Assembly: GCA_964555675.1 (NCBI GenBank) | Contig: CAZKTU010000006.1 | Location: 993-64,992, forward strand | Source of the DNA: an uncultured Oscillochloris sp. | GTDB lineage: Bacteria > Chloroflexota > Chloroflexia > Chloroflexales > Chloroflexaceae | Length of the DNA stretch: 64,000 bases | Direction of reading: 5' to 3' | Shown: in pieces, positions 1-64,000 of the stretch | How positions within the stretch are numbered: position 1 is the first letter of the stretch | Layout of the letters: each line of letters opens with the position of its first letter | The notes under the pieces: generated by a model | What the model was told of the DNA's origin: nothing | Database searches by the model: none | The model's input: the letters and a program-made list of their open reading frames with translations, nothing else | Program-made: the position numbers and the translations under genes

Positions 1-4
1 AGAC

Positions 5-33
5 TTGACCCATGCCAGGGGTTAGCTTATACT
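5..33 (+). promoter_or_regulatory. Putative sigma-70-type promoter for the iron ABC transporter operon
   Basis: TTGACC (5-10), 17-nt spacer, TATACT (28-33). It lies about 65 nt upstream of the preferred ATG at 100. Confidence 0.5.
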
Positions 34-99
34 AACTCCCGCCCGGGCAATCTTGTGCGGCCCTTCACACAAAACCCCTTGCTGGAAAGGACCCCGCGT

Positions 100-1161
100 A
101 TGCGGCTCAGCCGTCAAACGCTGCTGGCGCCCCTGCTCGCCCTGCTCCTGGCCTCCTGCGGCAACCAGCCTGCCGCCCAGCCCACGATTGCTCCGGCCCC
201 CGAGGCCCAGCCCACAGCCGCGGCCGATGGCGAGCGCAAGCTCGTGGTCTACTCGGGCCGCAGCGAGAGCCTGGTGGCCCCCCTCTTCAAGCAGTTCAGC
301 GAGGCGACCGGGATCGCCATCGAGGCCCGCTACGGTGACACGGCCGAGCTCGCGGCGACCATTCTCGAAGAGGGCGCGAACAGCCCCGCCGACCTCTTCT
401 TCGCTCAGGATGCCGGGGCCCTCGGGGCCCTCGACGCCGCCGGCCTGCTGGCGCCGCTGCCCCAGACCGCCCTCGACGCCGTCGAGCCGCGCTTCCGCTC
501 GTCGCAGGGCGACTGGGTCGGCGTGAGCGGGCGCGCCCGCGTGGTCGTCTACAATACCGCCAAGCTGAAGGAAGACGACTTGCCGGCCTCAATCACCGGC
601 TTCGCCGCCCCCGAGTGGCAGGGTCGCGTCGGCTGGGCGCCCACCAACGGCTCGTTCCAGGCCTTCATCACCGCTATGCGTGTGCAGCTCGGCGAGGAAG
701 CCGCCCGCAAGTGGCTCGAGGACATGGTCGCCAACGAGACGAAGCTCTACGAGGGCAACGCCGCCATCGTCAACGCCGTCGCCGCGGGCGAGATCGATGT
801 GGGCTTCGTCAACCACTATTACATTTACCAGATCCAGAACGAGACCGGCAACACCCTCGAGGCCGCCAACTACTACCCGCAGGACGGCGACGTCGGCGCC
901 TTGATCAACATCGCCGGCGCGGGCATCCTGAAGACCGCGAAGAACGCCGAGACGGCCCAGGAGCTCGTCAGCTACCTGCTCTCCACTGATGGGCAGACCT
1001 ACTTCGCGCAGAAGACCTTCGAGTACCCCCTGGCGGCCGGTGTGCAGCCCGACCCGCGGCTGCGCCCCCTGAGCGAGATCAAGACGCCCGACCTCGACCT
1101 GAATAACCTGAGCGACCTCCAGGGCACCTTGAAGCTGCTCCAGGACGTAGGCGCGCTCTAG
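100..1161 (+). CDS. Fe(3+)-type ABC transporter substrate-binding lipoprotein
   Basis: Part of ORF 55..1161. I prefer the ATG at 100 (AAGGA about 8 nt upstream, downstream of the promoter). MRLSRQTLLAPLLALLLASCGN is a lipoprotein signal with lipobox LASC. The body resembles FbpA/AfuA-type iron-binding proteins, and it is followed by a cognate permease and ATPase. Confidence 0.85.
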   Translation: MRLSRQTLLAPLLALLLASCGNQPAAQPTIAPAPEAQPTAAADGERKLVVYSGRSESLVAPLFKQFSEATGIAIEARYGDTAELAATILEEGANSPADLFFAQDAGALGALDAAGLLAPLPQTALDAVEPRFRSSQGDWVGVSGRARVVVYNTAKLKEDDLPASITGFAAPEWQGRVGWAPTNGSFQAFITAMRVQLGEEAARKWLEDMVANETKLYEGNAAIVNAVAAGEIDVGFVNHYYIYQIQNETGNTLEAANYYPQDGDVGALINIAGAGILKTAKNAETAQELVSYLLSTDGQTYFAQKTFEYPLAAGVQPDPRLRPLSEIKTPDLDLNNLSDLQGTLKLLQDVGAL

Positions 1162-1236
1162 CCCAGGCGGCAGGAGCGGGGGCTACGCCAGGCGCTGAAG
1201 CCCGTAGTCTCCCGCTTCTGCACCTGCTTCTGCATT

Positions 1237-2849
1237 ATGGCCACGCTGGACTCGGCCCTCGCCCTTCCCAAGCCCGCCGCTCGCCGTCGGAAGGCCCGCC
1301 CATGGCTGCTGATCGCCCTGAGCGCCGTCATGGTCGCCCTGGTGGTGCTGCCCCTGGCCTACCTGGCTTTGCGCGCCGCGGGCGCGGGCCCCGAGGCCTG
1401 GGCGACCCTGATCAGGCCTCGCACCCTCGGCGTGTTCGTCGGCAGCGCCGCCCTCGCCCTCGGCGTGGCCGCCCTGAGCACCCTGCTGGCCGTGCCCGTG
1501 GCCTGGCTGACCGTGGCCACAGACCTGCCGATGCGCCGCTTCTGGTCCGTCGCGACCCTGCTGCCCCTGGCCGTGCCCTCGTACATCGCCGGCTTCGCCA
1601 TCATCGCCGTCCTCGGGCCCAGAGGTATGCTCCAGCAGCTCCTGGCGCCCCTGGGCGTCGAGCGGCTGCCCTCGATCTACGGCTTCGGCGGGGCCCTGCT
1701 GGCCCTGACCCTCTGCAGCTACCCGTATGTGCTGCTCACCGTGCGGGCCGCCCTGAACCGCTGCGACCCGGCCATCGAAGAGGCGGCCCGCAGCATGGGC
1801 GATAGCCCCCTCAAAGTCTGCTTCCGCGTGCTGCTGCCCCAGTTGCGCCCCGCGATCGCCGTGGGCGGCCTGCTGGTGGCCCTTTACAGCCTGAGCGACT
1901 TCGGCGCGGTCTCGCTGCTGCAGTTCGACTCGTTCACGCGGGCGATCTATGTGCAGTACCGCGGCTCGTTCGACCGCAGCGGCGCGGCCCTGCTCTCGCT
2001 GCTGCTCGTGGCCCTGACGATCGGCCTGATGGCCCTCGAGCACGTGATCCGCGGCCGCCCCAGCATGAGCCGCACGAACTGCGCCGTTGCGCGTCCGCGC
2101 CGCCCCGTGGCCCTCGGGCCGTGGCGCTGGCTGGCCCTGGCCTACTGTGGCGCCCTGACCCTCCTCGGCGTCGGCATGCCCCTGGGCGCCCTGCTCTACT
2201 GGCTCGCCCGCGGCCTTGCCAACGGCCAAGAGCTCGACTCGCTCTGGCGGGCCACCGGCAACTCGGTCATGGCCGCCGGCCTGGCCGCCGCCCTCACGGT
2301 GCTCTGCGCGCTGCCGCTGGCGCTCCTCGTGGTGCGCTACCCCGGTCGCCTGAGCAGGCTGATCGAGCGCGGGGCCTACCTCGGCTACGCACTGCCGGGG
2401 CTTGTGGTGGCCCTGGCCCTGGTCTTCTTCGGCGCCAACTTCGCGCCCTTCCTCTACCAGACCCTGGCGATGCTGCTGATCGGCTACACGGTGCGCTTCC
2501 TGCCCCAGGCCGCCGGTAGCCTGCGCACGACCCTCCACCAGATCAACCCCCGCGTCGAAGAGGCCGCCCGCTCGCTGGGCCGGCGCCCCTTCGGCGTGCT
2601 CACCAGCGTCACCGCGCCGCTGCTCGCGCCGGGCATCCTCGCCGGCGCCGCCCTGGTCTTCCTCACGACGATCAAGGAGCTGCCGACCACGCTGCTGCTC
2701 GGTCCCACGGGCTTCCCGACCCTGGCCACCCTGGTCTGGAGCGCCAGCTCGGAGGCGATGTTCGCCCGCGCCGCCGCCCCGGCACTGTTACTCTTACTGA
2801 TCTCGGCTCTGGCAATGGCCCTGATGATCGCCCAGGAGCGCGTCGTCGA

Positions 2850-2853
<4 letters not shown>
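1237..2853 (+). CDS. Iron(III) ABC transporter permease, fused two-domain (FbpB/AfuB-like)
   Basis: 538 aa, highly hydrophobic, with two tandem MetI-like permease halves. Sits between the binding protein and the ATPase. Confidence 0.85.
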
Positions 2854-3935
<1,082 letters not shown>

Positions 3936-3972
3936 GGGCGCGCCGGCACGCTTCTTGCCCTCTGCCGCCAGC

Positions 3973-5265
3973 ATGGACACCCTCGAGACGGCATCTGGCG
4001 CAGCAACGCGCCCGCGACCACTGCGCGAGACAGCCCTGGCCACCCTGGTGGTCCTGCTTGTGCTGCTCGCCTTCGCCCTGATCCTCGGCCTGCGCAACGT
4101 GCTCGTGAGCGTGTTCCTTGGCCTGCTGCTCGCCACGGCTTTGCGCCCGGTGATGGGCCGCCTGCGCGAGGGGCGGCTGCCGCGCTTTCTGGCCGCGAGT
4201 GGCTCGATCCTGTTGTTGATCGCCCTGGTGGTCGGCTTTCTGGTGCTGGTGGTGCCGGTCGTCGCCGGCCAGGCCGACACGATCGCCCGGGCTGCGCCGG
4301 CCCTCTACGCTGGCGTGCGCGGCTGGCTGCTCGAATCGCGCTTCCGCCTCTTTCGCCAGCTGGGCTACCGCCTCGAGCCCGAGCTCACCCTCGGCGGGGC
4401 GCCGGGCGCCGACCCACCCTGGTCGCAGATGCTGCCGACCCTCTCCATGGCGGGCTACTTGAGCTTCGTGGTCATCTGCACGGTCGTCTTCGCCTACTAC
4501 TGGCTGCTGTACCGCGAGCGTTCGGTGCGCGGCCTGCTGCTGCTGCTGCCGATGGAGCGCCGCGCGGCCGCCGAGCGACTCTGGCTCGAGATCGAGGGTC
4601 GCCTGGGCGACTATCTGCGCGGCCAGTTTATCCTGGCCGTGGTGGTCGGCGTGCTCTCGCTGGTCGGCTTCTGGATCGCCGGCGTGCCCTTCGCGCTGTT
4701 GCTCGCCGTCATGGCCGGGGTGTTCGAGCTGGTGCCGTTTATTGGCCCCTTTATCTCGACCGGCGTCGCCATGGCGGTTGGCTTCAGCGAGAGCCCACAG
4801 ACGGCCCTCGCAGCCCTGATCGTCGGCCTGATTGTCCAGCAGTTCGAGAATAATATCCTGGCCCCGCGGGTCATGGACGAGACGGTCGGGATCAGCCCTG
4901 TGGTGACGCTGCTGGCCTTCGTGGGCTTCGGGGCCCTCTTCGGCCCCGCCGGCGCGCTGCTGGCCATCCCCCTGGCGGCCGCCCTGCAGGTGCTGTTCGG
5001 CGCCTGGCTCTCGCGCAACGCGACCCACGAAGAGGCGGCGCCCGGCGGCCGGACCATGGTCGATAAGCTGCGCTACGATGCCCGCGTCCTCGTCGCCGAT
5101 ATCGCCGGCCATCTGCGCCACAAGGAGGCCGCCGTAGAGGCCGCGGTCGACGCGCCCGAGGAGGCCCTCGAGCAGATCCTCCACGAGCTCGAAGGCCTCC
5201 TCGCCGGCGACGAGACGCAGGTCGAGACACAGGCCGCGGGCGCGACCCTGGAGGTAGGACGATGA
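3973..5265 (+). CDS. AI-2E family transporter (PerM/UPF0118-type), copy 1
   Basis: In-frame ATG (MDTLETASG) within ORF 3658..5265. The upstream part of that ORF overlaps the ATPase gene out of frame. Polytopic membrane protein with the ELVPFIGP-type motif typical of the family. Confidence 0.8.
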   Translation: MDTLETASGAATRPRPLRETALATLVVLLVLLAFALILGLRNVLVSVFLGLLLATALRPVMGRLREGRLPRFLAASGSILLLIALVVGFLVLVVPVVAGQADTIARAAPALYAGVRGWLLESRFRLFRQLGYRLEPELTLGGAPGADPPWSQMLPTLSMAGYLSFVVICTVVFAYYWLLYRERSVRGLLLLLPMERRAAAERLWLEIEGRLGDYLRGQFILAVVVGVLSLVGFWIAGVPFALLLAVMAGVFELVPFIGPFISTGVAMAVGFSESPQTALAALIVGLIVQQFENNILAPRVMDETVGISPVVTLLAFVGFGALFGPAGALLAIPLAAALQVLFGAWLSRNATHEEAAPGGRTMVDKLRYDARVLVADIAGHLRHKEAAVEAAVDAPEEALEQILHELEGLLAGDETQVETQAAGATLEVGR

Positions 5266-6431
5266 GCCCCAGACTGGTCGCACTACGCGCCGCGACGGTG
5301 CTCGGCATCGTCCTGGCGGCCCTGGCCCTCTGGCAGATGCGCGAGGCGGTGCAGCTGCTGGCCGTCGCCGTCGCCGTCTCGGCCGGCCTGACGCCCCTGG
5401 TGCAGCGCCTCGGCGCGCGCGGCATGCCCAGGCGCCGCGCCGCCGCCCTGGTGTTCGGGGGCGGGCTGCTCGCCATCCTGGCTATCGGCGCGGGGCTTGG
5501 CTTCTTGCTGACCTATGACCTGGCCCAGCTGATTGACCTGCTGCCCTTCTGGTACGCCCGGGCCCGCGACCTGGTGGTCTCAGGCGGGGGCTGGCCCGCC
5601 CGCGTGGCCGAGAGCCTGCCGTCAAGCACTGCGCTCAATGGGGCCTTGCTCGGCGGCGAGCTCGACCTGGGCGCGGCCATGCTCGGGCTAGCCCTGCAGC
5701 TGCTGACCCTGACGGCCCTGACCCTTGGCGCGGCCGCCCTCGGCTTCTACTGGCTGCTGGATGAGCAGCGCATCACCCGCCTCTGGCTCTCGCTGCTGCC
5801 AGTGGGCGCCAGGGCGCGCGTGCGGGCCCTGGGCACGGCCATTTACACCGAGGTTGGCATCTACGTGCGCGGCGTAGCCGTGATGGTGCTGCTGTCGACC
5901 CTGGCTCTGCTGCTGATCTACAAACTCGCCGGGGTGCCGGGGGCGAGCGCCCTGGCCGTGGCGGGCGGGGTCGCACAGATCGTGCCCCTGCTCGGGCCGG
6001 CTCTGGCCCTCATCCCGGCGGTCCTGGTGGTCCTGGCCCAAGGCGGCCCCGCGGCCACGGTGGCGCTGGCGGTGTCGATCGTGGCCGTGGCCGCCATCAG
6101 GCTGCTGGTGGCGCCACGGCTGCTCAAGGGCGGCATCAGCGTCAACCCGCTCCTGGTTGTGGTGGTGATCATGGCCCTGGCCGAGCTGGGCGGCATCCCG
6201 CTGATCCTGCTGGCCCCGCCCCTGGCCGCCGCCCTGCAGGCTGCCACGCGGGCCCTGGTCGAGATCGGGCGCAGCGAGGCCGGCCGGACGCCGGCCGCCC
6301 AGATTGACGAGCTGGAGGAGCGCCTCGGCAAGGTGGCCGAGGCCGCCGCCGATACACCCGAGGCCAGGCGCGTACAGGCCCTGGTCGAGCGAGCGCGCGC
6401 CCTCCTGGCCGCCGCGCAGCGCACGACCTGA
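5262..6431 (+). CDS. AI-2E family transporter, copy 2
   Basis: 389 aa polytopic protein with QIVPLLGPALALIP motif. ATGA overlap with copy 1. Confidence 0.75.
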   Translation: MSPRLVALRAATVLGIVLAALALWQMREAVQLLAVAVAVSAGLTPLVQRLGARGMPRRRAAALVFGGGLLAILAIGAGLGFLLTYDLAQLIDLLPFWYARARDLVVSGGGWPARVAESLPSSTALNGALLGGELDLGAAMLGLALQLLTLTALTLGAAALGFYWLLDEQRITRLWLSLLPVGARARVRALGTAIYTEVGIYVRGVAVMVLLSTLALLLIYKLAGVPGASALAVAGGVAQIVPLLGPALALIPAVLVVLAQGGPAATVALAVSIVAVAAIRLLVAPRLLKGGISVNPLLVVVVIMALAELGGIPLILLAPPLAAALQAATRALVEIGRSEAGRTPAAQIDELEERLGKVAEAAADTPEARRVQALVERARALLAAAQRTT

Positions 6432-6476
6432 GCCGCGCAAAAACGCCCCGGCCGCTGCGTTCAATTCGGCACTGAC

Positions 6477-6515
6477 GGAGGTTACGGCGCGCCCGCGCCA
6501 TAACCTCCTTTTTTT
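6477..6515 (+). terminator. Rho-independent terminator after the AI-2E pair
   Basis: GGAGGTTAcGGCGCGccCGCGCCaTAACCTCC stem-loop followed by a T7 run (6509-6515). Confidence 0.8.
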
Positions 6516-6617
6516 GTCACATAACCAGGAGGTTGTCGCCCTCTACTATGGAGGCCCGGCGGGCTAGACTGGCCTCAGAAGAAGACCGGCAGTAGTAGAG
6601 CCACCAGGAGGCCAGCG

Positions 6618-7352
6618 ATGACCCAGCAGATGATGACGAGCCTGGCGCCCGCCCTCCGCCCGACCACCGGCGCCGCAGACGAGCCGCGCCTGATGGAGCT
6701 TGGCAGCCTGGCCCGCCGGGCCCTCGCCGAGAGCCGCCGCTTCTACCGGCACGAAGAGTACGACTCGCGCTACGCTTACGAGCTGTTCCGCCGGGCCCTG
6801 GTCGAGCGCGACGATATGGCCTGGGGCCACATCTTCGAGCAGTACACCCCCTTGGTCGAGCACTGGGTTCGCCGGACGGGCGCCTTCACGGTCAGCGGCG
6901 AGAGCAGCGACTTCTTCGTCAGCGCCGCCTTCACGCGCTTCTGGCGCGCCATTCCGGCCGCCCGCTTCAGCTCCTTCCCCAGCCTGGCCTCGCTGCTCAA
7001 CTATCTGCGCCGCTGCGCCACCTGCGTGGTGATCGACACCGCCCGCTCGCAGTCGTACGCCGAGCTGCTGCCCGAGGAGTGCGTCAACTGGAACGACCAG
7101 CGCCTCGGCCACGCCGACGAGGAGGCCACCGAGCAGGTCAGCCGCGAGGAGTTCTGGGGCCTGGTCGACCAGCTGCTCACCTGCGAGGCCGAGCGCGTGC
7201 TGATCAAGTGCTCGTTCCTGCTCGGGATGAAGCCGGGCGATATCTTCGCCCGCCACGGCAATCTGTTCGCCGGGGTCGAAGAGGTCTATACCCTCAAGCG
7301 CTCGGTGCTCACCCGGCTGCGCAAGAGCCCCGAGCTGCGCGGCCTGTACTAA
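6618..7352 (+). CDS. Divergent sigma-70 family (ECF-like) sigma factor candidate
   Basis: 244 aa. The N-terminal part has a region-2-like pattern (YELFRRALVERDDMAWGHIFEQYTPLVEHWV, AFTRFWRAI, LLNYLRRCATCVVIDTAR). The C-terminal part has a region-4-like HTH (LIKCSFLLGMKPGDIFARH...VYTLKRSVLTRLRK). AGGAGG lies 6 nt upstream of the ATG. Confidence 0.5.
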   Translation: MTQQMMTSLAPALRPTTGAADEPRLMELGSLARRALAESRRFYRHEEYDSRYAYELFRRALVERDDMAWGHIFEQYTPLVEHWVRRTGAFTVSGESSDFFVSAAFTRFWRAIPAARFSSFPSLASLLNYLRRCATCVVIDTARSQSYAELLPEECVNWNDQRLGHADEEATEQVSREEFWGLVDQLLTCEAERVLIKCSFLLGMKPGDIFARHGNLFAGVEEVYTLKRSVLTRLRKSPELRGLY

Positions 7353-7376
7353 ACCTGACAGCGTGAGGATGGGCTT

Positions 7377-7422
7377 GGGGAGGCTTGGCCTCAAGAGGGG
7401 CGCGGGGAGGCTTGGCCTCCCC
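7377..7422. repeat. Two tandem GC-rich stem-loops (GGGGAGGCTTGGCCTC and GGGGAGGCTTGGCCTCCCC)
   Basis: Near-identical palindromic units at 7377-7392 and 7404-7422, immediately downstream of the sigma-like gene. Related units occur at 13666, 48618 and 55376. Confidence 0.6.
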
Positions 7423-7436
7423 GAAAAGGCTGCGCA

Positions 7437-7466
7437 TTGACAGGGGCCGGGTCGGCAGGCTATAGT
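7437..7466 (+). promoter_or_regulatory. Putative promoter of the IclR gene
   Basis: TTGACA (7437-7442), 18-nt spacer, TATAGT (7461-7466). About 70 nt upstream of the ATG at 7534. Confidence 0.5.
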
Positions 7467-7533
7467 GCCCGTGATGGCGGAATGATTTTCCATCCTGTGG
7501 AAGCGCCCTGAGCCTAGCCTGAAGCCTCCCCCT

Positions 7534-8307
7534 ATGGTCCAATCGCTCGACCGTGCCCTCGACGTGCTCGAGGCCCTCGCCGCCGGAGACGACGACGTCG
7601 GGCTCTCGCAGATCACCGAGCGCACCGGCCTGCCCCTCGGCACGGCACACCGCCTGCTGAGCAGCCTGGTGGCCCGCGGCTACGCCGCCCAGGACCGCGA
7701 GACGCGCCTGTACGGCCCCGGCCCGAAGCTGCTCGAGGTGGCCGCCCGCGCCGCCGCCAGCAGGCGCTTCGGCCTGAACCGGATTGCCCGGCCCTGCTTG
7801 CGTGACCTCACCGGGGCCACCGACGAGACCAGCAACCTGCTGGTGCTGCAAGGCGACGAGGGCGTCTACAGCGAGCAGGTAGCCAGCCCGCGCCTGGTGC
7901 GCATGTTCACCGAGGTCGGCCAGCGCGTCCCCCTCTACTGCACCGGGGGTGGCAAGGCTATCCTGTCGGGCTTCCCCGAGGAGCAGCTCGAGGCCTATCT
8001 GGCCCGCACTACTCTGCGCTCGTTCACCCCCAAGACGATCGCCACCCCCGAGGGGCTGCGGCGCGAGCTGGCCGAGGCCCACCTGCACGGCTTCGCCCTC
8101 GACGACGAGGAGCGCGAGGTCGGCGTCTGCTGCATCGCCGCGCCGATCTTCGACCGCCAGGGCCGCTGCGTGGCCGCCCTGAGTATCTCGGGGCCGACTA
8201 CACGCATGAGCCGCGAGCGGGCCCTGAGCCTAGGCCCCCTCGTCCGCCAGGCCGCCAATACTTGCAGCGCCCAACTGGGCTTCCACCAGGACGGGCCCGC
8301 CACCTGA
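7534..8307 (+). CDS. IclR family transcriptional regulator
   Basis: N-terminal winged HTH (SLDRALDVLEALA...LSQITERTGLPLGTAHRLLSSLVARGY) and a C-terminal IclR effector domain. Confidence 0.9.
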   Translation: MVQSLDRALDVLEALAAGDDDVGLSQITERTGLPLGTAHRLLSSLVARGYAAQDRETRLYGPGPKLLEVAARAAASRRFGLNRIARPCLRDLTGATDETSNLLVLQGDEGVYSEQVASPRLVRMFTEVGQRVPLYCTGGGKAILSGFPEEQLEAYLARTTLRSFTPKTIATPEGLRRELAEAHLHGFALDDEEREVGVCCIAAPIFDRQGRCVAALSISGPTTRMSRERALSLGPLVRQAANTCSAQLGFHQDGPAT

Positions 8308-8379
8308 GCGGCGCACGCCTCGGCCGCAGATCGTCGCAGCGCCGTAGAGGACGCAGCGTCCTATTGCCCCGGAGCGCCT

Positions 8380-9744
8380 ATGGACCCCACGCGCCTGCTC
8401 ACCCGCTCGCTGCGCGAGAGCCCCGCGGGCGACGAGATCGCCCGGATCCTGGCCGCCGCTCTCGCCGCCGTCGAGCCGGCCGCGGCCGTCGGTCGGCACC
8501 TGCGCCGCGACGGCGATACGCTCTACGCTGGGGCCCGCGCAATTGATCTGAGCTCGGTCGCTAGAGTGTTTGTGGTGGGCGCGGGCAAAGCCGGGGCGCC
8601 GATGGCCCGGGCGGCGGCCGCCATCCTGGGCGAGCGGCTCACCGGCGGCCTGGTGGTGGTCAAAGACGGGCACCGCGAAGCCGAGGCGACCGGGCCGATC
8701 AGCATTGTCGAGTCCGGCCACCCGCTGCCCGACGGGCGGGGCGTGGCCGCCGCGCAGCAGATGGCCGCCATGCTCCAGGGCCTCACTCCCGACGACCTGG
8801 TGATCGCCCTGATCTCGGGCGGCGGCTCGGCCCTGCTGACCCTGCCCGTCCCGGGGGTGAGCCTGGGCGACCTCCAGGCCCTCACCGGCGCGCTGCTGGC
8901 CTGCGGCGCCAGTATTGGCGAGATCAACACGCTGCGCAAGCACCTGGACGGCCTGAAGGGCGGCGGGCTCGCCAGGCTCGCCTACCCCGCGGCAGTCGTC
9001 ACGCTGATGCTCTCAGACGTCGTCGGCAATCCCCTCGATATTATCGCCTCGGGGCCGACCGTGGCCGACCCGGGCACCTTTGGCGGGGCCCTCGGCGTCC
9101 TCGAACGCTACGACCTGTTCGAGCGTACGCCGCCGCCCATCCTCGCGCATCTGCGGCGCGGCCTCGCCGGCGAGCTGCCCGAGACCCCGAAGGCCGGCGA
9201 CAGGGTTTTCGAGCGGGTCAGCAATCTGCTTGTGGGCGACAACGGTCAGGCCGCCCAGGCGGCCCTGGCCGCCGCGCGGGCGGCCGGTCTCACGGCGCTC
9301 CTGCTCACCACCTCGCTCGAGGGCGAGGCCCGCGAGGCCGGGCGCTTCCTCGCCGCGACCCTGCGCGAGCTGGCGGGGGGCGCCGGCCTCGCGCCGCGGC
9401 CGGCCCTGGTGATCGCCGGCGGCGAGACCACGGTGACGCTGCGCGGGGCGGGGCGCGGCGGGCGCAACCAGGAGCTGGCCCTGGCCGCGGCCCCCGGCCT
9501 GGCCGGGCTCGAGCGGGTCGCCCTGGTCGCCCTGGCCACAGACGGCGGGGACGGGCCCACAGACGCGGCCGGCGCGGTCGTCACGGGCGAGACTGGCGGC
9601 CGAGCGCGGGCCCTCGGCCTCGACCCCGGCGACTACCTGGCCCGCAACGATGCCTACCCATTCTTCGACGCCCTGGGCGACCTGCTGCGCCCGGGGCCTA
9701 CGGGCACCAACGTCAACGACCTCACCTTCCTGTTCGCGCTCTAA
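8380..9744 (+). CDS. Glycerate 2-kinase / hydroxypyruvate reductase-like protein (DUF4147 + MOFRL)
   Basis: VVGAGKAGAPMA N-domain motif. C-terminal GGETTVTLRGAGRGGRNQELALAAA motif typical of MOFRL glycerate kinases. Confidence 0.85.
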   Translation: MDPTRLLTRSLRESPAGDEIARILAAALAAVEPAAAVGRHLRRDGDTLYAGARAIDLSSVARVFVVGAGKAGAPMARAAAAILGERLTGGLVVVKDGHREAEATGPISIVESGHPLPDGRGVAAAQQMAAMLQGLTPDDLVIALISGGGSALLTLPVPGVSLGDLQALTGALLACGASIGEINTLRKHLDGLKGGGLARLAYPAAVVTLMLSDVVGNPLDIIASGPTVADPGTFGGALGVLERYDLFERTPPPILAHLRRGLAGELPETPKAGDRVFERVSNLLVGDNGQAAQAALAAARAAGLTALLLTTSLEGEAREAGRFLAATLRELAGGAGLAPRPALVIAGGETTVTLRGAGRGGRNQELALAAAPGLAGLERVALVALATDGGDGPTDAAGAVVTGETGGRARALGLDPGDYLARNDAYPFFDALGDLLRPGPTGTNVNDLTFLFAL

Positions 9745-9810
9745 GCCGAGCGGACGAGGGCAAGGGGAGCGCCTTGACGTCGCGGCCCTATCGGCAGTAC
9801 CCTGAAAAGC

Positions 9811-10749
9811 ATGAGTAACGCAAAGCGGGTCATTCTCACCGGCGCGACCGGGCTGATCGGCACCAGGCTCTTCGCCGCCCTCCAGCAGCGCGGCTACGAA
9901 GTCGTGATCTTCTCGCGCAGCCCCGTCGGCGCGAGCGCCAGGCTGCCCGGCGCCGCGGGCTACGTCGAGTGGGCGCCCGCCGAGGGCGGCCCCTGGGCGA
10001 GCGCCATCGACGGCGCCCACGCCGTCATCCACCTGGCCGGCGCCCCGATCTCGCAGGGTCTGCTCGGGGTGCGCTGGACCTCCGAGTACAAGGACGAGAT
10101 CCTCAACAGCAGGGTCGTGGGCACGCGCGGGATCGTCAACGCGATTGCCGGGGCCGCGCGCCGGCCCGCCGTCCTGGTCAACGCCTCGGCCGTCGGCTAC
10201 TACGGCTACCGAGACGATACGCGCCTCGACGAGTACTCGCCCGCCGGCCGCGACTTCGTGGCCGAGGTCTGTGTCGCCTGGGAGCGCGAGGCGGCCCGGG
10301 CCGAGGAGCACGGCGTGCGGGTGGTGCGGGTGCGCACGGGCATCGTGCTCGACCCGGGGGCGGGCGCCCTCGGGCAACTCCTGCTGCCCTTCAGGCTGCG
10401 CACGGGCGGGCCGATCATGCCGGGCAGCCAGTACTACTCGTGGATCCACCCCGACGACGAGATCGGCCTGCTGCTGCTCGCCCTCGAGGACGAGCGGCTG
10501 CGCGGCCCCCTGAACGCGACCGCGCCCACGCCCGAGACCAACCGCGACTTCTGCGCAGCTCTCGGCGAGGTCCTCGGCTCGCCCTCGTGGCTGCCGGTGC
10601 CCGAGTTCAGCCTGCGCATCGCCCTCGGCGAGATGGCCGACCTGGTCGTCAAGGGCCAGCGGGTGCTGCCGAGGCGCGCGCAGGAGCTCGGATATAGCTT
10701 CAAGTACCCCGACCTGCGGCCGGCGTTGCGCGATCTACTGCAGGCCTGA
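9811..10749 (+). CDS. TIGR01777-type SDR (YfcH-like epimerase family, DUF1731 C-terminus)
   Basis: Rossmann motif ILTGATGLIGTRL. The C-terminal segment LGYSFKYPDLRPALRDLL is typical of this family. Confidence 0.85.
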   Translation: MSNAKRVILTGATGLIGTRLFAALQQRGYEVVIFSRSPVGASARLPGAAGYVEWAPAEGGPWASAIDGAHAVIHLAGAPISQGLLGVRWTSEYKDEILNSRVVGTRGIVNAIAGAARRPAVLVNASAVGYYGYRDDTRLDEYSPAGRDFVAEVCVAWEREAARAEEHGVRVVRVRTGIVLDPGAGALGQLLLPFRLRTGGPIMPGSQYYSWIHPDDEIGLLLLALEDERLRGPLNATAPTPETNRDFCAALGEVLGSPSWLPVPEFSLRIALGEMADLVVKGQRVLPRRAQELGYSFKYPDLRPALRDLLQA

Positions 10750-10861
10750 TCTCTCATCCCCCTCTTAGGCCGGCTTAAATCTGTGCTCAGGCTGGCGGCG
10801 CATACTACCTGTGGGAAGCAGCAGGGCCCAATGGCCCTAGATGAAATACAGGTAGTCAATC

Positions 10862-12022
10862 ATGGAGCGCAAGTATAATCCGATTGTTCTGCTCGCAGTG
10901 CTCTTGCTCGGCGTCTTCATCGGCGTAGCCGGCGGCGCCGTCTCGGGCGGCGCGGCCGCCCTCTATATCACCGGTCGCCAGGCCGCCGAGGCCCCAATCG
11001 CCCAGCCCGTCCTGACCGCGGCCAGCGGCGCGGTCGGGCAGACCCAGCCCGCGCCGCGCACCGGCGCCGCCCAGTCGAGCGCTGAGTCCGACACCGCCGT
11101 CGAGGCGGTTCAGAAGGTCGGCCCCGCCGTGGTCACCGTGCTCAACCGGGCCGAGCAGGGTATGGGCAGCGGCAGCGGCGTGATCGTCAGCGACCAGGGC
11201 TTCATCCTGACCAACAACCACGTGGTCGAGGGCGCTCGCGAGCTGGCTGTGGTCTTCGCCGACAACAGCCGCCGCGAGGCCGAGCTGATCGGCACCGACC
11301 CCCTGAACGACATCGCTGTGATTAAGGTCGAGGGTGAGCTGCCCGCCGTTGCCGCCATCGGCGACGCCGCGGCCCTGCAGCCCGGCGAGACGGTCCTGGC
11401 GATCGGCAGCCCTCTGGGCAACTTCCGCAATACCGTCACCGCTGGCGTGGTCAGCGCCCTGAACCGCTCGGTCGGCCCGATGGAGGGGCTCATCCAGACT
11501 GACGCCGCGATCAACAGCGGCAACAGCGGCGGCCCCCTGATCAACCTGAACGGCGAGGTGGTCGGCATCAACACCCTGGTGGTGCGCAACGACCTCGAGT
11601 TCGGCTCGAGCGCGGCCCCGGTCGAGGGCCTCGGCTTCGCGGTGCCCAGCACCATCTTCCGCAACGTCGCCGACCAGCTGATCGCCAACGGCGAGGTGCG
11701 CTACCCCTTCCTGGGCGTGAGCTACCTGGCGATCGACGGCGACATCGCCGCCGAGCTCAACCTGCCCGTGCAGAACGGGGCCCTGATCAGGCCGAACGCC
11801 CAGAGCGGCGCGGCCGTCACCCCCGGCAGCGCGGCCGATAAGGCCGGCATCCGCGACGGCGACATCATCGTCGGCGTAGACGGCGCCCGCATCGACTACA
11901 ACACCTCGCTGCGCCAGCTGCTGCTGCGCCACAAGCCCGGCGACACGGTGACCGTCACCGTCCTGCGCGACGGCCAGGAGCAGGACCTGCAGGTCACCCT
12001 CGACCAGCGCCCCACCGAGTAG
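10862..12022 (+). CDS. htrA: HtrA/DegP-family S1C serine protease with C-terminal PDZ domain
   Basis: N-terminal TM anchor. Catalytic motifs ILTNNHVV, DIAVIKV and GNSGGPLINLNGEVVGINT. PDZ-like tail (GIRDGDIIVGVDG). Confidence 0.88.
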   Translation: MERKYNPIVLLAVLLLGVFIGVAGGAVSGGAAALYITGRQAAEAPIAQPVLTAASGAVGQTQPAPRTGAAQSSAESDTAVEAVQKVGPAVVTVLNRAEQGMGSGSGVIVSDQGFILTNNHVVEGARELAVVFADNSRREAELIGTDPLNDIAVIKVEGELPAVAAIGDAAALQPGETVLAIGSPLGNFRNTVTAGVVSALNRSVGPMEGLIQTDAAINSGNSGGPLINLNGEVVGINTLVVRNDLEFGSSAAPVEGLGFAVPSTIFRNVADQLIANGEVRYPFLGVSYLAIDGDIAAELNLPVQNGALIRPNAQSGAAVTPGSAADKAGIRDGDIIVGVDGARIDYNTSLRQLLLRHKPGDTVTVTVLRDGQEQDLQVTLDQRPTE

Positions 12023-12043
12023 CCTCTGCCCAGACCAAGATCT

Positions 12044-12083
12044 CTGACAGCCACCTGAGAGCCATCTCTCAGGTGGCTGTCAG
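12044..12083 (+). terminator. Perfect 18-bp stem / 4-nt loop hairpin after htrA
   Basis: CTGACAGCCACCTGAGAG-ccat-CTCTCAGGTGGCTGTCAG, starting 22 nt after the stop. No U tract. Confidence 0.6.
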
Positions 12084-12099
12084 CATTAAGGGAAAGTTA

Positions 12100-12108
12100 T
12101 GCTATAAT
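12100..12108 (+). promoter_or_regulatory. Extended -10 element (TGcTATAAT)
   Basis: TGcTATAAT lies 57 nt upstream of the TTG start at 12165. No clear -35. Confidence 0.4.
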
Positions 12109-12164
12109 CGGGCTCGCCACCAAGCTGTGGCCTCTACCAGGAACGTAGAAAACCGGAGGACCGA

Positions 12165-13616
12165 TTGAGGTCTAAGCGGACCCCCATGCTGCGGTCGCGG
12201 CTTGCCTGGGCGCTCCTGAGCCTCCTCGCCTTCTTCCCAGCCACCTTCCCTGCGCCCGCCCGGGCCGAAGGTCCTACAGGCGCCATGCCGCGCGCTGTCG
12301 GCCTTGCTCAGCTCGATGGAGTGCTGAGCCTGGCAGACGGCAGCCTCACCCTCGCACCGGGTGCGGGCGGCCCACCCCGCATCTTCGGCGACTTCCAGCG
12401 CTATGGCACCTTCGTCTCCGATCTCCTCGCTCTCGACCAGCCCACTGCTCGCCTGAAGCTCAGCTATGCCGCCCTCACCCCCTCGGGCGCCCATGCTCGC
12501 GTCGACGTGCGCGGCAGCTCCGACGGTCAGCGCTGGCAGCCCTGGCTGACCGGCCTGCCCGCCGACGCCGTGGTGAGCTTCAGCCAGCCCGTGCGCTTCG
12601 CCCAGTACCGGCTCTCATTGGCCGGCGGCCCTGGCGTTGCGCCGACGGTGCGCGATATCAGGCTGGCCACGACCAACCAGGCCCCCACCTACAACGTCGC
12701 CGCCCCCGAGCCCTACGCCGTGGCGCCCACCTTCAGGGTGCGGGCCACACGCCAGGGCATGATCGGCGGGCGTACGGCCAACGGCTTCATTATCCCGCCC
12801 CGCGCCCGCTTCGTCTCGCTCCCCTCGTGGAGCGTACTCTCGACCCGCGGCCGCGACGAGTACCAGGTGCGCATCAGCTACAAAGGTCGCAGCACGGTCG
12901 TGCCCGTCTACGACGTGGGCCCCTATAGCGAGCGCGACGACTACTGGGACCCCCGGCGCGATGGCTACCCCGATCTCGAGCGCGGCTGGCCCATGGACCA
13001 CGCGGCCTTCTACGAGGGCTACAACGGCGGCCGGGCCGACAAAGGGCATGTGCGCTTCCCCACGGCCATGGACGTCGGCGACGGGGCCTGGATCGATGAT
13101 CTCGGCATCGTCGGCGACCAGGCCGAGGTCGAGGTCACCTACCTCTGGCTCGGCCAGGACCCGGCGGCCGGCCCGCCCGCCCGCGACCCTGCCGCCGCCG
13201 AGCATATCGTCGATGAGCTGGGCGGCGACTTCTGGCACAATAGCCCCCTCGGCCCCAGTCTGGTGGGCTGCGGCTATGGCAGGCACGCCTACTGGGCGTC
13301 GGGCAGCGGCGACCCCGCCGCCGCGGCCGTGGCCCGCTGGCAGCCCAACCTCCCGTCCGAGGGCCTCTACGAGCTGTTCGTCCACATCCCGGTCTGCCCG
13401 CACAAACGCGGGCCGGCCACCCAGGCCCGCTACATTGTCCAGCACCGCGACGGCATCCTCGAGATTGCCCTAAACCAGCAGGCGCAGACAGGGTGGGTCA
13501 GCCTGGGCCGCTACCCCTTCGCCGCAGGCGCCGGCGGGTTCATCCAGCTCGGCGCGGTCGCGCCCGACGGCTCCACCCTCTGGTTCGACCAGGCCAGATG
13601 GGTGCGCGTGCCATAA
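12165..13616 (+). CDS. Secreted protein with RlpA-like double-psi beta-barrel region and golvesin-like C-terminal domain
   Basis: TTG start with GGAGGA 4 nt upstream; signal peptide ending ARAEG. The mid region ATRQGMIGGRTANGFII...VSLPS...RISYKGRSTVVPVYDVGPY resembles DPBB/RlpA-type domains. The tail (WQPNLPSEGLYELFVHIP...ARYIVQHRDG...WVSLGRYPFAAG) resembles golvesin/Xly-type C-terminal domains. The domain calls are by eye only. Confidence 0.65.
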   Translation: MRSKRTPMLRSRLAWALLSLLAFFPATFPAPARAEGPTGAMPRAVGLAQLDGVLSLADGSLTLAPGAGGPPRIFGDFQRYGTFVSDLLALDQPTARLKLSYAALTPSGAHARVDVRGSSDGQRWQPWLTGLPADAVVSFSQPVRFAQYRLSLAGGPGVAPTVRDIRLATTNQAPTYNVAAPEPYAVAPTFRVRATRQGMIGGRTANGFIIPPRARFVSLPSWSVLSTRGRDEYQVRISYKGRSTVVPVYDVGPYSERDDYWDPRRDGYPDLERGWPMDHAAFYEGYNGGRADKGHVRFPTAMDVGDGAWIDDLGIVGDQAEVEVTYLWLGQDPAAGPPARDPAAAEHIVDELGGDFWHNSPLGPSLVGCGYGRHAYWASGSGDPAAAAVARWQPNLPSEGLYELFVHIPVCPHKRGPATQARYIVQHRDGILEIALNQQAQTGWVSLGRYPFAAGAGGFIQLGAVAPDGSTLWFDQARWVRVP

Positions 13617-13620
13617 CAAA

Positions 13621-13714
13621 GCCCCGCCATAAAGGCGGGGCGCGGGAAGGCTGGCGGGTGGGCGCGGGAGGGCTTGGCCCTCCCGAAACAACCCACCCGG
13701 CACACTTAGTGTGC
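13621..13714. terminator. Convergent intergenic region with three stem-loops
   Basis: GCCCCGCC-ataaa-GGCGGGGC (13621-13641). GGGAGGGCttgGCCCTCCC (13666-13684). GCACACttaGTGTGC (13700-13714). The region lies between converging genes ending at 13616 and 13722. Confidence 0.45.
13666..13684. repeat. GC-rich stem-loop of the GGGAGG-CTTGG-CCTCCC family
   Basis: GCGCGGGAGGGCTTGGCCCTCCCGAAAC closely matches GCGCGGGGAGGCTTGGCCTCCCCGAAAA at 7401-7426. Confidence 0.55.
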
Positions 13715-13721
13715 TGAAACC

Positions 13722-14252
13722 CTAATCCTCGCTGCGCTCCTGGATCACATAGAGCAGCTCGAGCAGGATGTTCTTCACGCTCTGGCGGTCGGAGGCGATG
13801 CAGGGGAGCACCTTGATCTGGGCGGGCTGGCGCAGGGCCAGGCGCAGCTCGTCGGGGCTCCAGGCGTTGGGGCGGTCCTGCTTATTGGCGGCGATCACAT
13901 AGGGCGTGTCGCGGTACGAGACGAAGAAGTCGATGATGCGGTTGGTCTCGCGGAAGGTCTCTGGGCGGGTGCTGTCGACCAGGATGACCAGGCCGAGCAT
14001 ACCCTCCGAGAGGATCTCCCACATAAAATCGAACCGCTTCTGGCCCGGGGTGCCGAAGAGGTGCAGCACGAGATCGTCGGCGATAGCGATGCGACCGAAG
14101 TCCATCGCGACCGTCGTCTCTTTCTTGATCATCTTGGTATCGTCGGTCGCGCGGCGCTCGGTCGAGACGACCTCGATCTCGCTGATCGCCTTGATGAACT
14201 CGGTCTTGCCCGCGTTCACGGCCCCGCTGATAACCATTTTTACAGTCTGCAC
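13722..14252 (-). CDS. Small Ras-like GTPase (MglA/COG2229-type ATP/GTP-binding protein)
   Basis: GTG start with GGAGGG 5 nt upstream. G1 GAVNAGKT, G3 FGTPGQKRF, G4 NKQD. 176 aa. Confidence 0.85.
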   Translation of the reverse strand: MQTVKMVISGAVNAGKTEFIKAISEIEVVSTERRATDDTKMIKKETTVAMDFGRIAIADDLVLHLFGTPGQKRFDFMWEILSEGMLGLVILVDSTRPETFRETNRIIDFFVSYRDTPYVIAANKQDRPNAWSPDELRLALRQPAQIKVLPCIASDRQSVKNILLELLYVIQERSED

Positions 14253-14300
14253 ACCAGCCCTCCGCTATGGTGCTGTGCCCTGGCTGAAGCACATCGGTTG

Positions 14301-15116
14301 TCACATGCCCTTGATACGATTGATGATGCGGTTCACCAGGCTCTTCTTGACCCTGGGCAGGTCGGCCGCCTGTGGCCCGCGGTTGAGCATCGGCTTGGGC
14401 TTCTTTTGCACCTCAACCAGGCCGGCGGTGAGGAAGCCGTAGACAATCCGGCATACATCGAAGTCGCTGAGGCTCGTCTTCTGGGCGATCTCGGCGAGGG
14501 TATCCTTGCCATTGATGCGCGCGAAGATGCGCCACTCCTCGGGGGCCAGCTTGACGCCCTTCATCTTCTCGCCGGGCTGCTCGAGGAAGCGCACCACCAT
14601 ATCGGTCGAGGGGATACGGTCCTTGATCCGGCCCCACTCGTCGATGCGGCGCACGCCCTCCATGATCAGGTGGTCGACCGAGATTGGCGTGGGGATGACC
14701 GGGGCGTCGGGGGCGGGGCGCTGGTTCTGCTCGAAGCGAAACTCACCTTCGGGCCAGCCGAACAGGCCGTAGACCGACTCCTCGGTGAAGCCCTGTAGCG
14801 CGTTCTGGATCTGGTCCTTGCCGGCGATCTGCTCGTCGACGATCACCTGGGTGAGGGTGGCGCCATGATCGCGGGTCGCGAGCTGCTGGCGGGCCTGGTC
14901 GAGCTGGTCGGCGTTCAGCACGCCGAGGCGCACCAGCAGCTCGCCCTGCTGATCCTCGGGCCTGCGCACCGCCATCACCAGCTTGCCCTTCTCGAAGAAG
15001 AGCAGGGCCATCTCTTGCTCGTGAGCGAGGTGCAGCCCGCCGGTCTTATAGCCCCGGTCGACCAGGTAGAGAAAGTCAGAGAGGCCGAAGTCGCGAATAT
15101 TGCCTACCAGCGCCAT
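14301..15116 (-). CDS. DUF4388 (PATAN-like) domain protein
   Basis: N-terminus MALVGNIRDFGLSDFLYLV...GKLV is typical of DUF4388. C-terminal wHTH-like segment TLAEIAQKTSLSDFDVCRIVYGFLTAGLVEV. GGAGGG RBS. The gene is 48 nt upstream of the GTPase gene on the same strand. Confidence 0.75.
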   Translation of the reverse strand: MALVGNIRDFGLSDFLYLVDRGYKTGGLHLAHEQEMALLFFEKGKLVMAVRRPEDQQGELLVRLGVLNADQLDQARQQLATRDHGATLTQVIVDEQIAGKDQIQNALQGFTEESVYGLFGWPEGEFRFEQNQRPAPDAPVIPTPISVDHLIMEGVRRIDEWGRIKDRIPSTDMVVRFLEQPGEKMKGVKLAPEEWRIFARINGKDTLAEIAQKTSLSDFDVCRIVYGFLTAGLVEVQKKPKPMLNRGPQAADLPRVKKSLVNRIINRIKGM

Positions 15117-15182
15117 TGTTCTACCCTCCAGGGACCATAGCTGTCGATGCCCTGATCTCGGTGCGGGGGCTCCGGGGGCTCC

Positions 15183-16106
15183 CTATGCGGAAAGTGCGAG
15201 GGCCGTATCCGGCTCTGATGAGGCGGCCGCAGCGACGCCATCGGCCTCGAGCACGGGGACGAGAGCGGCGATCGCCGTGGCGATCATCACATCGTCGGGC
15301 TCGCGGGTAGTGAGGTACTGGGTCGAGAGGGCCGGGGCGAGCATGCTGCGCACCCAGGGCCGGTGGTAGTTGTTTGCGGCCAGCCGCATAAACTCGAAGG
15401 CCACGGCGGCCACCACCGGGATCAGCACGATCCGCGCGCCGAGGCGTTGCCACCAGGGCAGGCCGGCCACGGCCAGAAAGATCACGAAGCCGATCAGAGC
15501 GGCGATCACCAGGAAGCTGGTGCCGCAGCGGGGGTGGATGCGCGTGAAGGGGCGCACGGCCTCGACCGTGAGGGGGGCGCCGGCCTCGTAGGCGTTGATC
15601 ACCTTGTGCTCGGCCCCGTGGAAGCCGAAGACGCGCTGGATGTCGGGGATACGGCTGATCGCGTAGATATAGCCCACCACGAGGACCAGGTTGATCACAC
15701 CCTCGATGGCCTCGCGCAGCAGCACCGAGGCGCCCAGCTGGGTGAAGGCGAAGTTGGCCACGGCCGAGGGCAGGATGACGAAGAGCCCGATCCCGATCGC
15801 CAGGGCCACCAGAAAGGTCGCCCCCTGGGCCAGGGGCGACAGCTCCTCCTCCTCGTCGCCGACGGCCACACTGGCCGAGAAGTCGAGGGCCTCTTTGCCG
15901 ATCGTGAAGGCGGACTTCAGACCTACCAGGCCACGAATGACCGGCAGCCTCATCCAGGAGGCGGGGGCGGGGTTGGGCAGAGGAATATGCTTGAGGGCCA
16001 GCTCGCCCGTCGGGCGACGCACTGCCACGCTCGCCAGCCGGCGACCGCGCATCATGACCCCTTCGAGGACGGCCTGGCCGCCGTATGAGAAGCGCTGTTC
16101 GTCCAT
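15183..16106 (-). CDS. DUF1385 family membrane protein
   Basis: FSYGGQAVLEGVMMRG and GFHGAEHKVINAYE motifs. I prefer the ATG at 16106 (MDEQRF) over the GTG at 16172, which lies inside a hairpin. TATACT sits 13 nt upstream of this ATG, suggesting a very short leader. Confidence 0.8.
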   Translation of the reverse strand: MDEQRFSYGGQAVLEGVMMRGRRLASVAVRRPTGELALKHIPLPNPAPASWMRLPVIRGLVGLKSAFTIGKEALDFSASVAVGDEEEELSPLAQGATFLVALAIGIGLFVILPSAVANFAFTQLGASVLLREAIEGVINLVLVVGYIYAISRIPDIQRVFGFHGAEHKVINAYEAGAPLTVEAVRPFTRIHPRCGTSFLVIAALIGFVIFLAVAGLPWWQRLGARIVLIPVVAAVAFEFMRLAANNYHRPWVRSMLAPALSTQYLTTREPDDVMIATAIAALVPVLEADGVAAAASSEPDTALALSA

Positions 16107-16301
16107 CAGATCGCTAGAGTATACGCGAAGGCTGTCGCCGGCACACTGTTGCCGCGTGCGACAGCCTACCACCGCTAATCATACCACGCGCCTGCGCGCT
16201 CAGCCAATAGTACCCCCTGGCGCTGTGCTGCTCAGGATACAGACGGCGGATTACCAGAGCGTAGCCCTTTGGTCCTACAGCCCTAGAGACAGCCCGACCT
16301 G

Positions 16302-16763
16302 CTAGTCGAGCTCTCGCTCCATGCGCGCGGGGGCGTCGCGGCGGGCGAGGCTGGTCGCCGCGGCCCTGACGCCGATGAACAGGCTCGAGAGGCGGATGAT
16401 CGGCGAGACGACCCGCTCGGTGACGAAGGTGGTCGAGCCGCTGACATTCGAGACTGTATCGCGGGCGCTGCCGGCGATGGTGCGCGTGCTGTCCAGCACG
16501 TCGTTCATCTTGAGCATGGCCTCGTCGATCTTAGGCAGCACCGATCCGCTGGCCACCTTGTTGATCTGGTTTACCGCATAGAGCACCGCGAAGAGCAGCA
16601 CCGTCAGCAGCACCACCGTCAGCATCTGGAAGAGCCCGAGGACGATGATGAAGATGTCGCGGGTGGCCTCACGGACACTCACGGGGGCCAGGTACATGCC
16701 GACGACAAAGGCGATCATCAGGAAGACGGCTATCCCGATGGCCGTCGCTACCCATTTCCACAC
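16302..16763 (-). CDS. Hypothetical membrane protein (two N-terminal TM helices plus Ser/Thr-rich helical tail)
   Basis: 153-aa ORF with GTG start and hydrophobic N-terminus. No confident family assignment (loosely DUF948-like). Confidence 0.55.
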   Translation of the reverse strand: MWKWVATAIGIAVFLMIAFVVGMYLAPVSVREATRDIFIIVLGLFQMLTVVLLTVLLFAVLYAVNQINKVASGSVLPKIDEAMLKMNDVLDSTRTIAGSARDTVSNVSGSTTFVTERVVSPIIRLSSLFIGVRAAATSLARRDAPARMERELD

Positions 16764-16856
16764 AATAGGCCTCAGCTTTCCGGCGCGACAGAGCGCCCCG
16801 ATCGACCGTGCGGCATTCCAATGCGGTGTTCAGGCCTGGCAATGCCGCCGATTATA

Positions 16857-17114
16857 TCACACCCGTAAGCGCGAAACAACAATCAGCAAGAGCCAGGCCA
16901 GCAGTACGGCCTCGAGCACGGGCACGCCCGCAGGGCTCGGCAGCTCGAGCGGGAAGCGCAGCCCGAGCCCGTAGGCCAGCAGGCAGCCGACGAAGGCGGT
17001 CAGCCAGAAGATCGGCAGTTGCCGCCAGCGGCGTCCGAGCAGCACATGGGCCAGGGCCGCGCACGCCGTCGCGATCAGAAGCAGCAGCAGTGTCGCCGGG
17101 GCGAGCCCATCCAT
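16857..17114 (-). CDS. Small hypothetical membrane protein (85 aa)
   Basis: ATG with GGAAGGA 8 nt upstream, directly downstream of mnmA. Three hydrophobic segments. Confidence 0.5.
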   Translation of the reverse strand: MDGLAPATLLLLLIATACAALAHVLLGRRWRQLPIFWLTAFVGCLLAYGLGLRFPLELPSPAGVPVLEAVLLAWLLLIVVSRLRV

Positions 17115-17133
17115 CGGGGTGTCCTTCCGCCGC

Positions 17134-18243
17134 CTAGGCGGCCGCTGGTCGTATGATGCGACCGCCGCCCAGCACCCTGTCGCCCGCGTAGAGCACGGCA
17201 GCCTGCCCCGGCGTGATCGCCTTCAGCGGCTCGCTCAGCCGCACGGCCAGCCGCCCGCTCGCCAGGGGCTCGACCAGGGCGGGGGCGGCCTCGGCGTGGG
17301 CCCGCACCTGCACCAGGCAGCTGAACGGCTCGCCCGGCCAGTGCCCGTCGACAAACGCCGCCCGGTCGATCACGAGCCGGTCGCGCAGGATGGCCTCGGC
17401 GGGGCCGACCACGAGGGCATTGCGCCCCGTGTCCAGTTCGACCACGAAGAGGGGCTTGCCGCCCCCTAAGCCGAGCCCGCGGCGCTGGCCGATCGTATAG
17501 AGCGGCAGCCCCTCGTGACGCCCGAGCTCGCGCCCCGCCAGATCGACGATCGGGCCCGGCCGCAGGCTCTCGGGGGCCTCCTCGCGCAGCAGGTTGCGGT
17601 AGTCGCCGCCCGGCACGAAGCAGATATCCTGGCTCTCGGGCCTGTCGGCGCTCGCCAGGCCCCGTTCGGCCGCCATGGCCCGCACCTCGGGCTTGGTCAG
17701 CCCGCCCAGGGGGAACATGATCCGCGCCAGGTCTGCCTGGCCGAGCATGTGTACCATGTAGCTCTGGTCTTTGTCGCGGTCGGCGGCGCGCCAGAGCTGG
17801 CGCGAAGCCCCCGCTGCGGCATCGCTCGGCTGCTGCCCGTCGCCCGGCGTCACAATCCGGGCGTAGTGGCCCGTCGCCACATATTCGAAGCCGAGGGCGC
17901 GGGCCCGCTCGAGCAGGGCGCGGAACTTGATCTCGCGGTTGCACTCGAGGCAGGGGTTGGGCGTGTAGCCCTGGGCGTAGGCGTGGACGAAGTACTCGAT
18001 CACATGGCGCCTGAATTCGCGCTGGTAGTTGAAGACATAGTAGGGCACGCCCAGCTGGGCGCAGACCCGCCGCGCGCTCTCGGCCATCTCCTGCGCGCAG
18101 CACAGGCTCTCGGCCAGCCGCTCGTCGTCGTCGTCCCAGAGGTGCATGGTCACCCCGACGACCTTGTGCCCTTGCTCGTGCAGCAGCGCGGCGGCCAGCG
18201 AGCTGTCCACCCCGCCGCTCATCGCGACCATAATCGTTGCCAT
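17134..18243 (-). CDS. mnmA: tRNA 2-thiouridine(34) synthase
   Basis: PP-loop VAMSGGVDSS, with conserved C..C and FVPGGDY regions. 369 aa. Confidence 0.93.
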   Translation of the reverse strand: MATIMVAMSGGVDSSLAAALLHEQGHKVVGVTMHLWDDDDERLAESLCCAQEMAESARRVCAQLGVPYYVFNYQREFRRHVIEYFVHAYAQGYTPNPCLECNREIKFRALLERARALGFEYVATGHYARIVTPGDGQQPSDAAAGASRQLWRAADRDKDQSYMVHMLGQADLARIMFPLGGLTKPEVRAMAAERGLASADRPESQDICFVPGGDYRNLLREEAPESLRPGPIVDLAGRELGRHEGLPLYTIGQRRGLGLGGGKPLFVVELDTGRNALVVGPAEAILRDRLVIDRAAFVDGHWPGEPFSCLVQVRAHAEAAPALVEPLASGRLAVRLSEPLKAITPGQAAVLYAGDRVLGGGRIIRPAAA

Positions 18244-18250
18244 AGCTAGA

Positions 18251-19207
18251 TTATACGTGATCCGCTACGCTCGTCGCCAGCACCCGCGTCGCCCCCGCCC
18301 CCCGCAGCGCCTCTTCGACCGCAGGGCGGGTCTCGTCGCTGACCAGGGCCAGCATGACCCCGCCCCAGCCCGCGCCCGAGAGCTTGGCCCCCAGGGCCCC
18401 GGCCCGCCGCGCCGCGCTCACCAGCCGCTCGAGGTCGGGCGACGAGACGCCCATGTGCTCGAGCAGGGTCTGATTGGCGTCGAGCAAATGCCCCAGCACC
18501 GTCGGCACACCCGCGGCCAGGGCCGCCCGCGCCCGCACGACCAGGTCGCCCACGGCGTCGAACAGCCCCTCGTACTGCTCTGGATCTGCCTGCCAGGCCT
18601 CGCGCACGGCCCCCACCGGCAGCCGCGTCGCGCTGCGCACGCCCGTATCGCCCACCACCAGAGTGAGCGGCGCGCCGATCATGATCGGCTCGATCGTCGG
18701 GGGCCGGGGCGGGCCGTCGGCGGGGGCCCTGACGTACCAGACCGCCCGCTCGTGAGCCACGACCGTATTGTCGATCCCGCTCGGCGTGCCGTGGAAGCGG
18801 CGCTCGCTGGCGTAGACCAGCTCGGCCACCTCGGGCGGCGCCAGGCTCGCGCCGGCGTAGGCCGCCAGGGCCCGCACCAGGGCCGTGCCGATGGCGGCGC
18901 CGCTGCCCATACCGCTGGCGATCGGGATGGCCGAGCCCAGGGTGATCTCGAGGTCGGCGTTCGCCAGCCCGAGGCGGTCGGCCACCGTCAGAGCCAGCTC
19001 GCTCAGGGGATTGTCGGGCGTCGTGGCCGCCACCCAGGCCTCGCCGAGGTCGGGCGCGAGCAGACGCAGGCCCGCGCCGGGCGCCCCGTGGGACACCTCG
19101 GCGCGGGCCCTGAGGTCGCTCAGCGGCACCGCGATCGCCGGCCGCCCGTACACGACCGCGTGCTCGCCGAACAAGATAAGCTTCGCTGGTGCCGTCGCCG
19201 TCGCCAT
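18251..19207 (-). CDS. mvk: Mevalonate kinase (GHMP kinase)
   Basis: KLILFGEHAVVYGRPAIAVPL, GMGSGAA, HGTPSGIDN and KLSGAGWGG motifs. Confidence 0.85.
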   Translation of the reverse strand: MATATAPAKLILFGEHAVVYGRPAIAVPLSDLRARAEVSHGAPGAGLRLLAPDLGEAWVAATTPDNPLSELALTVADRLGLANADLEITLGSAIPIASGMGSGAAIGTALVRALAAYAGASLAPPEVAELVYASERRFHGTPSGIDNTVVAHERAVWYVRAPADGPPRPPTIEPIMIGAPLTLVVGDTGVRSATRLPVGAVREAWQADPEQYEGLFDAVGDLVVRARAALAAGVPTVLGHLLDANQTLLEHMGVSSPDLERLVSAARRAGALGAKLSGAGWGGVMLALVSDETRPAVEEALRGAGATRVLATSVADHV

Positions 19208-19251
19208 GGGCCCATTCTAGCACAGGCCGCCCCGGCACCAGTCAAGCCTCC

Positions 19252-21438
19252 CTACTTGACCTTGCAGACGAAGCGGTAGGTCCCGTTCGGCAGGGCGATC
19301 CGCTCGACCACAGCGGTGGCGCCGCTCGGGCCGTAGTTGGGGCCGATGTGGTAGGGCCGCATCATCTCGTTGTCCTCGTGCTCGACGATGTGGCAGTGCC
19401 AGACGAAACGGCCCGGGTTCGTGAACTGCATGCGCACCCTGGTCACCTGGCCCGGGTAGGCGATCACCGTGTCCTTCCAGCCGGCCTCCCAGGCCTCGGG
19501 CCCCGTCGGCGTGCCGGCGAGTTGGGCCGGCTCGATCACCACGGCCTCGCCGTCCACATCCTCAGTCGCCAGAGGCTGGCGGTTAATCACCTGGAAGAGC
19601 ACCTCGTGGATGTGCATGGGGTGGGCGTCGGCGGTGAAGTTGTAGAACTCCCACTCCTCCACCGTGCCGACGGCCGGGTTCTCGCTGATCGGCTCGTCCC
19701 ACATCAGCGGGATCTTGTTGAAGCCCGCGTCGAAGGTGCCCAGAGCCGCCTCGACCGGGGCGTCGATCGTCGCCGTCGAGTCGTTGGGGTCGGGCGTCAT
19801 CGACATCATCTCAATCAGGGCCAGGGGCCGCACCCCGCTCGGGGCCGGCAGGGCGTTGACCTTCGGGCCGCGCAGGTACTGGGGCGGGGTGGTCTCGTCC
19901 TTGTCGTTGTCTTTGGGCTTGACAACCTTGAACTGCAGCACCCTGCCCGTGGTCTCGGGGTTGGCGCTCGCGAAGTCGACCCCGGGCACGCCGCCGCCGA
20001 AGGGCTCGTCGGGGCCGACGTTGAGCAGCTCGACCACGGCCCCGGGCTTGAGGCCGGCGAAGTCGACGATCACGTCGAGGCGCTCGGCCGGCGACATCAG
20101 CAGCTCGCTCAGCTCGACCGGCTGCGGGATAAAGCCGCCCTCGTTGCCGATCACCCAGAACTTCATGCCGGCCTGGCTGAGGCGCAGGATCAGGAAGCGC
20201 GAGTTGCAGCCGTTGAGGATGCGCAGGCGATAGCGGCGCGGCTCGACCTCGAGGAAGGGCCAGGTCTTGCCGTTGACCAGCATGGTATCGCCGAAGAACT
20301 CGGGGTTCCAGAACGGCGCAATGTCGCTGTCGGGAATGTAGGTGTTCCAGCCCTCGGGCATATCGCCGAAGTAGGCCCTGCTGTCGGGGTAGAAGAGCGA
20401 GCCGTCGGCGTTGAACGAGCGGTCCTGGATGGCCAGCGGGATCTCGCGGTAGGCCTTGCCGGGCCTGTCGCCCAGTTGCGGGGCCGGGCCGGGCAGCTTG
20501 GCCTCGTCGCCCTTGCGCTTGTCGAAGAGCCGGTCGTCGTCGCCGCCGCGCAGCATATAGAAGCCGGCGGGCCCGGCGTAGACGTTTAGCCGGGTCATGC
20601 CCAGGGTGTGGTCGTGGAACCAGAGGGCCGAGGCTCGCTGGGTGTTCGGGTACTGGAAGGTGGCGCTCCCCTTTGCCCAGACATCAGAGCTGTGGCCCAC
20701 GCGGCGCTCGCCGGCAAACTTCTCCTTGAAGAATTTGTACCAGGTGCCGTCGCTGGCGTAGCCTCGATAGGCGCCCGTCAGCTTGACGTCGGGCAGGAAC
20801 CAGGCCTCGGCGTAGCCGTCGCTCTCGTCGCCGACATCCTTTGCGCCGTGGAGGTGGGCCACGAAGGGCACCGGGCCTACGTAGCGCTCGACCACTGTGC
20901 CCGGGGCGAAGGTCGGCTCGAAGTCTTTCGGCCCGTTGCCGTAGCGCGGGTCGCTGCCCTGGGCCGGGTTGGCCCAGTGTAGAGTCGGGTCGACCGGCAG
21001 CAGGTGCGGCAGGAAGTTGCCCTTGCCGTCCTTCAGGTCGTTGACCCACTTGATGCGCACCGGCCGCTCGGTGCGGGCCTCGATGGTGAGCGACGGGAAG
21101 TTCAAGGTGCCGCCCTCGGCCACCGGCCGCGGGTCGACCAGCGAGCCAAAGCCCCAGACCGTGGTGGCCGGCAGGCCGGCCGGCAGCACCTGCTGCGTGA
21201 ACTGGCGCACCGCGATCTCGTAGTAGTCGATCGCGCGCCCCCGCCGCGAGCGCAGCCGCCCCGAGCGGGGCATGGCGGGCGGGATCACCAGGGGCGTCAC
21301 ATACTTCGCCACTGTGGTCGGGTCGAGGGCCGCTTGCTTCAGGGTCGCCGAGAAGACCTTCGTCACGTTGCCCCGCTGCGTGGTGAGCAAGAGGGCGCTT
21401 CCGGCCAGGCCGAGTTTGAGGAACGTCCGACGTTTCAT
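19252..21438 (-). CDS. Tat-exported multicopper oxidase (CotA/bilirubin-oxidase-like)
   Basis: Start MKRRTFLKLGLAG (twin-arginine) with GGGGGAG 4 nt upstream. Copper motifs HLHG, WFHDHT, HPMHIHE and HCHIVEHEDNEMM. Confidence 0.88.
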   Translation of the reverse strand: MKRRTFLKLGLAGSALLLTTQRGNVTKVFSATLKQAALDPTTVAKYVTPLVIPPAMPRSGRLRSRRGRAIDYYEIAVRQFTQQVLPAGLPATTVWGFGSLVDPRPVAEGGTLNFPSLTIEARTERPVRIKWVNDLKDGKGNFLPHLLPVDPTLHWANPAQGSDPRYGNGPKDFEPTFAPGTVVERYVGPVPFVAHLHGAKDVGDESDGYAEAWFLPDVKLTGAYRGYASDGTWYKFFKEKFAGERRVGHSSDVWAKGSATFQYPNTQRASALWFHDHTLGMTRLNVYAGPAGFYMLRGGDDDRLFDKRKGDEAKLPGPAPQLGDRPGKAYREIPLAIQDRSFNADGSLFYPDSRAYFGDMPEGWNTYIPDSDIAPFWNPEFFGDTMLVNGKTWPFLEVEPRRYRLRILNGCNSRFLILRLSQAGMKFWVIGNEGGFIPQPVELSELLMSPAERLDVIVDFAGLKPGAVVELLNVGPDEPFGGGVPGVDFASANPETTGRVLQFKVVKPKDNDKDETTPPQYLRGPKVNALPAPSGVRPLALIEMMSMTPDPNDSTATIDAPVEAALGTFDAGFNKIPLMWDEPISENPAVGTVEEWEFYNFTADAHPMHIHEVLFQVINRQPLATEDVDGEAVVIEPAQLAGTPTGPEAWEAGWKDTVIAYPGQVTRVRMQFTNPGRFVWHCHIVEHEDNEMMRPYHIGPNYGPSGATAVVERIALPNGTYRFVCKVK

Positions 21439-21803
21439 TACACTCCCCCCGTTATGAGTTGCCAGGGCAGGGGCTGAGCAGCACGACAAAATACCCGCCG
21501 GATCGCCTGTATCTGGTGCGATCGGCAGGTAGAGTGGTGTGTCGTGATGCGCCTGCCCGGACGCCCGCCCTCACCACAGAGTCTGTATCCACGACGCCGT
21601 CAGTCTCCCCAACTGCCGGCGCCGCATCCTGGTTCAGCCTGTGATTTGTTTGGGTGTCGTAGCAGTAGTATAAAGAGCAATGGGCCGGTAAAAGTTAAGG
21701 CTGTTCAATAAGAAATTAGATCATGTGCACATAGTATATATAAATCCAGTGGCAATGCTTTTGCGTTTCGTTTTGCACACAGAATATTCGGCGCATGGGT
21801 TTG

Positions 21804-21856
21804 TTTCTTGGAATATCCTTGGAGAAAAACATCTATTCCAAGGATATTCCAAGAAA
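21804..21856. repeat. Perfect 20-bp inverted repeat with 13-nt loop in an AT-rich island; probable guaA terminator
   Basis: TTTCTTGGAATATCCTTGGA-gaaaaacatctat-TCCAAGGATATTCCAAGAAA. On the minus strand it starts about 10 nt after the guaA stop. Confidence 0.6.
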
Positions 21857-21866
21857 TTATCGCGGG

Positions 21867-23435
21867 TTATTCCCACTCGATCGTCGCCGGTGGCTTCGAC
21901 GAGAGGTCATAGACGACGCGGTTCACCCCGCTGACCTCGTTGACGATGCGGCTGCTGACCCTGGCCAGCAGATCATAGGGCAGACGCGCCCAGTCGGCGG
22001 TCATGTAGTCTTCGGTCGTCACCGCCCGCAGGGCGATTGTATCGGCGTAGGTGCGCCCGTCGCCCATGACTCCGACGCTCTGCACCGGCAGCAGCACGGC
22101 GAAGGCCTGCTGGGTGGAGCGGTACAGCCCCGCCGCCCGTAGCTCGGCCATGAAGATCGCGTCGGCGCGCCGCAGGGTCTCGAGGCGCTCGAAGCTGACC
22201 GGGCCGATCAGGCGTACGGCCAGCCCCGGGCCGGGGAAGGGATGGCGCCAGACCCAGTCCTCGGGCAGCCCAAGCTCGAGGCCGGCGGCCCGCACTTCGT
22301 CCTTGAACATGTAGCGCAGCGGCTCGACCAGCTCCATCTGCATGTCGGCCGGCAGCCCGCCCACATTATGGTGGGTCTTGATCGTCACGCCCTTCTTGCG
22401 ATCCGGCGCGCTCGACTCGATCACGTCGGGGTAGAGCGTGCCCTGGGCAAGGAACTTCGCATCGCCCAGACCGCGGGCCTCGCGCTCGAAGATGCGGATG
22501 AACTTCTCGCCGATGATCTTGCGCTTGCGCTCGGGGTCGGCCACGCCCTCCAGGGCGGCGAGAAACTCTTCGCGCGCGTCGACGGCCACCAGGGGCACCT
22601 GGAAGTGCTCGCGGAAGGTGGCGACCACCTGCTCGGCCTCGCCCAGCCGCAGCAGGCCGTTGTCGACGAAGACACAGCTCAGGCGCTCGCCGATCGCCTT
22701 GTGGATGATCAGGGCGGCAACGGCCGAGTCGACCCCGCCCGAGAGGGCGCAGATCACGCGCCCCTCGGTCCCGACCCGCTCGCGCACCCGCTCGACGGCC
22801 TCGGCCACGAACTCGGCGGGCCGCCACTCGGCCGCCGCGCCGCAGATCTTGAAGAGGAAGTTGCCCAGGATGGCCCGCCCGTAGGTCGTGTGGGCCACCT
22901 CGGGGTGGAACTGCACCCCGTACCAGCGCCGCGCGTCGTCGCCCATGGCCGCGAAGGGCGTGGCGGGGTTGGCCGCCAGCGAGGTGAAGCCCGGCGGCAT
23001 GGCCTCGATGCGGTCGCCATGGCTCATCCAGACCGGCTGGCTCGCGGGTGTCTCGGCGAAGAGCGGGTGGGCCTCGCTCTGGCCGTTCGCTTCGCCGCCG
23101 CGCAGGGTTATCTCGGCCGGGCCGTACTCGCGGCTGTCGGGGCGCAGCACTTCTCCGCCAAGCGCGTAGCTCATCAGCTGCATGCCGTAGCAGATCCCCA
23201 GGGTGGGCAGCCCCGCGTTCGGCAGCCACGCCGGCATCTGGGGCGCCCCCTCTTCGTAGACGCTGGCGGGGCCGCCCGAGAGGATCACGCCGACCGGGTT
23301 GAGGGCCCGCACCTGCGCCTCGGGCGCGTCGTGGGGCAGCAGCTCGCTGTAGACCCCTAGCTCGCGCAGGCGGCGCACGATCAGCTGGGCGGTCTGCGAG
23401 CCGAAGTCGAGCACCGGCACACTGTGGGCAGACAT
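21867..23435 (-). CDS. guaA: GMP synthase (glutamine-hydrolysing)
   Basis: GATase domain (GICYGMQ), PP-loop ALSGGVDS, C-terminal ...[10 protein letters not shown] prefer the start at [14 protein letters not shown]. Confidence 0.95.
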
Positions 23436-23514
23436 CGGATCCCCCTGGTTACACGAAGGGCGCAGCCGACGCTGCGCCCTCACATGCTACACCAAAATTG
23501 GGGGGCCGCCGACG

Positions 23515-23886
23515 CTACCCGGTCGGCACCAGGCGCAGCCGTGGCGCGCTGAAGCTTAGCACCCGCTCGGCCTGATGATCCGTGCCGCCAAAGTCGGGGG
23601 TGAGCACCACCGAGTTGTCGCCGCCGTAGGCGTTCGGCTCGTAGCGGTCGGCCTGCCAGTCGTTGTGCCACTCGCTCCCGTCGAAGAGATAGCGGTACTG
23701 ATAGGCCTTGCCGGGCTCGAGCTCGAGGGTCGCCATCCAGCCGCGCTCGGTCTGCCGCAGGGGCGTGGCCCGCTCGTCCCAGTCGTTGAAGTCGCCCACC
23801 ACATAGATCGTATCGGCCCAGACGGCTGCGGGCATGGCGAATGTGACGCGAACTTTGCCGTTGGGCCCGGGGCGTTTCGTAATCAT
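23515..23886 (-). CDS. Stand-alone CBM48 / AMPK-beta glycogen-binding-like (isoamylase N-terminal early-set) domain protein
   Basis: Start MITKRPG with AAGGAG 7 nt upstream. VRVTFAMPA..ADTIYVVGDFNDWD...W.ATLELEPGKAYQYRYLFDG.W.ND is characteristic of CBM48/E-set domains. Confidence 0.7.
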   Translation of the reverse strand: MITKRPGPNGKVRVTFAMPAAVWADTIYVVGDFNDWDERATPLRQTERGWMATLELEPGKAYQYRYLFDGSEWHNDWQADRYEPNAYGGDNSVVLTPDFGGTDHQAERVLSFSAPRLRLVPTG

Positions 23887-23982
23887 CGCGCTACTCCTTT
23901 GTTGCGCGGCGTCGACCCCGTTGTCTCCGCCTTCGGCGAGATTATAGCATGGCGCCCCCGCCAAACCCAGTGAGAAGATTCT

Positions 23983-26487
23983 CTAGTGCAATTTAAATAT
24001 TGTCACCTCATCCTGCTCGAAGACCGGATCGCCCAGGGCGCCGAACTTGGCCAGGGCCTCGGGCCCGTAGAGGTTGCGCTCGAGCCCGCCCACATAGACA
24101 TAGTCTACGCCGTACTTGTTCAGCAGCTCGCGGGCCTGGCCCGCGTCGGCCCCGCGGAAGATCGCGTCGACGTCGGCGCAGCGCGGCGCCAGCTCGGCGC
24201 GGGCCGTCGGGTCGCCGCCGCGCCACTGCTCCTGGTGGCCCTTCCAGCCCAGCACCGTGGGCAGCCCTGTGGCCGCCGCGACCCCGGCGAAGCCCTCGCC
24301 GTTATAGCTCCCGCCGCACTGTGGCGCGACGCCCTGGCTCGCCACGTCGGCCGCGTTCAGCACGGCCACGGCCTCGAGCACCACGCTGCCGGGGGTGGCC
24401 CGCTCGCGCAGCCACTGGATCGAGGCCTCGCCGGCCGCCGTCAGCTCGCGCGGGGTGCGCCCGTCGAGCCCGACCGCCTCGCCGCGCCCCAGCTCGCCCA
24501 GGGCCAGCCAGGGGTAGACCAGGGCGCCCGCGAGCAGGGCCGCGCTCACCCCCGCCGCGCCCCAGGCCACCGGCCGCAGCCGCCCGGCCGCGTAGCGCAG
24601 GCACCACCAGAGGGCGAAGGGTGCGAGCGTGCCCCACAGGAGCCAGACCTGGTAGTAGAACTTGAAGATCGTGTTCATGCGATTGCTGAACACGTCCCTG
24701 ATGAAGATCAGCTCGGTGCCGAACAGGATGGCGCAGCCGAGGGCCACGACCAGCAGCGCGAAGCACTCGCCCGGCCTGTGGGCGAGCCGCAGCGCCCGCT
24801 CGAGCGCCAGCAGCCCCACCCCCACCAGCATCAGCAGCGGGAAGCCCGCAAACAGGCCCACCAGCAGCAGCAGCGGGGGCAGCCAGACCAGGCCGGTGAA
24901 CGACGACGCGAGACCAGGCTCAGACGAGCGCGGCCGCGCCACGCTCCCCGCCGTCGGGTCTGGCTCAGGCGCCGGCCCCTGGCCCGCCAGATACACAAAG
25001 GCCAGGATCGGCACGAAGAAGAGCCCGAAGATGATCAAGAAGGCGTGGAGCTCGCTGCGCCCGTCGAGATAGGGGGCGATGATGCTCGTGAGCCGTCCGA
25101 TGATCGGCAGGTCGATCAGCGGCGCGGCCCCGCCCACCAGCGAGCGGAAGGTCAGGTGGAAGGGCAGAAAGAGCAGGTAGGCCGCCGCGACCACCACCAG
25201 CAGCGCCCGGCCCACCGTCAGCCACGGCCGAGCCTGGCCTTCCCGCAGGGTTGCCACGCTCAGGGCTGCGCCGTAGAGCAGCAGGTAAGTCGGCAGGTCC
25301 CAGCTGTTGATCGTGTACAGGCTGCCGATCACCAGCCCCGCCAGGATCAGCTCGGCTATCCCTTGCCGCCCCTGCCCCGCCGGCTCGCGGCGCGCCAGGG
25401 CCGCCAGGGCCGCCGCCGCGGCCAGGAGGCCGAAGGGCAGGGCCATCACATGCGGGTGCATGTCGCCGAGCCTGAAGCTGAACAGGGGGAACTCGGTGAT
25501 ATTGTAGCGCCGCTGGCTCGCGTCCCCGGCGTACTCGTCCCACAGCGAGCGCGATGGCCACCACCAGTTGAAGGCGGCGGCCTTGTCCTGCCGCTGCCAG
25601 CCGTCGAACTCGCCGAAGTCCTGGGCCACGGCCGGGTAGGGCAGGCTGATCGTCTCGGCGCCGCCCGCCGCCTGGCCCGCCGCCGCGAGCAGCTGACGTC
25701 CGTCGAGGGCCACGACCCGCTCGTCGCCCAGGGCGACCTGCAGGGCCCCCGACTGGTTGCCGGCCACCAGCACGAAGATCACCCCCAGCAAGGGGAAGAG
25801 CACGTAGGCCGCCCGCCCCGCCCGCCCGTCGGCGGCCATACTCATCAGATTGGCGATCGTCCCGGCGATGCCCTGGGCGGTCAGGGCGAAGATCAGGGCC
25901 AGCGAGAGGTTGTAGGCGACGGCGGGGGCCAGGCCGGTCAGCTGGGCCACGGCGGCCATCAGCAGGTAGCCGAAGTAGTAGTAGTTGACGCTGAAGCCGG
26001 CCAGCCAGGGGTCGTTGGGCGGAAAGACCCCCGAGCGCTGGATGGCGTTGAAGAAGGCGAAGTCCATCGGGCGCTCGGTGCCCCAGGGCGTCGGGTCGTG
26101 GGCCCGCATCCACACCACCGCCAGCATGGCCGCGAGGAACAGGCCCTCTGAGGCGAGGATGCTCGGCCGGCGGGCCGCGGCGAAGGCGCGTCCGCGGGCC
26201 ATGGCCTGCCGCAGCCCCCCCGGGCCCGTCAGCCCGCCCTGAGCCCAGAGGCCCAGCCCCGCCACGGCCAGGGCCGAGGCGAGCAGCGACGGCGCGCCGA
26301 AGGGCGCCAGCCCGAACATGGCCAGCAGCCAGGCCAGGTAGCCGGTCAGCAGCAGCCCCAGGGTCTTCGCGTAGGCGTAGCCTCGGTCGGGCAGGGCGCG
26401 CAGCAGCAACGCCGCCAGGGGCAGGCCGGCCAGGCCCAGCAGCTGGGCGGCGAGCCACCACTTGAGGATGTCGAGTGCCATGGACAT
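23983..26487 (-). CDS. DUF2298 / Chlor_Arch_YYY family polytopic membrane protein (single-module class)
   Basis: 834 aa with many TM helices. Motifs GTERPMDFAFFNAIQRS, SVNYYYFGY, ITEFPLFSFRLGDMHPHV, ATGLPTVLGW and YGVDYVYVGGLER. Its start overlaps the upstream stop (TAATG). Confidence 0.85.
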   Translation of the reverse strand: MSMALDILKWWLAAQLLGLAGLPLAALLLRALPDRGYAYAKTLGLLLTGYLAWLLAMFGLAPFGAPSLLASALAVAGLGLWAQGGLTGPGGLRQAMARGRAFAAARRPSILASEGLFLAAMLAVVWMRAHDPTPWGTERPMDFAFFNAIQRSGVFPPNDPWLAGFSVNYYYFGYLLMAAVAQLTGLAPAVAYNLSLALIFALTAQGIAGTIANLMSMAADGRAGRAAYVLFPLLGVIFVLVAGNQSGALQVALGDERVVALDGRQLLAAAGQAAGGAETISLPYPAVAQDFGEFDGWQRQDKAAAFNWWWPSRSLWDEYAGDASQRRYNITEFPLFSFRLGDMHPHVMALPFGLLAAAAALAALARREPAGQGRQGIAELILAGLVIGSLYTINSWDLPTYLLLYGAALSVATLREGQARPWLTVGRALLVVVAAAYLLFLPFHLTFRSLVGGAAPLIDLPIIGRLTSIIAPYLDGRSELHAFLIIFGLFFVPILAFVYLAGQGPAPEPDPTAGSVARPRSSEPGLASSFTGLVWLPPLLLLVGLFAGFPLLMLVGVGLLALERALRLAHRPGECFALLVVALGCAILFGTELIFIRDVFSNRMNTIFKFYYQVWLLWGTLAPFALWWCLRYAAGRLRPVAWGAAGVSAALLAGALVYPWLALGELGRGEAVGLDGRTPRELTAAGEASIQWLRERATPGSVVLEAVAVLNAADVASQGVAPQCGGSYNGEGFAGVAAATGLPTVLGWKGHQEQWRGGDPTARAELAPRCADVDAIFRGADAGQARELLNKYGVDYVYVGGLERNLYGPEALAKFGALGDPVFEQDEVTIFKLH

Positions 26488-29400
26488 TATGGCCCTAATT
26501 CTATGAGCAGTTTGCGCGCATCGCCGGCCCAGGGGCCGGCGGGCGCAAGCTGGAGGTAGCTCTCGAGGGCGGCCGTGGCCCGCGCGGCGTCGCCGGTGCG
26601 GGCGAAGAGCCGCCCGAGCTGGTAGTAGGGGTCGGGCGCCCGCGAGTCGGCGGCGATGGCCTGGCTGAGGGCGATCTCGGCCTTGTCCAGCTGGCCCCAG
26701 TCGATCAGGCCGGCGCCCAGTTTGTTCCAGTTGGCCGCCGAGGGCTCGGCCTGGGCCGCGAGCATAAAGGCCTCCTCGGCCTCGTCATAGCGGCCCGCCT
26801 CGGCCAGAATATCGCCCCACAGGTGCAGCACGCCGATGTCGCGCGGGTTGGCCCGCGCCGCCGGCTCGAGCACCGCCGCCGCCTCGGCCAGACGCCCTTG
26901 CGCGCGGTAGCGCTCGGCCAAGCCGAAGGCCGTGGGGCCGTCGGTCGGGTTGGCCCTGTTGGCCTCCTCGAACTCGCTGAGGCCGGCCGGCGGCTCGCCC
27001 AAGGGCAGCGGTCTGGGCTGCTGCTGCTCGGCCGCCGCGAAGTCGAAGGGGTCAGGGCGGGCATAGTCGGCCGGCACGCCCGTCACGGCGTAGATCTGGG
27101 CGCCCGGGGCCTCGAAGACCGGCTGCAGGTAGGTGCCGCGCATCTGCTCGAACTTCGCCAGCCCCGCCGCCGGGTAGACCGCTCGCTCGACCCCGCCCAC
27201 ATAGACATAGTCGACCCCGTAGCGGGCCAGGAAGCGCAGGGCGGTCTCGATATCAGCGCTGCGGTAGAACGCGTCCACATCGGCGTCGCGCCGCGCGGCT
27301 GCGTCGGCGGCCCGCTGCTCGTTGACGTGTAGGGCGCTGACCACGGTCGGCAGGCCCGTGTTGGCGGCGATGCGGATGCCGTAGCCCCTGTAGAAGAACA
27401 GGTTCGACTGCACGACCACGGGCGTGCCCTTGATCGTGTCGTTGAGCCACTTGATCGCGGCGGCATCGCCCCGCAGGTCGATCATCACCGTGCCCATGCC
27501 CGGCTCGCACCCGCCGAAGGCCGCGCAGTCATACGCAAATTCGGTCTGCTCCATGAAGGCCAGGCCGTCGAGGGTCGGACCGGTGTTCACGGGGAAGCGG
27601 TTGCTGATCCGCGAAGGCACCGCCGCCAGCAGGTAGAGCGCCGCCAGGATCGCCGGCAGGGCCATGGCCGCCAGGCCCGCCCACTGGGCCCGGGCGCCCC
27701 CCAGGCGGTGCAGGCCGCGCAGCAGGGTCGGCAGGCTGGCCGCCGCAGCCAGGGCCAGCAGCACCCAGACCTGCAGCCCGAACTTGAAGACGGTGTTCAT
27801 GCGGTACCAGTCGCCGCCGGCCAGGTGATCCTTGATGTAGATCAGCTCGATGCCGAGCGAGACCGCCCAGCCGACCCAGGCCATGAGTAAGGCGAACCAG
27901 ATCGGCGCGCCCAGGGCGCGGCGCGGCAACAGGGCCAGCCCCGCGATCAGCAGCGCGGCCAGCACCAGGCGCAGCCCGAGGGCCGGGGCGAGGGCGGCCA
28001 CGCCAAGGGCGCCTACGGCCGCCAGGGCCAGCCACAGGTTCGGCCCCGCCAGCGGCGCGCTCCTGATCCCCAAGGCGGCGGCCGGCCGCCCACTTGTGGC
28101 GCCCTTGCGCCTGCTCGCGCGCCAGATGGCCCCGCCGAGCGCCGGCAGCAGCACCGCCGCGAACACCCCGTAGATCAGCAGGTAGTCCCGCAGTAGGGTG
28201 CCGTCGGCCCACTCGACCCTGCCGATGCCGCCGACCGGCGCCCAGTAGCGGTCGAAGAAGGGCGCAAAGAGGGCCAGCCCGCCCAGCCCTATGCCCAGCG
28301 CCAGCAGGGCGGCCTGCGTCAGCCCGCCCCACGGGATGCTCGCAAAGCCCTTTGCCGCGCCGCGAGGCCTGCGCCAGGCCGCGCCCAGCATGGTCAGGCC
28401 CATCAGCAGCCCGTAGGTCGGGAAGTCCCACGAGTTGGTCACAGCCAGTGTGCCCAGCGACAGGGCCAGCAGCAGGGGCGCGGCGCGCCGTAGGGGCCGC
28501 GCCGCCCGCGCCACCAGGCTGTAGCAGAGCGCCGCCACCAGGATGGTGATCGGCAGGGCGATCATGTGGGGGTGCAGGTCGGCGAAGAGGAAGGTGAAGG
28601 CCGGGAACTCGTTGATCGTGTTCGGGATGACCCGGCTCGGCCCGATGTACCAGTCGCCCAGGCGCTCGCCGAGGCCTTGCAGCCCGCCGTCGCCCAGGGC
28701 CGTCGCCACCGCGCCGAAGCCCCGCGACGAGCCCGCCGCGAAGAAGGCCGTCAGGTTGCCCGCCAGCCCGACCAGCCCCGCGGCCAGCAGCCCGTAGCGC
28801 CCTCGCCCGGTCATCTGCCGCACCAGGGCGAAGGCCCCCGCCAGGGTCAGGCCGAAGGCCGTCGCCACCGCCAGGTTGAAGCCCACCGCCGGCGCGATGC
28901 CCGTAGCCTTGATCGGCAGCGACATCAGGTACAGGCCATAGTAGTAGTAGTTGATGTAGCCGCCGCTGAAGAAGGGGTCGTAGGGCGGCATCACCGGGCT
29001 GCGCAGGATGGCGTTGAGGAAGCCGAACTCCATCGGCTTCTCGCCGCCCCAGACGGGGTGCCACAGGTCGGGGTTGAGCGCCCGCACCAGGGCCAGGGCC
29101 GCAAACCCCGCCAGGAACACCGCCTCGCCCCAGAGCACGCTCCGCCCCTTGGCGCGCAGGCCGTCGGCCAGGGCCATCAGGCCCGCCATGATCGGTTGCG
29201 CTGCCCGCTCGTCGCGAGCACCCTCGGCGAGCGTCTGCTCCTCGGCGTCGCTCGTCGGTCCCTGCGCGGTGCTCCCAGGCTCCTGCTCGGCCGCCCGGCG
29301 CCCCAGCCGCCACAGGATCCCGGCGTTGATCGCCATCACGATGAGCAGCCCGCCCAGCAGGCCCCAGCCGTCGTAGCGCCAGAGCCCCAGGCTCGTCGGC

Positions 29401-32400
29401 AGCCACACGGCGTAGCCCAGCAGCAACAGCCCGATCAGCCTCGCCCAGACGGCCCCGCCATCGCGCCACCCGCCGAACACGGCGTAGGCTGCGGGCAGCC
29501 CCAGCAGACTCATTGCGTAGAAGAAGGCCAGCCAGAACAGCGTCGAGAGCAACGAGCTATCGCGGATCAGGCTGTTCCAGGCGTACTCGTCCACAGCCGG
29601 CAGCTCGTTCACCGGCCGGTCGAGCATCAGCGGCGGCGGCGTGTCGAGCTCGGGCGCGACCACGGGCAGGTCGCTCGTCAGCATGCGCGGCGTGTCTGGT
29701 TCGATCACCCGGTAGATCGCCGTCTGACCCTGCTGGAAGACCCGCTCGAGCGTCCCCTCGCCCGCCATGGCCTCGAACTTTGCGATACCCAGCGGGTCGT
29801 AGGTGCTGCGCTCGACGCCGCCCACGTAGACATACGCCACGCCGTACTGGCGCAGCAGCTCGCGGGCCGTGCCCGCGTCGGGCGTATTGTAGATCGTGGC
29901 GATGCTCTGCTGGCGATTGGCGATCGTCGGCCCCGCGCCCACGACGTTGCGCTGCTGGATCTGGTGCCACTCCCAGCCGAGTAGCGTCGGCAGCCCCGTG
30001 TTGGTCGCCACGCGCCCCGCCCACTGGTACGAGGGTAGGTGGGCTTCGAGGATCACCGGCGTGCCGCTCACTTCGCGCTGCAGCCAGTCGATCGCCGCCG
30101 CGTCCTCGTCGAGCGAGAAGGGCTGGCCCTGGGCCGCGGCGCTCACCGCGCTCATGTAGGCCGCCCCGTCGAGCCCGCGCGGCGCGCTGGCGACCCAGCG
30201 GTCGCCCGCCCGGGCCGGGGTCGCCGTCAGCGGGTAGACCAGGGCCGCCGCCGCCAGCAGGGCCAGCCCGCCCCGCACCAGGTAGCGCGCGCGCCCTGTG
30301 AGCGACCACAGCCCCGGCAGCAGGGCCGCCAAGCCCAGGGCGAAGAGGGTCCAGGCGTGCAGCCCGAACTTGAAGACCGTGTTCATGCGCCCGATGTCGC
30401 CCTTGACCGCCACCAGCTCGACCATGGCCGTCAGGCCCAGGGCCGCCGCCAGCCAGAGCCCCGGCAACAACGCCGCCAGGGGCGCCCGTCGCATGCGCCA
30501 GACGAGCCAGGCCGCGCCCGCCAGGCTCGGCAGCAGCAGCACGATCGCCGGCCAGCCCAGGGCCACGCCCGCCAGGTAGACCAGGCCGAAGGCCCCGGCC
30601 GCCGCGATGGCCACGCTGGGCCCGACCAGGCGCCGCACCAGCAGCAGGCCGAGCGTGGCGGCGATCAGCAGCCAGTGGCCATAGAGCTGGGTCAGCTCCC
30701 ACATACTTGTGCGCTGGGCCAACAGCAGCTTCGCCCCCAGGGTCGGGGCCAGGCCCTCGATCCACAGCTCGACCCCCGACGACTCGGTGGCGAAGTTCGC
30801 GGTGAAGGGCGCGAAGAGCAGGTTCCCCAGGGCCAGCATCAGCAGGGGCGGCCCGGCCACCAGGGCCAGCCGCCAGGGCCAGCGCAGCCCGCCGCGCCCC
30901 GCCCGCCACCCGGCCCCCGCCATGGTCAGGGCCGCCAGGCCCACGAAGGTCGGGTAGTCCCAGGTGTTGGTCGCCCGGATCGCGCCCGCCAGCAGCCCCA
31001 TCAGCAGGAGGCAGACCGCGGGCCGTACGAAGCGCTCGCCGAGCGACGCGCCCGCGCGCCAGCCGCCGCCCAGCAGCCAGCGGGCGAAAGCGAAGGCCAG
31101 CCCCAGCAGGGCCAGGCTCAGGGGCATGACGATCATATGGGCGTGCAGGTCGCCGAAGAGGAAAGTGAAGAAGGGGAACTCGTTGACCGTGCCGGCCACG
31201 ATCCGCGTCGCGTCCCAGTAGGCCCACTCGCCGCGCCCCTGCGCCCACTGCTCCCAGGCGTAGCCGCTGAGGAACCAGAAGGCCTGGGCCAGGTTGCCCG
31301 CCAGCAGCAGCAGCGCCGGCGCCAGGCCCGCCGCGACCAGGGCGCGACGCTCGCGGGGCGCTGCGTCCCCGTCCCTGCGCGCCGCCATCAGGTTGTAGAC
31401 GACACCCCAGGCCCCCAGGGCGGTGAGCCCGAAGAGGGTGGCCACCGCCAGGTTGTAGGCGATGCTCGGCACAATCGTCGTCAGGTGGGTCAGGGCACCG
31501 ACCAGGACGAAGCCGAAGTAGTAGTAGTTGATGTAGCCGCCCGCGTGCCAGGGGTCGTAGGGCGGGAAGGCCGCGCTGCGCAGCACCGCGTTGAGGAAAG
31601 CCAGCTCCATGGGCTTTTCGCCGCCGCGGGCCGGGTGCCACAGGTCGGGGTTCAGCCAGCGCAGCAGCAGGCCGATCAGCAGGAAACCCAGGAACACCGC
31701 TTCGGCGCCCAGCAGCGCGCCCCGTCGCTCGCGCCCGAACGCGCGCAGCTCGGCCCGATTCAGCCAGGCGGCCGCGGCGCCCACGGCCAGCAGCGGCGCG
31801 GCGCAGAGCCACACAGTCGCCGGCGTGAAGGCCAGCGGGAAGGGCCCCCACCCGATCGCGCCGAGGTTGCCCTGCCCGGGCACGCCCACGTTCGTCCCGA
31901 GGCTGCCCGCCAGCCAGGCCCCGTAGGCCACGCCCAACAGCCCGAGGATCTTGCTCAGGCTGTAGCCGCGGTCGGGCAGCCAGGGCAGCAGCCTGTAGAG
32001 CAGGGCGAAGGTCGCCAGGCCCAGTAGCTGCAGCACGGCCAGCCAGACCACCGGCGCGGCGAGGTTGACCCAACTCGCCCGGTTGAACATGCTCGCCCAG
32101 GTGCCGGCGGCGCTGTAGAGCGGCCACTGGCTGTCGGTCAGGCGCAAGGCCGTCGGGTTGCGGTCGGCGATGCGCACGGGCGACTTATAGACCTCGCCCC
32201 AGAGCGTATCGTCGGTGATCAGGGCCTCGGCTCGCTCGCGCGAGTAGGCCGCGGTCTTCTCGAAGATCAGCACCCGCGGGTGATCGTAGACGTGGAAGGC
32301 CTCTTCGGCGGACTGGTCGGGGATCTCGATGCCCAGGATGCTCGGGTACGAGGTCACCTCGGCGGCCAGCTTGAAGCCCAGTTCGCCGCTGAAGAGGTGG

Positions 32401-34397
32401 TGGTAGTAACGCATCAGGGCCGGGTAGCGCATGCGCAGGCGCGAGGTGCTGTCGTAGACCCGGTTGCTGGTCAGCGTGATATAGTCGGCCCGGTCGAGCT
32501 GGTCGAGCAGCCCCTCTTCGACGTTGCCGTCGGCGCCCAGCGCCCCCACGTATTTACGCGGTTCGTCCTCGGCGTAGGGCGCCGAGCCGATCCCGCGGAA
32601 GGTCGAGTCCCAGGACGCGCTGGTCACCTGCAGCGGCAGCGCGTCGTCCCAGATCTCCGAGATCACATACGAGCCGGGCCGGCCGTGGTCGGCCAGCCAC
32701 TGGGCGGCCATGACCCGCGAGTGGGGCAGCGTGTAGATGCGCGAGAAGGCGTAGGCCCAGCCGAGGGTGGCGATCAGGACGAGGGGCAGGGCCAGGCCGG
32801 CGAGCCGGCGGAGGCGCGGCCAGGCCCCGGGCGCCCGCCGTCGCTCCCACAGCCGGACCAGCCCCCAGGCCCCGAAGATGATCAGGCCGCCGTAGATCGG
32901 CAGCAGGTAGCGCAGCGTGATCGCGAACTGGTTGCCCTGCCAGGCGAAGTAGAAGGCCACCCAGGCGAACAGCACCCAGGCCGGGCTCAGGGGCGGCGCG
33001 TCGGGGCGCGGCCAGAGTAGGCGCCTGAGGCCCGCCAGGGCGAAGGCCGCGAGCCCGGCCCAGGCGGCCAGGCCCAGGGCCGGCCCCATGCCCCAGCGCA
33101 CCATGTTCACCCAGGGGAAGATGTAGGCCGGGCGCCAGACCCACTGTTGCGAGGGTGGGAAGTCGAGTTCGCCGCTCACCAGGCCTTGCACGGCCCCCAG
33201 GTTGGCCAGGAAGCGCGGCTCGGGGCGTACGTCGAGGAAGCCGGCGCCCTGCAAGAAGCCGAGCGTCTCGCTCACCACGGGCGAGTCGGCGCGCGAGCCG
33301 ATGAACGAGTCGGGGGCGAGGGTGCGGAAGCTCAGCAGGGTCAGGGCCCCGGCCAGCACCAGCAGCGGCAGCTCGCGCAGAAAAAAGTGGTCCACCACTG
33401 AGGCCGCGCGGGCCCGGCTGGTCGGCTGCCAGCGGCCGCGCGAGGGCTGGTCGGGGTAGTAGCGGCCCGCTTCCTCGGGCGCAGCGGCCGGCTCGGCGCT
33501 TGCGGCGGCCCGCAGCGCGCGGGCGGCCGCGACCACGGCGGCCACGATCGCGACGCCGCCCAGGGTGGCCAGGGTGATGCGGTTGGCCATGGCCGCGCCG
33601 ATGCTCAGGCCGAGCAGGCTGTAGGCGAGCCAGCCGCCGCCCTGGGCGACGCGCACGGCCCAGTAGAGGCTCAGCAGGCAGAAGAAGGTCGAGAAGATCG
33701 GGTCGACGAAGAAGTGCGACTGCTGGATGTGCATCACGGCCAGGGCTGCCAGCATGGCCGCGACCAGGCCGACGCGCCGGCCGAAGAGGCGGCCCCCGAT
33801 CAGAGAGACCAGCACGATCGAGCCCAGGTCGAAGAGCACGGCTAGGCCGCGCCCCACCTTCTGGATCTCGCCGTAGGTGGTCATGTTGATGCCGTCGGGG
33901 TTGAAAATCCACTGCAGAGGCGTCAGCTTCGGGAAGCTGCGCTCGGGGTTCGGCACGAGGTCGCCGTAGTCGGTGCGCAGATCGTTCGGGCGCGTCGGGT
34001 CGAGGCCGCTGCGTGGCGGGCCGTTGAGACTCCGCACCTCTGTGGGCATGGCCTCGCTGGGGGTCAGGGCGACGGCGACGGCCCGCGTGATCAGCTGGGG
34101 GAAGGGGCCGTAGACATAGAGCGGGAAGCGGTCATAGTTGCGCGGGTTCATCGGCGAGCGGGCCGAGTCGTACAGCTCGCCAGGCCCTGCCGGCAGGCGC
34201 ATCGTCGAGGCGACGTCCGAGAAGAAGCGCTCGTCGGGGTGCTGGCCGGTGCCGGAGTCCCAATCGCTCAGGCTCAGGGTTCGAAAATAGGCCCCGAGAA
34301 GCACGATGCAGGCCAGGAGCAGCCATGGCGCCCAGACGGCCGCCACACGTTTCAGGCCGCCGCTCGCGCCGGGCCCGGAGGGATGTTCGATCTCCAC
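26487..34397 (-). CDS. Giant polytopic membrane protein: GT39/ArnT-like N-terminal region + 2 x Chlor_Arch_YYY (DUF2298) modules + C-terminal TPR repeats
   Basis: Uninterrupted 2636-aa ORF with GTG start. N-region aa 1-760 (nt 32118-34397). Module 1 aa 775-1565 (nt 29703-32075, GGYINYYYFGF). Module 2 aa 1610-2440 (nt 27078-29570, GGYINYYYYGLY). TPR aa 2480-2625 (nt 26523-26960). Confidence 0.85.
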   Translation of the reverse strand: MEIEHPSGPGASGGLKRVAAVWAPWLLLACIVLLGAYFRTLSLSDWDSGTGQHPDERFFSDVASTMRLPAGPGELYDSARSPMNPRNYDRFPLYVYGPFPQLITRAVAVALTPSEAMPTEVRSLNGPPRSGLDPTRPNDLRTDYGDLVPNPERSFPKLTPLQWIFNPDGINMTTYGEIQKVGRGLAVLFDLGSIVLVSLIGGRLFGRRVGLVAAMLAALAVMHIQQSHFFVDPIFSTFFCLLSLYWAVRVAQGGGWLAYSLLGLSIGAAMANRITLATLGGVAIVAAVVAAARALRAAASAEPAAAPEEAGRYYPDQPSRGRWQPTSRARAASVVDHFFLRELPLLVLAGALTLLSFRTLAPDSFIGSRADSPVVSETLGFLQGAGFLDVRPEPRFLANLGAVQGLVSGELDFPPSQQWVWRPAYIFPWVNMVRWGMGPALGLAAWAGLAAFALAGLRRLLWPRPDAPPLSPAWVLFAWVAFYFAWQGNQFAITLRYLLPIYGGLIIFGAWGLVRLWERRRAPGAWPRLRRLAGLALPLVLIATLGWAYAFSRIYTLPHSRVMAAQWLADHGRPGSYVISEIWDDALPLQVTSASWDSTFRGIGSAPYAEDEPRKYVGALGADGNVEEGLLDQLDRADYITLTSNRVYDSTSRLRMRYPALMRYYHHLFSGELGFKLAAEVTSYPSILGIEIPDQSAEEAFHVYDHPRVLIFEKTAAYSRERAEALITDDTLWGEVYKSPVRIADRNPTALRLTDSQWPLYSAAGTWASMFNRASWVNLAAPVVWLAVLQLLGLATFALLYRLLPWLPDRGYSLSKILGLLGVAYGAWLAGSLGTNVGVPGQGNLGAIGWGPFPLAFTPATVWLCAAPLLAVGAAAAWLNRAELRAFGRERRGALLGAEAVFLGFLLIGLLLRWLNPDLWHPARGGEKPMELAFLNAVLRSAAFPPYDPWHAGGYINYYYFGFVLVGALTHLTTIVPSIAYNLAVATLFGLTALGAWGVVYNLMAARRDGDAAPRERRALVAAGLAPALLLLAGNLAQAFWFLSGYAWEQWAQGRGEWAYWDATRIVAGTVNEFPFFTFLFGDLHAHMIVMPLSLALLGLAFAFARWLLGGGWRAGASLGERFVRPAVCLLLMGLLAGAIRATNTWDYPTFVGLAALTMAGAGWRAGRGGLRWPWRLALVAGPPLLMLALGNLLFAPFTANFATESSGVELWIEGLAPTLGAKLLLAQRTSMWELTQLYGHWLLIAATLGLLLVRRLVGPSVAIAAAGAFGLVYLAGVALGWPAIVLLLPSLAGAAWLVWRMRRAPLAALLPGLWLAAALGLTAMVELVAVKGDIGRMNTVFKFGLHAWTLFALGLAALLPGLWSLTGRARYLVRGGLALLAAAALVYPLTATPARAGDRWVASAPRGLDGAAYMSAVSAAAQGQPFSLDEDAAAIDWLQREVSGTPVILEAHLPSYQWAGRVATNTGLPTLLGWEWHQIQQRNVVGAGPTIANRQQSIATIYNTPDAGTARELLRQYGVAYVYVGGVERSTYDPLGIAKFEAMAGEGTLERVFQQGQTAIYRVIEPDTPRMLTSDLPVVAPELDTPPPLMLDRPVNELPAVDEYAWNSLIRDSSLLSTLFWLAFFYAMSLLGLPAAYAVFGGWRDGGAVWARLIGLLLLGYAVWLPTSLGLWRYDGWGLLGGLLIVMAINAGILWRLGRRAAEQEPGSTAQGPTSDAEEQTLAEGARDERAAQPIMAGLMALADGLRAKGRSVLWGEAVFLAGFAALALVRALNPDLWHPVWGGEKPMEFGFLNAILRSPVMPPYDPFFSGGYINYYYYGLYLMSLPIKATGIAPAVGFNLAVATAFGLTLAGAFALVRQMTGRGRYGLLAAGLVGLAGNLTAFFAAGSSRGFGAVATALGDGGLQGLGERLGDWYIGPSRVIPNTINEFPAFTFLFADLHPHMIALPITILVAALCYSLVARAARPLRRAAPLLLALSLGTLAVTNSWDFPTYGLLMGLTMLGAAWRRPRGAAKGFASIPWGGLTQAALLALGIGLGGLALFAPFFDRYWAPVGGIGRVEWADGTLLRDYLLIYGVFAAVLLPALGGAIWRASRRKGATSGRPAAALGIRSAPLAGPNLWLALAAVGALGVAALAPALGLRLVLAALLIAGLALLPRRALGAPIWFALLMAWVGWAVSLGIELIYIKDHLAGGDWYRMNTVFKFGLQVWVLLALAAAASLPTLLRGLHRLGGARAQWAGLAAMALPAILAALYLLAAVPSRISNRFPVNTGPTLDGLAFMEQTEFAYDCAAFGGCEPGMGTVMIDLRGDAAAIKWLNDTIKGTPVVVQSNLFFYRGYGIRIAANTGLPTVVSALHVNEQRAADAAARRDADVDAFYRSADIETALRFLARYGVDYVYVGGVERAVYPAAGLAKFEQMRGTYLQPVFEAPGAQIYAVTGVPADYARPDPFDFAAAEQQQPRPLPLGEPPAGLSEFEEANRANPTDGPTAFGLAERYRAQGRLAEAAAVLEPAARANPRDIGVLHLWGDILAEAGRYDEAEEAFMLAAQAEPSAANWNKLGAGLIDWGQLDKAEIALSQAIAADSRAPDPYYQLGRLFARTGDAARATAALESYLQLAPAGPWAGDARKLLIELGP

Positions 34398-34516
34398 GCG
34401 TATCCTATGATCTGGGGTGCAACCCCGATAGAGTCGTCGTATGTGGGCTATGCCCGCGTAACATTATACAAAATCCCCAAGATGCCCGGGCGGGCCAAGA
34501 TGCGGGCGATCTTGCC

Positions 34517-34546
34517 TTGACAGTGCAAAATTGCTGGTGCTATACT
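34517..34546 (+). promoter_or_regulatory. Putative promoter of the SufR-like/sodA unit
   Basis: TTGACA (34517-34522), 18-nt spacer ending in TGc, TATACT (34541-34546). The spacer contains the inverted repeat GCAAaaTTGC. Confidence 0.55.
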
Positions 34547-34586
34547 CGAAAGAGGGTTTCAACAGAAACGACTGATAAAACTTCGG

Positions 34587-35219
34587 ATGACCGCCGAGCG
34601 CAAAGAGCAGGGCTCCACTCGCCAGAGCATCCTCCAGCTTCTCCGCCGTAACGGCGAGATGACAGCCCTGGAGCTGAGCGAGCGCCTGCGCGTAGGCGCC
34701 GTCGGCGTGCGCCAGCACCTCGCCCTCCTCGAGCGCGACGGCCTCGTGCGCGTCGCAGGCCTGCGCCGGAGCGTCGGCCGCCCTTCGCACCTGTATGTGC
34801 TCACCACCGAGGCCGAGGATCACTTCCCCAAAGGCTACGATCGCCTGGCCCTCGAGATGCTCGCATACATCAACGAGCTTGGCGGCGAGTCTGCCGTAGA
34901 CCAGATCCTCGTCCGACGCCGCGACGAGCTGCTGCGCGAGTTTGGCCCCCACCTCGCCGGCAAGAGCCGTGGCGAGCAGGTCTCAACCCTGGCCGCCCTC
35001 TTGCTCGACCAGGGCTACATGTGCGAGTGGGAGCAAGAGCCCGACGGCTCGTACGTGCTCACCGAGTTCAACTGCCCGGTCGACTGTGTGGCCCGCCAGC
35101 ACCCCCAGCTCTGCGCCCAAGAGCTTCGGCTCTACCAGGATCTGCTGGGCGTGCCGGTCATCCAGGAGAGCACCATCGCCCAGGGCGCTCACTGCTGCCG
35201 CTATCGACTCCCCGCCTGA
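34587..35219 (+). CDS. SufR-like ArsR-type winged-helix regulator with C-terminal Cys cluster
   Basis: wHTH (SILQLLRRNGEMTALELSERLRVGAVGVRQHLALLERDGLV...GRPSHLY). The C-terminal segment EFNCPVDCVARQHPQLCAQEL...GAHCCRY parallels the Fe-S-binding Cys pattern of SufR proteins. Confidence 0.7.
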   Translation: MTAERKEQGSTRQSILQLLRRNGEMTALELSERLRVGAVGVRQHLALLERDGLVRVAGLRRSVGRPSHLYVLTTEAEDHFPKGYDRLALEMLAYINELGGESAVDQILVRRRDELLREFGPHLAGKSRGEQVSTLAALLLDQGYMCEWEQEPDGSYVLTEFNCPVDCVARQHPQLCAQELRLYQDLLGVPVIQESTIAQGAHCCRYRLPA

Positions 35220-35288
35220 AGCCTGGCGCTCCGTCCCATCAAGTTGACGTCGCCCTGTGTCTCCGTGTGACTACTGGAGGATCTACCC

Positions 35289-35903
35289 ATGGCCTTCGAG
35301 CTGCCGCCCCTGCCGTACGACTACACCGCCCTCGAGCCTCATGTCGATGAGGCGACGATGCACTTTCATCACGACAACCACCACAATACCTACGTCACGA
35401 ATCTGAACAACGCCCTGGCCAACTACCCCGACCTTCAGGCCAAGTCCCTCGAGGAGCTGATCAGCAACCTTGACGCCCTCCCCGAGGCCATCCGCACCGT
35501 TGTGCGCAACAACGGCGGCGGCCACTGGAACCACAGCCTCTTCTGGGAGCTGATGGCCCCCAACGCCGGCGGCGAGCCCACAGGCCCTGTGGCCGAGGCG
35601 ATCACCAAGGCCTTCGGCAGCTTCGCCGAGTTCAAAGAGAAGTTCAAGGCCGCCGCCCTCGGCCGCTTTGGCTCGGGCTGGGCCTGGCTCGTCGCCAGCC
35701 CCGACGGCAGCGTCGCAATCACCAGCACGCCCAATCAGGATTGCCCCCTGATGGAGGGCAAGCGCGCCATCCTCGGCCTCGACGTCTGGGAGCACGCCTA
35801 CTACCTCAAGTACCAGTTCAAGCGCGCCGGCTATGTCGACGCCTGGTGGAACGTGGTCAACTGGGCCAAGGTCGACGAGCTCTACGGCGCCGCCTGGGGC
35901 TAG
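35289..35903 (+). CDS. sodA: Fe/Mn superoxide dismutase
   Basis: [26 protein letters not shown] and [12 protein letters not shown] motifs. GGAGGA RBS. Confidence 0.93.
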
Positions 35904-35918
35904 GCCCGCTCGCCACGG

Positions 35919-35956
35919 CAGACCCCCTCGCCCGTCTGGGCGAGGGGGTCTTTTTT
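35919..35956 (+). terminator. Rho-independent terminator after sodA
   Basis: 14-bp stem AGACCCCCTCGCCC-gtct-GGGCGAGGGGGTCT followed by a T6-7 run. Confidence 0.85.
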
Positions 35957-35973
35957 TGCGTCCCGGCGAGGTC

Positions 35974-36690
35974 CTACAGCGGCCGGTCGACCGGCCGGAC
36001 CTGGGTGTCGATCTGCGTCGCCTGCTCGCCCTGGGCTCCGCTCAAGCGAGTGTAGGCGTAGCCGGCCCCCGCGGCGAGTAGGCCGCCCAGCAGCCACTTC
36101 GCCCCGCCGCCTCTGCGCCGCTCCTCCAGCGTGTGGGGCCGCAGGGGCGTCCGCGAGGCGAACAGCTCGAGCATGGCCTTCTCGAAGGCGGGCAGGTCCT
36201 GGGGCCCGCGGCTCGAGACCCAGTTGCTGTCGCGCACCACGGCCGCGTCCTCCCAGATCCCCCCGGCGTTCATGACGTCATCCTTGATGCCGGGCCACGA
36301 GGTCAGCCGCCGCCCGCGCACCAGCCCCGCCGAGATCAGGACCCAGGGGCCGTGGCAGATCACGGCGATCGGCTTCTCGGCCTGGTCGAAGGCCAGCACA
36401 AACTGCTGGGCCTCGTCGCTCTGGCGCAGGAAGTCGGGGTTGATATGCCCGCCCGGCAGCAGCAGCGCGTCGTAGAGCGCGGGGTCCGCGTCCTTCAACA
36501 GCCGGTCCACCTTCACCTTGCGGCCGGGCACGAGCAGGTTCATTCCCTGGATGCGGCCCTTGCGCAGCGAAATCACTTCGACCACAGCCCCGGCCTTCGT
36601 GAGGGCCTTCAGGGGCCCGGTCAGCTCGATCTGCTCGAAGCCGTCGGCGGCCAGGGCCGCGACGCGTAGCCCGTTCACAGTATGCTTCAT
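35974..36690 (-). CDS. DJ-1/PfpI family protein with hydrophobic C-terminal tail
   Basis: Start MKHTVNG with GGAGGAG RBS. Nucleophile elbow AVICHGPW. The C-terminal segment GGGAKWLLGGLLAAGAGYAY looks like a membrane anchor. The longer ORF to 37488 is antisense to the GT2 gene and is rejected. Confidence 0.85.
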   Translation of the reverse strand: MKHTVNGLRVAALAADGFEQIELTGPLKALTKAGAVVEVISLRKGRIQGMNLLVPGRKVKVDRLLKDADPALYDALLLPGGHINPDFLRQSDEAQQFVLAFDQAEKPIAVICHGPWVLISAGLVRGRRLTSWPGIKDDVMNAGGIWEDAAVVRDSNWVSSRGPQDLPAFEKAMLELFASRTPLRPHTLEERRRGGGAKWLLGGLLAAGAGYAYTRLSGAQGEQATQIDTQVRPVDRPL

Positions 36691-36825
36691 GCTCTCCTCC
36701 GTATCGTTTAAGCTTCCCTTCGCAGGTTGTCTAGCAGCATCTGTGCCGATGGCACGCCCATTGCTTGATCCCTTGCGGCGCCGGGCGGGGCCCGGGTTCA
36801 TCCTGCTCAAAACAAAGGGGGTTCC

Positions 36826-37680
36826 ATGGCTCTGGTTGACGTGCTTATCCCCACCTGCGACCGCCCGACCGGCCTGGCGATCGTGCTCGCCGGCCTCCTC
36901 GGCCAGACCTTCACCGACTTCGACGTGGTGATCTCCGACCAGAGCCATGGCCGTGACCCTTTGCAGAGCGTCGAGATCCGCACCCTCGTCAAGGCCCTCG
37001 AGTGGCACGGCCATAGGGTCAGCCTCCACCGGCACCTGCCGCGGCGCGGACTGGCCGAGCAGCGCCACTTTCTGCTGAGCCAGAGTGCGGCCACCTACGC
37101 CCATTTCATCGACGACGATGTGATCCTCGAGCCGCGGGTCCTCGAGCGCATGGTGCGGGTCATCCAGCAGGAGGGCTGCGGCTTCGTCGGCTGCCCCGCC
37201 GTCAGCCTCGACTACCTGGACGACGAGCGGCCGCACGAGCAGGAGCAGCTCGAGCTCTGGGAGGGCCCGATAAGTCCCGAGCCCTTCGTGCCGGGCAATC
37301 TGCCCTGGCTGCGCCATAAAGTCAATAATGCCGCCACGCCCCTGCACCTCGAGCGGCGCCTGGTGCGTGACGGCGCACCGCTGCGCTACAAGGTCGCCTG
37401 GGTGGGCGGCGCCAATCTGCTCTTCGACCGCCAGAAGCTGCTGAGCGTCGGCGGCTTCGCGTGGTGGCCTCGTCTGCCCGCGGCCCACGCTGGCGAGGAG
37501 GTGGTCGTGCAGTTCCTACTGATCAGCCGCTACGGCGGCTGCGGCCTCCTGCCCACGGGCACCTACCACCTGGGCCTGCCCACCACGGTGACCGAGCGCC
37601 AGCGCAACGCGGTCGAGCTCTTCGGCGAGTTGCTGGCCGAGCTCGGGCCCGCCGAGGTCGAGCGCAGTGTTGGAGGCTAA
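36826..37680 (+). CDS. Family 2 glycosyltransferase
   Basis: VDVLIPTCDRP...FDVVISDQS N-terminal GT-A motif and an FIDDDV (DxD) motif. AGGGGG RBS. Confidence 0.8.
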   Translation: MALVDVLIPTCDRPTGLAIVLAGLLGQTFTDFDVVISDQSHGRDPLQSVEIRTLVKALEWHGHRVSLHRHLPRRGLAEQRHFLLSQSAATYAHFIDDDVILEPRVLERMVRVIQQEGCGFVGCPAVSLDYLDDERPHEQEQLELWEGPISPEPFVPGNLPWLRHKVNNAATPLHLERRLVRDGAPLRYKVAWVGGANLLFDRQKLLSVGGFAWWPRLPAAHAGEEVVVQFLLISRYGGCGLLPTGTYHLGLPTTVTERQRNAVELFGELLAELGPAEVERSVGG

Positions 37681-37692
37681 GGGCATAGTGAA

Positions 37693-37719
37693 GGGGCGGC
37701 GAGAGCACCTCGCCGCCCC
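37693..37719. terminator. 11-bp GC stem-loop between convergent genes
   Basis: GGGGCGGCGAG-agcac-CTCGCCGCCCC, between the GT2 stop (37680) and the repeat-protein stop (37748). Confidence 0.55.
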
Positions 37720-37747
37720 GTGTCTTGGGATCTGCCTGTGGCCCAGG

Positions 37748-40141
37748 CTAGTTGTTGACCGTGAAGCGGATCACCGTAGAGGTGACCGTTCCCTTGGTGG
37801 TGTCCACGGGATAGGCCGTGGCAGTGATCTCCCAGGCTCCGGTCGCCAGGCTGGTGTTCCAGGTCGGGTTGAAGCCACGGCTGCAGGTCGAGGTGCCGCC
37901 GAAGGCGCAGTACTTCGTGCTGCTGCCCGCGTTGACCGTGGTGGTGTAGGTCGTGCCGCTCGGGCTCTTGAAGGTAAAGACCACCTTGCTGATGCCCCGT
38001 GCGCCGCTGGCGACCTCGGGATCGTAGGCTGTCGCCTCGACCCTTGGTGCGTTGCCGCCGCGCGAGGCCGAGCTGTTGTTACTGGGCACATTGACCGTAA
38101 CTACCGGCGTCCCGTCGATGGCGGTCAGGGTGACCGACGACGAACAGGCAAGCGACTGTCCTTGGGTCAGCGTTTGGGCGGTCACCTTATGGGCCGAGTT
38201 GAGGCTACCCGGGCCCAGGTTGCTCAGGGTGAAGCCGGCGCTGCTCCACAGCGTCTTCGCGTTGGTCACAGTTTGGCCAACCATGTTCGGCACGCTACAC
38301 AAGGTCGGCGCGACGCTCATGATCGACGAACAGAGCTGGGACGAGCCCGCGGCCAGGCTCTGGGTCGATACGGTGAACTCGCCCGAGCCGGGCGCGCCCG
38401 TGCCGCGGGTCAGCGCGACCGTGAACTGGTCCTGGGTCCACTTCGTACTGGCGTTGGTGAAGGTCATACCGGCCAGGTTGGGCGTCGTACACATTTGCTC
38501 GGAGGCGGTCGCCGAGCCGTTGTAGACGATCTCGCTGCCCGCGACCGGGTTGGTGGCGCCGATGCGGCGGTTGCCGCCGCCCCAGCTGTTGTTCAGGGTC
38601 GCCGAGCTGCCGCAGGCGTTCTTGAAGGCCTCGCCATTGTCCTTGACGCTATCGTACATCTGGCCGGCCAGGTTGGGCACCGTACAGACCTGCGGTTTGA
38701 CCCACATCGTATCAGTGCAGAGGCGACTCTCGCCGGCGCTGTACTGCTGCGACTTGATCTGGGTGCTGCCCGAGAGATTGAAGGGGTTCTGGAGCGAGCC
38801 GGTAAACTTGGCGCCCGACGCCCCCCAGGCCGTGCCGGCCTGCGAGAACGTCTTGTTGATCATGTCCGGCACGGTACACATATTCGGCTGCACGAACACC
38901 TCGCTCGCGCAGGCGAGCACCGTGCCGGCGGCCGTCAATTGCCCGGTGATCGTGAAGTCGCCCGCGACTGTGGCGGGCTGGCGCAGGTTACTGGTGAAGT
39001 TATTCGGCGCCTGCTTCCACTCGGTTGCGGCCACGCTATAGAGCTTGCCGACCATGTTCGGTACCGTACACATGTTGGGCTGTACGGTCATGGTAGTTCC
39101 GCCGCAGGCCACCTGTTGCCCGGCGGGCAGGCTCTGGGTGCTGATCGGGAAGTCGCTCGGCGTATTGGCCGCCTTCTGGAGGGCGTTGCTGAAGCCGCTG
39201 TTGCTCCAGCTGGTCTGGGCACCAAGGAATTGCGCGCCGACCAGGTTGGGTACGGTACAGGTGTTCGGCTTGACCTCCATCGCCGCCTCGCAGTAGACGA
39301 CCGAGCCCGACGACAGGCTCTGTGTGGCGATGGTGAAGCTATCGGGCATGCCGGCGGCCCGCGTCAGGTTGGCAGCGGGAAAATCGTCGTCCCAGAGGGT
39401 GTTGGCCGAGCCGGTCCCGTTGATGTTAAACACCCTGCCGACCAGATAGGGTACGGTGCACATCTCTGGCTCGACCTGCATGGTCGACTCGCAGTCGATC
39501 GCGCTGCCGCTGGCATACTGCTGGCTAACAATGTTGAAGCTCTCGGTGCTATCGGCGGGGCGCTGCAGGTTGGTTTGCCTGAAGCCGGCCGTGAGCCAGG
39601 CCCCGTCTCGGGCGCTGGCAAAGGCCTGATTGCGCAGATCGGGGACGGCGCACTGCTTGGGGCCGACGGACATGGTTGTCCCACTGCAGACGACCCTGCT
39701 GCCTGCCACCAGCGACTGCGAGCCGATCGGGAAGGTGCTCGACGCATTGGCGGGCTTGCTCAGCGTGCCGGCGCTGAAACCATAGTTCTGCCATTCGGCG
39801 ACGGCGGCATTGTACTGATAGTTGAGCAAGTCAGGCACATCGCACATCGCCGTCACGACGGCCGTGGGGGGGAGTGCCGTGAGCGTGGGTGGGGCCGGGG
39901 GGAGGCGTACGGTCGGCGACGGCCCTGCCGTGGCGGTCGGGTCGTCGGTGATATTGAAGCTGTTGCGCAGCGTAGTGGCCGCGGTCACAACCGATTGGTA
40001 GACAGCGCGCCCCGTACCCTGGGCCAGCATAAAAATCATGACAAGAGTCAGCGCATACTCTACGAGCGACTGACCATGCCTGGCGCTACGACGCGCTCGT
40101 CCTCGAAGGATGGGCTTATGAGGGGATGCTTGCGTACTCAC
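37748..40141 (-). CDS. Repeat protein: Flp/TadE-type prepilin-like N-terminus + nine PASTA-like repeats + C-terminal Ig-like domain
   Basis: GTG start with GGAGG 4 nt upstream. RHG/QSLVEYALTLVMIFMLA matches the G/xxxxEY prepilin motif. Repeats begin at Cys 100, 164, 228, 295, 358, 422, 486, 551 and 615. Confidence 0.75.
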   Translation of the reverse strand: MSTQASPHKPILRGRARRSARHGQSLVEYALTLVMIFMLAQGTGRAVYQSVVTAATTLRNSFNITDDPTATAGPSPTVRLPPAPPTLTALPPTAVVTAMCDVPDLLNYQYNAAVAEWQNYGFSAGTLSKPANASSTFPIGSQSLVAGSRVVCSGTTMSVGPKQCAVPDLRNQAFASARDGAWLTAGFRQTNLQRPADSTESFNIVSQQYASGSAIDCESTMQVEPEMCTVPYLVGRVFNINGTGSANTLWDDDFPAANLTRAAGMPDSFTIATQSLSSGSVVYCEAAMEVKPNTCTVPNLVGAQFLGAQTSWSNSGFSNALQKAANTPSDFPISTQSLPAGQQVACGGTTMTVQPNMCTVPNMVGKLYSVAATEWKQAPNNFTSNLRQPATVAGDFTITGQLTAAGTVLACASEVFVQPNMCTVPDMINKTFSQAGTAWGASGAKFTGSLQNPFNLSGSTQIKSQQYSAGESRLCTDTMWVKPQVCTVPNLAGQMYDSVKDNGEAFKNACGSSATLNNSWGGGNRRIGATNPVAGSEIVYNGSATASEQMCTTPNLAGMTFTNASTKWTQDQFTVALTRGTGAPGSGEFTVSTQSLAAGSSQLCSSIMSVAPTLCSVPNMVGQTVTNAKTLWSSAGFTLSNLGPGSLNSAHKVTAQTLTQGQSLACSSSVTLTAIDGTPVVTVNVPSNNSSASRGGNAPRVEATAYDPEVASGARGISKVVFTFKSPSGTTYTTTVNAGSSTKYCAFGGTSTCSRGFNPTWNTSLATGAWEITATAYPVDTTKGTVTSTVIRFTVNN
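38114..39844 (-). repeat. Nine tandem ~64-codon (about 192-bp) coding repeats
   Basis: Periodic CTVPNLVG...QSL.AG...C...M.V.P units (periods 63-67 aa), diverged at the DNA level. Confidence 0.85.
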
Positions 40142-40364
40142 GCTGCCTCCGCGGGTTGGTTGGATGGATCTAGTGGTCGAGAGAAAAATGAGTGCGATGA
40201 AGGACCGACGAGATCTGGCTGTGATGGCTGGGGAGTTGCGCTGAGTTTGGGTCGATGGCCCTCCTTGCGCCCTTGATAAAGCGCAGACACACGACTACAA
40301 GCTACAGTATACGGCGGGCGGCATACGGATGCGTAACAAGCTCACAGCACTGGTGTGAGGGAGA

Positions 40365-41459
40365 ATGACCATGACGGCAACAGAGCGTGAGGCGGCCGAG
40401 CTGACCGAAGAGCTTGCCGACTGTGTCTCGCCCCCCGAGGCCGCCGCCGCCGCGGGCCTGCTCTATGTGCGTGACGGCGATCCCGGCATCACGCGCGAGG
40501 CTGACGGCGAGGGCGTGCGCTATGTCGCACCTGATGGTCGGCCCGTGACCGATGCGGACGAGCTGCAGCGGATCAAGAGCCTCGGGATTCCACCCGCCTG
40601 GCGCGATGTCTGGATCTGTACGCGGCCCGAAGGACACCTGCAGGCCACTGGGCGCGATGCAAAAGGTCGTAAGCAGTACCGCTACCACCCGCGCTGGCGC
40701 GAGGTGCGCGACGAGTCGAAGTATGAGCGCACCCTGGCCTTCGCAGAGTCTCTTCCGGCGTTGCGCGAGCGAGTCGCTCGCGACATGGCCCGCCCCGGCC
40801 TGCCGCGCGAGAAGGTTCTGGCCACGGTGGTGCGCCTGCTCGAGACCACCCACATCCGCGTCGGCAACGAGGAGTACGCCCGCGAGAACAAGTCTTTCGG
40901 CCTGACGACCATGCTCGATCGCCACGTCAAAGTTGATGGCGGACAGATCAGCTTCGCCTTCAAGGGCAAGAGTGGTGTGAAGCACCGGGTCGGCCTCAGC
41001 GACCGACGCCTGGCCAGGATCGTGCAGCGCTGCCGCGATTTGCCGGGGCAGCAGCTCTTCCAGTATCTGGATGAGGATGGGGCGGTACAGGACCTGGGCT
41101 CGGCCGATGTGAACGCTTACCTGCGCGAGGTGACGGGGCAGCCCTTCACCGCCAAAGACTTTCGCACCTGGGCCGGCACGGTCTGGGCGGCCAGCTTGCT
41201 GCGGGGAACGCCCCCCGCCGAGTCCGAGCGCGAGGCGAAGCAGCAGCTCGCCCGCGCGATCGAGGAGGTGGCAACGCGCCTCGGCAATACGCCGACAATC
41301 TGCCGTAAGTGCTATGTCCACCCAGCGGTAATCCAGGCCCATCTCGGCGGCGCTCTCCGTGAGCAGCTAGGCCCGCCGCCCCCCGATGACCCGGGCGACG
41401 GCCTGGCCCCCGACGAGGTGAGCGTGATCGCCTTTCTCAAGGGGCAGCTCGCCACGTAG
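40365..41459 (+). CDS. Type IB DNA topoisomerase (bacterial, poxvirus-like)
   Basis: GIPPAWRDVWI, GRDAKGRKQYRYHPRW, FRTWAGT and catalytic-Tyr region TPTICRKCYVHP. Confidence 0.88.
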   Translation: MTMTATEREAAELTEELADCVSPPEAAAAAGLLYVRDGDPGITREADGEGVRYVAPDGRPVTDADELQRIKSLGIPPAWRDVWICTRPEGHLQATGRDAKGRKQYRYHPRWREVRDESKYERTLAFAESLPALRERVARDMARPGLPREKVLATVVRLLETTHIRVGNEEYARENKSFGLTTMLDRHVKVDGGQISFAFKGKSGVKHRVGLSDRRLARIVQRCRDLPGQQLFQYLDEDGAVQDLGSADVNAYLREVTGQPFTAKDFRTWAGTVWAASLLRGTPPAESEREAKQQLARAIEEVATRLGNTPTICRKCYVHPAVIQAHLGGALREQLGPPPPDDPGDGLAPDEVSVIAFLKGQLAT

Positions 41460-41513
41460 CCGTCGCACGCCGAGCCGCGGGATTGCGAGACTCGCAGCGA
41501 CGGTCCTCGGCCC

Positions 41514-41522
41514 TGGTACAAT
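41514..41522 (+). promoter_or_regulatory. Extended -10 element (TGgTACAAT) upstream of the AGPS-like/glpD pair
   Basis: TGgTACAAT lies about 110 nt upstream of the ATG at 41631. No convincing -35. Confidence 0.35.
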
Positions 41523-41630
41523 ATTCGGCAAGGGTTCATCACGCGGCGCGTTCCTTGCGCGTTCCGCGCGAGGTGGGGAAGCTCTTGCCTCGCGCCCCGC
41601 CGCGCATCCCAGCAGAACGAAGGGGCCCAC

Positions 41631-43217
41631 ATGCGACGCTGGAATGGATGGGGCGATGCCGAGGTCCACGCCCACGTGCCCGACACGGCGGCTCGCTTCA
41701 TCGCGGCGGCGCTGGGACCCGGCCGCCCGCGGGTCGATGCGACCCTGGCCGAGGTGGCCGCCGCGGCGCCTGCGTCCCCGTTGCCCACCCACCCGCTAGT
41801 GGCGACGGATGCCCTGAGTCGCACACTCCACGCCCGCGGCCAGAGCCTGCCCGACTGGGTCGACCTGCGCTACGGGCGCGTCAACAGCTTCCCCGCCGGC
41901 GTGGCTATGCCGCGAAGCGCCGCCGAGGTCCGCGCCCTGCTGGCCTACGCCTCGGCCAGCGGCGCCCGGGTGATCCCCTATGGCGGCGGCACGAGCGTCG
42001 TCGGGCATCTCACGCCGTCTGCCGACGCGCCCTCCCTGGTGGTGAGCATGGCCCGTATGCGCCGCCTCCTCGGGCTCGATGCCGACGGTCGCCTCGCGAC
42101 CTTCGAGGCGGGTGTGGCGGGGCCCGGCCTCGAGGCTCAGCTGCGCCCCCACGGCCTGACCCTCGGCCATTACCCCCAATCCTTCGAGTATTCGACCCTG
42201 GGTGGTTGGATCGCGGCCCGCTCAAGCGGCCAGCAATCGCTGCGTTACGGACGCATCGAGCAACTCTTCGCCGGCGGGCGTATCGAGACGCCCGCCGGGG
42301 GCCTCGCCCTGCCGCCCTTCCCCGCCTCGGCCGCGGGGCCTGATCTGCGGCAGCTCGTCCTCGGCTCGGAGGGCCGCCTGGGCGTGATCACCGAGGCCAC
42401 TGTGCGGCTCACGCCTCTGCCCGAGACAGAGGAGACCCTGGCCGTCTTCTTCCCCGACTGGGGCCGCGCCCTCGAGGCAGCGCGCGCGCTGGCTCAGGCG
42501 GGCCTGCCCCTGGCCATGCTGCGCCTCAGCACGCCCGTCGAGACCGCCACCAACCTCGCCGTCGCCGGCCACGCCCGCGCCATCGCCGCACTCGAGGCCT
42601 ACCTGGCCCTGCGCGGCATGGCCCGCGAGAAGTGCATGCTGCTGCTCGGCTTCGCCGGCGAGGCGGCCGCAGCCGACTACGCCCGGCGCGGCGCCCTCGC
42701 CCTCGTCGCTCGGCACGGCGGAACTTCACTTGGCCCCGCCCTGGGCCGGCAGTGGACAAAGGGGCGCTTCCGCACCCCCTACCTGCGCAATGCCCTCTGG
42801 GAGCAGGGCTACGCCGTCGATACGATGGAGACCGCCGCTACCTGGGCGCAGGTGCCCGCGCTGGTTCATGGCATCGGCCTGGCCCTGGCCCGGGCCCTCG
42901 AGCCCTGGGGCGAGCGCGCCCACGCCTTCACCCACCTCTCGCACGTCTACCCGAGCGGCTCGAGCGTTTATACGACGGTCATTTTCCGGCTGTGCGACGA
43001 CCCGGACGAGCTGCTCGAGCGCTGGCGCGCCCTCAAGGCCGCGGCGAGCGCGGCGATCGTCGCCCACGGCGGCACGATCAGCCACCAGCACGGGGTCGGT
43101 GTGGACCACGCGCCCTACCTCGGCGCCGAGAAGGGCGAGCTCGGGCTCGCGGCCCTACGCGGGGCCTTCGCTCGCCTCGATCCCGACGGGATCATGAACC
43201 CCGGGAAGCTCCTATGA
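41631..43217 (+). CDS. FAD-linked oxidase, alkyl-dihydroxyacetonephosphate synthase-like
   Basis: N-terminal RRWNGWGD motif, FAD-binding PCMH-type region (VIPYGGGTSVVG), C-terminal ISHQHGVGVDH. GAAGGGG RBS. Confidence 0.85.
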   Translation: MRRWNGWGDAEVHAHVPDTAARFIAAALGPGRPRVDATLAEVAAAAPASPLPTHPLVATDALSRTLHARGQSLPDWVDLRYGRVNSFPAGVAMPRSAAEVRALLAYASASGARVIPYGGGTSVVGHLTPSADAPSLVVSMARMRRLLGLDADGRLATFEAGVAGPGLEAQLRPHGLTLGHYPQSFEYSTLGGWIAARSSGQQSLRYGRIEQLFAGGRIETPAGGLALPPFPASAAGPDLRQLVLGSEGRLGVITEATVRLTPLPETEETLAVFFPDWGRALEAARALAQAGLPLAMLRLSTPVETATNLAVAGHARAIAALEAYLALRGMAREKCMLLLGFAGEAAAADYARRGALALVARHGGTSLGPALGRQWTKGRFRTPYLRNALWEQGYAVDTMETAATWAQVPALVHGIGLALARALEPWGERAHAFTHLSHVYPSGSSVYTTVIFRLCDDPDELLERWRALKAAASAAIVAHGGTISHQHGVGVDHAPYLGAEKGELGLAALRGAFARLDPDGIMNPGKLL

Positions 43218-44797
43218 TTTGCTGGGACGATCGCTACCGCGAGGCGTTGTGGAGCCGCCTGGGCGAGCCGTGGGACCTGCTGATCGTCGGGGGCGGCATC
43301 ACGGGGGCGGGCCTGCTGCGCGAGGCGGTGCGCGTGGGGGCGCGCGCCCTGCTGGTCGAGCAGCGCGACTTCGCCTGGGGCACCTCGAGCCGCTCCTCGA
43401 AGCTGGTCCATGGGGGCCTCCGCTACCTGGCCAGCCTGCAAGTCGGGGTCACGCGCGACTCGGTGCGCGAGCGCCAGCGCCTGCTGCGCGAGGCGCCCGG
43501 CCTGGTGACGCCCCTCGACTTCGTGCTGGCCGCCTACAAGGGCGAGGGTCCCAGCCCCAGGCTCTACGGCGCCGCCCTGGCCGCCTACGATATGCTGGCG
43601 GGCCAGTGGCGCCATCGCAGCCGTGACGCCACGGCGATCGGCGCGCTGGCCCCGCACCTCGAGCGGGCCGGCCTGCTCGGCGGCGCGAGCTACGGCGATG
43701 CCCAGACCGACGATGCCCGGCTGGTGCTGCGCCTGCTGCGCGAGGCCGCGGCGGCCGGCGGCGCGGCCCTCAGCTATGTCGAGGCGAGCGAGCTGATCCG
43801 CGAGGACGAGCGGGTCGTCGGGGCGCTCCTGCGCGACCACGAGACGGGGCGGTTCGCCCCTGTGCGGGCCGGCCTGGTGATCAACGCCACGGGGGCCTGG
43901 GCCGATGGGCTGCGTGGGCAGCTCGGGCGCGCGCCGGTGCTGCGGCCCCTGCGCGGCAGCCACCTGATCTTCCCGGCGGCCCGCCTGCCCGTGGGCGGCC
44001 ATGCGATCAGCTTCCCGCACCCCGGGGACGCCCGGCCCGTCTTCGCGCTGCCGTGGGAGGGTGTGACCGTCGTGGGCACCACCGACGTCGACCACAGCGG
44101 CGAGCTCGCGATCGAGCCCCGCATCAGCCCCGAGGAGGCGACCTACCTGCTGGGCGCCGTGCAGAGCCGCTTCCCGCGCCTGGGCCTGACCCGCGAGGAT
44201 GTCCTCGCCACATGGGCCGGGGTCAGGCCGGTGGTCGGCAGCGGCCAGGCCGACCCCTCGAAGGAGGCCCGCGACCATATCGTCCGGGCCGAGGACGGGC
44301 TGCTCACCGTGACGGGCGGCAAGCTCACCACCTATAGGCTGCTGGCCCTCGAGGCCATGGCCGCGGCGCGTCGCCTGCTGCCTGCCCTGGCCGCCCCCGC
44401 AGCGCCGGCGCGCGCCCTCGACGCCGCGCCCAGGGGTGTGGTGGGCGCCGAGGGCCTGGACGCCCTGGCGAAGCGCCGCCTGCTGGGGCGCTACGGCGCC
44501 GAAGCGGGCGCCCTGGTCGCCGCCGCTCGCCCGGGCGAGCTGGGGCCTGTGGCCGGCACGGCGACCCTCTGGGCCGAGCTGCGCTGGGCCGCCCGGGCCG
44601 AGGGGGTGCGCCACCTCGACGACCTGCTGCTCAGGCGAACGCGCCTCGGCCTGCTCCTGCCCGGGGGCGGCGCCGCCATCCTGCCCGCCGTCGGCTCGAT
44701 CTGCCGCGACGAGCTCGGCTGGAGCGCCGACCGCTGGGCGCAGGAGGCGGCGCGCTACGAGGCCTTGTGGGCCGAGGCGTATAGCATGCCGGGGTGA
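43214..44797 (+). CDS. glpD: FAD-dependent glycerol-3-phosphate dehydrogenase/oxidase
   Basis: In-frame ATG with ATGA overlap onto the previous stop. DLLIVGGGITGAG dinucleotide fold, then GTSSRSSKLVHGGLRYL. Confidence 0.88.
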   Translation: MICWDDRYREALWSRLGEPWDLLIVGGGITGAGLLREAVRVGARALLVEQRDFAWGTSSRSSKLVHGGLRYLASLQVGVTRDSVRERQRLLREAPGLVTPLDFVLAAYKGEGPSPRLYGAALAAYDMLAGQWRHRSRDATAIGALAPHLERAGLLGGASYGDAQTDDARLVLRLLREAAAAGGAALSYVEASELIREDERVVGALLRDHETGRFAPVRAGLVINATGAWADGLRGQLGRAPVLRPLRGSHLIFPAARLPVGGHAISFPHPGDARPVFALPWEGVTVVGTTDVDHSGELAIEPRISPEEATYLLGAVQSRFPRLGLTREDVLATWAGVRPVVGSGQADPSKEARDHIVRAEDGLLTVTGGKLTTYRLLALEAMAAARRLLPALAAPAAPARALDAAPRGVVGAEGLDALAKRRLLGRYGAEAGALVAAARPGELGPVAGTATLWAELRWAARAEGVRHLDDLLLRRTRLGLLLPGGGAAILPAVGSICRDELGWSADRWAQEAARYEALWAEAYSMPG

Positions 44798-44815
44798 GCG
44801 GGCGCAGCGCCGGCG

Positions 44816-45997
44816 TTATGTGAGGGCGGCGAGTGTATGCAGCGCGATCATGCGCTCCTCGTCGGTCGGGATGACGTAGGCGGCGACCTTACTGCCTGGG
44901 GCGCTGATGCGCGGGCCGTGCTGCTCGTTGGCGGTCGGGTCCAGCTCGAGGCCGAGCCAGGCCAGGCCGCGGCAGACGCGTTCGCGGACGCCCCTGGCGT
45001 TCTCGCCGATGCCCGCGGTGAAGACCAGGCCGTCGATGCCGCCCATCGAGGCGGCGAGGGCGCCGACCTCGCGCACGATCCTGAAGACGAAGTAGTCGAT
45101 CGCCTCGGCGGCCCGCGGGTCATCGCTGGCCTCGAGGTTGCGCATATCGTTGCTGATGCCCGAGATACCCAGCAGGCCCGAGCGCTTGTAGAGCAACTCC
45201 TCGATCTGCTTGGCGCCCATGCCCTTCTCTTGCATCAGGTAGAGCAGCACGCCGGGGTCGATCTGCCCCGAGCGGGTGCCCATGGGCAGGCCGTCGAGGG
45301 CGGTGAAGCCCATGGTGCTGTCGACGCTGCGCCCGCCGCTGATCGCGCACATGCTGGCCCCGTTGCCTAGATGGGCGACCACGACCTTCCCGGCCGCAAT
45401 CTCGGGGGCCGCGCTCTGCATCGCCCGGGCGATATACTCGTACGAGAGGCCGTGGAAGCCGTAGCGGCGCACGCCCTCGGCGTAGAACTCGCCGGGCAGC
45501 CCGTAGATGTCGGCGACGCGGGGGTGGCTGCGGTGGAAGGCGGTGTCGAAGCAGGCCACATTAGGCACGCCGGCCAGGAAGTCCATGGTGGCGCCGATGC
45601 CGGCCAGGTTCGCGGGCTGGTGCAGGGGCGCGAGGGTGACGAAGGCCTCGAGGTCGCGCAGCACGGTATCATCGATCACGGTCGGGGCGCTGTACTTCGG
45701 GCCGCCGTGGACCACCCGGTGTCCGACCCCGATCAGCCCCGCCTCGGGCAGTTGCGGGTCGAGCCAGGCGGCCAGCTGCTCGAGGGCGTAGGCGTGGCCC
45801 TTGCCGAGGGGCGGGTCCTCCCAGGCGGCCTCGTGGACGACCTCGTCGGCGCCGTCCTTGACCTTGAAGCGCGGCCTGGTGCCGATGCCCTCGATCTGCC
45901 CGCTGAAGCGTACCTGCAGCTCGCCACCCGCCTGATCGAAGACCGTAAACTTGATGCTGGACGACCCGGCGTTCAGCACAAGGATCGTTTTGCTCAC
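44816..45997 (-). CDS. ackA: Acetate kinase
   Basis: ILVLNAGSSSIKF, GHRVVHGG and FTAGIGEN motifs. GTG start with AAGGAG upstream. Confidence 0.92.
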   Translation of the reverse strand: MSKTILVLNAGSSSIKFTVFDQAGGELQVRFSGQIEGIGTRPRFKVKDGADEVVHEAAWEDPPLGKGHAYALEQLAAWLDPQLPEAGLIGVGHRVVHGGPKYSAPTVIDDTVLRDLEAFVTLAPLHQPANLAGIGATMDFLAGVPNVACFDTAFHRSHPRVADIYGLPGEFYAEGVRRYGFHGLSYEYIARAMQSAAPEIAAGKVVVAHLGNGASMCAISGGRSVDSTMGFTALDGLPMGTRSGQIDPGVLLYLMQEKGMGAKQIEELLYKRSGLLGISGISNDMRNLEASDDPRAAEAIDYFVFRIVREVGALAASMGGIDGLVFTAGIGENARGVRERVCRGLAWLGLELDPTANEQHGPRISAPGSKVAAYVIPTDEERMIALHTLAALT

Positions 45998-46008
45998 AGG
46001 GACGCTCC

Positions 46009-46986
46009 TTAGGCTGTTGTCACCAGCTTGGCGCGGCGCGCGTGGACGAGCAGGGTGGCGACCGCGCAGGAGGCCAGGCGGGCGCGCACGCTGTCGGCGC
46101 GGCTGGTCAGGATGATCGGCACGCGGGCGCCCAGCACGATCCCGGCCGCCTCGGCGCGGGCCAGGAAGGTCAGCTGCTTGGCCAGGATGTTGCCGGCCTC
46201 GAGGTCGGGCACCAGGAGGATGTCGGCCTGCCCGGCGACGGGCGAGACGATCTTCTTGGTCCGGGCGGCCTCCATGCTGATCGCGTTGTCGAGCGCCAGG
46301 GGGCCGTCGAGCAGGCCGCCGGTGATCTGCCCGCGGTCCGCCATTTTGCAGAGGGCCGCGGCCTCAATCGTCGAAGGGATCTCGGGGGTGACTGTCTCGA
46401 CCGCCGAGAGAATGGCCACTTTGGGCTGCTTAATGCGCAGGACCTGGGCCAAATCGATCGCGTTCTGGCAGATATCGGCCTTGGCCTTCAGGTCGGGTGC
46501 GATGTTGACGGCGCCGTCGGTCACGATCAACGGCTTGGGGTAGGTCGGCACGTCCATAATGAAGCAGTGGCTGATGCGCCTGTTGGTGCGCAGGCCGGTC
46601 ACCTTGTTGACCACCTCGGCCAGCAGCTCGTCGGTGTGCAGGCTGCCCTTCATCAGGGCCTCGGCCTCGCCCTGCCGCACCAACTCGACCGACCTGGCCG
46701 CCGCGGCATGGCTGTGCTCGACGTCGATGATCTGGTAGGGCGTCAGGTCGATGCCCTCCTTCTCGGCCACGGCGCGGATGCGCTGCTGCGGGCCGACCAG
46801 GATGGGCGTGATCAGGCCGGCCTTGGCCGCATCGATCGCGCCGGTGAGCGAAACATCGTCACAGGGGTGGACCACGGCCACCCTGATCGGCTCGAGGGCT
46901 TTGCAGGCCTCGAGTAGCATCTCGTAGCCGTTGAAGGCGTTCTCGTCCGAGGCAGTGCCGTCCCGTTTGTCGCCGCTCGTTACCAT
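46009..46986 (-). CDS. pta: Phosphate acetyl/butyryl-transferase (short PTA_PTB type)
   Basis: PTA_PTB-like sequence (IRVAVVHPCD, LMKGSLHTDELL, AILSAVE, ADILLVPDLEAGN). I prefer the ATG at 46986 (GGAGGAG 7 nt upstream). It lies 11 nt upstream of ackA. Confidence 0.85.
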   Translation of the reverse strand: MVTSGDKRDGTASDENAFNGYEMLLEACKALEPIRVAVVHPCDDVSLTGAIDAAKAGLITPILVGPQQRIRAVAEKEGIDLTPYQIIDVEHSHAAAARSVELVRQGEAEALMKGSLHTDELLAEVVNKVTGLRTNRRISHCFIMDVPTYPKPLIVTDGAVNIAPDLKAKADICQNAIDLAQVLRIKQPKVAILSAVETVTPEIPSTIEAAALCKMADRGQITGGLLDGPLALDNAISMEAARTKKIVSPVAGQADILLVPDLEAGNILAKQLTFLARAEAAGIVLGARVPIILTSRADSVRARLASCAVATLLVHARRAKLVTTA

Positions 46987-47191
46987 GATCGTACTCCTCC
47001 TCGCCTCTCCGCTGCTCACACGGGGCGGCCTGGCCGCGTTGGGTCAGTGTCGGTGCGTGATGCGCGCCACTCTGGCGCACACTATTGTGGGCCCCTAGGT
47101 GGTGACTGTCAAGGCGCGAAGCCGGTCACCATGGCGCAACCATTTCAGCTACAATTGGCCCCTGGAGGCTTGATGCAAGGAGGCACGCCTG

Positions 47192-48583
47192 ATGCAGATT
47201 ACGCTCTTCGGCGCCGCCGGCGAGGTGACAGGGTCGGCCTATCTCGTCACGACGGCCCAGGCCCGGGTCCTGATCGACTTCGGGATGTTCCAGGGGGGCC
47301 GTGACGACGACGAGCGCAATGTGGTGCCGCGCGGCCTCGCCCCCCGGGATCTCGATGCCGTCGTTCTGACCCACGCCCATATCGACCATACCGGCCGCCT
47401 GCCCCTCTTGACCAGGGCTGGCTACAGCGGCCCGATCTACGGCACTCCGGCCACCCTCGAGACGGCCGCTCTGCTGTTGAAGGACTCGGCGGGGCTCCAG
47501 GCGGGCGATGTGCGCCACGCCAACAGGCGCCGCGAGCGGGCGGGTCTGCCCTTGCTCGAGCCCCCTTTCGACGAGGGCGACGTCGACGAGGTCATCAAGA
47601 GCTTCAAAGAGCTGCCATACGACGAGCCCGTGACCGTCGCCAGGGGCGTGCGCGTCCAGATGATCGAGGCTGGCCACGTCCTCGGGTCGGCCAGTATCAA
47701 GCTGACCGTGGAGGACGAGGGCCGCGAGAAGCGGGTAGTCTTCTCGGGCGACGTCGGCCCGGTCGGCGCGGCCATCCTGCGCGACCCGGGCCAGGTCAGC
47801 GGGGCCGATCTGGTCTTCCTCGAGTCGACCTACGGCGACCGCGATCACAGGCCTATCGCCGAGACCGAGGCCGAACTCCGCGCTGCGGTCACGGTGGCCG
47901 TCGCGCAGGGCGGCAAGATTCTCATCCCCGCCTTCGCCGTCGGCCGGGCCCAGACCATCCTCTTCTACCTGGCCGAGCTGTTCGGCCAGGGCGCCGTGAA
48001 GCCGTTCCCGATCTACCTCGACAGCCCCCTCGCGATCAAGGCGACGGCGATCTATGCGCGCCACCCCGAGCTGGCCGACGAGGAGTGGGACGAGGAGCAC
48101 GAGCGGCGCAAACTGCGGCGCGACCTGGCCACGCTGACGATGTGCGAGACCAGCGACGAGTCGCGGGCGCTCAACGCTGTGCGCGGACCGTGCGCGATCA
48201 TCGCCGGCTCGGGCATGTGCACCGGCGGCCGCATCCTGCACCACCTGCGGCACAACCTCTGGCGGCGCGAGACGGCGGTGCTGATCGTGGGGTATCAGGG
48301 CGTCGGCACGCTGGGCCGCTCGCTGGTCGACGGCGCCGAGAGCGTCAGGATCTTCGGCGAGCCGATCGCCGTGCGGGCCTCGGTCTATACGATCAACGGG
48401 CTGAGCGCCCACGCCGGCCAGTCGGGCCTGCTGAGCTGGCTCACGCCGCTGGCCGCCGGGCGACCCCGCGTCGTGCTCACTCACGGCGAGGAGCAGGGGC
48501 GCACAGCTCTGGCGCGGCTGATCAAGGAGCGTCACGGGATAACCTGTGAGCTGCCGATGTTTGGCGAGACAATCTCGCTATAG
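47192..48583 (+). CDS. MBL-fold beta-CASP family hydrolase (RNA-metabolising metallo-beta-lactamase type)
   Basis: LTHAHIDHTGRLP (HxHxDH) motif, beta-CASP insert, and C-terminal SAHAG motif. AAGGAGG RBS. Confidence 0.85.
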   Translation: MQITLFGAAGEVTGSAYLVTTAQARVLIDFGMFQGGRDDDERNVVPRGLAPRDLDAVVLTHAHIDHTGRLPLLTRAGYSGPIYGTPATLETAALLLKDSAGLQAGDVRHANRRRERAGLPLLEPPFDEGDVDEVIKSFKELPYDEPVTVARGVRVQMIEAGHVLGSASIKLTVEDEGREKRVVFSGDVGPVGAAILRDPGQVSGADLVFLESTYGDRDHRPIAETEAELRAAVTVAVAQGGKILIPAFAVGRAQTILFYLAELFGQGAVKPFPIYLDSPLAIKATAIYARHPELADEEWDEEHERRKLRRDLATLTMCETSDESRALNAVRGPCAIIAGSGMCTGGRILHHLRHNLWRRETAVLIVGYQGVGTLGRSLVDGAESVRIFGEPIAVRASVYTINGLSAHAGQSGLLSWLTPLAAGRPRVVLTHGEEQGRTALARLIKERHGITCELPMFGETISL

Positions 48584-48617
48584 GACAAGCTTTCCTGGGT
48601 ACGCTCTCGGCAAGGGC

Positions 48618-48640
48618 GGAGGTGCAGGGCCTGGCCCTCC
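48618..48640. repeat. Possible diverged member of the GC stem-loop family
   Basis: GGAGGTGCAGGGCCTGGCCCTCC. The core AGGGCCTGGCCCTCC matches AGGGCTTGGCCCTCC at 13668. It lies in a convergent intergenic region. Confidence 0.35.
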
Positions 48641-48654
48641 ACGCCTCGCGCCGC

Positions 48655-49728
48655 TCAGCGGGACAGGGTTGGCGTAGGCCCCTGATTCTCGGGCACGAGG
48701 CCGAGCTCGGCGACCAGCTGCTCGAAGGCGGCGACGATACAGGGGTCGAAGTGGCGGCCGGCCTCCTGGCGGATCAGGGCAAGGGTTGAGGCCGGGGTCT
48801 CGGCCTTATGGTACGGGCGGTCGTGGGTAATGGCGTCCCAGACATCGATCACCGCGAAGATGCGCGCGGCGATCGGGATCTCCTCGCCCTTCAGGCCCTG
48901 CGGGTAGCCGCTGCCGTCCCACTTCTCGTGGTGGCAGTAGGGGATGTCGATCGCCTCGTTGAGGAAACGAATCGGCGCGAGCAGGTCGCGGGCGTAGAGG
49001 GTGTGGCGCTTCATCTCATCCCATTCGGCCGCGTCGAGCTTGCCCGGCTTGAGCAGGATGCGGTCGGGGATGCCGATTTTGCCGACGTCGTGCAGCAGCG
49101 CCCCGCGCCGGATCTGGATGAGCTGCTCGCCTGTGATCCCCAGGGTCTCGGCGAGGCGGACCGTCAGCTCGGTGACCCGTCGCGAGTGGCCCTCGGTCTC
49201 ATGGTCGCGCAGGTCGAGGGCCCTGGCCCAGCCCTCGAGGGTGCTATCGTAGGCCTGCTCGAGCTCGAGGGCGGCCTTCTCGAGGCGAGCCTGGTCTTCG
49301 AGCAGGCGCCGGTAGCGGTTGAGCCGGGTGATGGTCTTGACGCGGGCCCGCAGCTCGATGCGGTCGACCGGCTTGCTGAGAAAGTCGTCGGCGCCGGCCT
49401 CGATGCCGTGCAGGCGCGAGGCGCGGTCGTCGAGGGCGGTGATCATGACGACGGGCATCTCGGCGGTGCGCAGGGCTGCGCGCAGGCTGCGGCAGACCTC
49501 GTAGCCGTCCATGCCGGGCATCATGACGTCGAGCAGCACCAGATCCGGGAGGTGGGCGTGGGCGTAGACCAGAGCCTCAGGCCCGGTCTCGGCGATCAGG
49601 AGCCGATAGCCGCCGTCCTCGAGGGCTGCGGCGACGAGCTCGCGGCTGCTCAGGTCATCATCGACGATCAGGATAGTTGCTGGCATCGCCATTGGTTCCG
49701 GGTGTTGTACTGCGTAGGGGCCTGTCAT
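48655..49728 (-). CDS. Response regulator with HD-GYP (c-di-GMP phosphodiesterase-type) output domain
   Basis: REC domain (ILIVDDD...LLDVMMPGMDG). HD-GYP motifs LHDVGKIGIP and HHEKWDGSGYPQGL. The start could instead be the ATG at 49692. Confidence 0.88.
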   Translation of the reverse strand: MTGPYAVQHPEPMAMPATILIVDDDLSSRELVAAALEDGGYRLLIAETGPEALVYAHAHLPDLVLLDVMMPGMDGYEVCRSLRAALRTAEMPVVMITALDDRASRLHGIEAGADDFLSKPVDRIELRARVKTITRLNRYRRLLEDQARLEKAALELEQAYDSTLEGWARALDLRDHETEGHSRRVTELTVRLAETLGITGEQLIQIRRGALLHDVGKIGIPDRILLKPGKLDAAEWDEMKRHTLYARDLLAPIRFLNEAIDIPYCHHEKWDGSGYPQGLKGEEIPIAARIFAVIDVWDAITHDRPYHKAETPASTLALIRQEAGRHFDPCIVAAFEQLVAELGLVPENQGPTPTLSR

Positions 49729-49737
49729 GATTGCCCC

Positions 49738-50418
49738 TTATCCATTCAGCATCCCGTGGCGGAGTGCGTAGACGGCGGCCTGGGTGCGGTCCGAGACGTC
49801 GAGTTTGGCGATGATATGCTCGACGTGATTCTTGACGGTGCCCGGGCTGATCCGCAGCCTAGCGGCGATCTCGCGGTTGGTGCTGCCCTCGGTCACCAGC
49901 TGCAGGACCTCGCGCTCGCGGCTGGTCAGGGTCGCCCGGGGCTGCTGGGTGCGCGGGTTGTCGCCCGCCGCCCGGCGCAGCAGATCGGCGGCCTGGGCCC
50001 CGAAGAGCAGGGCCTCGCCGCTGAGCACGCGCCGCGCAGTTTCGAGGATCTGCTCGCGGCTGGCCTCTTTGAGCAAGTAGCCCGCTGCGCCGAGGCGCAG
50101 GGCCTCGACCACATACTCGGGGTCGGCGTGAAACGAGACGAGCAGGACGCTGGTGCGCGGGCAGGTGGCCTTGATCGCGCGGGTGGCTTCGAGGCCGTCC
50201 ATGTGGGGCATGCGTACATCGAGCACGGCCAGGTTCGGCTGAAGCTGGATGCACATGTCGACGGCGGCCCGGCCGTCGGCGGCCTCGGCGATGACCACCA
50301 TATCGCGTGTATCGTCGAAGACGGCCCGCAGGCCGGCCCGGGCGAGGTCGTGGTCGTCGGCAATCACGAGGCGGGCTGGCGGCGCGCTGCGCCCAAGAGG
50401 CCGGGGCACGGTGTTCAT
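49738..50418 (-). CDS. NarL/FixJ-type (LuxR HTH) response regulator
   Basis: REC domain (LVIADDH...VLDVRMPHMDG). LuxR HTH (LTSREREVLQLVTEGSTNREIAARLRISPGTVKNHV). ATGA overlap with the upstream kinase gene. Confidence 0.92.
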   Translation of the reverse strand: MNTVPRPLGRSAPPARLVIADDHDLARAGLRAVFDDTRDMVVIAEAADGRAAVDMCIQLQPNLAVLDVRMPHMDGLEATRAIKATCPRTSVLLVSFHADPEYVVEALRLGAAGYLLKEASREQILETARRVLSGEALLFGAQAADLLRRAAGDNPRTQQPRATLTSREREVLQLVTEGSTNREIAARLRISPGTVKNHVEHIIAKLDVSDRTQAAVYALRHGMLNG

Positions 50419-51812
50419 TGCTGGTCGTCCTTGGTGGATGGCGGCAGGGGAACCTCGGCGATGACCCTTGTCCCAGAGCCGGGGCCGCTGATGATCGTGA
50501 GCACGCCGCCAAGGATGGCAGCCCGCTCGTGCATGGCGCGAATGCCCAGGTGCCTACCCTCCAGGCCCGGCGCGGGCTGAGCGGGGAGGCCGGGGCCATC
50601 ATCTTCGACTACGAGGCGCAGGCCGGCGCCCTCGCTGCTGAGCTGGACGCGCGCCTGGCCCGTGCCGGCGTGCTTGCGCACATTGTGCAGGGCTTCCTGG
50701 GCGATACGAAAGAGGGCCGTCTCGATCGGGGCGGGGGGTCGCTCGTCGCCCAGGGCGGCCTGTAGCTCGACCTGAAGGCCGTCGGCGCGTAGGTCGGCGG
50801 CGTGCTGGCGGAGGGCCGCGACCAGGCCGAGGTCGTCGAGGGCCGCGGGCCGTAGTCCGGCGAGCAGGCGGCGCGTATCGCGCATGAGCCGCTGGGTGAG
50901 GTCGATAGCCCGGCTGAGGGCCGCCTGGGCCTGAGGCCGTCTGGGCCGAAAGTGGTGGCCCAGCTGCTCGAGTTGACGGTAGACGGCCGTGGCCGTCTGG
51001 GCGACGTCGTCGTGCAGGTCGAAGGCGAGCAGGCGGCGGTCCTCCTCGAGGAGTTCGGCGCGACGGCGGTCGCTCATGTCGCGCATGACCACCTGGAGGG
51101 CGGGCTCGCCGGCCCACTCGAACCAGCCGGCGTCGAGGGCGAGAGGCAGGCTGATTCCATCGGCACGAGCGAGGCCGGCGGCCAGGTGCGATGCGCTCAG
51201 GCGCTCGGATACCGCCTGGGCCAGCCACTCGGCGCAGCGGGCCTGGTCCTGGGCGATCAGCAGCGAGATCAGGGGCCTGCCGGTAAGGGCCTCGGGGCCA
51301 GGGGCGCCGGTGAGGGCGGCCATAGCCGGGTTGGCCAGCCGAATATCGCCCTGCTGGTCGACGATCAGCAGCCCGTTGGGCGAGAGGGTGAAGAGGCGCT
51401 CGTAGCGCAGTTGCTCGTCGTGGAGGAGCCTGTAGCGGTTCAGGCTCACGATGGTGCGGACGCGCAGGCGCAGCTCGATGCGGTCGAAGGGCTTCGAGAC
51501 AAAGTCGTCGCAGCCTGCAGCGATGCCGGCCAGGCGCGCGGCCCGGTCGTCAAGAGCGGTGACGAATACGACGGGCACCTGAGCCATGCGCTGATCGGCG
51601 CGCAACTCGCGGCAGACGGTCAGACCGTCGACGTCGGGCATCATCATATCGAGCAGGATCAGGTCGGGCATATGGCGGCGGGCCATGGCCAGGCCGGCGG
51701 CGCCACCGTTTGCGAGCAGCAGCTGGTAGCCCTCGCCCGAGAGCATATCGAAGAGGACCTCCCTCGAGGAGGCCAGATCATCGATAATCAAGACGGTGGC
51801 TGGACGTAACAT
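50415..51812 (-). CDS. Hybrid sensor: N-terminal receiver + PAS + HisKA_3/HATPase_c histidine kinase
   Basis: REC (VLIIDD...LLDMMMPDVDG). PAS-like segment (SPNGLLIVDQQGDIRLANPA). H-box FDLHDDVAQT. ATP lid VEDDGPGL. I prefer the ATG at 51812, because an extended -10 overlaps the longer ORF start at 51863. Confidence 0.85.
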   Translation of the reverse strand: MLRPATVLIIDDLASSREVLFDMLSGEGYQLLLANGGAAGLAMARRHMPDLILLDMMMPDVDGLTVCRELRADQRMAQVPVVFVTALDDRAARLAGIAAGCDDFVSKPFDRIELRLRVRTIVSLNRYRLLHDEQLRYERLFTLSPNGLLIVDQQGDIRLANPAMAALTGAPGPEALTGRPLISLLIAQDQARCAEWLAQAVSERLSASHLAAGLARADGISLPLALDAGWFEWAGEPALQVVMRDMSDRRRAELLEEDRRLLAFDLHDDVAQTATAVYRQLEQLGHHFRPRRPQAQAALSRAIDLTQRLMRDTRRLLAGLRPAALDDLGLVAALRQHAADLRADGLQVELQAALGDERPPAPIETALFRIAQEALHNVRKHAGTGQARVQLSSEGAGLRLVVEDDGPGLPAQPAPGLEGRHLGIRAMHERAAILGGVLTIISGPGSGTRVIAEVPLPPSTKDDQQ

Positions 51813-51861
51813 AAGTGTTACGGGGTAGGCAGCTGCCCTGTCGCTGAAGGCACGGATGACC

Positions 51862-51870
51862 ATTATAACA
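51862..51870 (-). promoter_or_regulatory. Extended -10 (TGtTATAAT on the minus strand) for the two-component operon
   Basis: The reverse complement of 51862-51870 reads TGTTATAAT, about 45 nt upstream of the preferred kinase start. Confidence 0.45.
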
Positions 51871-51970
51871 GCGTAGAGTACCGAAGTGCGTCACTGTGTC
51901 TATGCCGAACGACACATGTGAAAGTTCGGCCTGTAAACAATAAGTTGTCATACCTAAGCTATCTTGATCC

Positions 51971-51999
51971 TTGAATTGATGTATGGGCTCACGCATAAT
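51971..51999 (+). promoter_or_regulatory. Putative promoter of the copper-handling operon
   Basis: TTGAAT (51971-51976), 17-nt spacer, CATAAT (51994-51999). The next ATG (52007) is 7 nt after the -10, which implies a leaderless or near-leaderless mRNA. Confidence 0.5.
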
Positions 52000-52006
52000 C
52001 TCGACC

Positions 52007-52408
52007 ATGCCTCAGCAGAGCCTACAGTCTACTGGTCGTCTGCTTGTGCGCGTGGGCGCCCTCTGGAAGGGATGGCTCGCGGCGCTGCTACTGCTGAGTC
52101 TGCCCGGCGCAGTGCTGGTTTGCATCCTCCATTGTTCGCTTCCCAGACACGCGCACGCGCACGCCGGCCACGGGCCGGAGCTGTTCGTCTGCAGCCACGC
52201 GCACGGCGGTGCGGCCGAGCAACCTGCCCTCGAGCCGGGGGTGGTGCAGATGCTCATCCAGGGCCTGACGCGGGCCTTCGGCCTTGCGCTGCCAGGGCAG
52301 TTGCCATTACACCTGGCCGTTCTGGCCCTGGCCGTTCTGGCGGCCCGCCCCGCAGACGATCCCCTCGTGCCGCCGCCGCGGCTCCGGCTCGCCCGCATCG
52401 CCCACTAA
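52007..52408 (+). CDS. His/Cys-rich small membrane protein (hypothetical, putative metal-binding)
   Basis: 133 aa from MPQQSLQ. A TM helix is followed by CILHCSLPRHAHAHAGHGPELFVCSHAHGG and a second hydrophobic segment. It sits first in a copper-chaperone operon. No family assignment. Confidence 0.4.
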   Translation: MPQQSLQSTGRLLVRVGALWKGWLAALLLLSLPGAVLVCILHCSLPRHAHAHAGHGPELFVCSHAHGGAAEQPALEPGVVQMLIQGLTRAFGLALPGQLPLHLAVLALAVLAARPADDPLVPPPRLRLARIAH

Positions 52409-52533
52409 CTCCCGCTATACTGAGATCAGGCCCGTCAAGGCCTGCTTCCCGCCCTCACGGGCCAGCTGCTGGCCTGTGAGCCGATAGCTCTTGGCCTGAG
52501 ATGTGGCCATACGCCAAATTATGGAGAACTTCC

Positions 52534-53100
52534 ATGCGTCGCATGCTATCCATTGCCATGTCCTTGCTCGCCCTCTTCGCCCTGGCCGCCTGTGGGGGAA
52601 CGCCGGCCGGCACGACCACCGAGCAGGCCGCGCAGCCGGCCGCGCCTGCTGTGACCCTCGGCTCGCTGACCGTAACTGATCCCTGGGTGCGCCCGGTGAA
52701 CCCGGCCGCCCCGGCGCCGACGGCGATGCCCGACGCCACGCCCGCGGGCGATATGGCGATGGCCGCCACGGTCAATACCGCCAGCTACATGGTGATCAAT
52801 AATAGCGGGGCCGAGGCCGACGCCCTGATTGGCGCAACCGTATCCGCCGACCTGGTCGAGGTTGTCGAGCTGCACACGGTGGTCGAGGAGGGCGGCGTCA
52901 TGAAGATGAGCCCGGTCGAGAAGATCGAGGTTCCCGCCAATGGCGAGGTCATGCTCAAGCCGGGCAGCTTCCACGTCATGATGATCGGCGTCAAGCAGGA
53001 GCTGAAGCCGGGCGATCTGGTCAAGCTGAGCCTGACCTTCGAGAAGGCCGGGACGGTCGAGCTCGACGCGGTGGTTCGGCCGGCCAACCCGATGCCGTAA
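52534..53100 (+). CDS. Copper chaperone PCu(A)C (DUF461) lipoprotein
   Basis: Start MRRMLSIAMSLLALFALAACGG (lipobox) with GGAGAA RBS. Exact H-x10-M-x21-H-x-M copper motif (HTVVEEGGVMKM...GSFHVM). Confidence 0.87.
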   Translation: MRRMLSIAMSLLALFALAACGGTPAGTTTEQAAQPAAPAVTLGSLTVTDPWVRPVNPAAPAPTAMPDATPAGDMAMAATVNTASYMVINNSGAEADALIGATVSADLVEVVELHTVVEEGGVMKMSPVEKIEVPANGEVMLKPGSFHVMMIGVKQELKPGDLVKLSLTFEKAGTVELDAVVRPANPMP

Positions 53101-53153
53101 GCGCTGCCGCCGGCAGGCGCTCGACCGAACCAAACACTAGAAAGAGTCTCTCA

Positions 53154-53741
53154 ATGCGACGGATCGTTCCGGCCCTCGTGCTGGCCCTGGCGCTGCTCGC
53201 TCTGGCCGCCTGCGGTGGCCCGCCGCAGCTGAAGGGTACAGCCCTCGAGCCGGCGGAGCCCGCCCCGGACTTCACGCTGACGGACGAGCAGGGGCAGGCG
53301 TTCACGCTGAGCGCGCAGCAGGGCAAGGTGGTGGTGCTGTTCTTCGGCTTCACCTCGTGCCCTGACATCTGCCCGGCCGAGCTGTCGAATCTGGCCGCGG
53401 CCACCCGGCAGCTGGGCGACGCAGCCAAAGATGTGCAGGTGGCCCTGATCAGCCTCGACCCCGAGCGCGACACCAGCGAGCGCCTTGGGCAGTACGTCAG
53501 CGCGTTCGACCCGAGCTTCAAGGGGCTACGGGGGGATAAAGCGACGATCGACCCGATCGTGAAGGACTACGGGGTCTTCTACGAGAAGCGCGAGCTTCCC
53601 GGCTCGGCCCTCGGCTACACGGTCGACCACTCGGGCTTTGTCTATGTGATCGACAAGGCGGGGCGCTGGCGCGAGGTCCTGGCCCACGGAACCGCCGTCG
53701 CCGATATCGTCGCCGACCTGCGGGCCCTGGCCGGCGAGTGA
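53154..53741 (+). CDS. SCO1/SenC family copper-binding thioredoxin-fold lipoprotein
   Basis: Lipoprotein signal LALAACGG. FFGFTSCPDICP (CxxxC) and a downstream DHSG histidine. Confidence 0.9.
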   Translation: MRRIVPALVLALALLALAACGGPPQLKGTALEPAEPAPDFTLTDEQGQAFTLSAQQGKVVVLFFGFTSCPDICPAELSNLAAATRQLGDAAKDVQVALISLDPERDTSERLGQYVSAFDPSFKGLRGDKATIDPIVKDYGVFYEKRELPGSALGYTVDHSGFVYVIDKAGRWREVLAHGTAVADIVADLRALAGE

Positions 53742-53756
53742 GGATAGGGGGAGGTT

Positions 53757-54128
53757 ATGGGCCGGCACCCCGTTGCCGTGGCCCTGATGGGCCTGGCCCT
53801 GCTGATCGGGCTGGGCGTGGGCGGGCTCTGGCTGCTGCAGGAAGCCCGGGAAGCCTCGCGCACCTATGTGGTGCGGGTGGCGCCTGGGACGGCGGCGCGG
53901 ATCGCCGCTGGCGAGCCGGCGGAGCTCTTCCCTCAGCAGATTGAGCTGGCGCTAAGCCGCCATGATACCCTGGAGGTGCGCAACGACGATAGTGAGCCGA
54001 TGACCGTGGGGCCGTACAGGATCGCGCCGGGGCAACGTTTTGTGCAGCGCTTCGCAGGCCCCGGCACCTTTGACCTGATCTGTTCGCTTCACGGCGACCG
54101 GGGGCTGCGCATCGTCGTAACTCGCTGA
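53757..54128 (+). CDS. Membrane-anchored cupredoxin-like hypothetical protein
   Basis: GGGGGAGG RBS and an N-terminal TM helix. The segment LEVRNDDSEPMTVG...PGTFDLICSLHGDRGLRIVV resembles a cupredoxin C-terminal Cys-x2-His loop, but the ligand set is incomplete. Confidence 0.5.
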   Translation: MGRHPVAVALMGLALLIGLGVGGLWLLQEAREASRTYVVRVAPGTAARIAAGEPAELFPQQIELALSRHDTLEVRNDDSEPMTVGPYRIAPGQRFVQRFAGPGTFDLICSLHGDRGLRIVVTR

Positions 54129-54136
54129 TGTCGTCA

Positions 54137-54178
54137 CGGCCCCAGCCTCAGCCCGGTGTCGGGCGCGGGCTGGGGCCG
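54137..54178 (+). terminator. Long GC stem-loop after the copper operon
   Basis: CGGCCCCAGCC...GGCTGGGGCCG (11 bp) enclosing the inner hairpin GCCCGgtgtCGGGC. No U tract. Confidence 0.45.
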
Positions 54179-54188
54179 CTGTACAGCC

Positions 54189-54217
54189 TTGCAAAACCGT
54201 GAGGATGGCGCTACAAT
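54189..54217 (+). promoter_or_regulatory. Putative promoter of the rpoA copy
   Basis: TTGCAA (54189-54194), 17-nt spacer, TACAAT (54212-54217). Predicts a leader of about 100 nt. Confidence 0.55.
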
Positions 54218-54330
54218 ACAGCGGTGGCAACAATTGAGACACGTAGACCCGCTGTGGGCGACGCTTATGCGTACGCCCGCGTTGTCGTTATAGATCCAGA
54301 GCGAGCGGATTGATTACTAACGAGAGCACT

Positions 54331-55344
54331 ATGCAGAAGCCGGAACCCTTGATGGTCCAACCCCGCGTGACACTGGTCGCGGCGGGAATGAACTACGGCC
54401 GTTTTTCGATTGAGCCCCTCGAGCCGGGACACGGCAGCCCCCTCGGGAACGCCCTGCGGCGGGTGCTGTTCTCCTCGATCCCGGGCGCGGCCGTGACGCG
54501 GATTAAGCTCGGCGGGGTGATCCACGAGTTCTCAACCATCCCAGGCGTCCTCGAAGACGGCACCCAGCTGGTGCTGAATGTCAAGGGCATCCGCCTGCGC
54601 TCCTACTCTGAGCGGGCCGTCACGATGCAGCTGGTCAAGCGGGGCCCGGGCCCGGTCTTCGCCAGCGACATCGACGCGCCGAGCACGGTCGAGATCGTCA
54701 ACCCCGAGCACTACCTATGCACGCTGGACGACGACTCGGTGCTCGAGATGCAGCTCACGGCCGAGCGGGGGCGCGGCACGAGCCTGGCCGACAATAATAG
54801 CGGTCTGAACATTGGCGAGATCGCCGTCGACGCGCTGTTCAACCCGGTGCCGCAGGTGAACTTCCTGGTCGACACCCAGGAGAACGGCAGCGGCGAGCTG
54901 CACGACCGTCTCACCCTCGAGATCTGGACGGACGGCACGATCAAGCCCGGCGACGCGCTGGGCCACGCCGCCCAGGTGCTGACCCAGCACTTCGGCCGGA
55001 TCGCGATCTTCGACCAGCCCGAGCCGACCGCCGAGGTGGCCGCGCCGACCGGTCGGGCCATCCCCGCCGACGTCTACAACCGCACCATCGACGAGCTCGG
55101 CCTCAGCACGCGCACCTACAACAGCCTGCGGCGGGCCGATATTACAACGATCGGGCGCCTGCTCGAGCTCGACGACCGGGCGCTCCACGGGATCCGCAAC
55201 CTGGGCCCGAAGGGCGTGGAGGAGATCAGGCAGCGTCTTTCGGCCCTCGGCTACCTCGAGGGGGGCGATACAGCGAGCCTCGAGGGCGGCGACGACGCCC
55301 CGAACGAGATGCTGCCCGACAGCACCGAGCCGGCCCTCGCCTAG
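54331..55344 (+). CDS. rpoA: DNA-directed RNA polymerase alpha subunit (stand-alone copy)
   Basis: NTD motifs GRFSIEPLEPGHGSPLGNALRRVLFSSIPGAAV and LTLEIWTDGTI. CTD helix-hairpin-helix LGLSTRTYNSLRRADITTIGRLL...NLGPKGVEEI. The start is uncertain: ATG at 54331, TTG at 54310 or ATG at 54352. Confidence 0.85.
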   Translation: MQKPEPLMVQPRVTLVAAGMNYGRFSIEPLEPGHGSPLGNALRRVLFSSIPGAAVTRIKLGGVIHEFSTIPGVLEDGTQLVLNVKGIRLRSYSERAVTMQLVKRGPGPVFASDIDAPSTVEIVNPEHYLCTLDDDSVLEMQLTAERGRGTSLADNNSGLNIGEIAVDALFNPVPQVNFLVDTQENGSGELHDRLTLEIWTDGTIKPGDALGHAAQVLTQHFGRIAIFDQPEPTAEVAAPTGRAIPADVYNRTIDELGLSTRTYNSLRRADITTIGRLLELDDRALHGIRNLGPKGVEEIRQRLSALGYLEGGDTASLEGGDDAPNEMLPDSTEPALA

Positions 55345-55375
55345 CGAGCGCCACCACGCCGCGGTGCGATAGGAC

Positions 55376-55404
55376 CTGCGGGGAGGAACACGCCCTCCCC
55401 GCAG
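55376..55404 (+). terminator. GC stem-loop after rpoA (same stem sequence as the 7404 unit)
   Basis: CTGCGGGGAGG-aacacgc-CCTCCCCGCAG. It shares GCGGGGAGG/CCTCCCCG with the repeat at 7402-7423. Confidence 0.5.
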
Positions 55405-55520
55405 CCCCACCTGCCTGGCCCTCTTGCCACCCCCCCACAATGTCGTGGCACAGTTCTTGCGGAATCGGCCCTATCCCAGGCCGGACCCCTCCCGCAAGAG
55501 ACCTACTTCTACCTCACGTA
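55401..55520 (+). promoter_or_regulatory. C-rich, G-poor leader (rut-like) upstream of rho
   Basis: 55401-55445 has 24 C against about 8 G in 45 nt (GCAGCCCCACCTGCCTGGCCCTCTTGCCACCCCCCCACAATG). A second C-rich stretch lies at 55471-55520. Confidence 0.4.
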
Positions 55521-55558
55521 GACTTGATACCCAATCGCTGAAGGAGTTCGTGTAACTT

Positions 55559-56776
55559 ATGGCACGTTCAACAAAGAAGAGCGCCGCGGCAGATGGGGCC
55601 GCGACGCAAAACGGGGTAGCGCCTGCGGCGCCCGCGCTCGATGGAGCGAACACCCCGGATAATGTGGCAACAGCCGTCGGCAGCGGCGTGCTCGAGATCG
55701 GCTCAGAGGGCTTCGGCTTTCTGCGTGGGCCGCGCCTGCTGCCCGGCCCCGACGATGTTTATGTGGCGCAGTCGCAGATCCGGCGCTTTGGCCTGCGCAC
55801 CGGCGATACGATCGCCGGCCGGGTCCGCCCGCCCCGCGAGGGCGAGCGCTACCCCTCGCTGCTCTGGGTGGAGCATGTCAACGATGTGCCCACCGAGGAG
55901 GCGCAGAAGCGCCCCATCTTCGAGCGCCTGACGCCGGTCCACCCCTACGAGCAGATCCTCCTGGCGACCGAGCCGAACATTCTGCCCACCCGCCTGATTG
56001 ACATGATCGCCCCGGTCGGGCGCGGCCAGCGCGGCCTGATCGTCGCCCCGCCCAAGGCCGGCAAGACCATGCTGCTCAAGGCGATCGCGAACGGGGTGAC
56101 TTCGAACGCCCCCGACTCTCACCTGATCGTCCTGCTGGTCGGCGAGCGACCCGAGGAGGTCACCGACATGCGCCGCTCGGTCAAAGGCGAGGTGATCGCC
56201 GCGACCTTCGACGAGCCGGTCGAGGACCATATCAAGGTGGCCGAGCTGACCCTCGAGCGGGCCCGCCGCCAGGTCGAGCACGGGCGCCACGTGGTCATCT
56301 TGATGGACTCGATTACGCGCCTGGCCCGCGCCTATAACGTGGCCATGCCCTCGAGCGGTCGCACGCTCTCGGGCGGCATGGACCCGGCCGCCCTCTACCC
56401 GCCCAAGCGCTTCTTTGGCTCGGCCCGGGCCATCGAGGAGGGCGGCTCGCTGACGATCATCGCCACCTGTCTGGTCGACACCGGCAGCAAGATGGACGAT
56501 GTGATCTTCGAGGAGTTCAAGGGCACCGGCAACATGGAGCTGAATCTCGACCGCAAGCTGGCCGAGAAGCGCATCTTCCCGGCGGTGGACATCAACCGCT
56601 CGAGCACACGGCGCGAGGAGCTGCTGCTCGACGCGACCACCCTGCGCCAGACCTACGCGCTGCGGCGCATGGTCAGCATGGTCGGCGACAACGACGGCAC
56701 CGAGCTGATGCTTGCGCGCATGGCCAAGGCGAAGACGAACGCCGAGTTCCTGAGCACCCTCGGGAAGAACTCGTAG
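55559..56776 (+). CDS. rho: Transcription termination factor Rho
   Basis: [26 protein letters not shown], Walker [13 protein letters not shown], and the [12 protein letters not shown] and [12 protein letters not shown] motifs. Confidence 0.95.
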
Positions 56777-56849
56777 GGACCTGCGGGCGAGCGCGCGGGC
56801 TCGGGTATAATCGTGCAGCTTTCCCGCGACTTGAGAGAGATCGACCGAG

Positions 56850-57947
56850 ATGAGAGCTGGTCTGTCCGGGGCGTGGGGTGGGCAGGGGCGAGCGCTGGTC
56901 GCCCTCTGCGCGCTCTACGCCCTGTTTTGCGCCGGGTGCGCCACCGTCCCCGCCAGCGCCCGCCCGGGCGACGCGCCCACCCCTACACAGGCTCAGGCCT
57001 CTGCCGAAGCAACCCCGGCGGCGATGGCGCCGAGCCCGACCGCCGAACCCGTCGCAACGGCGACGCCTCAGGCGCCGACCGCAGCCCCCGAGGCGCCCCC
57101 GCGGGTGGGCATCCAGATCGGCCACTGGAAGATCGAGGAGCACGCCGACGAGATGGCCCGACTGCGCAAGTTCTCGGGCGCGTACTACGGCGGCTACGAC
57201 GAGTGGGAAGTGAATATGCTGATCGGCGAGGCCGTGCGCGCGCAGCTCGAGGCGGCCGGGGTGACGGTTGACCTGTTGCCGTCGCGCATCCCCATGGGCT
57301 ACGTGGCGGACGCCTTCATCAGCATCCATATCGACGGGGTCACCGGCGAAGAGGCGGCGACGCGGCGGGGCTGGAAGGTGGCGACGCCCTTTCGGGCCTC
57401 GCAGGCCTCGCGGGGGCTGGCGGCGGCGATCGAGGGGGCCTACCCCGCCGTGACGGGGCTGCCCCTGGACGCCGAGGAGGCCTCGTTCAATCTGCGGGCC
57501 TACTACGCCTTCGCCTCCTATCGCTACTGGCACAGCATCGCGCCGACGACCCCGGCGGCGATCATCGAGTGCGCCTTCATGACCCACCCGGCCGACCGGG
57601 AGCTGATCTTCGAGCGGCCCGAGGTGCTCGCCGAGGGGATCGCGCGGGGCGTGCTGAACTATCTGGAGGCATACTACCCGCTGAGCGCCGAGGAGCGCGC
57701 CCCCGTGGGCCGAGGTCTGTTGCGGCCCGTAGCGGCGGACCTGCCCCTGCGCGAGCGGCCGAGCGAAGAGGGCGAGGCCCAGCGCCTGCTGGACGCCGAC
57801 GAGCGGCTGGCGCCGATGCTCGAGGAGGACGACTGGCTGCTGGTCTTCGCCGTCGGGGGCGACTGGGACCTAGGCTGGGTCAAGGCGAGCGAGGTCGCCG
57901 AGACGGGTGAGGAGCTGGCGCCCCCACATCCGAGGCCCACCGAGTAG
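56850..57947 (+). CDS. N-acetylmuramoyl-L-alanine amidase (Amidase_3) with C-terminal SH3-like region
   Basis: Signal/lipobox LFCAGC. Catalytic region VGIQIGHW...EWEVN...DAFISIHIDG. C-terminal DDWLLVFAVGGDWDLGWVKASEV. Confidence 0.85.
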   Translation: MRAGLSGAWGGQGRALVALCALYALFCAGCATVPASARPGDAPTPTQAQASAEATPAAMAPSPTAEPVATATPQAPTAAPEAPPRVGIQIGHWKIEEHADEMARLRKFSGAYYGGYDEWEVNMLIGEAVRAQLEAAGVTVDLLPSRIPMGYVADAFISIHIDGVTGEEAATRRGWKVATPFRASQASRGLAAAIEGAYPAVTGLPLDAEEASFNLRAYYAFASYRYWHSIAPTTPAAIIECAFMTHPADRELIFERPEVLAEGIARGVLNYLEAYYPLSAEERAPVGRGLLRPVAADLPLRERPSEEGEAQRLLDADERLAPMLEEDDWLLVFAVGGDWDLGWVKASEVAETGEELAPPHPRPTE

Positions 57948-57950
57948 AGG

Positions 57951-59372
57951 CTAGAAAATGATCTGGTCGGCGTTGACCTGCTCGAGGCCGGCCCAGGGGC
58001 TGCGCACCTCGCCGCTGCTGACGCGGCGCCCGAGGCGCAGGGCGAGCAGCAGGACAGTGGCGAGCACCAGGAGGGTGAGGGAGGCGGCGTAGACCGCGGT
58101 GTAGCCGAGGGCGACATCGCCGGTGCGCTGCTGCACGAGGTCGCGGGTGAGCCCGCCGCCGATGGTGCTGAGGCCCTGGGCGAGGGCCTGGGTGATGCCC
58201 CACAGGCCGATGAAGAGGCCGGCGTGGTTGCGGTCGACCAGGCTCATTACCAGGGCCAGGGCGCCGACGATAAAGAGGCCGCGACCGGCGCCGATCATCG
58301 TGACACCCCACTGGAAGGGCGCAACCAGGGTGACATCGCTCGCGAGGGTGACGGCGAGAAAGCCGGCCACGCCGAGGAGGCAGCCCGCGCTGATCAGCAG
58401 CACCGCCGAGCGCCCACGCCAGAGGAGGATGGCGGCCAGGGCGATGCCGACGAGCATGCCGACGCCCCAGAGGGCGGTGAGCCTGGTGGTTTCGGTAATG
58501 CTCATGCCGAGGACCTGACCGCCGTACGGCTCGAGCAGGACATCGTGGGTGGCGAAGCCGAGGGTGGCCAGGAAGAGCACGCCGAAGAGGTTGCGCAGGG
58601 GGGCCTGGGCGGCGAGCAGCCGGATCTGCTGGCCCAGAGTCTCGCGCACGGTGATCGGCTCGGCCACATCCTCGAGGTCGCCGTTGGGCTTCAGACGCTC
58701 CTGGCCGTACATGGCCACGAAGGTCAGGGCGATGAAGATCACGGCCGAGCCCTGCATAACCTGGATGAGGCGGAGGTGGCTGTAGCGCAGCAGCAGCTGG
58801 CCCATAACGATCGAGCTGACGATGGTGCCGAGGACGAGCATGATCCAGAGGACGCCGAGGACGCGGCCGCGCTCGCGGGCGGGGGTGATGTCGCTGACGG
58901 TGGCGAGGTAGATCGTCTCGACGATATTCACGCCGACGCCATAGGCCAAAAAGATCAGACTGCAGATCAGCATAGCGAGGGGGAAGCCAAGGGCCCCGTC
59001 GCCGCTGAGCAGGATGAGCGAGAAGGGGGCGGTCGCCAGGCCGCCGTAGGTGAGCATAGCGCCAAGGACGAGGTAGGGGGTGCGCCAGTTGCCGGCGGCG
59101 CGGGCCACGTCCGAGCGGAAGCCGATCAGGGCGCGGGCGGGCGAGACGAAGTAGTGGAGGGCGATCAAGAAGCCGACGGCCACGGCCGGGATGCGCAGCT
59201 CGTCGATAAGGACGCGGTTGAGGGTGCCGGTGATTGGGGCGAGCGAGACGCCCATGCCGAACTGAAACAGCCCGAGGCGCAGCACACGCAGCCAGCGGCT
59301 AGCATCGGGGTGGCTGTTGAGCCAGCGGCGCGCCCCGCGCAGCGGCCCTTTGATGGCGTTCCCGGCGGCCAT
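57951..59372 (-). CDS. MFS transporter of the BCD/PucC (LhaA) family
   Basis: [33 protein letters not shown] is characteristic of PucC/LhaA-type proteins. About 12 TM helices. AAGGAG RBS. Confidence 0.85.
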
Positions 59373-59515
59373 GGACTCTCCTTAAGTCGGGGTGCTCGCG
59401 TGGCATATTATACCATGGCGGTTCAATCCCTTCTCATAAGAAGCAAAGGGGCCGGGCCGACCGTGCGTGTGGTATGATTGGCCGGAAGCCAGCTGAGCTA
59501 GAACCCAAAACACCT

Positions 59516-60301
59516 ATGAGCCGTATCGCCGAGACATTTGCGCGCCTGCGGGCCGAGGGCCGGGTGGCCCTAATGCCCTACCTGACCGTCGGCTTCCCCG
59601 AGCGTGACAGCGCCCTGGAGCTCGTGCCGGCCATGGAGGCCGCGGGGGCCAGCCTGTTCGAGCTGGGCGTGCCATTCTCAGACCCGCTGGCCGACGGGGC
59701 CACGATCCAGCGCTCGGCCCAGCGCGCCCTCGAGAACGGGGTGACCCTGGCCGACTGTATCGGCACGGCGGCCCGCCTGCGCGAGCGGGGCGTGGCGGCG
59801 CCGCTACTGCTGATGGGTTACTACAACCCCCTGTTGCGCTACGGCGTCGAGCGGGCCTGCGCCGAACTGGCGGCCGCAGGCGGCGACGGCTGGATCGTGC
59901 CCGACATGCCCCCCGAGGAGGCGGGCGAGCTACGGCGAGCGGCGGCGGCCCACGGCCTCGATCTGATTATGTTTGTTGCGCCGACGACGCCCGAAGAGCG
60001 GATCGCCACGATTGCGGGCCAGGCCAGCGGCTTCATCTATGTGGTCTCGCTGACGGGCGTGACAGGGGCCCGGCAGAACATGGCGGCCAACCTGGGCGAG
60101 GTGCTGGCGCGGGTGCGACGCCACAGCGACCTGCCCCTGGTGGTCGGTTTCGGCATCAGCAAGCCCGAGCACGTGGCCGATGTCGCGCGCCTGGCTGATG
60201 GGGCGATCGTCGGCAGCGCCCTGATCGCCCACCTCGAGGGTCTGGACGCGGCCGGCGCGGCAGAGGGCGCGGCGGCCTTTGTGCGCGGCCTGCTGCCGTA
60301 G
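59516..60301 (+). CDS. trpA: Tryptophan synthase alpha chain
   Basis: [45 protein letters not shown] and GFGISKPEH motifs. No trpB is adjacent. Confidence 0.93.
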
Positions 60302-60395
60302 GCCTTGACGCCTGAGATGACTGCGGGGCCAACACAGACAGCATCCGGCCAGGTGGCCAGTGGATTCGCCGAGGCTACTCGATGGGGAGGACCAC

Positions 60396-60629
60396 ATGGA
60401 GGCGAAAGCGTACGTGCTGATCGAGGCTGAGTCGGGGCGGGTCGCGGAGGTGCTGGCGGCCCTGCGGGCCATCCCCGGCATGAGCGCGGCCGACGCGGTG
60501 ACGGGACCATACGACATCATCGCGACGGTGCAGACGCCGGACCCGCGCAATATCGGGCGGCTGGTGATGAACGAGATCCAGGGCGTCGAGGGGATCAAGC
60601 GCACGGTGACCTGCATTGTGATCGGGTAG
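60396..60629 (+). CDS. Stand-alone Lrp/AsnC-type ligand-binding (RAM-like) domain protein
   Basis: 77 aa starting MEAKAYVLIEAESG, with ...VTGPYDIIATV... and ...IQGVEGIKRTVTCIVI. GGGGAGG lies 5 nt upstream. Confidence 0.7.
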   Translation: MEAKAYVLIEAESGRVAEVLAALRAIPGMSAADAVTGPYDIIATVQTPDPRNIGRLVMNEIQGVEGIKRTVTCIVIG

Positions 60630-60725
60630 AGGCCCGGGGGCGGGGCGCTCGCGCTGCGCGCGGCGCGAGCAGTGACCGGCTGCAGCGAAGCGACAGCACC
60701 GCCGCGAACAGAGTGAGCGCACCCC

Positions 60726-62156
60726 ATGTCCCTGACCGTCCGCCTGGCCCTGACCTACCTGCTGATCACGCTGGCCGGCCTGCTGCTCGTGGGCGGGGGC
60801 GTGGTCTTGCTGGCGGGGCGCTATCTGGCAGACGAGCGCGAGCGCGAGCTGGGCGCCCAGACCGCGATCTACGCGGCGCTGCTGGGCGAGCTATCGGCGA
60901 CGCCGGCGCAGCTACAGGCCCTGGCCCAAAGCCCTGTGGGGGGCGAGCTGCTGCCCGCGGGCACGGCAGCCCGGATCTTCTCGGCGGCGGGGGCGCTGAT
61001 CGCCGGCGACCCGGCCCTGGGGCCGTTCCCCAGCCGGGCGGCCCTGGCTCTGGTGCGCCCGGCCTTCCCGCTGCCGGCCTCGCAGGTGGCCGGCCGGCAG
61101 TACGCGGCTCGCCCGATCGAGGGCGCGGACGGGCCGATCGGGGTGGTCGAGCTGTCGCGCGACACGGCCGACGATGTCGCGCTGCTGAAGGCGATCGGGG
61201 GGCTGGCCCTGCAGGCGGCCCTGGCGGCGGCCCTGCTGATGGCGGCGTTCAGCGCGCTGCTGGCCCGCGGGATCGCCCGACCGATCGTGCGGCTCACGCG
61301 GCAGGCCGGGCAGCTTGCGGCGGCCTACACGCCGCCCGAGCTGAGCCACGATCCACCGGCCGGCGCAGCGGCGCCCCCGCCCGGCGGGCCGCTGCGCATC
61401 CTGGCCGGAGCGGACGAGATCGACGCCCTGGAGCGCAGCCTCGGCCGGCTCGACCAGGGGATGCGGGCGTACGTGGCGCGGATCGGCGAGCTCGAGCAGG
61501 CGCGGGCGAGTTTCTACCGGGGCGTCTCGCACGAGCTACGCACGCCTCTGACGGCGATCAGGGGCGCCCTCGAGAATATGGCCGACCAGGCGCCGGCCGA
61601 GCAGCGGGCGGCCCTGGGGGCGCTCGAGGGTGAGGCGGCGAGGCTGAGCCGACTGGTGGATGAGCTGCTGCGCCCGCCGGACGATGGCCGGGTGGTGCTG
61701 CTGGCGCGCGCCCCGGTCGATCTGGCGACCTTGGCCGCCGAGGTGGTCGCGCTGCTGGGGGGGCGAGCGCGCCGCGCCGGGGTGGCGCTGAGCTCGACCG
61801 GCGCGGCGCGGGCGGTGGGCGACCGCGATCGGCTGAAGCAGGCGCTGATCAACCTGGTGGATAATGGGCTGCGGGTGACCCCGCCTGGCGGCGAGGTGGT
61901 GGTGCAGGTCGAGGCGGCGGGCCCGCTGGCGCGCCTAGCCGTGGCCGACAGGGGGCCGGGAGTGGCGCCCGAGCTGCGCGAGCGGATCTGGCTGCGGGGC
62001 GAGCGAGGCGGCGACCCGGCCTCTGATGGGAGCGCGGGGCTCGGGCTGGCGATCGTGCGCGAGATCGCCCTGGCTCACGGCGGGCGGGCCTACCTTGATG
62101 AAAGCTGGGGCCCGGGGGCGCGCTTCGTGGTCGAGCTTCCGGGGTCACATGATTGA
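60726..62156 (+). CDS. Sensor histidine kinase (2 TM + HAMP + HisKA + HATPase_c)
   Basis: H-box FYRGVSHELRTPLTAIRG, N-box LINLVDNGLR, G-boxes DRGPGV and GLGLAIV. No cognate regulator is adjacent. Confidence 0.9.
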   Translation: MSLTVRLALTYLLITLAGLLLVGGGVVLLAGRYLADERERELGAQTAIYAALLGELSATPAQLQALAQSPVGGELLPAGTAARIFSAAGALIAGDPALGPFPSRAALALVRPAFPLPASQVAGRQYAARPIEGADGPIGVVELSRDTADDVALLKAIGGLALQAALAAALLMAAFSALLARGIARPIVRLTRQAGQLAAAYTPPELSHDPPAGAAAPPPGGPLRILAGADEIDALERSLGRLDQGMRAYVARIGELEQARASFYRGVSHELRTPLTAIRGALENMADQAPAEQRAALGALEGEAARLSRLVDELLRPPDDGRVVLLARAPVDLATLAAEVVALLGGRARRAGVALSSTGAARAVGDRDRLKQALINLVDNGLRVTPPGGEVVVQVEAAGPLARLAVADRGPGVAPELRERIWLRGERGGDPASDGSAGLGLAIVREIALAHGGRAYLDESWGPGARFVVELPGSHD

Positions 62157-62168
62157 GAGGTGTGGGTA

Positions 62169-62441
62169 ATGGAGGCGACAAGGCGGCGGCGGGTGCGCTG
62201 GGCGGTGCGCGGGGCCCTGGTGCTCGCGGCCCTGGCGATTCTGCTCGGCGGGATGTTCAATGTGCTGATCGCCCTGTTCCAGGGCGAGCCGCCGGCGGGG
62301 GCGGGCTTCGGGTACTGGTCGGTCTTTCTGCTGCGCTCCTCGTTGGCCTGGGGTGGGGGGGGGCTCTTCTTCGGCGCGCTGCTCGGCATCTTTGCCTCGA
62401 TGATCTGGCGCGACGACAGTCATGGGGCTGATTTGACTTAA
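62169..62441 (+). CDS. Small hypothetical membrane protein
   Basis: 90 aa from MEATRRRR (GAGAGG 9 nt upstream) with two hydrophobic helices. It directly follows the kinase gene. No family assignment. Confidence 0.4.
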
Positions 62442-62474
62442 CGACCCGGCCGCGCTATAATCAACGCCGTTGCA

Positions 62475-62551
<77 letters not shown>

Positions 62552-62557
62552 GCAAGC

Positions 62558-62596
62558 ACAGGCGCGGCACTCTACATTCGTAGGTGTCGCGCCTGT
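62558..62596 (+). terminator. Stem-loop after tRNA-Pro
   Basis: ACAGGCGCG...CGCGCCTGT (9 bp, 21-nt loop) followed by TGATT. Confidence 0.45.
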
Positions 62597-62692
62597 TGAT
62601 TCAGGCGGTAATAGCCTCGTCATGCGGTGCAACTACACTTGCCGCGAGAAACTTCACCACTCTTTGCCGGATCTCGATACTGGGCTGTATGG

Positions 62693-62722
62693 TTGCGACG
62701 GGTCAGCCTCCCGTGCTACAAT
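62693..62722 (+). promoter_or_regulatory. Possible promoter with extended -10 upstream of the TPR gene
   Basis: TTGCGA (62693-62698), 18-nt spacer ending in TGc, TACAAT (62717-62722). Would give a leader of about 200 nt. Confidence 0.35.
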
Positions 62723-62924
62723 AGCGCCTCAGTAAATGGTTTTGCCCTCCCCTGTGCCAACGGGGCGCAGAAAACGCCGTACCTCCTCTTGACACCGACC
62801 GTATAATCAGCATATACTTTTACACATTATCCTGGGGCCGGTGTGTGCGCACAGTTCAGCGCCCCTACTACCGTAAACTTTTCCCCTCCCCACCGCTCTG
62901 CAAGGGACAGCAGGAGGCGTGAGC

Positions 62925-64000
62925 ATGGCTACGATGAGCCTGCAAGCCGCATACGATCAGGCCCGCAGCTACCTCGAGGCCAACCAGGTCGAGCAGGCGA
63001 TCGGTGTGGCGCAGCATATCCTCGAGTACTTCCCCGAGAATCTTGAGGCCCACCGCATCCTCGGCGAGGCGTACCTGGCCAGCCGTCAGTTCGACCAGGC
63101 GGAGCTGGCTTTCGGCCGAGTTCTCCACGCCGACCCCGAGAACATTCCCGCCCATGTGGGGCTGGGCATCACGTTCGAGCGCCAGGCCAAGCTGGATCGG
63201 GCCGTGGCCGAATTCGAGCAAGCCCTCGAGGTGCGGCCCGACATGCCCGAGCTGCGCGGCCAGTTGCTGCGCCTGTACACAGACCTGTGGGGCGCCGAGG
63301 GCGCAACGCTGCGTTTGAGTCGCCCCGGCCTGGCCCGCCTGTACGCCAAGGGTCACATGTTGCCCCAGGCGATCCAGGAGTTCCGCAGCGTGATCGAGGA
63401 GCACCCCGACCGCTTCGACGCCCGGGTCGGCCTGGCCGAGGCCCTCTGGCGGGATGGTCAGACCGATGCGGCCGCAGAGGCCTGCGAGGCGATCCTGGCC
63501 GAGCGGGCCGACGTGCTCAAGGCCAACCTGCTGCTCGGCCACATCAGGCTGGGCGCCGGCGACGAGAGCGGCGAGCCCTACTGGCGTCTCGCCCAGCAGC
63601 TCGACCCCTACCAGCAGGTCGCGCGCACACTCTTCGATGCCCTGCCCGATGTGACGCCGCCCGACCTCGACATCCCGGCCTGGGATGAGACAGTCTGGCT
63701 CGAGGCGCGGGCCCGCGAGGAAGAGGAGCGCCGCGCGCCGGCGGCCGAGGCCCTGGCTTTGCAGGCGCCCGCCGTTGCGGCGGCGGCGGCCACAGGCGAT
63801 GACGCCTTCGAGTCCTGGCTCGACGAGGTCGACGAGGTCATCGATGAGGCGCCGGTCAGCGGTCCGACCGCGGCCCCCCTGGTCCAGAACGACGACTTTC
63901 TGGCGAGCCTGCTGGCCCTCGACACGCCCCCGCTGCCCGCCGAAGTGGGCAGCGACCTCGACTCGAGCAGCGGCGTTACGCCCTTCAGCTTCGACGACCT
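62925..64000 (+). CDS. TPR repeat protein (N-terminal part; ORF runs off the window end)
   Basis: The ATG at 62925 has AGGAGG 7 nt upstream. My translation gives MATMSLQAAYDQARSYLEANQVEQAIGVAQHILEYFPENLEAHRILGEAYLASRQFDQAELAFGRVLHADPENIPAHVGLG..., with TPR-like 34-aa periodicity followed by an acidic Ala/Pro-rich region. There is no stop before 64000, so it is absent from the supplied ORF track. Confidence 0.75.
   Translation, partial: MATMSLQAAYDQARSYLEANQVEQAIGVAQHILEYFPENLEAHRILGEAYLASRQFDQAELAFGRVLHADPENIPAHVGLGITFERQAKLDRAVAEFEQALEVRPDMPELRGQLLRLYTDLWGAEGATLRLSRPGLARLYAKGHMLPQAIQEFRSVIEEHPDRFDARVGLAEALWRDGQTDAAAEACEAILAERADVLKANLLLGHIRLGAGDESGEPYWRLAQQLDPYQQVARTLFDALPDVTPPDLDIPAWDETVWLEARAREEEERRAPAAEALALQAPAVAAAAATGDDAFESWLDEVDEVIDEAPVSGPTAAPLVQNDDFLASLLALDTPPLPAEVGSDLDSSSGVTPFSFDD

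Follow-up and report, generated by a model that had tools for sequence, protein, structure and literature searches.

The minus strand of a 64,000-nucleotide stretch of DNA from an uncultured Oscillochloris sp. (the window, meaning the whole stretch that was analysed) carries two overlapping genes of the TIGR03662/PF10060 (DUF2298) family: one encodes a giant fusion protein, composed of a PMT_2/GT39-like module, two DUF2298 modules (M1 and M2) and a TPR tail, and the other a solo DUF2298 protein. As judged from family matches and predicted structures, the pair likely encodes extracytoplasmic glycosyltransferases of GT-C fold, and we lean towards a co-expressed glycosylation assembly of four GT-C-fold modules at the outer face of the cytoplasmic membrane, whose probable role is to build a cell-surface glycan or to attach it. 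That the pair belongs to a known, uncharacterised family is well supported; added here are an assignment of the fold, evidence that the pairing of both architectures is conserved, and the wider operon context.

The gene pair and its modules

Both open reading frames and their overlap are present as claimed in the initial annotation, whose arithmetic was also right (3470 aa in total, 16% of the window); the TAA stop of the giant gene and the ATG of the solo gene have one base in common (TAATG at 26489-26485). About 8 nt ahead of the GTG of the giant gene there is an AGGA element resembling a Shine-Dalgarno site, and a candidate extended -10-like element, TGTATAAT, was read by eye farther upstream (Table 1), although the output of the consensus promoter scan does not contain it. 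No convincing terminator was found between the two genes or past the solo gene, scan counts being at the level of shuffled sequence. GC3 is 0.94-0.95 for both ORFs, similar to other genes in the window, and long ORFs that overlap the pair in other frames are by-products of the roughly 70% GC content.

Table 1. Positions in the window of the gene pair, its modules and nearby features
Feature	Position	Strand	Evidence or remark
Giant gene, 2636 aa	26487..34397	(-)	GTG start; ORF list and family HMMs
GT39-like N-terminal GT-C module, aa 1-745	32163..34397	(-)	PMT_2 match, AlphaFold2 model, Foldseek
DUF2298 module M1, aa 775-1565	29703..32075	(-)	PF10060, E 2.3e-111
DUF2298 module M2, aa 1610-2440	27078..29570	(-)	PF10060, E 2.6e-122
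TPR tail, aa 2466-2631, about 4 repeats	26505..27002	(-)	TPR matches in Pfam and NCBIfam
TAATG stop/start overlap, giant and solo genes	26485..26489	(-)	Read from sequence
Solo DUF2298 gene, 834 aa	23983..26487	(-)	ATG start; TIGR03662, 610 bits
CBM48/CBM20-like small protein, 123 aa	23518..23886	(-)	Without signal peptide
Candidate extended -10-like element TGTATAAT	34463..34470	(-)	Sequence read by eye; 65 nt upstream of GTG

The N-terminal 769 aa of the giant protein score 30.8 bits against PMT_2 (PF13231; E 3.9e-7), only slightly over the cut-off of 26.1. HPDERFF at aa 53 contains D55 and E56, which sit in the loop after the first transmembrane helix and are at least 90% conserved; the module as a whole is predicted to have 11 transmembrane helices with the N-terminus inside, followed by a soluble C-terminal domain outside. 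The label 'GT39-like', which we retain from the initial annotation, denotes a PMT_2-superfamily match with a D-E motif; no Pfam match to MIR or PMT_4TMC was detected in the giant protein at E up to 10, and PF02366 matched some homologues but not this protein. In hhalign profile comparisons the module matched PMT_2 neighbours at 99.4% and Agl23-like proteins at 97.3%, and on this profile evidence we take the module to be homologous to the Agl23/TIGR03663 family; the module has no score on the TIGR03663 model itself.

M1 keeps all core motifs, including the equivalents of W748 and H751 (residues are numbered here and below as in the solo protein). M2 has intact membrane-core motifs, but the GW..H motif of its C-terminal domain is degenerate; none of the 12 M2 modules has the W748 equivalent, and 58% of them keep that of H751. 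The TPR repeats previously noticed near the C-terminus of the giant protein were borne out by TPR models at aa 2466-2631, and the tail resembles consensus TPR proteins in the PDB (E 1.9e-23); TPR proteins were the only matches when PDB sequences were searched with the giant protein. A count of the preceding helices predicts that the tail is extracytoplasmic.

Family membership, conserved pairing and gene neighborhood

TIGR03662, with a described species range of Chloroflexi and Archaea, comprises proteins with an approximately 800-aa single domain (700-900 aa), or with an N-terminal region, two copies of the domain, and 3-4 TPR repeats. HMM searches confirmed the earlier assignment of both architectures, one per gene, to this family: the giant protein scores 1222 bits against TIGR03662 in two stretches and the solo protein 610 bits (cut-off 300.25), with 757.9 and 375 bits respectively against PF10060 (cut-off 27.8). 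The three DUF2298 modules are 36-42% identical in pairwise comparisons, which together with HMM scores far beyond chance upholds the paralogy of the two internal modules and the 834-aa protein. Every motif previously quoted for the two proteins was found in its place; in the giant protein these include GGEKPME (aa 925 and 1784), GGYINYYY (aa 953 and 1812), NEFPxFTFLFxDLHxHM (aa 1072 and 1929), NTGLPT (aa 1466 and 2346), and YGVxYVYVGGVER (aa 1518 and 2393), and the YYYxG motif of the family occurs, as NYYYFG or NYYYYG, in all three DUF2298 modules. Lenient Pfam scans of the individual modules revealed no second family.

Conservation was assessed across 131 DUF2298 modules in four classes. Invariant in every class are E138, D159, E332, D342-x-H344-x-H346, N394 and W396, as well as R603-x-N605-T606-x-F608-K609; E138 is 100% conserved, an acidic residue (D or E) occupies position 142 in 100% of modules, and Y169-Y171 are 96-100% conserved. 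When modules were compared between loci, 71 of 71 solo, 33 of 35 GD, 13 of 13 M1 and 11 of 12 M2 modules had a member of their own class as nearest neighbor, and the module classes, solo and fused, are distinct orthologous groups of ancient origin. The family is large (about 9000 clusters at 50% identity), and the closest relatives of the pair are from Chloroflexales, with 78 of the best 80 GTDB loci labelled Chloroflexota. Our literature search turned up mentions of DUF2298, but no functional or experimental study of it; the 'YYY domain' of the literature is a different, unrelated one that belongs to hybrid two-component sensors.

The suggestion that the back-to-back arrangement is meaningful found strong support in a synteny survey of the same best 80 GTDB loci, 57 of which were informative. 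Specifically, i) in 35 of the 57 a solo gene comes directly after a fusion gene on the same strand, and in 27 of these 35 pairs no more than 65 nt separate the two; ii) counting 6 nearby pairs and 1 in reverse order, fusion and solo genes lie within 5 kb of each other in 42 of the 57; iii) the pairs span Chloroflexales, Anaerolineae, Caldilineales, Thermomicrobiales and Thermoflexales; and iv) the remaining 15 informative loci, mostly from Dehalococcoidia, plus Oscillochloris trichoides, have a solo gene without an adjacent fusion gene, which counts against our reading of the pair.

Glycan genes recur around these loci in other Chloroflexota: Agl23-like TIGR03663 genes in 39 loci, in many of them immediately downstream of the solo DUF2298 gene, PMT_2 genes (some with PA14) in 19, flippase-like TIGR00374 genes in 13, GT4 genes in 10, and NDP-sugar epimerase/dehydratase genes in 8. 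Agl23, which is PMT_2-like, is reported in PMC11182771 to be a flippase rather than a transferase, having translocated lipid-linked oligosaccharide in liposomes in vitro, and is linked there (citing Lu et al. 2020) to the use of hexose-phosphate-dolichol in archaeal N- and O-glycosylation. Within our window no Agl23-like, PMT_2-type or flippase-like ORF was found outside the pair, nor any recognisable gene for a polyprenyl-phosphate-sugar synthase or flippase; this, like the reported flippase activity of Agl23, weighs against our reading. A GT2 gene near the pair (36826-37680) is generic. The CBM48-like gene lies directly downstream in L001, L002, L007 and L013, a position conserved only in Chloroflexales, and has its own promoter-like element, TGCTATAAT (23941-23949), and an AAGGAG site; we considered it as a component of the system and judged it doubtful, since its conservation is confined to Chloroflexales, its product lacks a signal peptide, and it has a promoter-like element of its own.

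Predicted folds and proposed function

A GT-C reading of both module types, as first suggested from the sequence, is supported at the level of predicted fold. Confident AlphaFold2 models were obtained for the GT39-like module (pLDDT 83, pTM 0.87) and the solo DUF2298 protein (pLDDT 91, pTM 0.94). When the former was compared with the PDB by Foldseek, the top 42 matches were all GT-C enzymes, with AglB best (6e-9) and STT3, ALG12, Pmt4, Pmt1-Pmt2 and ArnT among the others, and PIG-U matched more weakly; AftA, AftD and EmbA/B/C are among the matches of the two models taken together. The DUF2298 model had GT-C enzymes (AglB, DPY19, AftA) as its top 7 matches at E 5e-5 to 1.5e-3, with low global TM-scores of 0.23-0.36, and its C-terminal domain matched the globular domain of AglB-S2 (3vu0) with a TM-score of 0.55 and a probability of 0.99; viral structures gave no Foldseek match at E 0.001 or below. 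The DUF2298 assignment rests on the predicted model; a DUF2298 profile found no match among PDB sequences at E up to 10, and hhalign found no significant relation of the 131-module profile to GT39-like, Agl23-like or PMT_2-neighbour profiles.

Helices were counted by hand from the helix list of the model, without coordinates, and oriented by the positive-inside rule. Each DUF2298 module appears to consist of three extra helices, a 13-helix core and a C-terminal globular domain, giving 16 transmembrane helices in an N-out/C-out topology, the solo protein being one such unit. An N-in module of 11 helices followed by N-out/C-out modules of 16 would allow the modules to be strung together with the C-terminal domains and the TPR tail all facing outward. 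The initial annotation's acidic loop after the first helix is found in the GT39-like module, but not in the DUF2298 modules, where the acidic loop (G-x-E-[KR]-P-M-[DE]) comes after the fourth helix; both loops (D55/E56, and E138 with D/E142) are predicted to face outward as the first long loop. The layout predicted for DUF2298 is nearer to STT3/AglB than to ArnT or PMT, but without WWDYG or similarity at the sequence level.

In the mechanism we propose, each module would draw its sugar from a carrier, either polyprenyl-phosphate or polyprenyl-diphosphate; the cluster of acidic and His residues would form a catalytic site, possibly metal-binding, with the R-x-N-T-x-F-K loop binding the carrier phosphate; and the outward globular domains and TPR tail would hold the acceptor. 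The PMT/ArnT-like module might make the first, priming transfer, with Ser/Thr residues of a secreted or envelope protein as the likeliest acceptor, after which the three DUF2298 modules, non-redundant and with an altered acceptor-side motif in M2, would add further sugars. Translational coupling could supply the solo subunit in fixed proportion, as would suit a hetero-complex comparable to Pmt1-Pmt2 or EmbA-EmbB; a physical complex of the two proteins is a fair conjecture on which we would not insist, and a protein acceptor is more tentative still. Bolder, and rather unlikely as a whole, is the idea that DUF2298 is a GT-C family hitherto overlooked, built on the plan of STT3/AglB, a second, non-STT3 type of enzyme for transfer onto protein in Chloroflexota and Archaea, and that the pair, its two polypeptides bearing up to four GT-C active sites, would be a physically coupled extracellular line which, with Agl23-type proteins, builds a glycan directly on envelope proteins from polyprenyl-phosphate hexoses, one sugar at a time.

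The same GT-C enzymology could instead act on a cell-wall polysaccharide or lipoglycan, in an Emb/Aft-like line that extends and branches the glycan, which we consider improbable but worth serious attention. AftA, AftD and EmbA/B/C are among the Foldseek matches, and the Emb proteins are themselves adjacent, heterodimer-forming paralogues with C-terminal carbohydrate-binding domains; TPR repeats are known, too, from proteins of polysaccharide secretion such as BcsC (a weak match here), and in other Chloroflexota the neighboring PMT_2 proteins carry PA14 and the operons include genes for GT4 and sugar epimerases, as is typical of polysaccharide clusters. However, the best structural matches of both module types modify protein (AglB, STT3, DPY19, Pmt4), the DUF2298 C-terminal domain is similar to the peptide-binding globular domain of AglB, and no polymer export genes of Wzx, Wzy or ABC type adjoin the pair in the window. 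The association with Agl23 likewise points to protein N- and O-glycosylation (PMC11182771).

It is quite unlikely that the DUF2298 modules translocate, scramble or recycle lipid-linked sugars, or are non-catalytic scaffolds, leaving the GT39-like module as the only catalyst. GT-C-fold proteins without transferase activity do exist, PIG-U, a weaker Foldseek match, being a non-catalytic scaffold in GPI transamidase, and part of a conserved motif is lost in M2; yet the constellation of acidic, His, Arg and Lys residues is invariant in all four module classes, as expected for a catalytic and phosphate-binding site, a large outward globular domain on every module suits acceptor binding and would be needless for flipping lipids, and a generic scramblase role would hardly account for three specialised paralogues of ancient divergence. 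A further point for such a role is that PMT_2-like Agl23, beside DUF2298 genes in those 39 loci, moved lipid-linked oligosaccharide in vitro (PMC11182771).

Finally, split or truncated versions at related loci L006, L040 and L007 might suggest a decaying locus or a giant ORF fused artefactually by mis-assembly or a missed frameshift, but this is extremely improbable and an artefactual fusion is rejected, because the 7.9-kb frame is unbroken with a GC3 of 0.94 and HMM matches colinear in that single frame, the same single-ORF GT39-DUF2298-DUF2298-TPR layout occurs in six other genomes (L004, L005, L009, L011, L013, L058), at least 11 separate 50%-identity clusters have the giant-protein form (2434-2744 aa), and the description of the TIGR03662 model includes this architecture.

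The envelope of Chloroflexota is poorly understood, and whether it has one or two membranes, and which layers lie beyond the wall, are debated. The present analysis turns a domain of unknown function into a testable hypothesis: DUF2298 would be a divergent member of the GT-C glycosyltransferases, organised like an oligosaccharyltransferase and usually encoded by a conserved fusion-plus-solo gene pair. We know of no characterised glycosyltransferase resembling a single polypeptide with three GT-C modules and an estimated 43 or so transmembrane helices; were the modules to act in sequence, they would constitute a rare extracytoplasmic, membrane-embedded assembly line for glycans. The recurrent link to Agl23-like genes also ties these loci of bacteria to a step in archaeal protein glycosylation with a still debatable enzymology.

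Comparison with known systems

The best structural matches of the DUF2298 model are to STT3/AglB/PglB (GT66), both for full-length AglB and for the separate C-terminal globular domain, and the predicted 13-helix core with an outward C-terminal domain is consistent with their layout; the D-x-H motif is reminiscent of the second, metal-binding DXD-type motif of AglB. Nevertheless, DUF2298 is not a member of GT66: it has three extra N-terminal helices and no sequence or profile similarity, no Pfam STT3 match even at E up to 10, neither WWDYG (WW[DEN] and W.D[YFW]G occur nowhere in either protein) nor DK/MI, and G-W-x-x-H-x-x-Q-W-R instead.

The N-terminal module resembles PMT/ArnT enzymes (PMT_2; GT39/GT83) in exceeding the PMT_2 cut-off, in the D-E pair of its first outward loop, in a predicted 11-helix N-in/C-out topology as in Pmt1/2, and in model matches to Pmt4, Pmt1-Pmt2 and ArnT, but differs in being fused to two more GT-C modules and in having no detected PF02366, MIR or PMT_4TMC domain. 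It differs from Agl23/TIGR03663 (flippase activity-associated protein) of Haloarcula hispanica in having no TIGR03663 score, and the window has no Agl23-like gene.

The mycobacterial arabinosyltransferases EmbA/EmbB/EmbC and AftA-D are likewise large GT-C proteins with outward C-terminal domains and paralogues side by side, EmbA-EmbB working as a heterodimer, but each is a protein of its own with one module and no sequence relationship to ours, and they are restricted to Actinobacteria and use decaprenyl-phosphate-arabinose as donor. In TMTC1-4 (GT105 O-mannosyltransferases), a PMT_2-like GT-C domain is followed by non-cytoplasmic TPR repeats thought to hold the acceptor protein; the TMTCs are eukaryotic, and our TPR tail follows three modules rather than one and comes without a DUF1736 match, but the two have in common a GT-C membrane domain joined to TPR repeats on the non-cytoplasmic side, which in TMTC is the lumenal one.

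The overlapping genes and their domains

Both open reading frames, the giant gene and the solo gene with its one DUF2298 module, were found by ORF table and translation where the initial annotation had placed them, and the reported TAATG overlap is present: the coding strand reads GGG CCA TAA TG TCC, one base being common to the TAA stop of the giant gene and the ATG start of the solo gene. All motifs quoted from the two proteins were also located. Because the G+C content of the window is about 70%, many long spurious ORFs occur in other frames. Third-position GC is 0.94-0.95 and second-position about 0.5 in both genes, as in other recognisable genes of the window; three overlapping ORFs lack the high third-position GC and were rejected as G+C artefacts. 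The giant-gene GTG is preceded by AGGA at about 8 nt and, 65 nt upstream, by a promoter-like TGTATAAT element; a terminator scan found no convincing terminator between the giant and solo genes.

Coordinates of the gene pair and of other features in the window
Feature	Position	Strand	Remarks
Giant ORF	26487-34397	minus	GTG start, 2636 aa
TPR tail	aa 2466-2631 of giant protein	minus	TPR models
Solo ORF	23983-26487	minus	ATG start, 834 aa
Rejected ORF	23986-26151	+	660-860 aa, overlaps giant/solo genes
Rejected ORF	30039-32027	+	660-860 aa, overlaps giant/solo genes
Rejected ORF	29557-32127	minus, other frame	660-860 aa, overlaps giant/solo genes
CBM48/CBM20-like protein	23518-23886	minus	123 aa, without signal peptide
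TGCTATAAT element	23941-23949	minus	CBM48-like gene
ArsR-type HTH regulator and Fe/Mn superoxide dismutase	34587-35903	+	divergent from giant gene
TTGACA-18-TATACT	34517-34546		near-consensus promoter
Multicopper oxidase	19252-21489	minus	745 aa, Tat-type signal
PASTA-like repeat protein	37748-40141	minus	797 aa
Small Ras/Arf-like GTPase and PatA_N-domain genes	13722-15116	minus	adjoining

The proposed DUF2298 membership is borne out by both databases: PF10060 (Pfam) matches the giant protein twice (757.9 bits) and the solo protein once (375 bits), and TIGR03662 ('chlor_Arch_YYY domain', NCBIfam) scores 1222 bits over two stretches and 610 bits, respectively, against a cut-off of 300.25 bits. 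The three modules share 36.5%, 36.4%, and 41.9% pairwise identity, as expected of the paralogs they were taken to be, and TPR models recover the repeats at the end of the giant protein. Scanned alone, the first 799 aa of the giant protein (nt 32000-34397) match PMT_2 (PF13231; E 3.9e-7, 30.8 bits, cut-off 26.1 bits); this match and the GT-C Foldseek matches described below agree with the suggested resemblance to ArnT/PMT-type glycosyltransferases. Homologs of this module carry the NCBI annotation 'glycosyltransferase family 39 protein', some also matching PF02366, and D55 and E56 of the HPDERFF loop are kept in at least 90% of 22 homologs.

Gene order, module classes, and neighborhoods in Chloroflexota

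A GTDB scan at one genome per species returned at least 566 coding stretches, from which the best 80 loci (L001-L080) were taken with 10-kb flanks and annotated with HMMs built in this analysis. A fusion gene (GT39-like plus one or two DUF2298 modules, with or without TPR) lies directly upstream of a solo gene on the same strand at 35 loci, the gap being at most 65 nt in 27 of these 35 pairs; the two are 0.7-4.9 kb apart in the same order at 6 loci, and reversed at 1. At fifteen loci the solo gene is preceded by 5 kb or more of sequence that contains no fusion gene (8 in Dehalococcoidia, another in Oscillochloris trichoides, L001); 8 loci have a fusion gene only, 2 a fusion gene where the contig ends, and 14 are uninformative, with a short flank. 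Paired loci occur in Chloroflexales, Anaerolineae, Caldilineales, Thermomicrobiales, and Thermoflexales. With 35 directly adjacent pairs among the best 80 loci, the back-to-back arrangement does appear meaningful, as first suggested. In a library-wide search at E 0.001 or better, 9039 clusters (50% identity) were matched, and at least 11 distinct ones of 2434-2744 aa stand among the top 150 matches.

Two loci deserve separate mention. In Oscillochloris sp. ZM17-4 (L007:2882-11966) the giant ORF lacks the TPR tail, the solo gene lacks its first ~307 aa, and the former reads on into the latter's C-terminal half; either a real deletion has joined both genes or paralogous modules were collapsed during assembly. 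A MAG labelled Nitrosomonadaceae (L055, CAXMRF010000003.1) carries an operon typical of Chloroflexota, with epimerase, GT4, PMT_2, fusion, solo, and Agl23-like genes, and is probably a case of binning contamination.

We aligned 131 modules from the window and related loci: 71 solo, 35 single-copy fusion, and, from two-copy fusions, 13 M1 and 12 M2. In solo-protein numbering, E138, Y169-Y171, E332, P334, D342, H344, H346, N394, W396, R603, N605, T606, F608, K609, W615, G741, and E803 are conserved at or near 100% in all four classes. Other positions vary by class: D159 is at 100% in three and 83% in M2; D598 at 100% in solo and M2 modules, against 63% and 31% in the two remaining fused classes; W755 at 100% in solo modules and Q in fused ones; and in the M2 version of the C-terminal-domain motif G-W-x-x-H-x-x-Q-W-R, W748 falls to 0% and H751 to 58%. 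A WWDYG-like motif is absent throughout both proteins. The module nearest to each one at a different locus falls into its own class for 71/71 solo, 33/35 single-fusion, 13/13 M1, and 11/12 M2 modules. The paralogs are thus old, each having been maintained in its own right, and this speaks for module roles that are distinct and non-redundant.

In other Chloroflexota, recurrent flanking ORFs, clustered without preset bias and then named by Pfam and NCBIfam, include i) a PMT_2-like protein matching TIGR03663 ('flippase activity-associated protein Agl23') at 39 loci, in most cases immediately downstream of the solo gene; ii) another PMT_2 protein, sometimes with a PA14 domain, at 19 loci, in most cases immediately upstream of the fusion gene; and iii) nearby flippase-like TIGR00374/LPG_synthase_TM proteins (13 loci), GT4 glycosyltransferases (10), methyltransferases (9), and NDP-sugar epimerases/dehydratases (8). 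Gene ends frequently overlap, for example in L034. Purified Agl23, as summarized in PMC11182771 citing Lu et al. 2020, moved lipid-linked oligosaccharide across liposomes. The first Agl23-like/PMT_2 protein is often succeeded by another, longer one of 1000-1500 aa (L014, L017, L018, L023, L029, L037, L045, L049, L072, L074, L080), so that some operons encode a series of five or six GT-C-type modules; the one member scanned, from L080, has NHL beta-propeller repeats.

None of these recurrent companions lies within the 64-kb window. A generic GT2 gene is found 2.4 kb upstream of the pair. The giant gene is flanked upstream by the divergent regulator and dismutase genes, the near-consensus promoter and the promoter-like element of the giant gene both lying in one intergenic region of 190 nt. 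Downstream of the pair are the small CBM48/CBM20-like gene, guaA, the multicopper oxidase, mevalonate kinase, and mnmA. It is doubtful that the CBM48-like gene belongs to the system: it has its own TGCTATAAT element and AAGGAG, lacks a signal peptide, and directly follows the solo gene in several Chloroflexales loci (L001, L002, L007, L013) and in no other class. The oxidase, between guaA and mevalonate kinase, looks inserted, since the gene order matches in O. trichoides, where the oxidase is absent. Elsewhere, the 797-aa protein bears, behind a hydrophobic Flp/pilin-like N-terminus, at least 7 repeats of PASTA-like type (C-[AT]-V-P-[ND]-L, spaced by about 64 aa) and has no kinase or penicillin-binding domain; the GTPase/PatA_N gene pair and its order are kept in O. 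trichoides.

Predicted fold and a candidate glycosylation assembly

The AlphaFold2 model of the solo protein (58 input homologs; pLDDT 91.1, pTM 0.94) has GT-C enzymes as its top seven Foldseek matches in the PDB, comprising Archaeoglobus AglB (7e9s, 3wak, 3waj; E 4.9e-5 to 2.9e-4), the C-mannosyltransferase DPY19, and the arabinosyltransferase AftA, with Pmt4 at rank 9. On their own, the last 165 aa of this protein also match the AglB-S2 globular domain at the C-terminus (3vu0; target TM-score 0.55, probability 0.99). The low global TM-scores (0.23-0.36) are what one would anticipate for membrane proteins with several domains, yet they call for caution. For the N-terminal module (pLDDT 83.0, pTM 0.87) the top 42 matches are all GT-C enzymes, AglB first (6e-9), followed by ALG12, STT3, ALG9, Pmt4, ArnT, PglB, DPY19, AftD, and Emb. 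Support at the sequence level is asymmetric: by hhalign the N-terminal module is homologous to PMT_2-type (99.4%) and Agl23-like (97.3%) proteins, whereas the 131-module DUF2298 profile has no significant relation to any of the three and no match among PDB sequences, and the modules match no Pfam family besides PF10060. Thus the claim of four GT-C-like modules is supported, for DUF2298 solely by a predicted structure.

From the helix lists of both models and the Arg/Lys distribution in loops, we infer 11 TM helices for the N-terminal module, with its N-terminus inside and C-terminal soluble domain outside (the layout of Pmt1/2), and three extra helices plus a 13-helix core for each DUF2298 module. 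The acidic loop that the initial annotation placed after TM1 is there in the N-terminal module (HPDERFF); its DUF2298 counterpart, G-x-E-[KR]-P-M-[DE]...PP-x-D-P, is predicted after the fourth helix. The [TN]-E-F-P...D-x-H-x-H segment, N-[ST]-W, and R-x-N-T-x-F-K-F would all lie in outward-facing loops, and the DUF2298 C-terminal domain outside. Sixteen helices would make each module N-out and C-out, which would permit concatenation and place the TPR tail outside.

The locus belongs to a family that is known but uncharacterised: TIGR03662 and both architectures were previously catalogued, and a literature search found no functional study mentioning TIGR03662/DUF2298. New here are the predicted DUF2298 fold, laid out much like an oligosaccharyltransferase, a fusion-then-solo pairing conserved across the phylum, module classes that are separate from one another, and the recurrent Agl23-like and PMT_2 neighborhood. 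In the best-supported reading, the giant and solo proteins would form a co-expressed, outward-facing, multi-site GT-C glycosylation assembly drawing on polyprenyl-phosphate-linked sugars. A polysaccharide or lipoglycan line like that of Emb/Aft, enzymes also found among the structural matches, is unlikely though still to be reckoned with; that the DUF2298 modules translocate lipid-linked sugars or serve as a scaffold is distinctly improbable. An artefactual fusion is scarcely credible, mis-assembly being ruled out because the two-copy plus TPR form recurs as a single ORF in six loci (L004, L005, L009, L011, L013, L058). For the putative multi-site glycosylation assembly we lean toward a protein acceptor, because of the AglB/STT3/DPY19/PMT-type structural neighbors, the resemblance of the C-terminal domain to that of AglB, and the Agl23 link.

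Follow-up and report, generated by a model that had tools for sequence, protein, structure and literature searches.

The window, by which we mean the whole 64,000-nt stretch of DNA from an uncultured Oscillochloris sp. that was analyzed, contains an ORF for a 797-aa protein that begins like a pilin and continues into a long series of Cys-bracketed repeats. This raises the questions of whether the N-terminus is indeed that of a pilin, what kinds of domains follow it, and what a protein joining the two could be doing at the cell surface.

Coding frame and surroundings of the gene

The ORF for the 797-aa protein (37748..40141, minus strand, GTG start) is a genuine coding sequence. GC3 is 0.85 in this frame versus 0.52 in an antisense ORF of 869 aa (37667-40276, plus strand), which identifies the minus-strand frame as the coding one; the antisense ORF is a high-GC artifact. 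The GTG start and the GGAGG located 4 nt upstream, both pointed out in an earlier reading of the sequence alone (hereafter, the sequence-only reading), are borne out (Table 1), and the homologs share an MxxQxxP... N-terminal beginning with the 797-aa protein, which supports GTG as the start codon. A scan for a promoter and a terminator of the gene gave nothing above chance.

A Pfam scan of approximately 39 ORFs in the window (ORFs shorter than 150 aa and several gaps between ORFs lay outside the scan) revealed no T2SSE, T2SSF, Peptidase_A24, TadE, or Flp genes, and a six-frame motif search of the window found no second pilin-like ORF with G/xxxxE[YF]. Thus, the sequence-only reading was right, for the ORFs scanned, that the window has no tad or cpa genes. 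Likewise, no tad, cpa, or prepilin-peptidase genes were found within 10 kb of homologs in about ten genomic contexts (including L001-L003, L005, L008, and L012, the latter an 8.7-kb contig of a near-identical strain), and ackA-pta were the only neighbors that recurred across these contexts. The gene therefore lies neither in nor beside a tad locus, in the window or in the homolog contexts. Since linkage to a tad locus is not universal among Flp genes, the missing tad neighbors weigh little against an identity as Flp. Rho encoded in the window is 86% identical to that of an Oscillochloridaceae bacterium and 83% identical to that of Ca. Chloroploca.

Table 1. Features of the gene for the 797-aa protein, with nucleotide positions in the window and residue numbers in the protein
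Feature	Residues	Nucleotides	Strand	Remarks
Shine-Dalgarno sequence GGAGG		40146..40150	-	4 nt 5' of the GTG at 40141; read from the sequence
Basic leader peptide (MSTQASPHKPILRGRARRSARHG)	1-23	40073..40141	-	Ends at invariant Gly-1; predicted class III prepilin-peptidase site after G23
Flp-pilin module (QSLVEYALTLVMIFMLAQGTGRAVYQSVVTAATTLRNSFNIT)	24-65	39947..40072	-	E+5/Y+6, hydrophobic helix, conserved G42 and R59
Pro/Thr-rich linker (DDPTATAGPSPTVRLPPAPPTLTALPPTAVVTAM)	66-99	39845..39946	-	Unusually well conserved; pLDDT <50
PASTA repeats 1-2	100-163, 164-227	39461..39844	-	Constant membrane-proximal pair, C1...C~53; pLDDT 84-92
PASTA repeats 3-8	228-294, 295-357, 358-421, 422-485, 486-550, 551-614	38300..39460	-	Variable middle
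Repeat 7	486-550	38492-38686	-	Subtype with second Cys at position ~25
PASTA repeat 9	615-676	38114..38299	-	Final PASTA before the Ig-like tail
Ig/Fn3-like β-sandwich	677-797	37751..38113	-	Conserved Cys pair C745, C753
Stop codon		37748..37750	-	Convergent GT2 glycosyltransferase gene ends at 37680, 68 nt off

The N-terminal module and its linker

Flp pilins (PF04964), such as Flp1 of A. actinomycetemcomitans and PilA of C. crescentus, have a basic leader running to a Gly, a G/xxxxEY motif, and a hydrophobic helix of ~20 aa with a conserved Gly, followed by an amphipathic C-terminal half, and the N-terminus of the 797-aa protein is alike in all these respects. The processing motif G/XXXXEY is present as RHG/QSLVEYALTLVMIFMLA, and none of G23, Q24, S25, V27, E28, Y29, and L31 varies among the 14 intact family N-termini that were inspected and aligned. 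The segment GQSxVEY[AG]L is unchanged, although overall the N-terminal modules share just 36 to 65% identity. AF2 modeling predicts helices at residues 26-39 and 45-61, with pLDDT values below 50 for the N-terminus.

The Flp_Fap model of Pfam did not match the N-terminus at E <= 10 (cut-off 32.2 bits), nor the scanned family members at E <= 0.01-0.1. The only direct Pfam match of the N-terminus was to TadE, below threshold (13.5 bits, E 0.084, versus a cut-off of 22.9 bits) and restricted to profile positions 1-18, and NCBIfam tests for a relation to Flp_Fap or TadE were negative or sub-threshold. With single-sequence signals this weak, the link to Flp becomes visible only at the profile level. 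An exhaustive search of 1.84 billion proteins with a profile built on the first 66 residues gave 521 matches with the family's 7 clusters on top. The matches below these were mostly proteins of 50-80 aa that covered nearly the whole profile (positions ~10-62), with E values down to 3e-9; Flp_Fap matches 66 of the 68 such neighbors that were scanned and TadE one of the 68, and IMG annotates the neighbor proteins as “Flp pilus assembly pilin Flp.” These Flp pilins align without gaps with the family from their Gly-1, which coincides with G23, to their C-termini, which coincide with the start of the family's linker. Judged by these sequence comparisons, the first ~65 residues share homology with mature Flp pilins in their entirety and resemble Flp rather than TadE. 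Where the sequence-only reading had proposed a Flp/TadE-type prepilin leader, the G/xxxxEY motif stands, but the homologous region is a whole module rather than a leader and its kinship is with Flp; as for the Pfam families it named, neither Flp_Fap nor TadE reached its cut-off, and the homology emerged from the family profile.

In size, the protein departs from these pilins. Flp pilins comprise 40-70 aa and lack a globular domain (PMC11067988, PMC6916266), whereas the 797-aa protein runs on for 730 aa, misses the Pfam threshold, and is encoded outside a tad locus. Even a size range of about 40-90 aa without a globular domain does not accommodate 797 aa with ten globular domains following the module. 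The linker that connects the module to these domains has invariant G73, P76, P81, P82, T86, T88, L90, and P91 in a 16-sequence alignment. A candidate sortase signal in the linker (LPPTA) was rejected, as it is not conserved (LPAQP and LPNSG in relatives) and is not C-terminal.

The PASTA array and the C-terminal domain

Nine repeats follow the linker, each opening with C-x-[VT]-P-x-[LMY], at residues 100, 164, 228, 295, 358, 422, 486, 551, and 615. Their lengths range from 62 to 67 aa, and every one of them contains exactly two Cys (9/9); the position given for them by the sequence-only reading, nt 38114-39844, is exact, and their proposed identity as PASTA domains is confirmed. The whole protein scores 70.4 bits with Pfam PASTA (E 1.2e-19, cut-off 23.2), and the homologs score 52-80 bits. 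Taken singly, repeat 9 scores 27.1 bits and repeats 1, 2, 5, 7, and 8 score 12-15 bits (14.9 and 12.5 bits for repeats 1 and 2), and repeats 3, 4, and 6 have no Pfam PASTA match at E <= 10. In the AF2 model, residues 100-676 have pLDDT values of 79-93 and most repeats show the strand-helix-strand-strand-strand order of the PASTA fold. The best PDB matches of this model in Foldseek are PknB (5e12, 2kui), S. aureus 3m9g and 3py9, and the PASTA domains of PBP1/PBP2x (7o4c, 7o61, 2z2l, 5oau), with E values down to 8e-10.

Comparison of the repeats across the family shows a constant beginning, a variable middle, and a recurrent end. Repeats 1-2 match PknB PASTA1-2 (2kud) in sequence (E 6e-4), and in 15 of 16 clustered arrays the leading subtype is r1 and the next is r2 or d; P0015 alone begins with d, its first repeat having fallen outside the length filter. 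The middle repeats have undergone cassette shuffling and duplication among homologs. Subtype r9 comes last in the query and in the five homologs that carry it (P0002, P0005, P0006, P0007, and P0009). Repeat 7 had been considered degenerate; instead, it belongs to a conserved subtype that many homologs share, with a PASTA score of 14.6 bits and pLDDT values of 87-91. Exactly two Cys are present in 127 of the 134 family repeats. The second Cys is at position ~25 rather than ~52 in 13 repeats, and both positions are never occupied together. The PASTA rod is probably stapled by disulfides.

The array is joined to neither a kinase nor a transpeptidase. As the sequence-only reading had noted, kinase and PBP domains are missing: Pfam finds PASTA only, and the best NCBIfam match, PknB_PASTA_kin (61 bits, cut-off 450), covers the ectodomain part only. 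The PASTA kinases (M. tuberculosis PknB, S. aureus PrkC/Stk1, and B. subtilis PrkC; structures 5e12, 2kui, 3m9g, and 3py9) likewise have a linear extracellular PASTA array, but the 797-aa protein lacks the kinase and a conventional TM helix, and compared with their 3-4 repeats it has nine (up to 16 in relatives), each with its Cys pair. Class B PBPs (S. pneumoniae PBP2x and S. aureus PBP1) share the PASTA fold, whereas the 797-aa protein has no transpeptidase domain. Binding of peptidoglycan fragments is not a property of all PASTA domains, and many fail to bind muropeptides.

The tail (residues 677-797) matches no Pfam family. Its AF2 model has eight strands (pLDDT 82, pTM 0.77), and the Foldseek matches are Ig/Fn3-like, in agreement with the β-sandwich that had been suspected here. 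The B1 domain of CelAly (9kvu) matches with E 5.7e-5 and TM 0.72; further matches include a porphyran-binding CBM (8wae), RbmA, adhesin extender repeats, and the Fn3 domain of CbhA. No specific match to the Ig domain of PrkC was obtained with Foldseek. Four residues (F, C, C, and W) are invariant among 15 tails, and the domain is doubled in P0005, P0007, and P0017.

Relatives, possible roles, and significance

The family is small, with 18 sequences in 7 clusters at 50% identity. All named relatives, Chloroflexales MAGs included, belong to the Chloroflexales, mostly to the Oscillochloridaceae (Oscillochloris and Ca. Viridilinea), and the closest match among GTDB species genomes has 57% identity. 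PASTA copy number in the relatives ranges from 1 to 16, and a minimal form, consisting of the Flp module, a long T/P linker, and one Cys-paired PASTA domain, occurs in two independent sources (L010 and L014). Other fusions of a Flp module carry He_PIG, LamG-like, or MAM-like passengers, and these modular Flp proteins likewise fall below the Flp_Fap cut-off, at 21-27 bits. In two relatives (P0001 and P0018), automatic public gene calls have dropped the leader. The sequence-only reading had called the architecture unusual, which fits both the size of the family and the fact that we found no published description. A Flp pilin combined with a PASTA array and an Ig-like end is a rare, undescribed design, the parts of which are known and the combination of which is new.

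The closest parallel in logic is offered by modular type IV pilins, in which an adhesive domain is grafted onto a pilin, as in the T4aP subunits PilB (with vWA) and PilC (with a lectin) of Streptococcus sanguinis; according to reviews, pilins of this kind are common and come in hundreds of architectures (PMC10191384, PMC6916266). The 797-aa protein follows the same plan, with a class III signal and a pilin module preceding a non-pilin graft, but its module is Flp-type, not T4a. In PilB and PilC, the carrier is a T4a pilin whose Phe+1 is N-methylated and which includes a globular pilin domain, whereas here the PASTA graft is carried by nothing but a Tad-system Flp helix. Neither a modular pilin built on a Flp helix nor PASTA as a graft was found described in the literature.

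We lean toward the view that the protein is a modular type IVc (Flp/Tad) pilin, cut by a TadV-type peptidase and showing a PASTA rod and an Ig domain; it probably presents a glycan- or cell-wall-binding rod, either on pili or at the surface of the cell. Very likely, a TadV/CpaA-type prepilin peptidase would cut after G23, leaving a helix in the cytoplasmic membrane that starts with Q24. There seems to be an even chance that the Tad machinery of the hosts would then build the Flp module into a pilus, whether at its tip or as a subunit of low abundance. [quoted passage not shown] We would put just short of even the chance that a stiff PASTA rod of a few tens of nm, with its Ig-like/CBM-like end, attaches to a ligand of the glycan or peptidoglycan type, such as one on neighboring filaments or surfaces, in the service of adhesion, aggregation, or pilus-driven gliding; reach and valency would depend on the number of repeats, which is 1 to 16 in relatives. 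We know of no experimental precedent in Tad pili for a passenger of ~75 kDa on a 42-aa pilin.

The pilin-type segment might instead be a membrane anchor, cleaved or not, that takes no part in filament assembly, with the linker reaching the peptidoglycan and the PASTA rod acting as a wall scaffold, a spacer (“ruler”), or a sensor resembling a kinase-less PknB/PrkC ectodomain. We consider this conceivable but unlikely. It is in line with the order of the domains, a PASTA array and then an Ig-like domain, which is also that of 3py9, one of the top fold matches and presumably the S. aureus PrkC ectodomain with its terminal Ig-like domain. It also agrees with the ectodomain-only match to a PASTA kinase model, with the location of the gene in no pilus operon among the contexts examined, and with conservation, which is highest in the linker and the first two repeats, as an envelope-proximal role would predict. 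Such a role, however, would need neither the invariance of E+5/Y+6 nor homology to the full mature Flp pilin; no kinase or signaling gene adjoins the gene conservedly; and a periplasm-like space seems unable to accommodate 9-16 PASTA domains, given the length of a single one. In Ca. Viridilinea, a thin peptidoglycan lies beneath an outer-membrane-like layer, so that a membrane-tethered PASTA array would face peptidoglycan, in keeping with an anchor (PMC7332563).

That the protein is a TadE/TadF-like minor pseudopilin, which primes or caps Tad pilus assembly and bears the PASTA array as a secondary decoration, appears improbable. TadE, TadF, and TadG exceed Flp in size and are part of the Tad system, and TadE and TadF have the same peptidase motif (PMC10191384); TadE was also the sole direct Pfam match of the N-terminus. 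That match, however, stays below its cut-off and within the first 18 profile positions, the nearest neighbors are Flp pilins, and the EY motif and the lack of a Pro after the helix start are as in Flp. Moreover, past residue 65 the protein has the linker and PASTA domains in place of a TadE body, and V. mediisalina already has tadEEG (PMC7332563). Finally, the N-terminus could be an ordinary Sec signal-anchor or signal peptide of a secreted or membrane-tethered PASTA protein, its likeness to G/xxxxEY being coincidental. A possible signal peptidase I site (GRA, residues 44-46) and the missing leaders in the two public gene calls would fit, but the family does not preserve such a site behind the hydrophobic segment (GRA, VRV, MRT, and IGT). 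The invariant GQSxVEY[AG]L in divergent N-termini, the charged Glu within the hydrophobic segment, and the significant matches to bona fide Flp pilins in the large-scale profile search make this reading highly improbable.

Ca. Viridilinea mediisalina, the source of homolog L008, has pili, and its only pilus genes are tad genes (rcpC-tadZABC, tadEEG, and flp), a quoted list in which a prepilin peptidase does not figure (PMC7332563). It is possible, if doubtful, that the Flp module is polymerized into Tad pili or into a fiber of its own, so that gliding multicellular Chloroflexales would carry PASTA-studded or PASTA-tipped pili or fibrils and grip neighboring filaments or surfaces with them. Such pili or fibrils might contribute to the ~72-nm fibrillar coat of Ca. 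Viridilinea, which, among three Chloroflexales imaged, was seen only on this organism (PMC7332563).

The architecture is invisible in databases, as the Flp module is below the Pfam cut-off and the leader has been lost in two public gene calls; the number of modular Flp pilins may thus be underestimated. Among type IV pilins, those of the Flp type are the smallest and have been described as bare helices, and specific adhesion by Tad pili is poorly understood. If our reading is true, a natural Flp pilin with a 730-aa passenger would mean that modular pilins are within the capacity of the Tad system, as they are of type IVa systems, and the 797-aa protein would provide a test case for the cargo tolerance of the Tad machinery. 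To our knowledge, PASTA domains have so far been met almost exclusively in wall-synthesis kinases and PBPs, as their sensor or targeting modules; a pilin-borne array with a Cys pair per domain and 1 to 16 copies points to a different use, in adhesion, reach, or wall tethering. If polymerized, the protein would be the first functional modular Flp pilin, and its PASTA array the first to act outside the envelope. Its hosts are poorly studied multicellular gliding phototrophs, with no pilus genes reported other than Tad genes.

The gene, the N-terminal module, and the linker

The PASTA-pilin gene is a 797-aa ORF (37748–40141, minus strand) that opens with GTG, with GGAGG lying 4 nt upstream. This start, first read off the sequence, is supported by homologs, which open with the same MxxQxxP... 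N-terminus. The window has a GC content of 69.8%, which seems above the values of cultured Oscillochloridaceae, and a long antisense ORF covers the gene (see the table). Because third-codon-position GC is 0.85 in the minus-strand frame versus 0.52 in the antisense ORF, we take the minus-strand frame as the real gene and rejected the antisense ORF as a high-GC artefact.

Coordinates of features in the window and in related loci
Feature	Location	Strand	Remarks
Pro/Thr-rich linker, aa 66–99	39845–39946	(-)	disordered in the AlphaFold2 model
Antisense ORF, 869 aa	37667–40276	(+)	spans the whole PASTA-pilin gene
ackA-pta	44819–47043	(-)	4.7 kb upstream of the PASTA-pilin gene, same strand
PucC-family protein (bacteriochlorophyll-related MFS)	57954–59381	(-)	window
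Minimal relative	L010:304–1374	(+)	Chloroflexales MAG ELA448
Minimal relative	L014, motif at 382		JGI contig Ga0208376_1003266
Modular Flp protein, 1520 aa	L009:9971–14533	(+)	Pleurocapsa sp. MAG CAZZJW010000046.1

The sequence-only reading had proposed a prepilin leader of the Flp/TadE type. Scanned as a single sequence, the N-terminus gave a sub-threshold Pfam match to TadE (13.5 bits, profile positions 1–18 only) and none to Flp_Fap; kinship with Flp emerged from profile searching. An exhaustive search with a profile of residues 1–66 against 1.84 billion cluster representatives (E ≤ 1e-3) returned 521 matches, the first seven being the PASTA-pilin family itself. The remainder of the best 150 are mostly proteins of 50–80 aa that cover nearly the full profile, with E-values down to 3e-9, and that IMG labels “Flp pilus assembly pilin Flp.” Pfam recognized Flp_Fap in 66 and TadE in 1 of 68 of these short neighbours. 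When aligned jointly, family members and Flp pilins show no gaps from the Gly on, and the Flp pilins end approximately where the family's Pro/Thr linker starts. The residues G23-Q-S-x-V-E-Y-x-L, G42, and R59 are invariant in all 14 aligned family N-termini. The proposed leader is thereby strengthened and extended: by homology, the N-terminal module amounts to a complete Flp pilin. Cleavage by signal peptidase I behind the hydrophobic segment was also considered and rejected, as the family does not conserve such a site.

In the Tad pilus of Caulobacter, the mature pilin consists of one helix of 45 aa in which Glu+5 bonds the neighbour's backbone and Tyr+6 at the filament core, whereas the C-terminal end faces outward (PMC11067988). 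Based on these contacts, the invariant E28 and Y29 would be the assembly-critical pair, and the outward C-terminus would make a C-terminal passenger topologically compatible with a filament. The linker that follows has eight invariant residues, G73, P76, P81, P82, T86, T88, L90, and P91 (GPSPT.RLPP.PPTLT.LP), and this conservation exceeds the needs of a passive spacer; the linker may help to span the envelope or may carry modifications.

The PASTA array and the terminal domain

Nine tandem repeats of 62–67 aa begin at aa 100, 164, 228, 295, 358, 422, 486, 551, and 615, and each opens with C-x-[VT]-P-x-[LMY]; the array coordinates given from sequence are exact. The whole protein matches Pfam PASTA (PF03793) with 70.4 bits (E 1.2e-19; cut-off 23.2) and no other Pfam family. 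Among single repeats, only repeat 9 passes the cut-off (27.1 bits); repeats 1, 2, 5, 7, and 8 score 12–15 bits, and repeats 3, 4, and 6 gave no match. AlphaFold2, run on an alignment of 16 family sequences, gave a model with a mean pLDDT of 81 (79–93 in the repeat region) and a strand-helix-strand-strand-strand order in most repeats. The best Foldseek match in the PDB is Mycobacterium tuberculosis PknB PASTA 2–4 (5e12, E 8e-10), followed by 2kui, Staphylococcus aureus 3m9g and 3py9, PBP1 (7o4c and 7o61), and PBP2x, and the sole sequence-level PDB match is PknB PASTA1–2. By Pfam, model, and Foldseek, the nine repeats are PASTA domains, as their PASTA-like signature had suggested. Neither Pfam nor NCBIfam finds a kinase or transpeptidase domain in the protein, in line with the sequence-only reading; the NCBIfam PASTA-kinase model scores 61 bits versus a cut-off of 450, its match being confined to the model's ectodomain portion.

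The added cysteine pair noted earlier is borne out by counting: each of the nine repeats has exactly two Cys, and two more, C745 and C753, lie in the tail. When 15 homologs are counted together with the query, 127 of 134 repeats contain exactly two Cys. One occupies repeat position 1 in every case, and the second lies either 11–12 residues before the repeat end (100 repeats) or at position ~25 (13 repeats), never at both. Since the partner position alternates and the total is always two, this pattern argues for one intradomain disulfide per repeat. The repeat at aa 486–550, previously thought degenerate, is instead a position-25 variant with its pair at C486 and C510, and belongs to a conserved subtype (..YDDVKDNGEAFK..NRRIG..P.AG) common to many homologs.

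Residues 677–797 match no Pfam family. Modelled separately, they form an eight-stranded β-sandwich (pLDDT 82, pTM 0.77), the fold that had been anticipated for them. In the PDB, they most resemble domain B1 of CelAly (9kvu, E 5.7e-5, TM 0.72), a porphyran-binding CBM (8wae), RbmA of the Vibrio cholerae matrix, extender repeats of adhesins (6xi3), and CbhA Fn3-like modules. From these structural matches, the tail is, as modelled, a generic Ig/Fn3-like domain of the type seen in adhesins and carbohydrate-active proteins. One F, two C, and one W are invariant across 15 aligned tails; some relatives have two tails, others none.

Family, genomic context, and visibility in databases

Only 18 relatives were found in a set of 5.8 billion proteins, and Pfam sees only PASTA in them; there are 7 clusters in a 50%-identity library, 6 family loci in GTDB species genomes, and 2–3 in JGI metagenomes. 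The architecture is rare, as first supposed. Clustering of the repeats of 16 arrays into subtypes indicated that subtype r1 heads 15 arrays, the exception, P0015, opening with subtype d only since the length filter excluded its first repeat. The second place is taken by r2 or its variant d, and r9 is the final PASTA in all tail-bearing arrays that contain it. The middle is shuffled, and duplication of an r6-a-a-r8 cassette enlarges the proteins with 13–16 repeats. Repeat number in the main family is 4–16. A minimal relative, obtained from two independent sources (L010 and L014), consists of the Flp module, a low-complexity, T/P/A/N-rich linker of ~230 aa with TNTAT-type repeats, and a single C-terminal PASTA domain bearing a Cys pair.

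Among named hosts are Ca. Viridilinea halotolerans and Ca. V. mediisalina, the others being Oscillochloris MAGs, an Oscillochloridaceae MAG, and a Chloroflexales MAG; genomes of Chloroflexus and Roseiflexus yielded no copy. The window's Rho shares 86% identity with an Oscillochloridaceae bacterium, 83% with Ca. Chloroploca, and 77–81% with Chloroflexus, and since PucC is also encoded in the window, the host is a Chloroflexales phototroph. In Ca. V. mediisalina, which has pili, the pilus genes are Tad only (rcpC-tadZABC, tadEEG, and flp), in a list that names no prepilin peptidase (PMC7332563). As had been stated for tad and cpa, Pfam detected no tad, cpa, or peptidase gene among the 39 window ORFs scanned, and a six-frame motif search found no second Flp/TadE-like ORF; in the homolog contexts examined, there was none of these genes within 10 kb. 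Only one neighbour recurs, namely ackA, which lies immediately upstream of four homologs (P0005, P0007, P0009, and the L005 protein), with pta ahead of it in at least two of the contexts. In the window, three plus-strand genes for a G3P dehydrogenase-like protein, an FAD-linked oxidase, and topoisomerase IB lie between ackA-pta and the PASTA-pilin gene, and no functional link is apparent. Elsewhere in the window, two adjacent giant membrane proteins are encoded at 23986–34397 (minus strand), namely a 933-aa stop-to-stop ORF matching DUF2298 and a 2636-aa ORF with a twice-repeated NPDLWHPxxGGEKPME...INYYY motif and a TPR-like end region.

The profile matches include further Flp-module fusions (P0085, P0129, P0091, P0142, P0029, and P0022), carrying He_PIG Ig repeats (P0129) or a LamG/3-keto-disaccharide-hydrolase-like region (P0085), or being smaller or Cys-rich-tailed. 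These and the Pleurocapsa fusion described next apparently go unremarked in the literature consulted. The six go unannotated because they score 21–27 bits versus the Flp_Fap cut-off of 32.2. Opening with an Flp-type leader and its module (SAGQSLVEYALIIVMV...), the Pleurocapsa ORF in L009 continues through a Pro/Thr linker into a large passenger that includes an InhA-like MAM domain; it is a giant cyanobacterial modular Flp pilin. Moreover, two public gene calls begin past the leader. In P0001 (Logan, 99.9% identical), the called start corresponds to Met35 of the window protein (region 40039–40141). For P0018 (NCBI CJ255_13000, Ca. V. mediisalina, 494 aa), an ATG lying 36 codons upstream of the called start restores MKTQ...AVRGQSIVEYALTL and the true 530-aa ORF (L008:4661–6253). 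Sub-threshold Flp modules and leader-less gene calls thus keep the architecture hidden in databases.

Pilus subunit or membrane-anchored array

Modular pilins, in which an adhesive domain is grafted onto a pilin module, are established in type IVa pili, as in Streptococcus sanguinis PilB and PilC, and reviews describe them as widespread (PMC10191384, PMC6916266). The carrier here is, in contrast, an Flp (Tad) module, and whereas Tad/Flp pilins are described as being without any globular domain (PMC11067988), this one carries a PASTA array and an Ig-like tail. We found no literature uniting PASTA domains, pilins, and Tad. The parts of the Flp-PASTA-Ig protein are known; their combination is genuine, rare, and undescribed.

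Given its domain order and homologies, we lean toward reading the protein as a modular Flp pilin. The main competing explanation, which we regard as distinctly less probable, is that the pilin module is a membrane anchor only and that the array acts in the wall, much as the PrkC ectodomain would without its kinase. Chloroflexales peptidoglycan contains L-ornithine. Such an anchor agrees with the absence of operon linkage to pilus genes and with how the Ca. Viridilinea envelope is laid out, but less well with the conservation of the assembly residues. Less likely than anchoring by the Flp module are a TadE-like role, which is improbable, and a plain signal anchor, which is very unlikely.

As a modular pilin, the protein would be cut after G23 by a TadV-type peptidase, and the Tad machinery would take up its Flp helix as a minor or tip subunit. 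The PASTA rod and Ig-like end domain would then be displayed and bind a glycan or peptidoglycan-type ligand, and such binding may serve adhesion, aggregation, or gliding.
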